A DNA stretch of 64,000 nucleotides, taken from the NCBI RefSeq assembly GCF_022045235.1, contig NW_027266275.1:16182001-16246000 (forward strand), read 5' to 3'. The notes below the pieces were generated by a model, which saw only the letters and a list, made by a program, of their open reading frames with translations, was not told where the DNA came from and did no database searches. This document shows positions 1 to 64,000 of the stretch, piece by piece. Source of the stretch: Haliotis cracherodii. Lineage: Eukaryota. The position numbers and the translations under genes are program-made. Each line of letters opens with the position of its first letter. Position 1 is the first letter of the stretch.

Positions 1-237
1 CTTTTGGCCCAGCAGTTTACATGAGGTAAGATATATTAATGCCATCGAAATAATTACCACTAGAATCATACCTCGTCTAGTAACCGCTATATGTTTCCAT
101 TTTTAGAAACTGACCTGTCACGTGGTCCTCCGGTATCCCCACCCATGGGGCGAAGTACCTGGACACAAAGTCGTACCCCCTCCCCTCCCCTCAGCGTCCA
201 CCGCTCCGTTAGACTGGGACCCCCTCAGCGTGATGAT

Positions 238-429
238 TAGTCCTGCACCATGACCGTGGAATATATTTATTTTATGAAAAAATAATAATCTAGAAATGCA
301 TACAAAAGCAAGTCTAGCCAGCTCAAGCTAGCTCTATTTCCATTGAAATCAGCATAGGGAATTTTTTTATTTTTAGAGTCAAGAAGGATATTGTGTAATA
401 TAAGATTTCAGAGACTAAATGTTAGTCTA
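238..429. mobile_element. 192-bp insertion with 9-bp target-site duplication inside PBLD-B exon 7
   Basis: CGTGATGAT occurs at 229-237 and 430-438; copy A has it once in the uninterrupted exon. The insert begins TAG and ends CTA. Confidence 0.8.
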
Positions 430-1221
430 CGTGATGATCACCCCCCTCATTTCCCCGTTCTCTCACTCTCCACCATACGGGGTAATCTGGGGCTCCCCAG
501 CTCCGACCTGCAGGGACACGCGGTAGTGTGTAGTTGCAAGGATTATTTTTAAAAAATAACCAAAAAACATCAAATACATTTACTTTACACTCAGTATGAA
601 GACCTCCAAAGTTATACATAGTTTATGATTTCTAAAAGATAAAGCTATCCGAGGGTCGATCACTTATTTAAAGAAATACGGCACTTTGAATTTTGTAAAT
701 AGCTTCTTACCTTGAGCAGCAGTCTGACAATCTGACCAGTAGGCTGTTAGTGGTGGGCGAGTATTGCACGTCTTGTATAAGTGACGAGTCTACCACCACC
801 TGTGACAGTCCAGCACAACAACACTCAGAACACCAACACAGCTGACTCCATGAGTATCAAGTTTGTTGACGCGTCATAGAGAGGATTCTTAGGATGGTAC
901 GCGTGTAACAAGGCCATGTTTGTGATCACATTTACAAAGTTAAGGTCTAAAAATGTGCCCATGACTGTAACCTACGCAACAACGGAACGAAGAACAAATA
1001 TTTCATTCGTGTTTTGTATATTTTGAATTGATATCTGTTTTCAGGTTTCCACACCCACCTTTAAAAGGTTCCCCAGCGCCGCTCTATCCTGTTAAAGAAA
1101 ACAAATGTATAAAAAAACGGATGTTGAATAACTCGAAATTAGCCCCTTAGCTGCCGGATGATTCATTGTGGTTTCCGTTTGGGTTCGAATCCCAGATGTT
1201 TTTATCAGGTATTATGAGGGC

Positions 1222-1381
1222 GTGAGTGTTATGGTTTTACGCCGCTTTTAGCAATATTCCAGCAATATCACGGCAGGGGACACCAGAAATGAGCTTCACA
1301 CATTGTACCCATATCAGGAATCGAACCCGGGTCTTCGGCGTGACGAGCGATCGCTTTAACCACTAGGCTACCTGACCGCCC
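1222..1381 (-). mobile_element. tRNA(Asp)-like-headed SINE (family A)
   Basis: Minus strand GGGCGGTCAGGTAGCCTAGTGGTTAAAGCG..GTCACGCCGAAGACCCGGGTTCGATTCC (A and B boxes), followed by the shared GGAATATTGCTAAAAGCGGCGTAAAA tail. Many copies in the window. Confidence 0.8.
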
Positions 1382-1909
1382 TTCAGGAATTAAAACTATC
1401 CTGTACTCCTTGGTTTCACCGAAATTGTCCAAACTTAATCGTAATTCGACAAAGTAGAGACAATTTATGGATAACTTAATGAATCGTAATTCGGTAATGA
1501 AATCTGATATATTTTGTGTACATCTAACCTGTACCCGGTATTCACCAAAGGTCTGCCTATTCTACCCCGGAATCTTCACGGGTCAATTTTAGTCCTTTCT
1601 GCCCAATAACAATAATCTTATAGACTTATAGTCCATTTCTGAAATAGTATTTTGTACTTTAAAACTAACCCTGGCGGATTATTCATACTCTGAAGGGATG
1701 AAGGTTTGGCTGCGAGTATCACTGGATTCAGAGGTCACTCTGAAAGCTCTCAAGTTCAGAATGAGAAGCGGGCCTGGAGATGAGCTGCGCGTGAGGCTGT
1801 TAATCGGGACAAGACTGGTCAAAGGGGAGTAACTCTGACCTTTACGATGCCGATGGCAAGGGAAAACCTATCTGTTGCCCTAATCGTCTGTCACTTCTTC
1901 CAGAATGTT

Positions 1910-2148
1910 GCTTGGTTGGTTTGTTGTTTAACGCCGGACTCAGCAATATTCCAGCTATATGACGGCGGTCTGTAAATAATCGCGTCTGGACCAGACAATC
2001 CAGTGATTTATATCATGAGCATCGATCCACGCAATTGGGATCGATGACATGCATCAACCAAGTCAGCGAGCCTGACCACCCGATCCCGTTAGTCGCCTTT
2101 AACGACAAGCATAGTCGCCTTTTACGGAAAGAATGGGTTGCTGAAGAT
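1910..2148 (-). mobile_element. ~300-bp SINE-like retroposon (family B, (CAAA)n tail); other copies at ~4175-4410, 8610-8833, 12400-12640, 21950-22310, 23645-23830, 33700-33845, 33990-34145, 58235-58508
   Basis: Repeated near-identical sequence CAGCAATATTCCAGCTATATGACGGCGGTCTGTAAATAATCGAGTCTGGACCAGACAATCCAGTG...GTTAGTCGCC, found in both orientations. Confidence 0.8.
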
Positions 2149-2760
2149 ATTTATTATTAAATACTTTAATCCGACTACCCAGCTTCTTGAACAGAACTGC
2201 AGTGGAGCCTAGAGTTGCATGGCCACAGAGATTTATTTCCGTCTTTAGGGTGAACCATCGCAGGCAAAACCTAGACCCTGTGGCATACAACATAGACTCG
2301 ATGTAGGTTAGGGGGCACTTCAAAAATTCAACGTCGGATACCCTAGTTGTGAAGAGCTGCGAAAATTTTCATTTTTATTTCATCACGTCGGGTGTTCCTC
2401 CCATGGTGACCCGACAGTTACTCGCCGTGATTAATACAGTTCGAAGCACCGTTAAACCCAACTCGCTCATCACCATAACAACAGGTTCCTTGTCTCAGTA
2501 GCTGATTCCTAAGGCTGTTACTTAAGAACAACGACCCCGATCCACATTACGTGTTTTGAAGCTCTCGTCATCCCCGTCGCTGAAGATGAAGCCTGTGGTC
2601 GGCATATTCGTCTCTATAGCAACCTTCTGCATTTGTTTGTCGGTTAGATTCTGCGCAGAATGATGGTAATACTAGAAATATACTGATACTGATACTGAAC
2701 TCTAAAAACTGAGACAGATATTTGATATATTCTATTTGAAGGAACCGTAGACCATAATTA

Positions 2761-2824
2761 GTGGAGAGGTGAGGTGAAATGGGGTTTAACGTCGCGTCCA
2801 AGATATAGCGACGTGCATACACGT

Positions 2825-2855
<31 letters not shown>

Positions 2856-3022
2856 GCTGCTTGTACTAGTCCGGACTTTATCCGATTTATAGTGCTTGCC
2901 CACTGAAATACCATGTCGCAGTTTAACATTAATAACTCACTCAGACACAGTATACTGACTCCGAGCTGACCGATCCTTGTTTTATCTCCTTAATGTCGAG
3001 TCTTTTGGTATGATGCGGCCGG
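2761..3022 (-). mobile_element. SINE family D with internal (CA)n; copies at ~18100-18400 and 30670-30993
   Basis: Shared GTGAGGTGAAATGGGGTTTAACG..(GT)n..CTAGTCCGGACT..CACTCAGACACAGTATACTGACTCCGAGCTGACC. From memory, the central part resembles the Meta/MESC domain of mollusc SINEs (not verified). Confidence 0.7.
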
Positions 3023-3030
3023 GCCATAAT

Positions 3031-3078
<48 letters not shown>

Positions 3079-4618
3079 AGCTTTCACGAGTGAAGATTTG
3101 AGTAAAGGCATCCGAGGAATCGAGGTTACAGAAAGACAACATAGAATAAGACCCGGCTCTGGTATCCTATATAGTATTCTTTATATAAACTGTGCCCTGA
3201 TTATTTTCACTATATCTTTATCATTGATAGAACAGAAGGTATGTCGACATTTTTCAATGTAATTTTGAACCCTAATTTACGTTTTCTATGTATCTATCCA
3301 TCCATCCGTCTGTATCGGGGTATCGCCGGCCACTACCTGCACGTGAGCCACAGTCTCGTATTCTGATACAAGATCGGGGTAATTCGGTCACGAGTTTTCA
3401 CGATCTACTTTTGCCGACTGGTTATACGACAAATGTCACATTAGCTGAGCCTGATGAATGAATACACGTGTTTACCGTATTGTAAATGGACACCGGGCAT
3501 ACTGCCGCGGGGTTGCCACTGAAAGAAGGCTTTGTGAAAGCATCTACGAAATATATTGGTAGTTCGGACATGGCCGACCTCCTAGTATAACCTTGACCTT
3601 TTCTTGTCAGGTTGCTGTGTTTGCTTAAAGGGATGGCAGAGATATATGTCAAGCCTTCGTGTTGACTTGAATATCAAGATCTTGAAGATAGTCTTCTAAA
3701 GGCTCGATTTATGCATTCGTTCCGAAAATCATGTAAATGTATGTTTTCAGAATTTTTAACATGTTACTTGCGGTAGATATAAACAGTAATATTTACACAT
3801 TCTATCTATGTTTATCTGTTTATTTTACGTGGCTATGCGGAAACACGCCTGGAAACTCAAATGGTACAATTTGGGCTTCGTCACTTCGTGTAAACCACAG
3901 TATTAGCCCTGCATATATTTGTTGCTGTTAATGTTTCTGGCAGTTGGATCAATGTCAATGAATAATAACTGAACATTATTTTGGCTTACTCTTTTTAATA
4001 ATAACAAAAGATCCAAACACAAAGACGAAGAAATACAACCGATGAAATAAAAAAAAAAATAAAACAAAACAGTAATATGATACCATACGGGATGTGTTAA
4101 ATAACATGCATTTAAAAGTCTTGCAGGAATGAACCACGTATCCAGTACTATCCACCGATGTCCGTCTTAAACAAAAGATCCGGGTTAGAATAGGTCTTCA
4201 GCATCCCATGCTTGTCGCGTAAGAGGCGACTTACGGGATCGGGTGGTCAGGCTCGCTGATGCATGTCATCGTGTCCCTATTTCGTAGATCGATGCTCTTG
4301 ATATCAATCACTGTATTGTCTGGTTCAAACTCCATTATTTACAGACCGCAGTCATATAGCTGGGATATTGCTGAGTGTGGCGTTAAGCAACATACAAACA
4401 GACAAACAAATCTTAAACAAACGATAACATTCACATACGACCGCTGCAAACAACAAACATGACCACAACCAGACACACGGGTATACCAGCATATACAATT
4501 TGATTACATATTATCTATTTCAAATACCATGAAACCATACATACAATGTCGTTTTCTGATATAAAACATGCATGCAGACTAAATATTGAAAAATATTCCC
4601 CTGTAAGTCGAGGTTGAA

Positions 4619-4851
4619 TCATATTTCAAGTGTCCCCGTCATAATGATGGCAGCGTCCCCTGCCAGGTGTACCCGCTCCCCCGCCACCCTCAGGTGTATG
4701 TCCCCACCCCGGGGCGAGCACTGGCGAGCTGGAAACACAAACAAATCATGCAGTATGCAATATCAACACTCTGCATTAAACTGTTATACTAATCAAAAGA
4801 AGTTCTTTAAAACAACACCAAATTCGGGTCTAGCTTGATACCGAATAAAGC

Positions 4852-4885
<34 letters not shown>

Positions 4886-7800
4886 GGAATATAATTACAG
4901 AGTGACGTCACGTGACTCACCGTAAAGCTCGTGTTTGTCCAGCTGTTTTGACCAGTAACTGGCCAGTACTGTGTGGGCCGACCCTGAAACATTGCCCATC
5001 AACATAACCTCATTTATAGAAAATAAGCAAGTCTTGCTTGACAACGGTATAAGGATCTATACCGAAACGTCGCTTTTTACAGTATTAAAGAAGTTGTTAT
5101 CCATAAATTGTGTCTACTTTATCATCTAATATTTCGTTTATACTTGCCTGTGATACTGGTTTTACATCTATACGGAGCTAGAACCCTTTTGAGAACGTCT
5201 ATACATACATATGCGTCACTCAATATGTGTTGTCTGAGTTTTTTCCATGAAAACACAAACAGCATGAAAGCACAATTAGGCTCAAAACAATAACTAAAAA
5301 AACAGAAAAGTGCTGGTTTAAAATAAATGAACAGCAGAGGAAAATAACCATACGTTACAATTTAAACTGACCCGTGACAGGGTCCTCCGGTATCCCCACC
5401 CACGGGGCGAAGTACCTGGACACAAAGTCGTACCCCCGCCCCTCAGCGTCCACCGCTCCGTTAGACTGGGACCCCCTCAGCGTGATGATCACCCCCCTCA
5501 CTTTGCCTGTTCTCTCACTCTCCACCATACGGGGTATCTGCGGCTGTAGGCTCTCCAGCTCCGATCTGCAGGGACACGTGGTAGGGTGTAGTTGCAAGGA
5601 TTATACGATTTGTTTTTATTATTTCTGAAATTTTCACATTCATTTATTGGCTCAGAATTTTAGCGTGTTTTTCACCCTCTATAATACACTATTTTTAGAT
5701 CACCTGGTCTGAAAAGCCATGTGAGCTCATATCGTCGTCCGTCGTCCGTCGTCTATAAACCGTGAAGCTAACAGGCCAGTATGACGTCAGAAGTGATAAT
5801 CTGTGGCGTTACGACATTTTACGTCAACAATAAAAGTGTGTCCCGCGAGCCAATTAAAATATGGGGAATATTCACAATGGTGCCATACACAGCTGCATAT
5901 AGGGCTCTTTCTTTTCTTTCATTAGTGTTTGTAAGATACGAATTAGAGCAAGGGAAATACATAGATTTCGTAAGATCAGGATAATCATAATGATCACATT
6001 ATATTTATTCCACACTTTACTATTATTAGCTGTAGTGATGATATGTTGTGTTCTATATTATGCACTCGGTATACGTATGTCGTCAACAGTGACTGTTTAT
6101 GAGGCCTTTACTATTGTGACGTCATTACAAATTACATCAAAAATGGCTTTTGCAATTCGTCACGAATGCTGTAAAGCACGTGAAATCATTGCTTCAGACT
6201 GATCCGAAGATTAATATTAACTCGCTTATTTTGAACCATATAATACATATGTAATGTGGAAGGTAAGCACGAGGAAGACGTATTGTTATAACGACAGTTT
6301 TGTTACGTCCTGCTCTCAGTAAGTATGTTCCTCCTAAATACTGATTTTATTTAACGTTCATGGTACAAAGTCAATAAATATTTCGTTTTGTAAGTTTTGC
6401 GTGATGTTATTTAAGAATTGACCTTCACTTTGTTTGGCCCTCACTCTATGCAGGTTGAACTATGAACTCACACAAAGTGAAAGTCAATTCTTATAATTTT
6501 TTATCACAATTTCTTTCCTCAAAGGACGTAGGCCAAGATCTAAAAACAATTTTATTAGTACGTGTGACTTCATGTTTACACTAACAGCCAAACAACAACC
6601 AGCTATATCGCGGAATAAAATAGTTCCCCAAAAAGAGAGGTGACATGAGCGTATGGATGCAGAACTTGCTCTTCAGAAACATCTTACGCAACACATGTGT
6701 TCATATAATATCCCCATTAGATGAGAAAGGTCTGTAATGAACTACCTCAGTAAGTCAGTAACAATGGCAGCGCGTCGTAATACATTTACATCAAGTACAA
6801 GACGTCAAAATGGCCGACACGATAAACGTGACGGGAGCATTTCCGAAGTTGTTAATGAACCTGTGGCGGTTACATGTGTTAGTCATAATTGATCAACTGA
6901 CCGATTATTGAAAGGTGATTAAAGATGCGTCAAACAGATACCAAGGTAAATTCGTAGATTGCAGGAGACGGTCACTGTCAGCCTAGACACAGATCGAGTC
7001 GATACTGACGATAGTTTGGATGTGCATTTTTTCGTTTGTTCATTAGGATGGGCCGTAGCGAGGAAATTCGTGAACAATCATGCAGTCAAGCTCTCTTACG
7101 TTTCTCAATGTATACTGAAATGCTGAGACCAAGATTAAAGGTTCTAAATGATCAGAAATAATGCTTATGTATGTTTTCGAGCTAGGGAATTCCCAGGGGT
7201 TTCCCAAGGAATGTGGAAGTAGTCCGTCGGTGTTTACGTCATTTCAAGAACACTGTCTCGTGAAAAACGTATGAACGTCAAATTGTGTTGTTCATACACT
7301 TATGAACGTCAACTTAGCGGTGTATGTGACCGACCTCTCGTCCAATGGAAAAGCCGTATATCGTGTAAACGTCAAATAAAAAAAATATTCCTGAATGTTT
7401 GTACGGAAAACTATGACCGTTCTGGGGGAAGCTAAAAGCGTCACATGACGTCGACAACAAATTATGACGTCATCATCTTTTGTGACGTCAATACACTATG
7501 CCAACAATGGTATCTGCATTTACGTAACAAGCTATACAGCTCGTGTATCACAGGTGTGCTTCATAGGGGTAGCAAATGTATGCACGTGCGTAACAATTGG
7601 TCCGACTTACCGTGTCACGGAGTCCGACAACCGGACCACCAGCTTCTTGGTTGTGGGGGAGTATTCCAGATCTTGAATCAGTGACGGGTCTACAACAACC
7701 TGACAAGAACACGGATTGAGGACGTATTAAACTTAGCTTTGCTGTCCAGTGAAACTGTGTTAATCTGGCCAGTGATAAACCAAATTTGTGGAGTAACGTC

Positions 7801-8552
7801 CCTTATGATGATATATACTGATGATTTACTATTGGAGTGGTACTGGTGATGATAAACACGATGATGAAACCTTTAAAACAATATCCAAACATGTTCCTTG
7901 AAATCACAATCGTCTATTTTAATCATCTCCCCGAGGCAATGGCGTTAACTGACTGTAAAAGTCCAGTTTCCACCCTTGTCGAGATTGGCTTGAATTCCGG
8001 AGTTACATTCTGGCTCAACAAACGAGTCTATGCACAGTCTATGCATACCAGTACGAGTCTATGCAAAGTCCAATCAAAATCACGTAACGTGCAGATTTCG
8101 GTCGACTGCAGGATTTGCAAAGCATGTGTGAATTAATTATATATAATATTAATTAATTATAGTCAGTTAACGCCCCTGCCTCGGGAGGATGACTGTTATC
8201 GCTTTTGTATGTTTCTTCCGAACATACCTTAAGGAGATTTTCCATTTCAGATCTATCCTGTAATAAAAAAACCGAAATTTATTTGTTCCTTATATTGTTT
8301 GAATCAATGTTCATTTAATGGGAAGCTTGCTTTTCATGTATACTAGTATATATTGCAGAAGTGTACACTTGTTTATTAATAATCAACTTTTAAACCACTC
8401 GGCCAGTATAAGGGAGACAACTCTCGATACTGATGTTCGCTGTTCATCCATTCATATTCATTTCTACAGGGCAGCGCTGAAACAAAATGGTCAGCGGTAG
8501 CTTCTTACTTAAACATTAACTTTGTTTGTTTAGATGTTTGTTTGGTGGTTTT

Positions 8553-8614
<62 letters not shown>

Positions 8615-11600
8615 TCCAGCTATATGACGGCGATCTGTAAATAATCGAGTCTGAACCAATCCAGTGATTGATCGTAATCATCGATCTACGCAACTTGGAT
8701 ACGATGACGTGCATCAACCAAGTCAGCGATCCTGACCAGCCAATCATGTTAGTCGCCTCTTACGACAAGCATAGTCGCCTCTTACGGCAAGCATGGGTTG
8801 CTGAAAACTATTCTAACCCGGCTCTTCACGGGTATAAACATTAACAATATATACTACAGCTAATTCTCCATTACTGAGGACACCCTGGAGTAACCCCGAT
8901 GTTGTATCTCCACTCTCATTTATCCAGATAATACGCCAACACACTGGATAATCGAGGGTAATGACAAGTAGCAGCACATCACCTGTTCCTCAGAAGGGTT
9001 CAAGGGAAAGTCCATGGAGATTAACTTGTCCTGTCGACGTGTGGTTAATATCCCGCTCAATGTGTCGAAACTTATTTCTTGTGACTCATTTCCTGAAAAA
9101 TGACGCAACTTCCGATTAAGGGGATTAAGTTTTTAACTATAGCATATGGTTCATTAACACGTTTGAATATGTTCNNNNNNNNNNNNNNNNNNNNNNNNNN
9201 NNNNNNNNNNNNNNNNNNNNNNNNNNNNNNNNNNNNNNNNNNNNNNNNNNNNNNNNNNNNNNNNNNNNNNNNNNNNNNNNNNNNNNNNNNNNNNNNNNNN
9301 NNNNNNNNNNNNNNNNNNNNNNNNNNNNNNNNNNNNNNNNNNNNNNACCCTACCCCACTCTCCCTTCCTCTACCTACACCCATTCACCATACCATGCTGT
9401 GTCCAGTCTACCACACTACCCCCAGCATCACCAACGCCCCTCAACCTTACACCCGACAAGACCCGGCCACCTACCCTATGGCCCTACCCACAACACCCCA
9501 CTCATCTTTTCCTTTTCCACTAAGCCCTACCTATCTTGTTGAAGAGGACAGCAGCCGACCCAAGCGTTGCATGGCCACAGAGATTCACTTCGGTCTTGGG
9601 CGTGAACCACCGCAGGCCAAACCTGCAATCTGGAAAATGCATTGTTTCCACCAATTCCTTTGATATAGTATTCTATTCTAATCAAGTAAACGTGTAGTAT
9701 AATATAGTATGAATGTAGCTCAACCACTAACCCGAGTGTAAATGGTGGAGTTAACGCTCGGTTTGAAATGGAGCCAAGTGGCTGGGATTCCTAACATACA
9801 CGTTAGAAGGTGTATGTATAATGAGTGAGTGAGTGAGTGAGTGATGTTTTACGCCGCTTTTAGCAATATTCCAGCAATATCACGGCGGGGGACACCAGAA
9901 ATGGGCTTCACACATTGTACCCATGTCGGGTCTTCGGTGTGAAGAGCGAACGCTTTAACCACTAGGCTACCCGACCGCCCGTATGTATAATGAGAAAATA
10001 TGTATAATCCTTGAAAATGTCAAACTTATCTTTCGGGTTTTTTTTAGAATAGAAAGAATAGAACACTTTGATTTCAATGACTATGTATGGCGATTAAAGC
10101 CAGAAGAAAATCATCAGTGGTAGACGCCATGTGTCTGACATGTCTACTTAGTGAGAGGTAAAGTCATGTCATTTCAGGGGATATGAATAAAGACATGACC
10201 ACTCAATTTCAGGGATTATGCATATTCCCTTGACAGAATCAGGCATTGCACATTCTCTGAGAACTTCAGGGGTGAACTATAAAATTGAAACTACATAATG
10301 AGGGTTCATGGACATGTTAGCATTAAGATTTGTCAGGTTTCATAATCAGCTACCGGTAAGTGATGCGGTACTCTCAAGATACTGTTTTTTATTATGCTGC
10401 CGGCATTGCACGTGCGAGGGATTGAGCTGGACTCTCCGTTAGGTGTCGGCTTCATGGGATTAAAGCCACTGTTATAGACATTAGCCCCTTTGGTGAGATC
10501 AACGCGCACTCGTGTGGACAGACTAAGGATCATCCTCAGTGTGCGACTAGGATTGCACAGGGGCAGCGGATCCTGGTACGGCAGGGGGCAGCGACTCGTG
10601 TAATTCAATTTAAAAAGGCAGACATTTCATAACATCACAATTACTTTTCTTGAAGCTATCTTCATTCCCCTCACTGAAAACAAAAGCTGTCTCCGACAAG
10701 TTCATTTCAGCTGCGATCTTCTGCATCAATGTTGCTGTGAGATTCTTTGAAATAAAAAAAAACGCTTATTAAATTACATTATCAATACTTTGGGCCCTGT
10801 ATTTCTCCTACATCCACATATTACAACAGTTTATCGTTCTGTGATGATTCCAGCAAGTTAAATCTCACCGCAGTACATTTATAACTACCAAACTATTCTG
10901 GATAGTATAACAGAACATATAACTTTGATATACATTTACTATAATAGCCTCTAGAAGTTCGAAATTCTTCCACGACTCAACCTAACATAAATACTTGCTC
11001 ATGTTATGGCTATGCATACAGCTCCGGTTTGCAGAAACGAGTACACCTCGTTAGCTAAGGGAGACAACTCTAATCGCCATAACAAACCTAGGACCGCAGG
11101 GAAATGATACATATAATTCTTTAAATAAATGACGACTGTCGATACAATAAAATAGCTTAATGCTAAAGAATCCAGTCAACAAATAGAAAATGGCACTCCT
11201 GATCATAAATAACAGGAAAATACTGGTAAAATAAATCGAATTTATGTGAAAACTAGATACCTTGTGAAAAAAACACCACAAACTTTACATGTTTATTTTG
11301 AACTGAAAACGTTGTTAGTTCTCACGTAGTGTTTTGTAATTAATAGTATTAGGTGTCACCATAAATGCTTTGTGCAATGAATATGTAAGTATGTCTTATT
11401 TCATACCAAGTCATATTATAGTAGTATCAAGAATATCAGTATACGATATAAGGACTTAATTGACAGTCGTTTGTATGCGTTGTTTTATAATGAGAAGCAT
11501 GGACAAATAATAAGTTATTCATTTTATATTCATATTATTACATATTTAAATATGCAGTTAAATAAACCATGTTGTGTTTGGTAGAAACATGCAATTTCAG

Positions 11601-11936
11601 CCCTGGGGACTTGAAGTGGTTCTAAAATCGTATACTGCCAACGCGCCTTCGTGGTCACTCGTCAAACTGGGACAAACCCAATTCGGGTACCGGAAAAGGG
11701 CGAGTGGTGCCGAATGCGCAACATACCGACACTGAAAATCGGTCACATGGGCAGTGGCTGTCCAACTCAGTAAGCATCACATTGCTGAAATCAGCTGAGA
11801 CAGCTGTATAATAGGTCAAACGCATAGTCACCGTGCTGGTCGCTGAAACGAGGCAGACAGCCGCGGGGTTGCCACTGAATGCCGTCTTGGTGAACGCATC
11901 AACGCAAAAAACCGGGAGGCAAGTTGACTTGGACAT
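4619..11936 (-). CDS. PBLD: Phenazine biosynthesis-like domain protein (PhzF/PBLD family), 9 coding exons: 11832-11936, 10645-10744, 9531-9629, 8983-9092, 8228-8257, 7611-7699, 5372-5565, 4921-4983, 4619-4728; 299 aa
   Basis: All exons are GT-AG and phase-compatible, summing to 900 nt. Family motifs [21 protein letters not shown] (catalytic Glu), [32 protein letters not shown] and ARQCSPRGG are present. Stop TGA at 4619-4621. Confidence 0.95.
6412..6493. repeat. Short inverted-repeat (MITE-like) element
   Basis: TAAGAATTGACCTTCACTTTG ... CAAAGTGAAAGTCAATTCTTA, a 21-bp inverted repeat with 1 mismatch. Confidence 0.6.
9175..9346. other. Assembly gap (N run) in PBLD intron 3
   Basis: 172 Ns. 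Confidence 0.99.
9826..9980 (-). mobile_element. SINE family A with 14-bp TSD
   Basis: GTATGTATAATGAG flanks both sides (9812-9825, 9981-9994); (TCAC)n tail. Confidence 0.85.
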
Positions 11937-13269
11937 GGTTGACAAATCCCATACAGCCTTGACCTTCTGACGGGTTTACATTGTATTTAGGTCTTCGTGG
12001 AAAAGTACTTTTATTGTATGTTGTTGTTTTTTTAATGTAATTTAATATGTGGGTCTGGTTAATAACAAATGTGCTATTTTGTGTCATTTCCATAAAACGT
12101 ATGATACACAAAAAACTTATAATTTAGATGTACTTTACTCATTTTTCTCTTTTCAAAATAAGACCTAACGTTATACAGTGCCGTAGCCAGCGCGGGGTGT
12201 GTGTGTTAGTTTTTATAGAAAACAGTTTGATTTGAATCATGAAAATACAAGTTTGGGACAAGTGATACTTGTACAAATATTTGCCACCCCCCTGTCAAAA
12301 AACGTTAACTACGGCCTTGTTATATCTTCTGTCAGAACTTTCAGATAATCGGTATTACAAATCATCGACATCTATGATTATGATGACGATAGTATTTGAT
12401 ATTATTTGTTTGTTGTTTCACACCGCACTCAGCAATATCCCAGCTATATGACGGCGGTCTGTAAATAATCGAGTCTGGACCAGACAATTCAGTGATCCAG
12501 CATCGATCCACGTAATTGGGATACGATGACATGCATCGACAATGTCAGCGAGCCTGGCCACCTGATCCTGTTAGTCGCCTCTTACGGCAAGCATGGGTTG
12601 CTGAAGCCATATTCTACCCAGGGGTAAAATTCTTCATGGGTAGTATTTTATATTAAGAATTTTGTATTAGGATAGTTGTTCCCTTAGTAAAGGGGCAGAA
12701 TAAGCCTTTGTATAAAGTGATTGCTACAAGCGCCGACTAACATTGGGACCGAGTGGTGGCAATGTTGACATTGCAGACTGAGTGACACTGTACGCCGATG
12801 TCCGTGCCGATTGCGCATGATATCCACCATCGGTTTGACGTGTCAAGACGTTTCTTTATGTTGGTGTGATCTAACACTTCACTATTGCAGCTAGCCCCAG
12901 TGGCCTGTCTGTATTGAGACTGGTATGAGGAACTCGATTCGGTTATTAATGTAAGACCGACTAGATGACCCCAGTCCCATGGACCCGGGTTAGAATAGGA
13001 CCCCCAGAACCTGTGAGAGGCTACAAAGTTCGATGACTTGTGTCATTGCGCGTCATCACACACTGACGGCGACGGACGTCGCCCATTATATCAACCACTA
13101 GTCTGTTTGGCACATGCTCGATTTTTTACAGGTCGTCGTGATATAGTTTAATTTTCTTTTACAATTTTTATGTCTGAATGTGCTGCCATTTTGTAGTACA
13201 CGATAATCCGCTCTGGACCAAGGTACGGTGTATAGCCACTGTAACATGTCCTGGTGATTGCCATTAATA

Positions 13270-13440
13270 TACTGCTCAAAAGAACTTAAGAACACCCGAT
13301 TCTTTCATATTACTAAAGTTAATCGTATATGCCATGGCACCCGATTCTGTCATATTGCTATAGGCACTCTGTCATTTCTTAAAAGATTTATAATAGTAAT
13401 ACGAAAGAATCGGATGTTCTTTAACTTCTTTTGAGTAGTA
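13270..13440. mobile_element. Tc1/mariner-type MITE (TIR TACT(A/G)CTCAAAAGAA(G/C)TTAA); related copies or ends at ~39362-39423, ~39715, ~45755 and ~45998-46088
   Basis: Long imperfect terminal inverted repeats flanked by TA on both sides. Confidence 0.75.
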
Positions 13441-14964
13441 TATTTTAAATCCTACAATGAATAATGACATAGTTGTCAAACAGGTTGATGGTGGCTGTCA
13501 GTAAGTGTATAAAACTTATCAGACACGTTTTAACAACGCCAATCAGGGGACTAGCTCCTGTACTTCGATTCATGTCAAAAACACTACCAGTAGTCCAACC
13601 ATGCAGCTGAATATAATGGGTGTTTTTCTCAAACGTAGCTATTTCACAAGTTACATTTACAGTACCTTAATACATGGTCACTGTAGACCCAGGTCTGTAT
13701 GAATACGACTATCAGAAGGTTCCCGATTATATGAAGCAAATGGATGCATTCACACTCGATGCAATTTGTTCAGCAAATGCCACGCAGAGAATGATTGGAC
13801 AATAATTAGTTTGTTTCCCAGCTAGTAGTTGTCTATTGTACTGAACATATCCTTTTTTAAAGGTAAAAATCCCAAGAGTTTCATATCAATAAGTTGACTA
13901 GGGGACATTTTCCTAATAAATAATAACTGCAAAAATGCCGAGAGAAACATTCCAACATTTTTTGTCCAAATAACATGGTTGAAGTTTAACACTTAGCGTG
14001 TGAATCAGTCAATACCATTATTAGAACAGGGGGATTTTGTCATACATAAAAACAAAACCCCAATCTAGCCTTGCTTCATATAACAATACAGTAAGGACTG
14101 GGCGGAAGGGAAATATTTTGGTTCCGAGACTGTAAGACGGACTATGCATCAGCTGTGCCATGTAGCTTATTATCATCCCTCACTTTGAGATCGGATCATC
14201 TGGTACAAATTACTTTGTTACACAGTGGCTTTGCTCAGTAATATGATCTCCAGCTTCTTGACTGAAGCCCATTCCTGGTGTCCCCCGCCGTGATATTGCT
14301 GGAATATTGCTAAAAGCGGCGTAAAACCATACTCACTCACTCACTTACCAAGTTCTTGACAGCCCACATATGTGGTACGCATGACTTGTTCCAGCCCTAA
14401 AACGTGTTATTAAAAATATGTTAGAATAAATGGGACCTTTTGTTACAAGAAAAAAAGCAGATGCGATCATCGGAAAGTAAAGACCAAAACTAAAGCTCGA
14501 AACAAAAACTATAAATGTCCAAATGCAATCGAATTTAAAAACATCAATTAGTTTAGATGCAGTTTGAACTCTTGCATATTTATTATTAAAAGATTAGATC
14601 TAAATCTGTCAATGTGTTAATTTCTCATTTGGAAATACAAATGGATCGTCTGCTGGAGGCATCTGCTGGTCACAAGACATCCGCTGTCACCGTGTGGTCC
14701 AGCATAAGGACGACCACAGGGCCTGGACATTTAGGAGTATACTCTGGTCAGCTCAGATCCGAGTAAATTCCGACCTCTAGAGGATATAGATATAATAAAG
14801 TACAGACTTCATATTGTATACGACAAAAACTCGTTTATCAGGATTCTCAAGGGCGTCCGGATTATCATGAGTATGGCTGTAGGTATTCCGTGGCTATATT
14901 AGACCCAATACAGACAGACAACATGTGGTATTCTTATGCCTCTATTAAGAATCTTGCAATTTCA

Positions 14965-15265
14965 TCCGTACCACGTGACGAAACAGTACATTTCAATGTA
15001 GACCCCCAAATCATGTGACTGATAGTGACTTCAAATATTGACTCGTCACATGATCAATATTGTTCTTCCACGTGATGATAATTGACTCGTCTGCTAGAAA
15101 ACAAGATGGCGTCTGGTATGCTAACATTTTACGCCTGGCGGCGAAGATACAGTAATAAAACAGAGGACGGTTTAAATGGCCTGCGGTCTCGGTCCGGTCA
15201 GGCCACCTCGGGGGTCGAATCCTCGGGTCCCTCTTTTCGTATTCTGACATCATCCAGAGTAATGT
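14965..15265 (+). promoter_or_regulatory. Candidate promoter / first non-coding exon (possibly of the ZBED gene)
   Basis: Four E/M-boxes (CACGTGAC, TCATGTGAC, GTCACATGA, CACGTGA) within ~110 bp, a YY1-like CAAGATGGCG at ~15102, a CpG-rich stretch, and a donor-like AGA|GTAATG at 15259. Confidence 0.35.
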
Positions 15266-17480
15266 TTTTTAATATAGAATAAATTCTTATTTTGAAATTT
15301 AAGGGATTTCCGATGATTTCATTGGTTAATTTGCTGATCACATGACCCGTTCATTTTTCGACAAAGTGACGTTTACAAAGTATAAACTTCACCTTTTGAC
15401 GGTTACACAATTTTTGACTAGAACTACTTTTCATAGGGAGTCCCCGAGTGGAACAATTCTTTATTCTTTCCCCTGCTGACCACGATCGTGAGGATCGGAA
15501 ATGTCGGACAAAAAATTAATGTTTCTTTTTCACTCAAGGTTTCATTAAACACTTATTTTAACATATTACATTACCTACTGGATGCAACAGGGACAAATAT
15601 GTCCTCCCTCTTCTACCCTCACTTTGAAGTCGAATATAATTCAAAATACATGACGCACACGAATATAATTAGGCTACTCTTCAAGGTTTTCAATTCCGTG
15701 GGAAATTCCCTGTTCTGTGATATCATCCATATTTACACGATTTTATTTGGCACGGTTCAAAGCGTACATACTCCAGTAAACAACCACAATGTAAAATTCA
15801 TTTCCTAAATAAGTATATTGTTTACAGATAAAATCAGCCAATCCGCGAGCGAGGTTTTGCTTATCCCGACATACTCGTGTGTTGATATAATCCGCTAAAT
15901 AAACATTCGCACACTTGGCTATTTTCGCTTACATTACAATGTCGACAAATACCATATACAGACACATCTATTCGACATTATCGGTTTAAAATGGATGTCG
16001 GGTTCATGCATGTGTTGAAACGATAATGCCAATTCTGAGACCTGCCCTAACGTTTTGACAGTATTTTCATTGACTTTAGGTAACATATTTATTATGTGCC
16101 TGTTTATATAGTTTATTGAATACTGTCACTGTTTCTACATGGAACCGTTTCAGCAATAACATTTTGTATCTTATATCTTGTATATAAATGAAATTAAATC
16201 GAAAATATATCGCCTGCTATTTTGATACAGCAAATTTTCGATATAGCGTCTAAATGAAAGGTCACAGTGACCCAACCTGTCCTAGTTACAACAGAAAAAG
16301 AATGCAGGCAAACAAGCAGATGATATCCCGCGGTAACACGGCCCGAATAACACACTGATAACTCCGGTTCTAATTGCACTAGTTAAAGGGACGTAACTGC
16401 GCTCTAGTGACCAATACCTCGGTTATTGTATAGCCAGCGAGCTGAGGAGGATCGATTTCTCATGGCGATTATCGGGTTCCGTTTTCTTGTGGTCTATCGA
16501 TGAAAATGCATGGAAATTTCCACAGATATACGTAGATAGGACAGAATATAAACAATCTGTTCATTATTGAAGAAGTAAAGAACGAGGCGCGTGCTACGGG
16601 TAAGTGTTTCACAAGATGTAAATATATTTCATCGTTTTGTAGACCAGTCTCTCGGCTGCCACAACCAAGCCGTACATGGCTATCGAGCTGTACTTTGACC
16701 TAGATAACAGGTTGGCGTGTCTACATATCCGCCACCGGCAAACTCGGTATCCTAACCAATACTAAAATATACATGTTTACATGCATGTTTTTATTACATT
16801 TCGGAGTTTGTGAAAACCATCACTTCGCATGTGACAAGGTGAATTATCCGAGGTCTTTCAGTTTCGATTTTGGTCTGATAGTATGGATCTGGGGGATCTA
16901 TCGCATCCACCACTGAAACTCTAGACTTGGCTGATTGCAAACCAGCACGACAGCACAGCTAGTGTGTTGTTTAAGGACTGACACATGTCTGATGAAGAGA
17001 AAGAATGCTTGACCGGTTATTAGAGGTCATTGCCTACAACGCACAGATATCGCTACCGAATAATATCACGTGTGGGCGTCCTAATGTGGACGGGCTGTCC
17101 AAAGACGTCTATGGATCGGAATACGTCTTCGTTCTGTCGTCATTATTTGGACACCGATTTTCCGATCTTATCTCGTAAATTGTTTGCAAGTAAAATTTAT
17201 ATTTAAGTGCAGGAAACTTAAACAAAAACGAAGGAATTACTATTTCTTGTATTGTGTGATCAATAATTCAGTAGTAATCTTTTGGTTCAGGATATATCGA
17301 GTTCCATAACTGTAATAAAAGAGTTCATAAATTTTCATTACAGTTAACTACGTTTATAACGAACACGCTTATAACGAACTGACCGATAAAACGAGCTTAT
17401 TTTTCAATATGCTGTATATATGCTCATAACGAAATGTTAAGTATTCTGTTTAATCTGAAATTGAAAGATGGTATATATAA

Positions 17481-17545
<65 letters not shown>

Positions 17546-18156
17546 GAATTAGTGCCTTGTATATTACATACATGTATATACACCATATAAATAGGTCAAT
17601 AATTGTTGAACAAAGCTCCAATTACAATAAGTTATGTTAACCTTTGGCCTCTCGGGTGAGCTTTCACTGTTTGGAGTTAATATGTACTAGACATTCCCTG
17701 ATGTGTTGTGTAGTCTAGAGGTTGAAGCGTTCGCTAGTCAAGTCACTGACCCGGTTCGCTTCTCACAGGGAAACAACGTGAGTTACGTTGACACAGTATC
17801 TTGCATTGTTTTTTCCTGTACTCTTATCATGGACGGAACTCAGATGTATTGAGGCTGTTAAGATGAATTTGTTATACATCTCAATCTAATTATATGAAAC
17901 ATAAATTCCAGCACCATAATGAATTATTGAAAGTAGGTTATCATCTAACAGTATTAATAAATGAAACCTCTCTGCTGATGAGGTACAAAACATGGTCGAG
18001 GGTCAGATGTGTGTCATGTTTTATTCCTACACAATGCGATTTGATGTGATTTGGTAGGTGTTTCTTCAAAGTATATTTCATGTAAAATGAGAACAAAAGT
18101 GAGGTTAAAATGGGGTTTAACGCCGCGTTCAGGATTATTGCACTTATGAATTGTAT

Positions 18157-18193
<37 letters not shown>

Positions 18194-18997
18194 CGTGTGC
18201 GTGCATACTCTGTGTGTGCGTGGCTTGTGTGCATGTGCATCCATACTGTGTGTGTGTGAGTACTACTTGTACTAGTCCGAACTAAGTCCGATTTTTTAGT
18301 GCTAGCCCACTGAGATACCATGCCGTAGTTTAACATGACAACACTCAGACGCAGACAGTATACGTACTCCGAGTCGACCATCTATTAACGTCTTTTGGTA
18401 TGAGGGCGGTGGGTTAGTCTAGTGGTTAAAGCGTTCGCTCCCCCACATGAGTACAATATGTGAAACACATTTCACTCACTCACTCTTTTTATATGACACG
18501 GTCTGCTTTCGAACCCCCGACATTCCGCTCTTCGGACAACCACTGGACCACGGAGGCGAGATAACGAAGAGACTGGCGGCCGGTGTTGTAGTTAAGTGAT
18601 GAAAGTAATGGCGCGTCAAGCTGAAGACCTTAGGCAATATGTGTGAAGGCAATTCTGGACGACCCACGCCGGAATATTGTTCGCATATGACTAAAAGCGT
18701 CGTAATACCACTCACTCGCTTTCATTGGAAAGGAGCGGGAACGCATACCATGTTGGCGAGTGATTGAACGTAATCCCGAACCAGAACATTCTGTGCAGTA
18801 AATACGTTCTTTGGCTTTGGGCAAACATCGAAATTATTGTTTTCTTACATGAATATGAAACGTCAACACCAGAGAGTTATCAGTCTTGCCGAAAGATATA
18901 CCAGGAGCATCCACCTCTCATACACTTTGCACAATTACACAATTGCACGTGTCTAATACGGGAGAAAAAAAATAGAACGTACATACTATGACACTGA

Positions 18998-19164
18998 GTG
19001 AGTGAATGAGTATGGTTTTACGCCGCTTTTAGCAATATTCCAGCAATATCACGGCGGGGGACACCAGAACTGGGCTTCACACTCTGTACCCATGTCGGGA
19101 ATCGAACCCGGGTCTTCGGCGTGACGAGCGAACGCTTTAACCACTAGGCTACCCGACCGCCCCC
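18998..19164 (-). mobile_element. Full-length SINE family A with 10-bp TSD
   Basis: ATGACACTGA at 18988-18997 and 19165-19174; intact A and B boxes. Confidence 0.88.
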
Positions 19165-19277
19165 ATGACACTGAAATGATGACAGTTACTAGTATGTATT
19201 TTACTATTTTACTTTTTTCTTTTGACAATTATCAATTATCGTCATAATTTCTTTTCAGCACCAGGATCGTTGAATAC

Positions 19278-21257
19278 ATGGAGGGCGGATACAGACAGAT
19301 CTTCGAGTTTCCTGGCAAGGCCAAGAGCGACGTGTGGAGGAACTTCGGCTTCTATCTCAGTGATGACGGTTATACGCTGGACAAAACAAGAGCCATTTGC
19401 AAATACTGCCGCATCGGCGTCCGCTACACCGGCAACACCACCAACCTCCACACCCACTACGTCAACCATCACCTGAAGAAGGACCAGGTGGGGGTCGCCC
19501 AGGTCATGTGCTTCTCTGAAAATGACCAGGTTATCACTCTAAGTCCACAAGCTGTCAACGATATCGTCCACATTCCTCCGTCCATGGCAGCGGCGCACGG
19601 ACCGAGTAGTGGGAAGGAGTCTCCTAGAGCCTCTTCTCTGACGTATGCAATCATGGAGTTTATAATTGACGGTATGCTGCCATTTACAACGATAGCTAGT
19701 CAGGCTTTTCAGAACCTAATACACACTTTAGATCCGAAGACAGATGTTCCTTCAAGGAAACATCTCGAGGACTTCCTCCTGCCCCAGATGTATGAGGAAG
19801 GGCGATCTAAGGTTTTAGCCAGACTTGAAAATCAAGAGCATGTTACTTTGACAACAGACATTTGGTCGTCCTCGGAGAGATACTTGACCATCACGGCTAA
19901 TTACATTTCTAGGTCGTGGCAGTTAAATTCCTTTACGTTGCAAACAGTGGAACTGCCTGTAGATGCAACTGCTGGGTACATATCTGAAACCCTAAAGACC
20001 CAGGCAGCTAATTGGCGGATAACATGTGAACCAATCCTTGTGTCAGGTCATGAAACTGTTTTAAGGTCCGGCGGGCTGCTGAAATGGAAACACTTGCCTT
20101 GTTTCGCTGAAACGATCAACGCTGCAGCCAAGAAAGGACTAGCTCAACCCGAAATACAGAGCATGATTGTTTCAGCCCGAAAACTGTCGCGTTTCTTTAT
20201 GTCTGGTGTTGGAGATAGTCAGAAGCAATCCCTCCCTTCTTTGAATTCCTTGCAGGTTGATGACGAGGATCGGTGGAATTCTACATTTACAATGCTTGAA
20301 CAGATCATCAGAGATATGCCCTCAATCCAAATGGCTTTCCAGAATCCCGATTTACAGAAGGAAGACGTGCGTCTGTTTCTGTTCGATTCCAATAACCAGA
20401 AACTGTGTCAGGAGCTTGTAGACTTACTGAGACCCCTGAACAATGCCTCTATGTTACTCTGTGAGCAGAGGATGGTCACGGTGTCAATGATACTGCCTGT
20501 CCTGAAGAAGCTTGAGATCACACTTCTTGGAGGTGAAACAGACTGCCCAGTGATTAAAGAGTGCCGGAACACCATCTGGAAGGAAATACGTTCTCCATAC
20601 TGCTCGGACAACATCCGGGACATTCTTCTCGTCTGCTCACTGTTAGACCCTCGTTATAAAGAACTGCGTTATGTCGAGGCAGTCGAGAGAGAAAAGGCCA
20701 GGCGGCTGCTCTATGATGCAGCGCTGCGACCTTTCTTGACGGACTTTCAGATCAAACAGGAAGTGGACAGTGACGATGAATACATTCAGAACATCATCCT
20801 AGGACCACCATTCTCTATCTCGAACGGATCGGACGTCCATGGAAGTAGCCCTAGTTCGGAAGAACCTGTTAAAAAGAGGATGAAGTTTAAATCTCCTGCT
20901 TCTAAATTTGAAAACGACTGGCTATCCGATGTCGTAGGCCACAAGGATGACGTCCCTTTAGACAAAATGTCGCCGGTGGAGATGGTGAGTTCGGAAATTG
21001 ACCGGTTTATGGCGGAGAAGCAGATCACATCTAGCACCTCACTGATCTGGTGGTACGAGAGGGAGAAGATCTTCCCCAACATCTCATGCCTTGCGAAGAA
21101 GTACATGTGCGTCATGGCCACCTCCAGACCGGCTGAGCATATCTTCCTTCCAGACAGAGATCCCGTCAGGGTTCAAAGGTCATGCATTCCACCCAAGAAC
21201 CTCGATGCCATGATATTCCTCAACAAGAATCATCAAAATCTCAAAATGACTTTTTAA
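19278..21257 (+). CDS. ZBED1/DREF-like BED-finger protein, domesticated hAT transposase, 659 aa
   Basis: BED finger (KSDVW..F...C..C......GNTTNL..H...H), TTDIW, RWNST, LLDPRYK, and the hAT dimerization domain (WW....FP....LAKKY....ATS). A splice acceptor TTTCTTTTCAG at 19248-19258 lies just before the ATG. No terminal inverted repeats were seen. Confidence 0.92.
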   Translation: MEGGYRQIFEFPGKAKSDVWRNFGFYLSDDGYTLDKTRAICKYCRIGVRYTGNTTNLHTHYVNHHLKKDQVGVAQVMCFSENDQVITLSPQAVNDIVHIPPSMAAAHGPSSGKESPRASSLTYAIMEFIIDGMLPFTTIASQAFQNLIHTLDPKTDVPSRKHLEDFLLPQMYEEGRSKVLARLENQEHVTLTTDIWSSSERYLTITANYISRSWQLNSFTLQTVELPVDATAGYISETLKTQAANWRITCEPILVSGHETVLRSGGLLKWKHLPCFAETINAAAKKGLAQPEIQSMIVSARKLSRFFMSGVGDSQKQSLPSLNSLQVDDEDRWNSTFTMLEQIIRDMPSIQMAFQNPDLQKEDVRLFLFDSNNQKLCQELVDLLRPLNNASMLLCEQRMVTVSMILPVLKKLEITLLGGETDCPVIKECRNTIWKEIRSPYCSDNIRDILLVCSLLDPRYKELRYVEAVEREKARRLLYDAALRPFLTDFQIKQEVDSDDEYIQNIILGPPFSISNGSDVHGSSPSSEEPVKKRMKFKSPASKFENDWLSDVVGHKDDVPLDKMSPVEMVSSEIDRFMAEKQITSSTSLIWWYEREKIFPNISCLAKKYMCVMATSRPAEHIFLPDRDPVRVQRSCIPPKNLDAMIFLNKNHQNLKMTF

Positions 21258-24200
21258 ATCAAGGCAGAAATACTTTTGTCATTTACGAAATGAAGGGTTT
21301 CTTCGAGTACCGTTTTAGTGCTTTCTAATTATGTTCAGCCTTTCTGTAAAAACGTTATGCCATTGCGTCATCGCTGTGATGATGCTACAACGGGTACAGT
21401 CATACTGACAATGCTTTGTTATCTCCATCCGCCATGATTGGTGACACTACGCACGCACGGTTGTAACAAAGAAGCTCTGTGGACTACAGTTGTCATGTAT
21501 ACACATTATGGCACCTGAAGTTGGTCAGAGACAGATTTGGGATGGGGGTATTTTGTCATCAGATCTTACTGAAACATAATCGTTCACTGGCGTCCTGAGC
21601 AATACTGAGTTGTGGGCTTCCCCAAGACATTTGGGTGAATGCCCCAACACCATAAACTTAATAGACAATCCCTAAAACTGACGACCACCACTACTGTTGT
21701 AAAAATGTGTATATTTCCATTAACATTGACTTACTTGTGTCTTTGAAATATATATTGAGTACTAGTGCGGCTGTTGTCGATTTTGTCCAAGATGTACCAT
21801 GTGTCAGTGTGTTTGTTTGTTGTTTGACGCTGCACTCAGCAATATTCTAACTGAATCAGGACAGCCTGTATATAATCGACACAGGACGGGACAGTCCAGT
21901 GATCGATAGTGTGAGCAACGATCTACGCCGTCGAGGTACGACGACAAACGCGTGAAAATCTATCCGGGGTAGAATAGATCTTCAGCAACCCATGCTTGCC
22001 GTAAAAGGCGACTATGCTTCTCGTAAAAGGCGACTAACAGGATCGGATGGTCAGGCTCTCTGACTTGGTTGATGCATGTCATCGTATTCCAATTGCGTAG
22101 ATCGATGCTCATGATTGTCTGGTCCACACTCGATTATTTACAGACCGCCGTCATATAGCTGAAATATTGCTGGGTGCGGCGTCTACGCATTCGAACATTA
22201 CGCGTAGAACATCGAACTTAGGTGCAAAATTAATTGAAGTATCTTCAACCGTCATATAACAGGAATATTGCTGAGTACGGCGTTAAAGAACAAACAAACA
22301 AACAAACAACAAAGGTACGATGACACGTAATCCATTAGGTCCCGGCTATTGACCACTTTAGGTTGCTGGGGACCAATTCTAACCAAATCACCACGGGATC
22401 TCTCCATGTATAGATTAGAGAGCCTTTGTGGTTACTCACTGATAATGGAGAACATTTACTTGCTGTGGACACAGAGTGGCATGATTTGAAGGCTATATCA
22501 TGTTTTTATAAATACCCTTCAAAACAACACTAGGATAGGCTTCCCACGTCGTACCCGTGAGTGGAATTAAACCCGAGACACGTTAAGTATCAACTGTAAC
22601 AGCGGGTGAACATTGTGTGAGAGCATGTGCGTGCGTGCGTGCGTGCGTGCTTGTACATTTCCGTACCACAACCGGCTTGATTGTGCATTCCGAGAGATAC
22701 ACTTAGCGTCTTTTGGTATGACGCTGCCGGGGTTCGAACCACTGACCTTCCGCTCTCCAGTCAGACACCCTATCCACCATACCGCGGAGGCGGTCTGATT
22801 GTTTGTTTGTTACTTAATGCCACACTCAGCAATATTCCAGCTCTATGTCGGCGGTCTGTAAATAATCGATACACGTCACAAGAATCGCTCTACGCAATTG
22901 GGATACGCTGACATGCATCAACGAAGTCAGGCGCCCCTTCTCAATTAAGCCTTGAACGTCAATTACTGATCTGAGATCAAAAGGTCTTGTTCTAAACAAA
23001 TGACAGGCTTGAAAGTCTGATGTACCTTTATTTTGCGACGTTATTAGTACAATGAATACAATGATAAACAGTAATTAAAAAAACATGGAAATGAAAAACA
23101 ATTTTCAATAAATATCAAGGTAAATATTATTATCAAATAAATTACAATACCAATGCATATATAAGTATTGAGATTCTACCTCACTGCTACATACCAACTC
23201 ATTCTCAAACGACTACGGGGGTTCACGCCGAATACCAGTAAAAATGCGGCGTTAAACAACACGCGAACGAACAGTCATGGTTGAGTGTTGATCCTCCTGA
23301 GCAATCCATGTCGCCTTGTACGAGTGAGTGAGTTGGGTTTAACGCCGCTTTTAAGATTATTCCAGTTATATCACGGCGTGTCAGCTTAATGTGGGAGGAA
23401 AGCCTGAAGTGCTGCAGGTCTAAGACGTTTACCACTTTGGTGAAACCCACGAGCACGGGTATGGTGCTGACAAACCTAGAAACATAACGCCTTGTACGAT
23501 CCCAGCGCCTACCCGCTCAATCTCAGTCGCCTCTCACACAAACAAGTTCGGAGTCACCACTTTTACACCAAAGTCTCCGCGAGGGAATACAAGTGGTGGT
23601 TATATACACAGAACTCACGACGTTAGATCTAGATCAAAATGTTTTGTTGTTTGTTGTTTAACGCCGCACTCAGCAATAGTCCAGCTATATAACAGCGGTC
23701 TGTAAATAATCGAGTCTGGACCAGACAATCCAATGATTGACATCATGAGCATCGATCCACGCAATTGGGATCGATGACATGCATCAACCTAATCAGCGAG
23801 TCTGACCACCCGATCCCGTTAGTCGCCTCAAAATGTGAGTGAGGATGGTTTTACGCCACATGTTCCAAATATTCCAGCAAAATCACGACATAACACATGG
23901 GCTCACACTCTGTACATTTTTGGGCAATAAAAAGCCTTTGGTGTCAGGATGTGAACACTTTAGCAACTGGACCTCCCTTTAAACATCTGTATATGCAGGG
24001 CTCGCATGTCGGTAAACCTTCACTAACCCCAGGATCCCTTCCAACCCGCCTTTGATTTACATTTGCCAATTTGATAGACTAGCTGCTAGGTCTAACATAC
24101 CAAACCAGCCTAATTGTTGGTTTGGACAGTTCCATTGATCAGGATCGAGTTTGCGAGACATTCAACACTGAAAAACTGACCGACAACGTGACGCAAAAGA

Positions 24201-24544
24201 GAGCACTAAATAAATCTTAATGATTAAAAGGAGGTCTTCATGTCCATTAAAACTGGGAATGGCCTGTTTTCTTTGTAATTCGAGTTACCTCCCTTACTCT
24301 TTCCCTTATGTCGACGTTTGATTGGTCGGTAAAATGTCAATAAAAATCAATGGCGGGTAATTAGCGATCGCAAGATCCACAGGAATGGATCCAGGCGTTA
24401 TTGTAGATTAACCGAAATGCTAGCCCTGAAGATATAGAGGATGCAGTTTTAAATACTCCCTTGCTAACACACGTATTCTTGGTAACACATCATTCAATAC
24501 ACATCGTGCGGTGTGTAGGTGACCCGCGTTTGCAAACCATGTCA

Positions 24545-26068
24545 TTAACGAAGGTAGCATGATGGAATGTTATTCCTATGTTCGCTTACACGGTGCCTGT
24601 CAATCAACTGAACACACTTCGGATAAGGTCTGAATGACAAATTTGTATCGGAATTGAAAGATAGCGGCTTTGACTTTTCTGATTTCCGAAACCGAAATTG
24701 TTGAATCATTGCTGAGAGAAACAAGAACATTTCCAAAGTTGCCAATTGCTCACCTAAGCATGAGCTTTGACCAATAGAAAAAGGAATCCATTGTTTGTGT
24801 TTTACAAAATGCCCTTCCTCATTCAGAAATCTCTCCGGTTTGAATTCTTCTGGGTTGTCCCAATGTTCTTGGTCAAACAACGCTGATTCTAAAACAGGTA
24901 CAATCATTGTGTCTTCTGGAATAAGGTATCCCCGGAACATAACGTCACGGGAAGCAAACCGCCGGGCACCGTAAGGATTTACGTTCACACACCTCAGCAC
25001 CTCGGAAATAGTTGCTTGAACATAAGGGAGGCTTTCCATATCCGACATGTTCGGGACACGATGCAAGCCTACATTCTGTTTGATTTCTTGGTAGACTCTG
25101 TCCTGTACATCAGGGTAAGCAATGAAATAAAGAATACCCCACTGGATAGCAACAGCTGTGGGTTCCGACCCAGCAATTAACAAATCTACAACAATATTAA
25201 CAAGATGGTCATCATTCACAGGCAAGCCCAGATTTTGGCACTCCTTTAAAAAAGCCGATACAAGAGTCACATTTTGGTCATCAAAATCCTTCTCATGGCG
25301 TTTTATGGAAGGTTTGATTATTTCTTCCTCTGTAAATGCAACATTTTCGGCCAACCGTTTTATATTGAATATATCTCCTGGCAAATAACGCAGGTATGGC
25401 ATAAACTCTAAAATGGCCGTCAAACTAAAATCCTCTTGTCGTCGTTTCAAATACTCAACAAAGAGTGGGTCATCATCTTCAAATCGTTTGCCGAACAAAA
25501 TAGAACATGTGACATTAGTGACAGCGAAGTTAATAAAAAATCGTAGGTCCAAATTTCGACCACTTTCTTCTTTGATAAGCCGTAGTAAATTATTGACTTC
25601 TTCGCCAGTCCTAATTTCCAAAATGTCCTTCCCGGATCCGCTTGTAAAACCTCGGAGACAAACGTCAGCTATTCGCTGTTGTTCCAACCCAACTGTCACA
25701 GCGGTCCCCAGAACGCCCCTGCCATGATTGGGATACTCAGAAACGAACAGGTCTGGTCGTTTCACGAACAAGTGCCCGTGTGTGACAAGGCTTTCGTTTA
25801 TGACGTCATAACCGTTCAGCACCACGACACGGCGTTGTCCGAGGTATAAACAGAATATATCACCGTAATCCTTCCTCCATTCTTGTAACGCCTCTCTAAT
25901 GCCCCGTGTAAATGAAAACATATTTCCAAACAAAGGCAAGCGCAGTCTGGGTCCGGGCGGAAGTTGTGATTGTCGTCTGCTACAGTGCCACACAACAACT
26001 AGCACGGATCCAACGACAATCAAGGTCGTAGTAACATTGTCACAAATCATCTGCGTTAGCTGGTCCAT
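24545..26068 (-). CDS. Cytochrome P450, clan 2 (CYP2-like), intronless, with atypical catalytic motifs, 507 aa
   Basis: N-terminal transmembrane anchor, PPGP hinge, EVLR (ExxR), PERF and the heme Cys motif FSIGQSSCLGE. The I-helix reads AGSEPT. Confidence 0.93.
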   Translation of the reverse strand: MDQLTQMICDNVTTTLIVVGSVLVVVWHCSRRQSQLPPGPRLRLPLFGNMFSFTRGIREALQEWRKDYGDIFCLYLGQRRVVVLNGYDVINESLVTHGHLFVKRPDLFVSEYPNHGRGVLGTAVTVGLEQQRIADVCLRGFTSGSGKDILEIRTGEEVNNLLRLIKEESGRNLDLRFFINFAVTNVTCSILFGKRFEDDDPLFVEYLKRRQEDFSLTAILEFMPYLRYLPGDIFNIKRLAENVAFTEEEIIKPSIKRHEKDFDDQNVTLVSAFLKECQNLGLPVNDDHLVNIVVDLLIAGSEPTAVAIQWGILYFIAYPDVQDRVYQEIKQNVGLHRVPNMSDMESLPYVQATISEVLRCVNVNPYGARRFASRDVMFRGYLIPEDTMIVPVLESALFDQEHWDNPEEFKPERFLNEEGHFVKHKQWIPFSIGQSSCLGEQLATLEMFLFLSAMIQQFRFRKSEKSKPLSFNSDTNLSFRPYPKCVQLIDRHRVSEHRNNIPSCYLR

Positions 26069-27270
26069 ACTTACAGGTTACAGCTGCAAGGGCGACTGTT
26101 ATAAACAACCATCTCCCAAATCCCAGACATGTCGAGACACATTTTACCTGTCACATAATTCGACAAATCGGAACGGCCCATGAGCGCAGTCAATAAAGCG
26201 ATTAAGACTGACTATACCAGGCTCACCGCCGCATTGCTCTGCGCAGGGTATCGACCGACTGAAAGAGGTTATTACCGAACGGGATAGGGATAGAATAGCC
26301 TTAGTGGTACTATGAATAGTGCACCAGCTCGCCACATTGCCATTCAGATGTAGAATTTACGCCTTGTTGTGTGAGAAAGTGGACTATAATTTCTGATGAC
26401 TAACATATTAGATTTTTTTATTTAATGTTTTTCCTAGATGTTTTAGTAATTTAAATGTTTTGAACATTGATATTACTACATAACATATGAAATTGTAAAA
26501 AGAGTCATTGACTTAATAATATTTATTCATTTAGTATTACAGTATGAGTTAATAATTATATCATAATTAATAATTTTACCAAATAGTGACTAAGTTCCAC
26601 TTCAGCACTACTGGGTAAGCGAGAGTCAACAAAAGAAGAAATTATGCAACATGTATGTTCTCGTTTCCGAGCACATTTACCAAAAAATATATAGCACTAC
26701 ATACAAACGCTGGATACTGTGAGTGGGTGATGCCTTACACCGTTTTTGGCATTATTTATTTAATATCACGGAGTTGGTGTTGGGTTTCATACAGTAAACC
26801 CACAATGGAAAGTGAACACGCGACGAGCGAACGCTCTAACTATCCAGCTACCCATTACTCCGGGTTAACACAAGACGTGACTGTTTAGAAATAAAATTAA
26901 CTGAATTTAACAATCCTGTATATCATAAAAGTGCCCAATGTTTAATGGTAAATGTCTGCCACCTGAATATGCGTAACTTCGGGCTTCCAATTAACTGCAT
27001 ATCACCTACTGTTGAGGAGCGATGAGGTAGCCCAAAGGGCAAAGCGTCCGTTCGTCACGCCGAAGACCCAAGTTCGATTCCTTACGGGGATACAATGTGT
27101 GAAGCCTATTTCTGGAGTCCCTGGCCGTGATATTGCTGAAAGATTTCTAAAAGCGGCGTAAAACTACTCACTCACTTGCTGTAGCAAGCACAGCTCACTA
27201 GAGATAGTATAACAATGTCCGATTGAGAGTTAACCGCCAGTGATCAACCCGAGACACTTCATAGGGGAGA

Positions 27271-27389
27271 GGGGCGGTCGGGTAGCCTAGTGGTTAAAGC
27301 GTTCGCACGTGTGAAGCCCATTTCTGGTGTCCCCCGCCGTGGTATTGCTGGAATATTACTAAAAGCGGCGTAAATCCATACTCACTCAC
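27271..27389 (+). mobile_element. Internally deleted SINE family A with 12-bp TSD (a second, more diverged copy at ~27020-27175)
   Basis: TCATAGGGGAGA on both flanks; the B-box segment is missing. Confidence 0.8.
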
Positions 27390-27761
27390 TCATAGGGGAG
27401 AAGTCAAAATACATTGCGATTGATGGTCTTCACCATTGTTACAAACACAAACCAAAATTTAATACTTGTTTACCTCTGTTAATTCCATTGGCTTCCTACA
27501 AGAGTAATTTTAAGATAAGAGCTACTGGCAACTATACCTTGCATCATGCAGTCTGTAACAACATCTACTCGCATACGCGGAACCAACAAACACATCATCC
27601 ACCCCACCCCCACATCCTTGCGTTTAGTTTTGATACACGTTAAACATTTATACCTTCGAAAATGTAATTGGTGATCCAACAAAAATGACTAACTCTCTTC
27701 GTGATATTTTCAACATAATTACACGATCCCTGTTCAGTTATAAAGAACACAGTGACACAAT

Positions 27762-29249
27762 CTAATTCCTAGGTACAGTCACGACCTTGAAGGGTTGAGA
27801 CTTCAGCACTGCACCAGGCACAGCCTCCATCGAGAGCGGCGGTTCATCTTCCGGTGGCAGGAATTGAAACCGTTGGAGGAGACCCGTGATGAACAGGAAC
27901 AGCTCCATCCGGGCAAGTGACTCTCCTGGGCACGCCCTCTTACCCATTGAGAACGGGATGAATTCTTCGGGTTTGGTGAATTTACCATCCGCACCGAGAA
28001 ACCTCTCTGGTCGAAATTGTCCAGGATTTTCCCAAATTGCAGGATCCATCATGACAGAGTCTAAGTTTGGGAAGATAATGCACCCAGCGGGGAGGCGATA
28101 TCCTCTGAATACTATGTCTTCGGTGACGCCATGGAATCCAGCTATGGTAGCAATATTGGCGATCCTCTGTACTTCTGTAATGGTTGCTTCTATGTAAGGA
28201 AGCTTCAGCTTGTCAGTCATCCCGGGCAGTTTCTGTGTTCCAATATTGTCTTCGATTTCCTTGAAGCATTTAGCCTGGATGTCTTGATGAACTGTCAGAT
28301 ACAACAGTATCCACTGAATAGTAGTAGACGTGGTGTCGGTCCCAGCAATGAACAAATCTCCGATGACCTTAACCAGATTGTCATATCCAATGGACGTCTC
28401 CACGCCTTGTTTCTCCTTAACCTTCATCTCTCTGATGTATGCAGCGATAAAGTCGTCGATGTTATTCTCATCAAAGGCCTTGAGATGTTCTTCAATGGAA
28501 GGTTTTATCAGCCTGTCCTCGTAAAACGCAATGTTCTCAGCTGTCTTGTGATACAAGAAAAGGTCACCAGGAATATACTTTGCAAATGGGATGAAGTTGA
28601 GACCGCCAAGCCTCCCAGCTGCCTTGAAGTTCTCGTCTGTCCTTCTCAGGTATTCTATAAACAGTGGATCGTCATACTGAAATCGTCTCCCAAACACCAT
28701 AGAACAAATAATGTTCGACACGGATGTCTGGATAATATGATTAGTGTCGTACTTCTGTCCCTTCTGGTCTGCGATAACCTCAAGACAAACCCTAATCTCC
28801 TCATTGATCTTTTCTTGAAGCATATTTTTCCCCATTCCAAAGTCTCTCAGCGTGGAGAGGGTTAATCTTCTCTGTTCCTTCCACACGTCCCCATTGCTTG
28901 ATATCACTCCCTTGTTCTTGAAAAGATCGTTAAACACAACTGCGTAGGGCCTCACGGCGAAGACCTCGCTATTCTTCACCAACGCCTCCTTCACAGCATC
29001 GAATCCGTTCAACACTATAGTTAAACGGTTGCCTAGATAGAGAGTGAACAAATCTCCGTGTAGTTTTCTCCATGCTTGAAACTGTTCCCTAAAGTCAGGT
29101 TTCATGGACAGCAGGTTGCCTAAGACAGGTAAAGGTCTCGGCCCAGGTGGTAGCCCGGATGGACGTCTGGTACTGAGCCACAGTGCCAGCAGACATATCC
29201 CTGATACCAGAATCGGAGTCGCATATCCGGTGAAAACTTCTTCCAACAT
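27762..29249 (-). CDS. Cytochrome P450, clan 2 (CYP2-like), intronless, 495 aa from the ATG at 29249
   Basis: Transmembrane anchor, PPGP, WKEQRR, AGTDTT, EVQR, PERF and FSMGKRACPGE. The ORF-track start at 29303 is GTG; the first ATG precedes the TM helix. Confidence 0.96.
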   Translation of the reverse strand: MLEEVFTGYATPILVSGICLLALWLSTRRPSGLPPGPRPLPVLGNLLSMKPDFREQFQAWRKLHGDLFTLYLGNRLTIVLNGFDAVKEALVKNSEVFAVRPYAVVFNDLFKNKGVISSNGDVWKEQRRLTLSTLRDFGMGKNMLQEKINEEIRVCLEVIADQKGQKYDTNHIIQTSVSNIICSMVFGRRFQYDDPLFIEYLRRTDENFKAAGRLGGLNFIPFAKYIPGDLFLYHKTAENIAFYEDRLIKPSIEEHLKAFDENNIDDFIAAYIREMKVKEKQGVETSIGYDNLVKVIGDLFIAGTDTTSTTIQWILLYLTVHQDIQAKCFKEIEDNIGTQKLPGMTDKLKLPYIEATITEVQRIANIATIAGFHGVTEDIVFRGYRLPAGCIIFPNLDSVMMDPAIWENPGQFRPERFLGADGKFTKPEEFIPFSMGKRACPGESLARMELFLFITGLLQRFQFLPPEDEPPLSMEAVPGAVLKSQPFKVVTVPRN

Positions 29250-29818
29250 TGTTACTCTGTGTCTCTCCGTATACTCTGTCCTCGGACCACACTCCCAATC
29301 CACTGTTCAACCCAGATTGACTTCACAGCGTAACGAGGCTTTCGTTGTTGGGGCAGAGTCTGTCCCACGAACGCGATAGGTTATTTTTAGCCACAGACCA
29401 AGGACAATGCATGTGCATTCAAAGTACGCCTCTGGGGTACATCATCGCATTGAAAAAACTGGGTTTCGAGTTGTGTCAATACACACTGCTGCACTGCGTT
29501 AAGCACTATGCAGGAATATATCCGTCGTTATGGCGTCGTTGAACCACAAGCAATCGATGGCAGCTGTTCACAAACCTATTTTATCGACTCATTTACTGAC
29601 CACTGTATCCTTCGAGGCCAAATGTCATGGGTCAATAAACATGGGTCAGTAAAAATAGTTTTATTTGTGTACAGCTACGAATTCCTGCGGTTGAATATAC
29701 ACAGCCAGGGGTAACCTGTATACTGACAGTCTACAGGGCTGACTTTTGTTTGCTTCAAATGTGAACACCAGTGACAATGACCTGCATTAATGAAAAATGT
29801 AACAATTCCTGTGGTTGA

Positions 29819-30118
29819 GTGAGTGAGTGAGTGAGTGAGTGAGTGAGTGAGTTGGGCTTAACGCCGCTATTAACAGTATTCCAGTTATATCGCGGTGTGT
29901 CAGCTGAATGTGGGAGGAAAGCCCGAAGTGATGCAGGTCTCAGACGTTTACCACTTCGGTGAAACCCACGAGCACGGGTATGGTGCTGACAAGCCTAGAA
30001 ACATAATCGGGGCGAACCGGGATTCGAACCCACAATCATAGGTTTCTGGCGTGCCCAAGGGAAGCAACTCTGCACAGCGAATCGCGGCGCCTTAGACGAC
30101 TGGGCCACCCGTCCCCCC
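29819..30118 (-). mobile_element. tRNA(Leu)-like-headed SINE (family C) with ~13-bp TSD; copy at 53602-53875, partial copies at ~23325, ~36667, ~37220
   Basis: Minus strand GGGTGGCCCAGTCGTCTAAGGCGCC...GTGGGTTCGAATCCC with a (TCAC)n tail. TTCCTGT(G/A)GTTGA at 29806-29818 and 30119-30131. Confidence 0.82.
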
Positions 30119-31447
30119 TTCCTGTAGTTGAATATACAAAGCCAGGGGTCACCTGTATACTGAAAGTCTACAGGGCTGACTTTTGTTTGCCTCAAGTGAA
30201 CAGCAGTGAGAATCACCTGCGTTCAAGAAAAATGTAACAATGCAGACTCAGTCTGATATATAGTTATGTCTTTGCGTAAATGGGGTAATCATGAACTAAT
30301 AGATCGATATACGTCATCAAATTTGACAACCAATGGACATTGATTATTCAGAATTCATTTAAATTGAAAGGAGCCTCAGAGAGATGGGAGATTCAGCCCT
30401 GAACCTGTTAAAACATAATAAGACTTGCTTTATTTTGGGTTATAGCATTCTAGTCAGGGATGGGCGGGAGGGAAAATAATATGGTTCAGGGAAAGTGAGG
30501 CACACTTGTGGAACGGTATCAAATGATAATATACAGATGTTGTACCTGTAGGTTTGGGATGAAGTGCATGTGCAGCTCTATTGTCGGTCAAGTGGTTTTA
30601 AATGTAACTTACTGTCTGCACAGTAAATCGGCGACACCTGTCCCTGTACAGATTAAGAAACATAAGGGGGGTGAGGTGAGGTGAAATGGGGTTTAACGTC
30701 GCGTCCAAGATTATTGCACTTATATAGCGACGTGCATGCACGTGTATGTGTGTGTGTGGCTGCTTGTTCTAGTCCGGACTGATGCCGATTTATAGTGCTA
30801 GCACACTGAGATACCATGCCGCAGTTAACATAAATACCCCACTCAGACACAGTATACTTACTCCGAGCTGACCAGTCCTTGTTTTAGCCCCTTAATGCCG
30901 AGCACTAGACTGGGTCACAACAAGTACCATCTTTTAACGTCTTTTGGTCCGCTCTCCGGGCGGACGCTCTACCATTAGACCACGGAGGCGGTCCGAAACA
31001 TAAGAGAAATATAGGGCAAAGTAAAGTGGGCCAAGAAGATATTCTTTGATACGGGATCAACCACTGATAAAATACTATCTGGGTCCAAGGTCCATGTTTC
31101 GCCTTTTCACATACAGCCTGTCATAGTTTCACTGGCCTTGATTCAAATCCAACATACACGTCTTCCAGTTTCGCCACACTGTACATTCCCTTGATTGGTG
31201 GAGGCGGTACGCGTAGAGGGGCCTATTTTTACGCGTTCACTTGAAATAACTAGTACAAATATGTGGTCGAACTAAGTCGACTGGTGTGTGAAGTTACATC
31301 TACAGCCCTGTATCACGACTGGTGTATATATCTACGTCCCTATATCTTGACTGAGTAAACCTACAGTCTTGTATATCGACTACTGAAGGAAATAACAATC
31401 CATTCGCTGAGGCCCAAATACCCTATTTTAAAAGAGTGAAAGCGACA

Positions 31448-32938
31448 ATGCTGAGTACATTTTTCACGGACAATCTGACAGCGATTCTCAGTTGTGGTGT
31501 TGGTGCCCTCGTGCTGTGGCTGACGTCCAGGAGGCCGTCGGGAACACCCCCAGGGCCACGTTTCCCCTTACCGATTGTTGGCCATGCGTTGTCCATCGGA
31601 AAGAATCCGAAGAAGAAATTCCGAGAATGGCATAAAAAATACGGTGACATTTTTAGTGTGTATATTGGTAATCGGTTAGTGATCATCTTGAATGGTTATG
31701 AGGTCTTGAAAGACGCTTTTGTGAAGCATGGTGATGTTTTCTCTGATCGTCCTCATGTTTTTGTGGTTGACGAGGTAAGCAAGGGCATGGGCTTGGCCGG
31801 AACATCCGGACAGGTCTGGAAGGAACAGAGGCGCTTCACGCTGTCCACGCTGAGAGACTTTGGGATGGGCAGGAACATACTGCAGGTGAAGGTTAATGAA
31901 GAATCAGCCTCGTTTCTGGATGAAATTGCAGGGATGAAAGGAAAGAAGTTTGATTTCCGAGATTTGATCCACACGGCGGTGGCCAACATAATCACTTCTA
32001 TAGTGCTTGGCAAAAGATTTGTCTATGGCGACCAATTCTTCAAGGACTTGACAGCTAAAATAGATGAAAACCTTCAGTCAGTTGGAGCTACAGCCGGCTT
32101 GAACTTCATACCACTTGCTCGGTATATTCCGGGAGACCCATTCAAGTTCAAAAGGACACTGGCGAATCTGGCATTCTTTGTCAACAATCTGACAAAACCT
32201 TCTATGGATGAGCATTTGAAAGAGTATGATGAGTCCAACATTGATGATTATATATCAGCTTACATAAGAGAGATTAAGCGGAAGGAGCGTGAAAACGCTG
32301 AGTCTTCCATTGGCTTAGAAAATCTGGAAAAAGTAATTGGTGATTTGTTCCTTGCAGGAACTGAAACCACTGCGACTACCATACGATGGGGCGTTCTACT
32401 GCTCATGAAATATCCTGATATTCAAGAAAAATGTTTCCAAGAAATCAAGATGAACATCGGCCAAGAGAGGCTGCCACTTATGTCGGACAAGCTGGAGTTA
32501 CCTTATGTTGAAGCAACCATAGCTGAGATACAGAGAGTGGCCAACATCATCCCTGTGTCAATCTGGCACAGTGTTCCTCATGACCTAAAGTTCAGGGGCT
32601 ACACATTCCCTAAAGGAGTCATCGTACTGCCCAACATTGACTCTGTGCTTATGAACCCTGAAACCTTCAAAGATCCGGAAAGGTTTCAGCCTGAGAGATT
32701 TTTGGATGACGATGGAAAGTTTGTGAAGCCCGAGGAACTCATCCCCTTCTTTCTGGGCAAGCGGGCCTGTATTGGGGAGTCTCTGGCAAGGATGGAACTC
32801 TTCCTTTTCCTGACAGCAATGATTCAGCGCTTCCAGTTCCAACAACCTGAAGATGAGCAACCGCCAACCATGGAGGCTGTGCCAGGAGTAACGTTTGCCC
32901 CTCTGCCATTCAAGTTTATTGCAGCACCGAGAGTCTGA
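31448..32938 (+). CDS. Cytochrome P450, clan 2 (CYP2-like), intronless, 496 aa from the ATG at 31448
   Basis: Transmembrane anchor, PPGP, WKEQRR, AGTETT, EIQR, PERF and FFLGKRACIGE. TATATA at ~31325 and AATAAA at ~33605. Confidence 0.96.
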   Translation: MLSTFFTDNLTAILSCGVGALVLWLTSRRPSGTPPGPRFPLPIVGHALSIGKNPKKKFREWHKKYGDIFSVYIGNRLVIILNGYEVLKDAFVKHGDVFSDRPHVFVVDEVSKGMGLAGTSGQVWKEQRRFTLSTLRDFGMGRNILQVKVNEESASFLDEIAGMKGKKFDFRDLIHTAVANIITSIVLGKRFVYGDQFFKDLTAKIDENLQSVGATAGLNFIPLARYIPGDPFKFKRTLANLAFFVNNLTKPSMDEHLKEYDESNIDDYISAYIREIKRKERENAESSIGLENLEKVIGDLFLAGTETTATTIRWGVLLLMKYPDIQEKCFQEIKMNIGQERLPLMSDKLELPYVEATIAEIQRVANIIPVSIWHSVPHDLKFRGYTFPKGVIVLPNIDSVLMNPETFKDPERFQPERFLDDDGKFVKPEELIPFFLGKRACIGESLARMELFLFLTAMIQRFQFQQPEDEQPPTMEAVPGVTFAPLPFKFIAAPRV

Positions 32939-35900
32939 TGTCTGTGGGTTGTTCCTTGTACTTGACCATGACCACATATTGATTCTGCAACCTTGACCAA
33001 CATTGGAATCCCACATTTATCAAGTCAGTGGTTTGGCCAAAGTGAACCCTAAATCTTTCTCTTTGTGAGTGAGTGAGATTTTATAATCCTTCCTATTTTA
33101 CCATAACTACATCAAGAATGAGTTCACACATGGCATCCCTGTGAGGCATAAAGTATGATGAATGATTTCGGCAATGTCAAAAACATTATGGACTTAATGG
33201 CAACTTCAGTGATGAAGAATTACGTGCCCCTTCTGTTGAAGCACACATATATTGCATTCGTGGTGATGAATATTGATCGAATAAGTGTTGGGAGACTTTG
33301 TGACTGATGACAGGATCACTTACTGTAATATGAACTATGAACTGTGAAGTTCATGAACACTTGGGGTCATCACTATTTGATAGTGATTTATTCCGACACA
33401 TGTTTATGATATTAGAAATGTACAATTGACACTCCTTTCAGGAAATGTCTTTATGATAATGGAAAGGGTTGTATGGCCTTTATTTACCCTATTTGTTGAC
33501 AGAATATCCATATTTTAGAATATAAGGACAGTAATGTAATTTTGTATGTTTAGAAACTTTGACTATTGGGTGTATGTTGTAAAATATTCTATTATTTTAT
33601 ATTTAATAAAAAATATTGCTAAACATTGTGATATATTATACAATTTTTATATATGATGAGGTATGACCACTTGCAACAAATACCCATTAACTCTGTCTGG
33701 CATGCATGTCACCTTATCCCAATTGCGTGGATCAATGCTCATGATGTCAATCACTGGATTGTCTGGTCCAGATTCGATTATTTACAGACCGCTGTCATGT
33801 AGTGGGAATATTGCTGTGTGCGGCGTTAAACAACAAACAAACAAACCATCTTGCAAGGTTGGTGATATGGAAGAGGTAAAGTGATTTCAGACAGCTTTGA
33901 AAAGTATTTTAGTAATCTCACGTTAGCTTAGTGTGTGGGAGCAATGTCCAAAGTGACACAGGTTTTAGACATTTACAACTTTGGTTTTCAGCTATATCCA
34001 GTGACTGATATCATGAGCATCGATCTACGTAATTGGGATAAAATGACATGCATCAGCCAAGTCAGCGAGCCTGACCACCCAATCCCGTTAGTCGCCTCTT
34101 ACGACAAGCATAGTCGCCTTTACGGCAAGCACGGGTTGCTGAAGAAGTGTTCCCTTATATTAAATAAATACATTCACACCATTAAGTCCAAGATATGATG
34201 ATCATTTTCAAACAAACACAAAGTGTATATTAAAATTTATTGGCTCCATTAATGTACAATTATTTACATTCAATATAAGCACATTGCAATAATTTACACA
34301 TACTGTCAAATGTCAAACATGTTTGACAAGAGACACCAAATCACATACACAATAGTTGAATTTCCCAAACTTAAATCAATTGTTCGGACATTCTCTCTTC
34401 TCAAATAAAAGCAACTGAATCTGATCTCCTACATGGGAACAATTAACCCAAGTATATCCTTGAATCAACTGAGACATACAGTTAAAGAGTCTTCAAATGT
34501 AAAACATTTAATCCTAAAATATTTTAATCTGACTTAAACAAATCTGACTCAGAATACATAATTAGAATGTTCTTATAATCACAAACAGTTCTTTACAGTC
34601 GAAACTTTTCATCAAAACTACTCATTTTGAATATATATCAAAACTCATTCTCGTAAATACAATATCCACTAAAACAGGTACTGAGGAAAGGAAACGCTTC
34701 TCACTTGAGTATAATAATTTAACACAAATAACTGTTGACATCAGCACAAATGAAACACTTAATTACCTGCATAAAAAACTATTTGTTTACATAATCATAT
34801 ATTTGGATATTAATCCGATACAATCAGCACCAATCAGGCGAGTTCTGTCACTATACATGGTGATATCCAGTATAACTCTACATCAAATGCAAAAACTGTG
34901 AACATCTTTCTCTGTGCGAGAATGAAATATACTGTAGATCAGACTGGAGGGAATAAAGTCAATATTTCTTTAAAGATAACCCTGAAGACCAAACTGATAG
35001 TCAAGCCAGAGTTACCAATGTTCGAAATGTTCTGTGCATTTTAAGAAAGGAAATAATTTCAAAATACCTTTTCAAACAAGAACCAGAATTCAATTTGTTT
35101 ACATTATTTTTGTTACAATTAGCCAAAGACAAAATATATTCAAGGATGAAATTTAACCAATAAAAATTGAGGCCTGATTTAAAAATCAACCTGTTTCCCT
35201 TGGTCAGGAAATAATGTTAATATCACACAACTTAGTTTTTTATCACATGATTATAAACACTTTAATCCCTCCTTTGTAATACATATATCAAACGACAAAT
35301 TAACTGGACACTGTTACGACTGTGATATTATACTCTACATATTAAGTCCCAAACCCCATAAACAACCCACAAACTGGATATCTGTCTATCAGACTCTTCG
35401 TTCTTCACTGTCGATCATACTCTAGTCAGCAGAACAGTAATTGTCAATATCGCATTACTTTCTATGTTGAATCCCTATTTCTGGTACGGGGGAGCGAGCG
35501 AGTGAGTGAGTGAGTGAGTGAGTGAGTGAGTGAGTGTGTGAGTGAGTGAGTGAGTGCGTGAGTGAGTGAGTGAGTGAGTGAGTGAGTGAGTATGTTTTAC
35601 GCTGCTTTCTTTCAGGTCTGTAGATAGGGTGGAGGGGAGGAGAGGAATTCACCAATTGATACTTTTCAGGCATTTACAGAAATTTACAAACTGTAAGTAT
35701 GGACGCCAGTCCATGACACAGGAGCAACAGTAAATTCTTCACATCATACACGTGTATGAAAGGAAAAGTTGAGGTCAGATAAAAGGTGCTTCTTGTCCCA
35801 CTGGAAACTTTGAAATATTAGTTTGAAAATTATCATACATGTTTCAATGACTGACTTGACTTTTTCTTGGACTTCTGACATGACTACGTACTTAATAAGG

Positions 35901-36988
35901 ACTTAAATGAATTATTAAAAAGAAAGAAGATTTTTCAAACATCAAGAGAAAACTATCTCTGAAAAAGTCCATGAGCCAAGAAGAAATGAACCAGTTGCTT
36001 GTACTATCCATCCCCGAATTTTTTTTGTTCCACTCAAAAACGCTTACAGAAAAACTCCCAAATCAGCTGGACAAGTCCATGACATGCACATGTTAAAATG
36101 CACAAGCTAAATTTCTTCTCATTTGAATCCACCTGATAACATTCATTGTGTTTTCTAAAAGTTTAGCTTGTTTCTCAAAACATGCAGATTCTGAGAAACG
36201 GGCCTTTGGTATTCATTTTCCTGTGCAAACACATTCAGGTCTGAGAATCACGCAACAACTGAAATAATTAGCAAATAAAGTGTGTCAAACATGACACAGA
36301 GTATATTTATGTTGCTAACTGTACCACATGGTGAAATATTCTCGAATCTGGCCCTGCGAAACCCCCGTCTTAATGATGACGAGTACAGTATCAAGCTGTC
36401 GGACAGTGTCCAACTCGGGTAACTATCCTACACTAAGCAAGTACATGAAACAAGCAACACTCTTGTGGTTGCATCTTTGGTTTGTAAGTCTGTCACATCC
36501 AACATAGGACATAATGATAAATGGCCACATAAAATATAACAAGCATCACTGTAAGTGCTAAGAGGCTTGGTATAAGCTCCTTCGTCTGGACTGAGATGCA
36601 AGAGGTGATAATATTTCCCCCCGACACATGCTTGGTCGGGTATCAACTGAGTCAACTGTTGGGTAGGGTGAGTGAGTGAGTGAGTGAGTGAGTGAGTGAG
36701 TTGGGTTTAACGCCGCTTTTAACAGTATTCCAGTTATATCACAGCGTGTCAGCTTGATGTGGGAGGAAAGCCCGAAGTGATGCTAGTCTCAGACGTTTAC
36801 CACTTCGGTGAAACCCACGAGCAGGGGTAAGGTGCTGACAAACCTAGAAACATAATCGGGGCGAACCGGGCTTTTGGGTAGGCTTCATGACACTCTTCAT
36901 CAGTGGGTCAGTCGTGACAGCGTGTCAACTTCATGTGAGAGGACAACACAACGTGACATGGTTCATAGATGTTTACTGCTTTTGTAAA

Positions 36989-37150
36989 GTGAGAGAGTAT
37001 GGTTTTACACCGCATTTAGCAATATTCCAGCAATATCTTTGCAGGGAAAACCAGAAATGGGCTTCACACATTGTACCCATGTGGGGAATCGAACCTGGGT
37101 CATTGGCATGACAAGCGAACGCTTTAACCACTAGACTATCCCACCGCCCC
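36989..37150 (-). mobile_element. SINE family A with 16-bp TSD
   Basis: TTACTGCTTTTGTAAA at 36973-36988 and 37151-37166. Confidence 0.85.
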
Positions 37151-39006
37151 TTACTGCTTTTGTAAAAACACAAGCATGGATACAGTTTGACATAACAATG
37201 ACCACGAGTGGGAGTGATTGAGTGAGTTGGGTTTAACGCCGCTTTTAACATTATTCCAGTTATATCGCGGCGTGTCAGCTTAATGTGATGCTGGTCTCAG
37301 ACGTTTACCACTTACCACGAGTGGGATGCATCTGCAAGTCTTAATGGCATGCCTGCTTAATGTGGGAGGCAAACCCAGAGTAACACAGTTCACAGATGTT
37401 TAAACTTTTGTCAAAACACAAGCATGGCAAAGTTGCTAACAGAACAATGATTAAGGGGGGGGGGAATCTACTATTTCAACATGGCATTCTGGTGTGACTA
37501 AGGCATATAACTCTGCACAGCACATCGCCGAGCCCAAACCTGATGAAAACAAGTGAATGTTTGGTTGATGTAAGCTAAAAAAGATAAAGACAAAGAAAAA
37601 TATAACACATAGTTTATAAAGCTAATTCTGGACACAAAAAGCCCTGAAAGCCTGTTGAACACCATGAATGAGTGGAGAAACATATCAACAGTAGCATTTT
37701 ACATAAAGTTTCTGAACAAATGTCAAAAGTCCCTAAATTTGAAATCAGAAAAAATCAGCTTATTTTGTCATGGAAAAGGTTCCAGTCTACCCTTGAAACT
37801 CCTAACAATGCATATACATCGAGAGTCTCCTATTTGCCCATTTAACAATCTCTATCACAGCTTACTGCAGCACTCATTACTCATACCACATTCATGAACT
37901 ATGGCAGTTCTTCAGGGTCATATCACTCTTGATGATACCCAGACTAGTATCCGAATCTTCCGACAGTGTCAATTGGTCAAAATATGATGCCAGACTTATC
38001 TTATAGAAATGGCAAAAACATATTTGACAGAAAAGGGCACCGTCCTGAGCCTCACACCTAGAGAGACACTCATACCTTAAATATACTCCTCAACTTTTGA
38101 CAGGGATAATCAGGTCATTCTATTTAAATGAGAGAATCAGTTTTGTGTATCATGGTAAGATAAAAATAACCCTATAAAATGTGGAGTAGTATAAAATCTT
38201 TGTGCAGCGTGGCATTGTTCTACAGCAAAGGAAGATTCTTCTGAACATTGCGATAGAAGACGGACAAACTGATTGGTAACAAAATAAGCTACAAAATCAT
38301 TAAGTCGCCAAACAATCTAAATCTAAACAAATTACAGAAAACTAGCAGCCTCCATCTGCTTCAATGCCCTGTTACTGTGGACATATTCATTGGGAAACAG
38401 ACAAAATATACCACTATATTAAACCATCAACTGATAAGAAACCATTTGCAGTATCTAACATACACTACAAAAAACAAGTTCACGATCACTATTCTTTCGT
38501 GCTACTATAGTTAATCTATCATGCCATGACAGACTAACTATAGTAATGTAAGAATCGGGTGATCCTTAACCTTTTTTAGTAGTACAGCTTACATCAGAAA
38601 AATATATCTCGCCATCATTTATAATGAATGATAAAGGAATGCTTATGCACACATAGAAAGGAGAGATCAGAATTAACACATGACTTCATTGATAAGCTGT
38701 GGTTTCCTGATTGGGTCCAAGGCTAATCAGTAACTATAGACATTTATCATCCAAAATTGCTCCCACTGGAGATATGCTTGGATGAGATCAAGCGATATCT
38801 ACACTGTAGATATCGCTGCGGAGAAATTACATCACAATGCTTTGCAGACCATTGTGACATCACTTGTTACCATGACGTCACAATCAAATGACATCACTAA
38901 TGGCTCTGCTACTGGAGCTGTTTTCAGTACTTTTTACACTGAAGACACTGCTAATTACTGTCTACAAATTGAAAAAGTTGAAAGAATGATGTTGGATGAT
39001 AAATAA

Positions 39007-39131
39007 AATCTCTCCCTCGTGTCTTTTGATATCAAATATATCAACAAAAATCCTCGGCAAGCCTCAGATTTTTTCCACTTTTATCAACTCATGTTGATAT
39101 ATTTGATATCAAAAGACACTCGGGTGAGATT
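39007..39131. mobile_element. Palindromic MITE-like element, ~40-bp TIR
   Basis: AATCTCTCCCTCGTGTCTTTTGATATCAAATATATCAACA ... TGTTGATATATTTGATATCAAAAGACACTCGGGTGAGATT. Confidence 0.75.
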
Positions 39132-41723
39132 CTCTATATCCACACACAGTGGCAGTAGATGAACGCATACAGCGTTCTGAATTGTCTCACACCCATACTG
39201 ATCACAAACACATCAGTCACAAACACAAGCAACATAAACAAAAGCTGACAGTTATTGAAATGAAAGACAAAAGAAATTATGCAGGTTAATATTTTAGAGA
39301 AGTGGTGTACTATACTGGTATTGATGGACAGAGCAACACTTCAATGGAGAGTAGCACCATATACTACTCAAAAGAAGTTAAAGAGTACCCAACCTAGCTG
39401 TTCCTTAACTTCTTTTGAGTAGTTTATATGTGCAAACAAATACAGAATCAATATCAGTGTTTTTCGTTTGAGGCCAAACCAATTAAATGTTTTATTTGAA
39501 TATTGTTTGGTAAACATAGCAAAATGCAAGCAAACACAAATACAGGTGACCCCAAAAAATGGTTATTTGATCAACAAAATTGTTAATCAATATATTTATT
39601 TTTACTTTTGTAAAATAATGTTGAAATTGGTCACTCATCCATAACAGAAAAAATAAAACTGGTCTGGCCTAAAAACAATCCATCAGGAACTGGTCATTAA
39701 AACGTGGAATTGTACACTACTCAAAAGAGGTTAAACACACTATTTTTTCCTATGACTATAGTTAATCTGTCAAGGCTGGTGGGTATTACTAAAGACTTTT
39801 TTGGGGGGGGGAGGATATATTGGTATAACTATGAATGTACTTTAACACCGACTAACTGAAGTGATGGCTTTAGGCGACCCTCCCCTGAATCTGTCGCCAA
39901 CCACCCCTTCAAAAAATGTCCTCAGCCTTGTAGGCTTGTACAGCTGAGATACACCCTGCATGAAGTATTCAACTCCTGCTAACTACCCCTCCCTTTGCTG
40001 TGCAGGCCATTTAGCACTACAAGGCATGAAGGCCTATACCAAGCAGGCACTCTGTATCAGTAATATTTACAGCTGTTGTATTGCAGCAGCCCTAGCATCT
40101 AAGGGAGGTAACTATGCCTTTTACTACAGCCTAAGCCACTCTGGTGTGAAGGTTAGTAGCATACACAATACTAAAACATCGTTTAAGAGGAATGCAAGTT
40201 TCAGTATGACTGTGTCTTTCAACACGATAACATTTCTCAAGAAATCTCTCTATACATGATAACGAGTTACAGACTGATGATGAAAGTTGCAAGATCAGAG
40301 ACATACTGGATGCCTTCCTACACTTCAAGTTTTGATAAAGGAACTTGGCTATACATTACGCAGATATATCTCACGTTAATCTTTCACGAGAACACATCCC
40401 AAATCATGAAAGTACTGATTTCCAAAGCAGCATTGTTAGGTAATTAATTTGGTTGTATGCCGATAAGAGTTACGGCCCTTCAATATGACATAACCGGTTG
40501 CGCAGTCTTTTAGGTGGGAAAATGGCCACATTCATCTGCCTTGTGATAATTTTAATACAAAAATTTGTCCACTGACATTGGAAGAACAAAACAAAATTCC
40601 GTAACAATCACTTCAAACTTTGCTATGTTTTTTTGTATTTCAGAATGAATCCTCATTTCAACATAAACTAATTTTAGTGAGAGTTTGTTGATTTTTTTCT
40701 CTTTTTTATATACAATTAGAGTCAAATGTCAGTAAAGTGCTTTAATGAAATTTTCATCTTGCCATTTTTCAAGTCGATGGATGTGTAAAACACCAACCGC
40801 AAAGATGATTGGCTAAGCATGACAGAATAGTATGGTGTGTACACCGATTCATGATATCACCATTTATACAACATGTGTGCATACGCAGAATCCGACACTC
40901 CAATATCTCCCTCCCTACACACTGGTTCCTGACAGACTTTATGATGAGAAAAGATTCTTGAAAAATCACGCAGTATAGTTCTGATCTTGCACCCTTAACA
41001 ACAAATATACATGTATAACACATGAAAATGGAAAGCTCAAGAAGATCATGTGATATTCCCAGGTCACATCTGTCTGACCATCATTGTCCAAATTAATCTC
41101 GTAAAAAGAATCAGAACTTAGAATCGTCTAAAATTGTTCACAAAATAGGTAAAACAGTTTAGTGCACTTTTTTTCACATTTTCAAAAACAACCCACTACA
41201 CAGTTAAATATCAACACAACATTGTGAAAAGGAAAATGCTTGTACTATGATCTTGAAAATACAGTTTCAAATGAGGATTTTCAAAGTCAGAGATAATGAA
41301 CTATATCACTAAATTCAACTAAGGGTCACTTGGTCTTGGACCAAGCAAACTGTTGTACGGCTAAAAGAAATAATAGTCTTGGTTCTCAGGCACCGCCCAC
41401 ATCAACATATAGTCTGCCGCATGTTTTGTTTTTATTTCCATTTAAATTTTTTTTTTTTTTTAATATTCCGCATCTTGAATACACAACCCTGGCAGTGAAA
41501 TGCTACAATACTTAAGAACAATATGATTTCACAAAAATGATTGTAAACAAACTTTGGTTACATACTAGTTTGAACTACAAAAAAAACACACACAAAAAAA
41601 CACACCGCCCGCCCGCCCGCCCGCCCGCCCGCCCGCACTATATTTTCAAAAGCCATTGCCTGAGAACCAATTCTTTTATTTTTTTAAGCCTAAGCATCGA
41701 CCCTACAGTCCTACAGTGATGTA

Positions 41724-42140
41724 CAATCAGCCAGTTCCAGACCAGGCCTTCAATCAGCCAGTTCCAGACCAGGCCTTCAATAAGCCAGTTCCAGACCAGG
41801 CCTTCAATAAGCCAGTTCCAGACCAGGCCTTCAATCAGCCAGTTCCAGACCAGGCCTTCAATCAGCCAGTTCCAGACCAGGCCTTCAATCAGCCAGTTCC
41901 AGACCAGGCCTTCAATAAGCCAGTTCCAGACCAGGCCTTCAATCAGCCAGTTCCAGACCAGGCCTTCAATAAGCCAGTTCCAGACCAGGCCTTCAATCAG
42001 CCAGTTCCAGACCAGGCCTTCAATAAGCCAGTTCCAGACCAGGCCTTCAATCAGCCAGTTCCAGACCAGGCTTTCAATCAGCCTGTTCCAGACCAGGCAT
42101 TCAATCAGCCAGTTCCAGACCAGGCATTCGATCAGCCAAC
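41724..42140. repeat. 27-bp minisatellite, ~15 copies
   Basis: (AAT(C/A)AGCCAGTTCCAGACCAGGCCTTC)n, downstream of the CCDC6 stop codon. Confidence 0.95.
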
Positions 42141-43268
42141 TGGCAGAGGAAAATTGTCCCCAATACATGGTATATCCATTTTCAGCAACCATTGTGGCCA
42201 ACCAATCTCCACTTTCATGACAAGTATGAGGGACACTTCAATAACAAGTACGGGGAAAAAGCTATCTGCCCTGGACTTCCCCAGGGACACTTAAAAATGA
42301 GGCACTTCTCTAAGATGATGTCTGAACGAACAACATAAATATATCTGTGTTTGTATGTACATGGTCTTCTTTGACTTCCTGTGCCCTGACAAGTCGCATG
42401 ACGAGGCACCACAGCAAATACATTACACCTGAAAACAATCAACAATGCCTGATATGTGATCTTCACACATAACACAGAGGAATCACCATAACAAATATAC
42501 ACAGCTTCACGTCACAGTGACAACATAGGAAACACGAAATCATTTCAGGTCTTATGCATTGGTGGATTTTCGAAGGCTGATAGAATGACAGAAAGGGATG
42601 ATAGGATTGTTCAAAATACAAAATACAAAATATGTACGCTTAACAAGATCTTCCCATACAGATATGGACTCCTGTATCCATTGAAATAAAGACTGAGAAC
42701 ACATAACCTATACTCCCACATCATTCTTTATCACAGAATAAGATGGTCATCGTGTACATGGTGTAGGAAAATAACACTGCACAAAAATAACAAGTTTGTT
42801 TCTCTCCACCGTGATCAAAGAAAAAAAATAACTCTTCTGAATCATAACATTACTTGAAAAGAAATAGGAACATACAACTGAAATCGAAATGCAAAAACAA
42901 TTTCTGTAAAGTTTCCTTAAATTTTTTTTTTTTTTAAAAACTGTTGATTTTCTGTTCCATCATTTTTTAATGTTTAAAAATAAAAACTGTATCTAAATTA
43001 TTTTCAACAACTGGGGATTGAAAAAAACATTCCGCTAAGCTTTGGTAACTTTGCACAAAGCCTTGATAGAGATCCACAGCAAGCCTCCAACTTCACAGTT
43101 GACAGCAATAACAAGAAAATCGGCAGCGGTCAGCCCTCCTCCATCACCGACCAACAACATTCAAGGCCATGTAGCACCTTGAGAACGCAAGACAACACTA
43201 TCAGTTGATTGGATAAGAGTTGGGCTTGTTCGATCGGTGGAATCGCTTGTTGACCGCCATGCTTACTA

Positions 43269-46200
43269 TCATGTCTTGTCGTTCTTCTCGCTCGGCAATG
43301 CGCTTGGTTTTGCAAATTTTTCTGGGCTGGGTCTGGGTTTCTGAAAGGGATGATGTAAAACGTCAGTACTGGAAGCTCATTCAGGTGGTGAGTGAAATGA
43401 GTGGAGTCGCAAAACGATTTAAAGACCGAGAACGGTGGAATTTGCTTCAAGTTGTTGCTAATAGTTTATCAAAATGTAAGTGACAGGCGGACATGATTTG
43501 GAACCTAGTGATAAGGGCGAGGGGACCATGATGGCTGGAATGACCTCTTTGTTTATACACAGTGGGAGCTTGCTTCTGGTTCATCATTTTGGATTCAAAC
43601 CTGGACCAGGCAAATCAGTGGACAAGAGTGTATGATATCTGATCATGAAGGTTATGATAGAGTTATCTCCCCTGTCCTACTGACAATCCAAGGACAGGTA
43701 TTCATTACTGTGACTATCTGAATCTAATGTACTGGAAACCATATCTGGTGGGGACCCAGTGAAGGTATTCTATGTCACGTGTGTCATGACATACCTACCT
43801 CATGGCATGACATGTTCACTGCTGGAAATAGTTGCCTGCCAACTAGTCAAATGCCAGTGACTTTTAAATTGGGCTAGTAACATTTCAGTCAAGCTGGCCC
43901 AAATGTCTATTTGAAAATTCTTGTCAAATACTTATTCATTTCTAGTATTTTCTACAAATCATCGAGTCAGCTGAGGCATCATTTATTGTCATTTTGTTTT
44001 CAATACGTAGTTTATTGGAAACTGGGTTATTTCTGGAAACTGATTGACTGATATGCATGTACATGTGCAAGTAGTTGTGGCTGTGAAAGTCGAAGAACCA
44101 CCACAAATGTATAATACCAAGCAACTTCTCAGCTTAGCTGTTGTTAAACATGATAATCTTAAGACTATTTTAATACATTTTGCAAATAGTGACCTCCATT
44201 AAGTAGGGCTAGTAAAATAAGATGACTTTTAACATTTACAGTTACAAACATGACATTCTCAACATGAGTTTGAATCGAAAACGCGATGCTTACGATGATG
44301 AATTCAAACTGCGAGTCTTCGCTCTAGCTGATATATTTTCTCACGGGTTCATAATTCTATATACACCGATTCACAAAATGGTGCTTCGTTGTTGATGGCA
44401 ACATATAACAATCATTATGAGATTAAAAAAACCCACGAGAAACAGCTTCCCACATTATGAAAGTGGATGACTGGTTTGTTAAATCTTTATTAGAAATAAT
44501 AATGACTTTTTCAATATAATTCCAACATTTTTCATCTTATATTTTTGAACATCTGCAAGTACCGGCACATGTCTTGCAGTCCGACTATGCAGTGTTTTTT
44601 TGCCTTTTCGGCTTATCTGCGGGTCATATCATTTTCTTTGGTATTTCAATGGTCAAGTTAACACCTCGGCTTATCTACGGGGTCGGCTTATCCGCGGTCA
44701 TATACGGTAACAAGCCGTCCTGGCCAGTGAACCTTGGATACTCATCCTACACTGGACATGCACAGCGATATCCGAGTAACAGATTCCCTAATTGAGAAAT
44801 CATGAGAATTTGTTCACTCTACACCCGGAATCAACAGATATGAATGATATCTCCAACTAAAAACATGCTGTATTTGATAAATAAACATATGCATAATGAC
44901 TTACAGCTCCATCAGTTTTACTTTTTAAAACTTGTTCAGAATGGACAATGAATTTACTGGCTCAGCATGACATCATCATAATGGTTTACACACAGGAGAT
45001 TTATACGGCTAAGTACTTCCCTGACGGACTAGGGCTGGGACGGGTAACTCGGGTACCCACAGGACTACCCAGACCCGTGGTAAGTTAAGTGATATATTGT
45101 TTAATGGCAAAAACTCACTATAGCTCAGTGGTTTCACTACAAGTCACTAATGTTTGCATTTCTTTCTGACGATGCACTGATTCCTTTTGACTTGTAAATG
45201 TTTGAGTAATGATAAAGCTTCAGTCAACTTCAGTGAACGCATGTATCTAAATAGTTTTAGCCAGAGCTGCAGTCAAACAAATACCGGTCAGACATTTTGT
45301 TCCAAACTCTTGAGACCTACAGTGGGTACCCAGGTAGGGTCAGGTAATAGGGGGTCGGGTACCCGGGTAGTAAATTTGGACTCGTCCCAGCCCTATTGCA
45401 TACAGTGTTTAAGAAGATTCAATCTTCCTTCTGCCCAGCTGACAAAGGGTATTTGTGTAATGGGTTAACTTAGGCATATTCTAATAATATCATCCAATCA
45501 GATTCAATATCCAATTTAATTTCATGATAGGCCTAAGCTAGCAAGAGCACTTAGGCTACACTATTGTTAGTGAAGCAAGAGAACATGATTGTAAACCATT
45601 ACGGCAAAGTCATGGAAAAAAACCAGCAATTAATCTATTTCTATTCTATTTTATGAGTGTGGATATTGACTTTGTTTTAAATTGAGGATCATTTGTGCAA
45701 AACTTGAAAATAAATCCTGTATTGGAAAAAGTAACAATAGATGCTTAAGTATATATACTACTCAAAAGAAGTTAAGGATCACCAGACCTTTCCTATTATT
45801 ATAGTTATTCTGTCATGCCATGACACCCCTATTTACTACTGGGATTGCAATGTGTTTAGCTGTATTGCTGATAGTCTAGATGTTATAAGATGAATGATAA
45901 GACTGGGTTGTCAAGCATCCTTTTACCACTTCCGACCAAATGATAATTCAAATATTCACATTTTCTACAGAATTGTTGGTATATGACTTTTCATATATAC
46001 TACTCAAAAGAAGTTAAATCTGTCATGGCATGACAGATTAACTATAGTCATATGAAAGGATCAAATGGTGTTACTTCTTTTGAGTAGAATATAACTGTCA
46101 GTATTGTCTTGTTCTGTATAAATATATATATATATATCTTATAACATGCGGTTTCTGCTCTAGACTAACGAAAATATTACAGTGTTGCACCGTAACTGCA

Positions 46201-48344
46201 GAATAACTGAATCTCATTTTATGTACATGATCCATATCAATTAAGATGCTACCAAGAGTCATTAGCAGATGACATCCCACCCCTCATGGAATTTGGCTAC
46301 TTTTCCCCATATTTGGTTCAGTGCCCTTTGATACCATCAGGTAAGTGAAGAAAAAATTAATGCTGTTCAGTATATTTCAAAATCCCAAATGAAACGTCAC
46401 CAGTTCACCACTAGACTGATCTTTATAGCAAGTTTCAATTAGAAATATTTATTTTGGAGTTCTGCACCAGAAACAACTTGTTTTCATCATGAAAAATCAT
46501 GACAAAAAAAAAGAAAGAAGAGAATAAATATCCCAAATCATCAAAAAGCACCAGTTCCTAACTAGACTGATCTATATAGACAGTTTCAAAAAGAAATATT
46601 AACAGTTTTGGAGTTCTGCTCCAGAAATGGAAAACAGACGGCTGATGGATGGACGGACGGATGGACATGCTGATCATTCAAAGCATGGAAAACATGGATT
46701 CCTATATTATCATGATTATGAAATATAAAACATAATAATTTAAAAACAGAAACATCTATTGTGTATTAACGTTTCTTAGACCCTACATGCTAAATGTTAA
46801 TGTGTGGAGAGTATTTTGGTAGCTTTCCATGTAAGACTGTATAATTACAAAAGAGAGCAGCAAAGCTGCACGTTGAACCAGCTAACATTTGCAAACAAAA
46901 CACAAACAGCCAACAAGACAGATGCATGCTGCAGTACCAAATAATGCAACGATGGAGCTGATGATGTTGCACAGAAACTCACATGGATGTTAGGGTTTAC
47001 CACAGGCATGCTGCTGAACACTGGTGGCGACGTGCCAGGGAGGAACGCTGGTGGGGCTGTCACCGTTGCTGCTGCCACCGACCCCGTGTGTGGGGCTGAC
47101 TGATGACCAGGGGTGTGGCCAGGTGGGTGCGAGGGAGGGTGGAAAGGCTGACCCGGCAAACTGCGTCTCATCGGACTCGGGGGACTTTTAGCTACGAACG
47201 TCAAACCTGGCAGCAGAACAACACAATGTGTGACGATGGGTGAATGAGTGAGCACACCGAGAAATACTGAGAGGAGAAGGAGGAGGAGGAGACTGTGGAG
47301 GAGAGAAAATGAAACGGAGGAAGAGAGGAAGGACATGAGAAGGTGGGACGGAGAGAAGGTAGGGAAGGGGAGGTTACAAGGTCGAGAAGGGACGGTAGAG
47401 GAGAGGAGAAGGTTGAGGAGGAGAGTAAAGGAGGAATGGAGGAAGAGAATGTGAGAAGTAGAAGGGAAGGAGAAGGTGGAGGCAAGAAGCAGGAGAGGAG
47501 AGGGATGAGGTGGAAAAGTGCAGAGAGGACAGGGATGACAAGGTGGAGAAGGTAGAGGAGAAGGTAGAGGAGAGAAGGTTGAGGAGGAGAGTAAAGCAGG
47601 AATGGAGGAAGAGAATGTGGACAGGATGAGAAGGTGGAGGGGAGATGGTTAGAGAAGGTTGAGGAGAGCAGAAGCGAAGGAGAAAATGGAGAAGGATGAG
47701 AAGGTGGAAGAGAGAAGAGGTGGAGGAGAGGAGGAGAGATGTGGAGAGGATGAGAAGGTGGAAGAGAGAAGAGGTGGAGGAGAAGAGGAGAGATGTGGAG
47801 AGGATGAGAAGATGGAGGGGAGATGGTGAGAGAAGGTTGAGGAGAGGATGAGAAGGCGGAGGAGAGGAGGAGGTAGAGGAGATGGTGGAGAGATGTGGAG
47901 AGGAGAAGGTGGAGAAATGCGGAGAGAAGGTGGAGGAGAGGAGAAGGTGGAGGAGATGGTGGAAAGGTGGTGGAGAGATGCGGAGAGAAGGTGGAGGAGA
48001 TGGTGGAGAGGTGGTGGAGAGATGTGGAGAGGAGAAGGTGGAGGAGAGGAGGTGAAGGAGTGAATCATGCTTGATTATCTATCCTTTTCTGTGCACAGGT
48101 CCACAAACTGTCTGTGCCATTTTTATTTAAGTGTTAGTAGTCACAATTGTAAATGAATTTAGAGATTTTTGTTGGGGAGTGCAGCACCTTATCTGGTTAG
48201 GGTGAAAATATGAGCTATCTACTAAACTAGTCTCAGAGAGTTTCCTTTTAATCATTAAGGTGTCAGGCTTTATTCAATGAAGCAGTGGAACCAAGAATAA
48301 TTTATTTAGTCTATTTCCAGGCAGAGAGCGATATTCAGCAGTGC

Positions 48345-48420
<76 letters not shown>

Positions 48421-51400
48421 CCTGAATGTAATCAGACTAGTGGTTAATACCACAAGCAAACATCAATACCTGTCAGCAAGGGGCTCATTCCACAAAGTGA
48501 TCATACCACTGTTAAGTATGGCAGTTACGATCACCTCAGCACTAAGATCACTTTGGGAACAGGGTACAGGACACTAGATTGTGACACTCGATCCCCATTT
48601 CTGTTGGCTCCTATTACAAGCAGTGGGTACCCGCAGATTCCCCATTGTTTTATACAAAGTTTAGAATTTTTAACAACTGTTTTTGCACAGAATATCTACG
48701 GAAAAAGGTTGGATAATCAAGAACGATGGCTTCACATTACTTTCCAAATCACAATGAAACATGATGATAAAAGCCTGCCTGATGAGGAACATCTGCAACA
48801 CAGGCAAAGCAAGGCAAAGGCTGTAGGATGCTGCACATGGATTATGAATTAAGTGTGCTCTTGGTGCCTGGATCACATAGATAGATCAGAAGTGATTGTG
48901 GACATGAAATGCAAACTAGATCATGAAGCACATCCAGCCAGGCAAACATAGCAAACAACAGCCCCCTTCTGAAACATTCGCAAACACTATAATGGACCAC
49001 TAATGTGAGGTGAAGTGTAATTGAGTTTTATTACCCACGTGGAGAAGATACAGGTTGTAAGATACTAAATCCGTACGTCACACGTGTGTCGTACAAGGTT
49101 GACCTTGTTTTATTCGTTTTGATTGGATAACCGTGACCTCTGTCACACCGGGACTACTTTTTTCATTCATAAAAAATCGCGAGACGTCATTCATTTTGCG
49201 ATTACAAGGCAGAACTGAAGAAATTCATGAGAACGAGAGATATTTACAAACACTTTATTAAACCAAACAAGATAGTCACACGCATCAAATTCGGTTTGCA
49301 TTCTATATAAGTTATGCATAGAGCTCCTACAGACATATAATAGACGTTACAGATCATTTCCCTCATATAGAGACACCAAGACATTCCAAGGCTGGCACCA
49401 AGCCCCAGTCTTTGTTTTGATCTCTAAATGTTAAGTGCCAGACTGGGAAACAACAAGTATTATGTAGAAACATCTTTAGGTACAAGGCCAAAGGATCGAA
49501 CCACTGACCTTCCTCTCTCTTGGAAGACGCTCTAGGACAACTAATGTGTGTTCGACTGACTGGCTGTGAAGAGTCAACAAACTTGTAATTCTGATGTATA
49601 CAAACCAACATTCATCTACCTGTGGTGACAAGAAGAGTTGGGGACACTGAAACTAATGCCTACCAGGTGACAGTGGTCTGGCTGTGGTATTGGAAACAGA
49701 CTATTGTGCGCTAAGAGCATGCTAAGATATCTCCTAGGTGATAGTGGTCTGGCTGTGGTATTGGAAACAGACTATTGTGCACTGATCTGACCATACAAAG
49801 ATACCTACCAGATGACAATGGTCTGGTTGTAGTGATAAGAAGAGTTTTGAAGACTTTAACAGATCAGGCTAAGATACCTACCGAGAGAGTGGTATCGGTG
49901 TGGTGTATGAAACATACACAAGTGTGCACTGATCTGAACTCACTAAGATACCACCCAGGTGACAGTCATATGGCTGTAGTGTTGGAAACAGACTATTGGG
50001 CACTGATCTGAGCTCACTAAGAAACCTGTCTACCAGATGACAATGGTCTGGCTGTGGTATTGGAGGAGGCATAGGGTATTGTGCATCAATATGAACTTGC
50101 TAAGATACCTACCAGGTGACAGTGGTCTGGCTGTGGTATTGGAGGAGGCATAGGGTATTGTGCATCAATATGAACTTGCTAAGATACCTACCAGGTGACA
50201 GTGGTCTGGCTGTGGTATTGGAGGAGGCATAGGGTATTGTGCATCAATATGATTTTGCTAAGATACCTACCAGGTGACAGTGGTCTGGCTGTGGTATTGG
50301 AGGAGGCATAGGGTATTGTGCATCAATATGAACTTGCTAAGATACCTACCAGGTGACAGTGGTCTGGCTGTGGTATTGGAGGAGGCAAAAGGTATTGTGC
50401 ATCAATATGATTTTGCTAAGATACCTACCAGGTGACAGTGGTCTGGCTGTGGTATTGGAGGAGGCATAGGGTATTGTGCATCAATATGATTTTGCTAAGA
50501 TACCTACCAGGTGACAGTGCTCTGGCTGTGGTATTGGAGGAGGCATAGGGTATTGTGCATCAATGTGAACTTGCTAAGATACCTACCAGGTGACAGTGGT
50601 CTGGCTGTGGTATTGGAGGAGGCATAGGGTATTGTGCATCAATATGAACTTGCTAAGATACCTACCAGGTGACAGTGGTCTGGCTGTGGTATTGGAGGAG
50701 GCATAGGGTATTGGACTAGAAACTGTACGGGGACGGACTGTGTGACCAGACATATCATGCTGTTTGCTCATCTCGTTAAAGTGCCTGGAAACATGAAATA
50801 ATTCAATATCATGTGGTGGAAAAATATCATCTCTGCAAGATGGTCCTTCCTTCAGACATTTGACCAAAACAATGTAAATTACTTGACTCAGGTAGGCTGG
50901 AAGCAAAAGAATACTGTTAGAAACTAGTCAAGTCAACAAGCGAATTGGCCATGTTTTGAGACAATGACACAATGAACACCATTTGTAAAGTCTCAGAAAG
51001 TGAGTGAATGTTTTCTTCAGTCACATCAGCAATATTTTAGTTATATCATGGCAACTTGTAAATATTCATCTATGGGGCAGGTTTGTAGACTACATTACCA
51101 AATATCCTTGCCACTGACACACGATCAGTCAGGTCAGTAATTGTGACCCCCAAATGCTCATGGGAGGACTCTTACAAACAGCATTAACTAATGGGGACCT
51201 ATTCTGCCCTGGAATTCAGACATGGCTGCTAAAGTGACATCATGAGTGCCAATAGTAATATGCCATGAAAAAGCTATGTGAGAAACTTGAGCAATATTAC
51301 ACTAGTGATGCCATCTGCAGCCAGTTCTTTACTTCTGTGGCTGAACCTGATCTTACCTCTCATCATCCATCTCAAGACTGGATTCGCTCTCTGACAGATG

Positions 51401-54400
51401 GCGGCAGAGACTCTCCCTCCTCTCCATCTCCAGCTGAAGACGGCGCTGCAGTCGCAGGTTCTCCTCCCGGATGTGCCGCTCCTCCTGGGCGTATTGTGCC
51501 ATCTTCTCCTCATCTGGAACACACAGCATCTCAGTATCACAAGGAGAAACATGACACTTCAGTATCACAAGGAGAGACACAGCGCCTCAGTATCACAAGG
51601 AGAGACACAGCACTTCAGTATCACAAGGAGAGACACAGTGCCTCAGTATCACAAGGAGAGACACAACGCCTCAGTATCACAAGGAGAGACACAGTGCCTC
51701 AGTATCACAAGGAGAGACACAGCGCCTCAGTATCACAAGGAGAGACACAGCACTTCAGTATCACAAGGAGAGACACAGCACTTCAGTATCACAAGGAGAG
51801 ACACAGCGCCTCAGTATCACAAGGAGAGACACCATCATACTGTTACAAGGAGAGACACAGCACTTCAGTATCACAAGGAGAGACACAGCGCCTCAGTATC
51901 ACAAGGAGAGACACCATCATACTGTTACAAGGAGAGACACAGCGCCTCAGTATCACAAGGAGAGACACCATCATACTGTTACAAGGAGAGACACAGCATC
52001 TCAGTATCACAAGGAGAGACACCATCATACTGTTACAAGGAGAGACACAGCGCCTCAGTATCACAAGGAGAGACACCATCATACTGTTACAAGGAGAGAC
52101 ACAGCGCCTCAGTATCACAAGGAGAGACACCATCATACTGTTACAAGGAGAGACACAGCGCCTCAGTATCACAAGGAGAGACACCATCATACTGTTACAA
52201 GGAGAGACACAGCGCCTCAGTATCACAAGGAGAGACACCATCATACTGTTACAAGGAGAGACACAGCGTCTCAGTATCACAAGGAGAGACACCATCATAC
52301 TGTTACAAGGAGAGACACAGCGCCTCAGTATCACAAGGAGAGACACCATCATACTGTTACAAGGAGAGACACAGCGCCTCAGTATCACAAGGAGAGACAC
52401 CATCATACTGTTACAAGGAGAGACACAGCGCCTCAGTATCACAAGGAGAGACACCATCATACTGTTACAAGGAGAGACACAGCACTTCAGTATCACAAGG
52501 AGAGACACAGCGCCTCAGTATCACAAGGAGAGACACCATCATACTGTTACAAGGAGAGACACAGCGCCTCAGTATCACAAGGAGAGACACCATCATACTG
52601 TTACAAGGAGAGACACAGCGCCTCAGTATCACAAGGAGAGACACCATCATACTGTTACAAGGAGAGACACAGCGCCTCAGTATCACAAGGAGAGACACCA
52701 TCATACTGTTACAAGGAGAGACACAGCGCCTCAGTATCACAAGGAGAGACACCATCATACTGTTACAAGGAGAGACACTGCGCCTCAGTATCACAAGGAG
52801 AGACACCATCATACTGTTACAAGGAGAGACACAGCGCCTCAGTATCACAAGGAGAGACACCATCATACTGTTACAAGGAGAGACACAGCGTCTCAGTATC
52901 ACAAGGAGAGACACCATCATACTGTTACAAGGAGAGACACAGCGCCTCAGTATCACAAGGAGAGACACCATCATACTGTTACAAGGAGAGACACTGCGCC
53001 TCAGTATCACAAGGAGAGACACCATCATACTGTTACAAGGAGAGACACACATGCACAAATCAGAGCTTAGGTAATCCCAAGGTCATCAGAAGGTAATACT
53101 AGCACTAGAATAGTCGGCCTTCAAAATTTTATCACTTCAATGCCCTACAACAAGGATGCGATGTACCAAATGTCATCCTACAACAGTAAACCAGGAAACA
53201 CTTCTTGAGTTAATGTAAACACCAATCCTGGTACATTTTTTAAGTGTACAATCTTGAGAGTGAATTTGAGCTCCATTATCAGTGGCAAGTACTTCAAGAA
53301 CATTCCAACGGACTTTCCAGCCTATATTCCACATATGATGTCCCTTGGTGGAATCCAATGTAACAATGAAAACATAGCATACGCCCTACAGCATTATCAG
53401 TGAAAGTAGATCACTGACATACCATCATTTGTCATAGATAGTTATTCAAATAAAAGAACTACATTCATATGATCTAAAACATATCTGAAGAAAAAGGCAT
53501 TTTAGTGAAAATGGCAAACATACTTTACAAATAGCCTTCTCTATGACTTTGACCTCATATATAGGTCACACAAAAACCATCTCGGCCCCACCCAAAGGAA
53601 GAGTGAGTGAGTTGGATTTTACGCCGCTTTTAACAGTATTCCAGTTATATCGCGGTGTGTCAGCTTAATGTGGTAGGAAAGCTCGAAGTGATGCAGGTCT
53701 CAGATGTTTACCACCGAGAAACCCACGAGCACGGGTATGGTGCTGACAAACCTAGAAACATAATCGGGGCGAACCGGGATTCGAACCCACAATCCTAGGT
53801 TTCTGGCATGCCCAAGGGACGCAACTCTGCACAGCGAATCGCAGCGCCTTAGACAACTGGGCCACCCGTGCCCCCACCCCCCAAAGGAAGATATATACCA
53901 AGATTCCTTGACCATTGTTGACCAACAGTAGTTCCTTCGTGAATTTAACAAACCTTTTTTTCAAGCTGAATTAAATCTTGACTTGACATTTCAACGTGAT
54001 ACAAAAATGTCAAGAGTTATAAAGACAAAAATGATATGATATCCTTGACATGTCCAAGCAGTGGACAAGCATTTACATGGTGTTGCATAAAAAGCTGCCA
54101 TCAAATTTCGTGGTTTGGTCAGCTGCTGTAAATGTATGTTCTGACAAGGAAGATCTGTCTGTCCCTGTGTGTACTCACGTTCTGACAAGGAGGATCTGTC
54201 TGTCCCTGTGTGTACTCACGTTCTGACAGGGAGGATCTGTCTGTCCCTGTATGTCCACGTGTGTACTCACGTTCTGACAAGGAGGATCTGTCTGTGTGTA
54301 CTCACGTTCTGACAAGGAGGATCTGTCTGTCCCTGTGTGGACTCACGTTCTGACAAGGAGGATCTGTCTGTCCACGTGTGTACTCATGTTCTGACAAGGA

Positions 54401-57400
54401 GGATCTGTCTGTCCCTGTCTGTCCACGTGTGTACTCACGTTCTGACAAGGAGGATCTGTCTGTGTGTACTCACGTTCTGACAAGGAGGATCTGTCTGTTC
54501 CTGTGTGTACTCACGTTCTGACAAGGAGGATCTGTCTGTCCCTGTGTGTACTCAGGTTCTGACAAGGAGGATCTGTTTGTCCCTGTGTGTACTCACGTTC
54601 TGACAAGGAGGATCTGTTTGTCCCTGTGTGTACTCACGTTCTGACAAGGAGGATTTGTCTGTCCCTGTGTGTACTCATGTTCTGACAAGGAGGATCTGTT
54701 TGTCCCTGTGTGTACTCACGTTCTGACAAGGAGGATCTGTCTGTCCCCGTGTGTACTCACGTTCTGACAAGGAGGATTTGTCTGTCCCTGTGTGTACTCA
54801 TGTTCTGACAAGGAGGATCTGTCTGTCCCTGTGTGTACTCACGTTCTGACAAGGAGGATCTGTCTGTCCCTGTGTGTACTCACGTTCTGACAAGGAGGAT
54901 CTGTCTGTCCCTGTGTGTACTCACGTTCTGACAAGGAGGATCTGTCTGTCCCTGTATGTACTCACGTTCTGACAAGGAGGATCTGTCTGTCCCTGTGTGT
55001 ACTCACGTTCTGACAAGGAGGATCTGTCTGTCCCTGTGTGTACTCATGTTCTGACAAGGAGGATCTGTCTGTGTGTACTCATGTTCTGACAAGGAGGATC
55101 TGTCTGTGTGTACTCATGTTCTGACAAGGAGGATCTGTCTGTGTGTACTCATGTTCTGACAAGGAGGATTTGTCTGTCCCTGTATGTACTCATGTTCTGA
55201 CAAGGAGGATCTGTCTGTATGTACTCATGTTCTGACAAGGAGGATTTGTCTGTCCCTGTATGTACTCACGTTCTGACAAGGAGGATCTGTTTGTCCCTGT
55301 GTGTACTCATGTTCTGACAAGGAGGATCTGTCTGTCCCTGTATGTACTCACGTTCTGACAAGGAGGATCTGTCTGTCCCTGTATGTACTCACGTTCTGAC
55401 AAGGAGGATCTGTCTGTCCCTGTGTGTACTCATATTCTGACAAGGAGGATCTGTCTGTCCCTGTGTGTACTCATGTTCTGACAAGGAGGATCTGTTTGTC
55501 CCTGTGTGTACTCATGTTCTGACAAGGAGGATTTGTCTGTCCCTGTGTGTACTCATGTTCTGACAAGGAGGATTTGTCTGTCCCTGTGTGTACTCATGTT
55601 CTGACAAGGAGGATCTGTTTGTCCCTGTGTGTACTCATGTTCTGACAAGGAGGATCTGTCTGTGTGTACTCATGTTCTGACAAGGAGGATTTGTCTGTCC
55701 CTGTGTGTACTCATGTTCTGACAAGGAGGATCTGTCTGTCCCTGTGTGTACTCATGTTCTGACAAGGAGGATTTGTCTGTCCCTGTGTGTACTCACGTTC
55801 TGACAAGGAGGATCTGTCTGTCCCTGTATGTACTCATGTTCTGACAAGGAGGATCTGTCTGTGTGTACTCACATTCTGACAAGGAGGATCTGTCTGTCCC
55901 CATGTGTACTCACGTTCTGACAAGGAGGATCTGTCTGTCCCTGTGTGTACTCACGTTTTGACAAGGAGGATTTGTCTGTCCCTGTGTGTACTCACGTTCT
56001 GACAAGGAGGATCTGTCTGTCCCTGTATGTACTCATGTTCTGACAAGGAGGATCTGTCTGTGTGTACTCATGTTCTGACAAGGAGGATCTGTCTGTCCCT
56101 GTGTGTACTCACGTTCTGACAAGGCCTGTCTGAGCTGGTTCTTTAATCTGTTGGTCTCCCCGCGGAGATTCTCAATGTGCTGCATCAGGTTATGTGCTGT
56201 GTCACCGTTGTTCATATCACGTGGCGACGGTGGCGCCGATACGGGCTGGTCCAACTTCTCCTGCAGTAACCTGCATCACATACACAATGCTGCTTATTCC
56301 TTTAAACTTATGAAAACTTCATGACATGAAATATTTCTTATTCATTTTCTGAACAGTCACTTCATATTTATAACGGTACAATACACATACTATGATATTC
56401 TGAACATCATGATAATCAAACAGATATCTTTTCTAAAATTGTTCATTTAAATCTTACATCAACACTGTAGTAAATGTACTTATAAAACTGATGAAAAAGG
56501 TTCACAAAAGACCTTAAACTGATAATGGTAAGACAGGACACAACCAAAAGTTAGCCAAGTAAACACAAGACACAAAAATAAACCAATAGTGGTCACACAG
56601 GACACATCTTTATCTTAACCAAGTTAATACAACTGGAAGTTAGCCATGTTAACACAGGACGCAACAGTAAACCTACAATGGCCACACATGACACAAGTAC
56701 AAGTTAGCCATGTTAACACAAGACACAATACTAAACCTACAATGGCCACACAGGACACAATTACAAGTTAGCCAAGTTAACACAAGACACAACAGTAAAC
56801 TGATCATGGTCACACAAGTCACAACTAACCGCTTCTCGGCCTCCAGTTTATCCATCTTCTTCCACAGCCGATTGACCAATGACTCCTGTTCCTGCTCAAG
56901 GGCATTCTCCAACTCCACCTTCTCCCGGCGCAACTACAACAGGGAGAAATCATAATGATACAAGGCACAATATCATACATATGGTCTGTTTGGACACTGT
57001 GTCTGGACAACACCTTGAGCTACTGACCTGTTCTAGTGTCTGCTGTCTGGACACACCTTGAGCTACTGACCTGTTCTAGTGTTTGCTGTCTGGACACACC
57101 TTGGACTACTGACCTGTTCTAGTGTTTGCTGTCTGGGCACACCTTGGACTACTGACCTGTTCTAGTGTCTGCTGTCTGGACACACCTTGAGCTACTGACC
57201 TGTTCTAGTGTTTGCTGTCTGGACACACCTTGAGCTACTGACCTGTTCTAGTGTTTGCTGTCTGGACTACACCTTGAGCTACTGACCTGTTCTAGTGTTT
57301 GCTGTCTGGACTACACCTTGAGCTACTGACCTGTTCTAGTGTTTGCTGTCTTGACATCACATTGAGCCTCATACTGACCTGTTCTCGTGTCTGCTGTCTG

Positions 57401-60400
57401 GACAACACCTTGAGCTACTGACCTGTTCTTGTGTTTGCTGTCTGGACAACACCTTGAGCTACTGACCTGTTCTAGTGTTTGCTGTCTGGACTACACCTTG
57501 AGCTACTGACCTGTTCTATTGTTTGCTGTCTGGACTACACCTTGAGCTACTGACCTGTTCTAGTGTTTGCTGTCTGGACTACACCTTGAGCTACTGACCT
57601 GTTCTAGTGTTTGCTGTCTGGACTACACCTTGAGCTACTGACCTGTTCTAGTGTTTGCTGTCTGGACTACACCTTGAGCTACTGACCTGTTCTAGTGTTT
57701 GCTGTCTGGACTACACCTTGAGCTACTGACCTGTTCTAGTGTTTGCTGTCTGGACTACACCTTGAGCTACTGACCTGTTCTAGTGTTTGCTGTCTGGACA
57801 CACCTTGAGCTACTGACCTGTTCTTGTGTCTGCTGTTTGGACAACACCTTGGGCTACTGACCTGTTCTCATGTCTGCTGTCTTGACATCACCTTGAGCCT
57901 CATACTGACCTGTTCTAGTGTTTGCTGTCTGGACAACACCTTGAGCTACTGACCTGTTCTAGTGTCTGCTGTTTGGACACTGTGTCTGCCTCCAGTTTCT
58001 CTATCTTCCTCATCAGCTTGTTGATCTGGTATTCCTGTTCCTTCTCCAATGTCTGTTCCAACTCTATCTTCTCCTGCCTCAACTGCAACAACAACAACAA
58101 CAACAACTAACTACACCGACAGCAGATGTTAAAACAAGGGGCAAGTCCCTGTCACTGACTGGTAGCATCTCTTAGAGGTCAATACCAACAGCTTTGTACA
58201 CGTCAGTACTTTCTAGAAACCCTTATTTGCTGGTTGTTGGTTGGTTGGTTGGTTGGTTGTTTTACACCGCACTCAGCAATATTCCAGTTATATGACAGCG
58301 GTCTGTAAATAATCGAGTATGGACCAGACAATCCAGTGATTAAAATCATGAACATCGATCCACGCAATTAGGATCTATGACATGCATCAACCAAGTCAGC
58401 GGGCCTGACCACCCGATCCCGTTTAGTCGCCTTTTACGACAAGCATAGTCACCTTTTACAGCAAGCATGGGTTGCTGAGACCTATTCTACTCCGGAATCT
58501 TCACGGGTTATTTGCTTGTATAATCTGAGAAAACTGTATGACAACATCCAACATATATGGAGGTATTGTCCTCAGTACATTTATTAGTAGTGGGACAATA
58601 CATCGATGCATTTGGGTGATCATAATTTTTCACTTCTCGGTAGAAGTATCTATCATAATTGCACACTAAGTTAAAAGTATTGATTCTTACCTTAAATGTA
58701 TTCTTTAATAAATGTTATATCAAACACTAATTTTTTGTGAAAATGAGTAGTGAAATCGTAAATAGTTTTATCCATTGTGCCATACTTGACACTGCCAACT
58801 GTAAATCGTTAATGGCCAGGTTTTGGGCGATCTATGAAAAAGATTGCTTACATTGCAATCTTAGTGCTAAGACGATCCTAACTCCCAAACTCAAGGTCAA
58901 AGGTCATGGCACCAAGATCGCTTTGAAGAACAGGGCCTCGTTCCACAAAGCGATCTTAGTGCTAAGACGATCCTAACTCCCAAACTCCAAGAATGACAAA
59001 GGTCATGGCACCAAGATCGCTTTGAAGAACAGGGCCTCGTTCCACAAAGCGATCTTAGTGCTAAGTTGGTCGTAACTCCCCTACTTAACATAGGCTTACA
59101 ATCAAATAGCACTAAGATCGCATTGTGGAACGGGGCCCAGGCCCTGGAATCTGACAATCCAGTGGAGTCAGGGACATGCAATCAACCAAGTCAACAACCA
59201 CGACTGCCTTATCTATACAGTTGCCTCCCAACACAGGCAAGCACAGGTTAACTTCTCTAAGAGGCATTTAGAAGTTGGAGTGCTAAGTAAGGATGTACGT
59301 GGATGAACATCACTTGATTGACAATGGTCTTAGAACTTACATTGATACGTTGCTCCTAATTGTAATATAGAAGTTGTTCATCCATATATCTTATACTTAC
59401 TAATAACAGGTTACTTGGCAGCAGTCCTACCCTGTGATAGAAACTAACTGTTTCAGTCCACTGGTCCTTATAATGATAACAAATAGCAAAACCCTTAAAA
59501 GGGGCTATTTTCTTCTAGTCTTAATGATACCGTAACTATTGGGCAGTTTGGCAAGGACTACAGGACTAGTGCCAATTTCTAACGCTGGGGTAGTGGCAGA
59601 TGACAGGCCCAAACTGTTCAGATAGGACTTACAACAAATAAGTCACTTGACTTATTACAAAATATCGAAGCAAGTCACGGCTGGTTTTTTTCATGAGTCA
59701 GTGACTGTTCATCATGTTCATGAACAAGAATGATGAATGACCACAGACTTGTTCATGAAGTATTTCTGCTGGGTGGTGCTTTGCGGCGTCACACAACACA
59801 CGAACACTGACTTATTCATGTTATCTATACAGATTGTGTGAGGTAGAACAGGACCTGGTAGAACAGGACACGACATACCCTATACACAAACATCGGTCAT
59901 CATCACTGATTTTCAGTGATCCATTCACATCATTTTCACCCCTAATTTAGTATTTTATTTTTTATGCCCACTGGAATCCACTTTGGTGGATAATCACTAC
60001 TAGTTGTTCTTTAGCTTTGACATGTCATATTTAGGTCATATTCACTTCAAAGTCTTGACAAAAGTTTGCTTGCTTGTTTCCAGTTTCATAATCAATTCAA
60101 CCGTTATGGACAAAACGATAACAAATAAATACAAATGATAATCATTACCTGATTAAATATAATGCATTTCCAGGATAAATCCCACAGCAATTATCCTGTT
60201 GTCTTGTTGCAAACAATACATAAACAATATCAGTTTCATGTGATCATAAATAATTCACTAGTTTCAGTCTGTATTCCCCTATTGTTAGTGTAGGGTGTCA
60301 GACCAGGTACTGTGCACGTGTGGTTTTACTCTCGTCATGAGTGACATCCCTCTGGGTTGTTTTAATCATACACTCAGACACAATAAGTAGAAGATCAGGG

Positions 60401-62638
60401 CACCACTGGGACAATGATCTCTTTCAATACTCTCAGGCGTTACCATTTTAGAATTAATTTACAAATTTAACGTTGAAGAGCAAGAACTATGAGACCAGTT
60501 CAGCGAAAATGGCAATGTGTAAGGATAGGGCTTTATATTTTTTGTAATTTTACAAAAAAACAGGATCTTTAAAAAACAAAGCAATTTAAACAAAGAAATA
60601 ACACTTTTTGTCGATACAAAAACAGTGATGACTTTCTACTTTATTCCATTTGTTTTGCAAACTTAAAAAAAGTTCTTACTTGAAAGTTAAACACACTCTC
60701 AAGTCGAACTGAGCAGTATTTCAGACAGTTTACTGTCATTCCCATGACTCTTGGTGCCAGGCAATGCAAGAACTATGGTCAGCCCCTTCTATAGTGAAAT
60801 GTATTTCTAAACACATGGCTGTAGAAATTGGACAGCACCATAACTGGTTACCATAGTTACATCTGGATCAGATATATATTTAAATGCGAGTTTTCATTTC
60901 TGAATTAAATTGGAGGTTTTGTTATTAACACCATATTAACATTAGCATGAAATGTACATAATTCCCCTGCTATATGTGCATACAGAGACAACGCGTGACA
61001 AACAACGCAAACTCTGTCTCCCCAGTGTATAAATCGCCAAGAGTAGATAGAAATGTCACTTTTTCTAAATTCCATCAAGAAATCCTAATAAAACACAATA
61101 TCATTTTAGGAGAGCATTTTTTTAGATATTCTCTATTTAAGTTTTACATTTTATATCAAAACATTTCCAGGACATATATTGCCTATGTCATAGGTGAAAG
61201 GTATATCAACATTTAACAACTATTACAACTATTACATTACTGAATTTCTGATCTATGATGATGGTAAATATTTTTTCAAATCAAAATTAGAATTGGCCAT
61301 TATTTTTATGCTAACTTAAAATGGTTAATTCAAATCAATGAAACAAATGTGAGATGTGAATTCCTTGATATTTGTCTAAAAAGCATAATTTTGAAAGTAT
61401 TTTATTTAACATTATTGACAACAACCAATGACGACGGATGTCTTCTATTGAGCAGCAACAGACCATCACTGTGAGAAGTGTCCTTGACCTTCAGGATATA
61501 GCTGAGCATAGTGTTTCCTCAGCAGCATGTCTTAGACTTGACCTTTGTAACTTGACTTTGACATAAAGGTCAAGGTGAAGTGCTATTGCATACCAGTATG
61601 TGATGTCTAGCCCTAAACCATAGCAGTAAACACAGACAATTTTCACTGATAAATCTGACAGGGGAGATTAAGAGAAACAGATTATATTTTCCCCTAAGCA
61701 TGCTCAGTATAACAGAATCAGAAATCACTGCCTACATCATTATCAGCCTGAAGATATAACATGCCTCCAATTTGGCAGAGTTCCTATATTTCAATGCCCT
61801 TGATGTTGAAAATCAAATTCATGCTTACCCTATGTTTACTTTATTTGAATAAAGGCCACTTAACATGCTGACATGTTATATTGCCTCGGAACCTATATCC
61901 TCATGTCATGCGGTCCCTCCAGTGTGTCATGTTGTCAGTCTTATCGGTTAGGTAATCACTCTCTAATGTCATGCATGAGTTTCCTGGAGAGATTGTTAGT
62001 GGGGTACTCCCCATCTACCCAGGCCCACCTGCATGAGTTTCCAGGAGAGATCGTTAGTGAGGTACTCCCCATCTATCCAGGCCCACCTGCATGAGTTTCC
62101 GGGACAGATCGTTAGTGAGGTACTCCCCTCTACCTGCACCCCTATAGACCCACATGCATGAGTTTCCGGGACAGATCGTTAGTGAGGTACTCCCTTCTAC
62201 CTGCACCCTAAGAGACCCACCTGCATGAGTTTCCGGGACAGATCGTTAGTGAGGTACTCCCCTCTACCTGCACCTCTAGAGACCCACATGCATGAGTTTC
62301 CGGGTCAGATCGTTAGTGAGGTACTCCCTTCTACCTGCACCCTAAGAGACCCACCTGCATGAGTTTCCGGGACAGATCGTTAGTGAGGTACTCCCCTCTA
62401 CCTGCACCCTAAGAGATCCACCTGCATGAGTTTCCTGGACAGATCGCTAGTGAGGTACTCCCCTCTACCTGCACCCCTAGAGACCCACCTGCATGAGTTT
62501 CCGGGACAGATCGTTAGTGAGGTATTCCTCCTCCTGCTCGTAGTTCATCGCCAGGGTCTCCTTCTCCTTCTTCAGAGACTGGATCTTCTTCAGCAGAGTG
62601 TTGCTGATAAACTCCTCCTCTTGTTCAGCTTTGGCTTG
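43269..62638 (-). CDS. CCDC6: Coiled-coil domain-containing protein 6, exons 2-9 (62489-62638, 57954-58082, 56830-56933, 56113-56270, 51357-51513, 50666-50784, 46983-47206, 43269-43340); exon 1 outside the window
   Basis: Exons translate to [118 protein letters not shown] and SPEKFAKP*. All are GT-AG and phase-consistent. The last acceptor has a TACTGAC branch site. The last two exons are less certain. Confidence 0.93.
45030..45395. mobile_element. hAT-like MITE
   Basis: TAGGGCTGGGACG ... CGTCCCAGCCCTA terminal inverted repeats with subterminal GGGTACCC motifs. No TSD recognisable. Confidence 0.7.
47268..48060. repeat. ~800-bp GA-rich low-complexity tract (pyrimidine-rich on the transcribed strand)
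   Basis: Degenerate GGAGA/GAAGG repeats just upstream of the CCDC6 exon-8 acceptor (47207-47208). Confidence 0.9.
49655..50713 (-). repeat. 79-bp tandem array of the CCDC6 exon-7 3' end plus its donor
   Basis: Unit starts at 50101, 50180, 50259, 50338, 50417, 50496, 50575 and 50654, with degenerate copies toward 49655. Each contains ...CTGTCACCTG|GTAGGTAT. Confidence 0.95.
51519..53048 (-). repeat. 28-bp / 54-bp (28+26) higher-order minisatellite abutting the CCDC6 exon-6 acceptor
   Basis: ACACAGCGCCTCAGTATCACAAGGAGAG alternating with ACACCATCATACTGTTACAAGGAGAG. Confidence 0.95.
54135..56124 (-). repeat. 41-bp (and 35-bp variant) tandem array of the CCDC6 exon-5 3' end plus its donor, ~50 copies
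   Basis: Minus-strand unit contains CCTTGTCAGAAC|GTGAGTAC, identical to the real junction at 56113/56112. Confidence 0.95.
56986..57980 (-). repeat. 43-44-bp tandem array of the CCDC6 exon-3 3' end plus its donor, ~22 copies
   Basis: Minus-strand unit contains CAGCA(A/G)ACACTAGAACAG|GTCAGTAG, matching the real junction at 57954/57953. Confidence 0.95.
59033..59137. mobile_element. PIF/Harbinger-like MITE with its 5' part tandemly duplicated (~58850-59030); related copy at ~48480-48563
   Basis: TIR GGCCTCGTTCCACAAAGCGATCTTAGTGCTA / TAGCACTAAGATCGCATTGTGGAACGGGGCC, flanked by CAG on both sides (3-bp TSD). Confidence 0.65.
61971..62525 (-). repeat. 67-bp tandem array of the CCDC6 exon-2 3' end plus its donor, ~8 extra copies
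   Basis: Period of 67 (62087, 62154, 62221, 62288, 62355, 62422, 62489) with two distal 58-bp diverged copies. Each contains TACCTCACTAACGATCTGTCCCGGAAACTCATGCAG|GTGGGT or a variant. Confidence 0.95.
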
Positions 62639-64000
62639 CTGCAAACGGAAGTCAACAACATCAGAATCATGGATGTCTTTTCTATTCAAACCAAATGCCA
62701 TTTATCTCCAAGGTTAGATATGAATGATAGTCATAACTTAGTGATAACCTGGAAAGATCATCTTATTTGTTTCCCTTACTTGTGTTTTAGTTGTTGTTAA
62801 TGTTGGATAAAGCTGTACTTAGAAATATTCCAGCAATATGATGGTGGCCTATGTATAAATAAGTCAGGACCAGACAATCCAGTGATGATATCATGAGCAA
62901 CAATCCACGCTGTCAGGGTACGATGACAAGGAATCAACCAAATATCAATAAACAGTCGGTGCAATCTAATGAATGGGTTATGCCAACTGTGATACATATT
63001 TCCATAGTCAAAAGTAACAGAAGCCAAAGACATCTACAATATTGGTGAAGACAACTTGCAGATCCTGATAAGGCAAAGGGGAACAACCCTTCACAGCCAC
63101 TTGCATTGTCTACAACCACTGGCCCACTCCCCTGAATCCTTTGATAATAAAAACATATTTGGTTGACAAATATACTGGTACATCAAATAATGAACAGAGA
63201 GAACCTGCATCACAGACTGGATAATGATATAACACTATATAACCTGTGGAAAATCAACCCAACATCATAGGATTGTCACCCCTCTATCAACAGACAGTAC
63301 TTATTGACTGAGAGAACAACCCATATACAGTAAACATGGTGCACTACGGTTATAACAAACTCAAAGCGACCACTAATTTTAGTTTGTTATAACCATAATT
63401 CATTATAAGCACATATACAGCAAATGGCCGGGATGAAATAAAACAGTTTGTTATATCTCTCTGTTCGTTATAAAAATAGTTTACTGTTCTTGCATGCCAA
63501 ACTCTTTAACCAAGTGAGTGAGTGAGTGAGTGAGTGAGTGAGTGAGTGAGTTTGATTTTATGCCGCTTATAGCAATATTCCAGGTTGGTTTTGTTGTGGG
63601 GTATATACTTTCTCAATCACCTGTTGAGTTCAACAGGAGTAAGCATATATTCCGAAACGTGTTTCTCACGATAAAGAAGTTGACATTCAGAAATTCTCTC
63701 TCTCATATGTATCACTACTGAATGTAATTCAAACCAGTTAAACCACTAAACTGACACGCAATGATGTTACAACAGCTTATTGTTGTCAGTGGCCAAGATT
63801 AATCCTCGGTGTATCCTAAATCATTTCAAACAGTTCTGTCAAGCAGATCCTTGATGCAGTCATTGATTGCACCACGACAGAAAAACATGCAGTCCCAGCT
63901 GCACTGCACTGTTCGTCAACAGTTCAAATTCAGTCCAAGGTCACCTCGTCCCATGCACGCTGTACTATATGCAACCCAAACTAACACAGAGCTGTCGAAC

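What the first reader, a model, noticed from the sequence alone, without database searches (positions are those of the whole stretch)
49655..62525. Splice-junction-seeded tandem arrays: four CCDC6 donor sites independently amplified into minisatellites
Seen: four unrelated minisatellites (67, 44, 41 and 79 bp units) each consist of the last 12-48 nt of a CCDC6 coding exon (2, 3, 5, 7), the GT donor, and the first ~20-31 intron nt. The real junction is always the terminal copy, and the arrays extend only into the intron. Together they give about 90 extra junction copies, many with the GT intact. No unit is a multiple of 3, and read-through hits a stop within one to two units in each case. A fifth array sits on a branch-point/acceptor region. 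Inference: four of seven visible donors being hit suggests a process targeted to splice junctions. Candidates are co-transcriptional pausing or R-loop/U1-linked slippage, RNA-templated repair, or selection tolerating duplications only on the intron side. The arrays may act as decoy 5' splice sites or U1 sponges, tune NMD-coupled expression, or be raw material for intron gain.
Basis: partly seen in the sequence, partly recalled or inferred. Interest (0 to 1): 0.88.

Follow-up and report, generated by a model that had tools for sequence, protein, structure and literature searches.

The report
Splice-junction "mirage" minisatellites in abalone CCDC6
Four introns of the black-abalone CCDC6 gene begin with head-to-tail copies of their own exon end plus splice donor; this repeat type is already known from lancelets ("mirages") and human F7, it is unusually dense here, and the cell still splices from the first, genuine copy.

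Summary
The window is Haliotis cracherodii contig C12, and CCDC6 exons 2-9 lie on the minus strand.

**Arrays**
- Introns 2, 3, 5 and 7 each start with an array (units of 67, 44, 41 and 79 bp). Each unit is exon end + GT donor + intron start.
- There are 93 junction copies, counting the 4 genuine ones. 64 pseudo-donors keep GT, and 44 match the real donor over -9..+9.
- Two more arrays only abut splice sites. A 64-bp array starts at intron base +3 of exon 4. A 54-bp array ends 7 nt before the exon 6 acceptor. Neither contains exon sequence.

**Splicing**
- RNA contigs of two abalone species join exon 7 from its first donor and skip the whole 79-bp array.
- The RefSeq protein of this assembly holds every exon translation contiguously, so the model uses the first donor everywhere.

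**What it is**
- This is a known kind: amphioxus "mirage" minisatellites and the human F7 IVS7 VNTR.
- This scan had already noted it about 30 times on other DNA of this genome.

**Junction targeting**
- It is only partly supported. The clustering in this gene is non-random (P about 3e-4 under a generous null).
- My small unbiased sample gives modest donor-side enrichment.
- A genome-wide donor-motif test shows no clear excess.
- No evidence supports a decoy, U1-sponge or NMD role.

The parts
62489..62638 (-). CCDC6 exon 2 (150 nt), donor CAG|GTGGGT
   Evidence: PF09755 hit E 4.6e-26. Translation equals residues 75-124 of H. cracherodii RefSeq CCDC6-like P0271.
61970..62533 (-). 67-bp junction ('mirage') array: 8 junction copies including the genuine one, all with GT. 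Unit = last 36 nt of exon 2 + 31 nt of intron. The two distal copies form an older subfamily (79% identity to the genuine copy).
   Evidence: tblastn finds [13 protein letters not shown] 6-7 more times.
57954..58082 (-). CCDC6 exon 3 (129 nt), donor CAG|GTCAGT
   Evidence: PF09755 hit. Equals residues 125-167 of P0271.
57000..57978 (-). 44-bp junction array: 22 junction copies, all with GT. Unit = about 27 nt of exon 3 + about 17 nt of intron. It fills about 93% of the 1020-nt intron 3, and the last pseudo-donor lies about 94 nt from the exon 4 acceptor.
56830..56933 (-). CCDC6 exon 4 (104 nt), donor GCG|GTTAGT
   Evidence: Equals residues 168-201 of P0271.
56548..56827 (-). Degenerate 64-bp array (about 4 copies) that starts at intron base +3 after exon 4. 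It abuts the donor and holds no exon sequence.
   Evidence: Alignment score 69 against shuffle mean 15; the exon part is not similar (P 0.97).
56113..56270 (-). CCDC6 exon 5 (158 nt), donor AAC|GTGAGT
   Evidence: Equals residues 203-254 of P0271.
54138..56124 (-). 41-bp junction array: 49 junction copies (26 GT, 22 AT, 1 CT), with 35- and 51-nt unit variants. Unit = at least 12 nt of exon 5 + 29 nt of intron.
51521..53049 (-). 54-bp array (27-28-nt sub-units near the exon), about 28 copies, rich in pyrimidine tracts plus AG. It ends 7 nt upstream of the exon 6 acceptor. It abuts the acceptor and is not shown to contain the junction.
   Evidence: Word depth is raised in other samples and in the sister species.
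51357..51513 (-). CCDC6 exon 6 (157 nt). Its donor GAG|GTAAGA has no array.
   Evidence: PF09755 hit. RNA contigs end or join exactly at 51513 and 51356. Equals residues 256-306 of P0271.
50666..50784 (-). CCDC6 exon 7 (119 nt), donor CTG|GTAGGT
   Evidence: RNA joints 51356|50783 and 50664|47204 in two species. Equals residues 308-346 of P0271.
49659..50713 (-). 79-bp junction array: 14 junction copies (12 with GT). Unit = last 48 nt of exon 7 + 31 nt of intron. Copies 1-7 are 96-100% identical to the genuine junction. Copies 8-13 are 66-86% identical and also differ from each other, so they are an older decayed tier.
   Evidence: [16 protein letters not shown] recurs 8 times plus 2 partial copies. 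The RNA contigs skip it entirely.
46983..47206 (-). CCDC6 exon 8. Acceptor at 47207/47206, donor near 46982, no array at either end.
   Evidence: RNA joint. tblastn of P0271 residues 344-421 at 98.7%.
43269..43343 (-). Coding part of CCDC6 exon 9 (approximate start). The 3'UTR runs on towards about 42158.
   Evidence: tblastn of P0209, P0164 and P0271. Length of the RNA contig.

Best explanation
These are 'mirage'-type splice-junction minisatellites in the single-copy CCDC6 gene of the black abalone.

Origin (inferred): at each site a short tandem duplication of 41-79 bp happened to span an exon-intron boundary. Replication slippage or flap mis-processing between short direct repeats is the likely way. 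Unequal exchange or slippage then expanded the duplicate.

Tolerance (shown or argued): the splicing machinery takes the exon-proximal donor, so every further copy is simply intron and the protein is unchanged. This is shown for exon 7 and annotated for all junctions. Any use of a later copy would add a frame-shifting, stop-containing insert.

Consequence: the arrays are therefore tolerated by-products, not devices. They make up 34% of the DNA of introns 2-8 (6.3 of 18.2 kb).

Recurrent or polar growth: two arrays show an old decayed distal tier and a young proximal tier nearly identical to the constrained exon copy. This points to repeated or polar growth from the exon side.

Clustering (cause not identified): four junction-spanning arrays and two junction-abutting arrays in one gene, with none in the other 41 kb of the window, points to a local or gene-level propensity. 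I think some bias toward junctions, especially donors, is more likely than not (about 0.65), but its cause is not identified.
For: Anatomy.

Gene identity and exon ends:
- PF09755 hits.
- Exon translations are found exactly and contiguously in XP_071108293.1 (P0271) of H. cracherodii. Its contig length of 82,358,895 equals that of C12.
- The gene is single copy.

First-donor use:
- RNA contigs of organism A (2470 nt) and organism B (2706 nt) join 50664|47204 and 51356|50783.
- They have zero depth over the arrays.
- The RefSeq models of H. cracherodii, H. rufescens, H. rubra and H. asinina carry the same exon junctions.

Reality of the arrays:
- DNA contigs from another individual and from a sister species confirm the diverged distal copies and the array edges.
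- They break where the unit starts (50684) and show raised word depth.
- They also show a 145-nt copy-number difference in the sister species.

Two-tier age structure.

Known class and tolerance mechanism: PMC3087553, PMC3902484, PMC1557585.

The same type elsewhere in this genome, seen in my own blind sample: L038 (myosin, 79 bp x7, 19 nt of exon + donor) and L014 (kinase, 75 bp x9.5, 71 nt of exon + GTGA).

Non-random clustering here.
Against: - Direct RNA evidence covers only the exon 6 acceptor and the exon 7 donor. For exons 2, 3 and 5 the evidence is gene models. Contigs drop rare isoforms, so low-level pseudo-donor use is not excluded.
- Copy numbers in the homogeneous array cores are not verified by long reads.
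- The founding mechanism is inferred, not shown.
- A junction bias is only modestly supported outside this gene. The sample is small (30-50 exons, P 0.0007-0.04), and the genome-wide donor-motif test shows no clear excess.
Confidence: 0.75

Rival explanations
1. A mutational process coupled to transcription, splicing or exon chromatin preferentially seeds minisatellites at 5' splice sites, acting gene by gene. Candidates are polymerase pausing or R-loops at U1-bound donors, or Okazaki-flap errors at the edges of exon-positioned nucleosomes. The arrays would then be its footprint and not chance hits.
For: - Four of 7 donors hit strictly and a fifth abutted in one gene, P about 3e-4 under uniform birth.
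- In the blind sample, 4 arrays start near donors and none near acceptors, against 0.4-1.3 expected.
- An old tier plus a young tier at the same junction suggests repeated seeding.
- Many earlier notes report clusters in other genes of this genome (leads, not tested here).
Against: - There is no fixed offset. The donor lies 24-95% along the unit, and the exon part ranges from 12 to 71 nt.
- The triple AGGTAAGT count is only 1.2x the reversed control and equal per array on C1.
- Only 1 of about 30 blind donors has a strict junction array.
- One earlier agent found no preference (s1-834456).
- No molecular evidence is at hand.
Confidence: 0.35
2. Pure chance in an array-rich gene with short ancestral introns. 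Births are uniform along neutral DNA, and this gene is the tail of the distribution, picked out by the reader.
For: - The ancestral (non-array) intron 3 is only about 70-95 nt and intron 4 about 280 nt, which makes junction-spanning births likely there.
- Uniform birth at the sampled density (36 arrays per 300 kb) already predicts about 0.5% of donors with such an array.
- The genome-wide motif test shows no clear excess.
- The window was selected post hoc.
Against: - Even with short introns allowed, P(>=4 of 7) = 3e-4, and the product for the four observed arrays is 3e-6.
- Two further arrays abut splice sites within 3-7 nt.
- There is donor-side excess in the blind sample.
Confidence: 0.2
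3. The arrays are functional: decoy 5' splice sites or a U1 sponge that tune CCDC6 output through NMD-coupled mis-splicing, or that slow intron removal.
For: - 64 pseudo-donors keep GT, and 44 are identical to the real donor over 18 nt.
- Every mis-use would give a premature stop.
- The 79-bp and 54-bp arrays are present in a sister species.
Against: - Only first-donor joints are seen, and the arrays are absent from RNA contigs of two species.
- In human F7 identical downstream sites stay silent (PMC1557585).
- Half of the 41-bp copies have lost GT with no visible consequence.
- Units differ in sequence, length and copy number, and the distal copies decay freely.
- Sharing with a species about 2% diverged needs no selection.
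Confidence: 0.05
4. Assembly artefact: collapsed or over-expanded repeats created by the assembler.
For: Short-read contigs cannot span the homogeneous cores. Bins 50260-50585 have no contig, so copy numbers are unverified.
Against: - Copies differ by ordered substitutions, indels and sub-families.
- The distal diverged copies and both array edges are recovered in an independent individual and in a sister species, with raised word depth.
- The same repeat type is seen at unrelated loci.
Confidence: 0.02

Closest known systems
Amphioxus 'mirage' minisatellites (Adh3, troponin C, globin BflGb6/BflGb9, PGBD5)
   Same: - Tandem repeats whose unit spans an exon-intron boundary and so duplicates splice signals.
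- Units of 10-160 bp.
- Normal mRNA is still made.
- Edge copies are excluded from homogenisation.
- The mechanism is called unclear (PMC3087553, PMC3902484).
   Different: - Here the host is a mollusc (Haliotis).
- There are up to 49 copies per array, four strict arrays plus two abutting arrays in one gene, and all strict ones are on the donor side.
- The amphioxus cases have few copies and include acceptor-side arrays.
- Somatic instability, reported for Adh3, was not tested here.
Human F7 intron 7 37-bp VNTR
   Same: The first monomer contains the exon 7/IVS7 junction. Five to nine identical 5' splice sites follow, and only the most upstream one is used (PMC1557585). This is the best model for why the abalone arrays are harmless.
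   Different: It is a single array of few copies in a vertebrate, and its splice-site choice was tested by mutagenesis. Here the choice is inferred from RNA contigs and gene models only.
Intron gain or growth by tandem duplication across AGGT proto-splice sites (Rogers' model, as cited in PMC3087553)
   Same: A tandem duplication that carries splice signals makes new intronic DNA. The arrays here add 6.3 kb to introns 2-8, and 93% of intron 3.
   Different: No new intron or exon is created here. The intron positions match the models of other Haliotis species, and the arrays only enlarge existing introns.
Ordinary polymorphic intronic minisatellites of abalone (such as the 27-bp array in TSSK1-like intron 3 of H. 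discus hannai, PMC6905558)
   Same: Long, homogeneous intronic arrays are common in abalone genes and persist across species. The orthologous 27-bp array is present in this genome at L008:2557-3032.
   Different: That array is not reported to contain, and is not seen here to contain, an exon end or a splice site.

Membership tests
'Mirage' (splice-junction) minisatellite | Head-to-tail tandem array of a short unit (tens of bp), several copies | tested here: met
   TRF gives 6.7-49 copies at 83-97% matches.
'Mirage' (splice-junction) minisatellite | The unit spans an exon-intron boundary: exon end (or start) + splice signal + adjoining intron | tested here: met
   Met for the 67-, 44-, 41- and 79-bp arrays. 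Not met for the 54-bp array (no similarity to the exon start, P 0.5-0.8) or the 64-bp array (no exon part). Those two only abut a splice site.
'Mirage' (splice-junction) minisatellite | The genuine junction is the outermost copy, continuous with the exon | tested here: met
   Exon translations run into the first unit. This follows by geometry once the first donor is used.
'Mirage' (splice-junction) minisatellite | Normal splicing goes on and the duplicated sites stay unused | tested here: met
   Direct evidence for the exon 7 donor and the exon 6 acceptor comes from RNA contigs of two species. For exons 2, 3 and 5 the evidence is the RefSeq model of this assembly and of three congeners. Rare use is not excluded.
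'Mirage' (splice-junction) minisatellite | Length instability or polymorphism | tested here: inconclusive
   The sister species shows a 145-nt repeat of two distal 79-bp units and different word depths. Short-read contigs cannot size the arrays, and no long reads were available.
CCDC6 (Pfam PF09755, DUF2046 / protein H4) | Significant match to the family profile above the curated cut-off | tested here: met
   Exons 2, 3 and 6 score 92.1, 53.7 and 82.5 bits against a cut-off of 24.7.
CCDC6 (Pfam PF09755, DUF2046 / protein H4) | Orthology to annotated CCDC6 of related species | tested here: met
   Exon translations are identical to H. cracherodii XP_071108293.1 and 96-100% identical to the H. 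rufescens and H. rubra models. The gene is single copy in the genome.

The most novel reading that the evidence does not exclude
In abalone, 5' splice sites are preferred birthplaces of minisatellites, through a germline process coupled to transcription, splicing or exon chromatin that acts gene by gene. CCDC6 would be a hot gene, with repeated seeding at the same junctions. That would make abalone a natural system for two questions: how introns grow from their own junctions, and how a spliceosome picks one donor among up to 49 identical ones.
Probability: 0.35. Interest if true: 0.7.

Novelty: new member of a known kind. Interest (0 to 1): 0.35.

Why it matters
The repeat type is known. Published cases are a handful of amphioxus genes and one human intron, and the mechanism is called unclear.

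This locus is a very dense example. One conserved single-copy gene has four junction-built arrays and two junction-abutting arrays. There are 64 intact pseudo-donors, of which 44 match the real donor over 18 nt, and RNA from two species shows first-donor use.

It offers natural test material for 5' splice-site choice. In intron 3 the last pseudo-donor sits about 94 nt from the next acceptor and is still ignored in the gene model. It also shows how junction duplications enlarge introns, here a third of the DNA of introns 2-8.

For annotation, such arrays are a trap. They produce pseudo-exon hits and dozens of perfect decoy donors.

Tried and rejected
I laid 47000-51860 instead. Pseudo-donor use at exons 2, 3 and 5 therefore could not be checked with reads.
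- **Enrichment test.** The sample is 20 kinase exons and 30 myosin loci, 23 of which are one paralogue cluster.
- **Triple-donor-motif genome count**. The result was 2001 matches against 1647 for the reversed control, and 12 against 12 distinct arrays on C1. The test has little power and at most bounds strict donor arrays to a few percent of donors.
- **The 54-bp array as a copy of the exon 6 acceptor** was rejected.
- **The L020 38-bp array as a donor array** was rejected because no exon precedes it. The L014 20-bp acceptor-like array lies 390 nt from the next exon.
- **Short ORF fragments P0001-P0016** from the representatives search come from other invertebrates and show no repeated tails.
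- **A tRNA-like SINE seen by eye in intron 5.** ARAGORN finds no tRNA.
- **A persistence advantage from the constrained exon copy** was considered as an alternative to a birth bias. I judged it weak, because unconstrained arrays also stay homogeneous through concerted evolution.

Full report
**What is there.** Tandem Repeats Finder reports arrays of period 67 (62082-62533, extended to 61970 as a 201-bp period), 44 (57000-57978), 41 (54138-56124), 54 (51521-53049) and 79 bp (49659-50713). It also reports a degenerate 64-bp array at 56548-56824.

Reading the minus strand shows a CCDC6 gene:
- Exons 2, 3 and 6 hit Pfam PF09755 at 92, 54 and 83 bits.
- Each exon translation occurs exactly and contiguously in XP_071108293.1, 'coiled-coil domain-containing protein 6-like [Haliotis cracherodii]' (P0271).
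- That protein sits on a contig of 82,358,895 bases, the length of contig C12 that holds this window. The genome is therefore the black abalone.

Exons in window coordinates, minus strand:

| Exon | Coordinates |
|---|---|
| 2 | 62638-62489 |
| 3 | 58082-57954 |
| 4 | 56933-56830 |
| 5 | 56270-56113 |
| 6 | 51513-51357 |
| 7 | 50784-50666 |
| 8 | 47206 to about 46983 |
| 9 | from about 43343 |

Exon 1 lies outside the window. The gene is single copy.

Exon 2 was searched alone by reference, and full-length comparisons used database proteins. In one search a local script chained exon coordinates only to count stops per frame.

**The arrays.** Four arrays are built from the junction itself. The unit is the last 36, about 27, at least 12 and 48 nt of exons 2, 3, 5 and 7, then the GT donor, then 31, about 17, 29 and 31 nt of intron.
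- Counting the genuine junction there are 8, 22, 49 and 14 copies, total 93. GT is intact in 8, 22, 26 and 12.
- That leaves 89 extra copies and 64 pseudo-donors with GT. Of these, 44 are identical to the real donor over -9..+9.
- In the 41-bp array, 22 copies carry the same CG>CA change (GT>AT) in runs. This looks like one mutation spread by array turnover, not many independent hits.
- None of the four unit lengths is a multiple of 3, and read-through meets a stop 9-80 nt into the intron.

Two further arrays only touch splice sites:
- The 64-bp array starts at base +3 of intron 4 (score 69 against a shuffle mean of 15) but has no exon part.
- The 54-bp array ends 7 nt before the exon 6 acceptor and supplies the pyrimidine/branch region. 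It is not similar to the exon start (P 0.5-0.8).

Together the six arrays make 6260 of the 18206 nt of introns 2-8, and about 93% of intron 3.

The second covered 47000-51860.
- RNA contigs of organism A (this species by label) and organism B (a congener about 2% diverged in the exons) both join 51356|50783 and 50664|47204. Both end exon 6 exactly at 51513. So the first donor of exon 7 is used and the whole 79-bp array is skipped.
- Depth over the arrays in both RNA runs is zero.
- DNA contigs of another individual and of organism B recover the diverged distal 79-bp copies and both array edges. They break at 50684, where the repeated unit begins. They show raised word depth on the 79-bp array and on the part of the 54-bp array that was laid (51521-51860). 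Organism B also has a 145-nt repeat of two distal units.
- The arrays therefore exist, are older than or recurrent across the two species, and vary in copy number. Exact copy numbers in the homogeneous cores remain unverified.
- The RefSeq models of H. cracherodii, H. rufescens, H. rubra and H. asinina all carry the canonical exon joins. This is indirect evidence for first-donor use at exons 2, 3 and 5.

**Age structure.**
- In the 79-bp array, copies 1-7 are 96-100% identical to the genuine junction. Copies 8-13 are 66-86% identical and only 63-77% identical to their neighbours (Spearman rho -0.72, p 0.005).
- In the 67-bp array, the last two copies form a separate sub-family (79% to the genuine copy, 94% to each other).
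- The 44-bp array is homogeneous throughout.
- This fits an old, decaying array overlaid by a young burst next to the constrained exon copy. That means polar or repeated growth from the exon side.

**What it is.** Tandem repeats that span an exon-intron boundary were named 'mirages' in amphioxus Adh3. They are reported for troponin C, globin and PGBD5. Splicing stays normal and the mechanism is called unclear (PMC3087553, PMC3902484). Human F7 intron 7 has a 37-bp VNTR whose first unit holds the junction. Its five to nine identical donors are functional, but only the most upstream one is used (PMC1557585). All defining features are met by the four donor arrays.

This scan has already noted the same thing about 30 times on other DNA of this genome. 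Those notes gave me the name and the species, and I checked both myself.

**Is there a junction-targeted process?** 'Arrays extend only into the intron' follows from geometry. Selection can only remove junction-spanning duplications, so any excess must come from mutation or persistence.

Within this gene:
- I assumed uniform birth along the ancestral (non-array) introns and allowed for very short ancestral introns 3 and 4.
- The expected number of donor-spanning arrays is then 0.54, and P(>=4 of 7) is 3e-4. This figure is post hoc.

For a sample of exons chosen blind to arrays I took 20 Pkinase exons with 10 kb each, and 30 Myosin_head loci with 3.4 kb each.
- There are 36 arrays in 300 kb.
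- At the targeted exons, arrays start at -19 (L038, a strict junction array: 19 nt of exon + donor, 79 bp x7), +8 (L015), +16 (L001) and about +90 nt (L018) from the donor. None starts near an acceptor.
- The expectation is 0.4-1.3, giving P between 0.0007 and 0.04 depending on how the myosin paralogue cluster and the choice of side are counted.
- A further strict array (L014, 75 bp x9.5 = 71 nt of exon + GTGA) turned up at an untargeted exon. It shows that units can be multiples of 3.

Against a strong genome-wide bias:
- Three AGGTAAGT motifs spaced 15-45 nt occur 2001 times against 1647 for the reversed motif. On contig C1 both give 12 distinct arrays. The test is weak. It limits strict donor arrays to a few percent of donors.
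- Across the six strict arrays the donor lies 24-95% along the unit. Nothing points to a break at the junction itself.
- Array density is very uneven. No array of period >=20 with >=3 copies lies in the first 41.7 kb of the window, and eight lie in CCDC6.

My reading is that a local or gene-level propensity is clear, some donor-side bias is likely (about 0.65), and its cause is unknown.

**Function.** Nothing supports decoys, a U1 sponge or NMD tuning.
- Only first-donor joints are seen.
- Half of one array has lost GT, while three arrays keep nearly all their GTs.
- Distal copies decay freely.
- The F7 work shows that identical downstream sites can stay silent without any special device.
- Low-level use cannot be excluded with contigs.

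**Limits.**
- Read laying and the look-up of sequencing runs allow one call each, and both are used.
- The N run at 9175-9346 was left alone.

Noticed in passing
G000 contig C74 (C74:4486-5433 and C74:24214-24885): A full-length Kinesin motor match contains 18 TAA and 2 TAG. A Pkinase match contains 8 TAA and 2 TAG. Neither has any TGA. This pattern fits a ciliate-type genetic code, so C74 is probably a non-abalone (ciliate?) contig in the assembly.
   Followed up: no
window 49032-49343 (intron 7): DNA contigs of another individual and of the sister species, and one RNA-run contig, skip a 312-bp high-copy element (word depth in the tens of thousands). It looks like a recent or polymorphic transposable-element insertion in the reference haplotype.
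   Followed up: partly
window about 58235-58510 (intron 2): An element of about 270 bp has thousands of candidate copies genome-wide at 90-95% identity (6880 candidates). It is an abundant young SINE/MITE-like repeat.
   Followed up: no
window 43204-43341 (exon 9): H. rufescens isoform X2 (P0164) joins exon 7 directly to exon 9 and reads it in another frame, which gives a different 46-residue tail. This is annotated exon 8 skipping.
   Followed up: partly
L008:2557-3032: This 27-bp x17.5 array matches the consensus of the polymorphic 27-bp minisatellite described in intron 3 of H. discus hannai TSSK1-like (PMC6905558). An intronic minisatellite is thus kept at an orthologous place across abalone species.
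   Followed up: partly
L014:2025-2733 and L038:1707-2273: Two more strict junction arrays lie in unrelated genes. In a cGMP-kinase-like gene the unit is 75 bp (71 nt of exon + GTGA), a multiple of 3 with a TGA at the donor. In a myosin gene the unit is 79 bp, and its intron part ends in a (GAGT)n run that matches TGAGTG in the exon, which suggests microhomology at the founding duplication.
   Followed up: partly
window 41724-42138: A 27-bp x15 array lies just beyond the point where the CCDC6 RNA contig ends (about 42158). It is probably in or after the 3'UTR and is not at a splice site.
   Followed up: no
window 47545-48052 (intron 7): A purine-rich (pyrimidine-rich on the gene strand) compound low-complexity array lies about 340 nt upstream of the exon 8 acceptor. 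The sister species lacks 461 nt of it.
   Followed up: no
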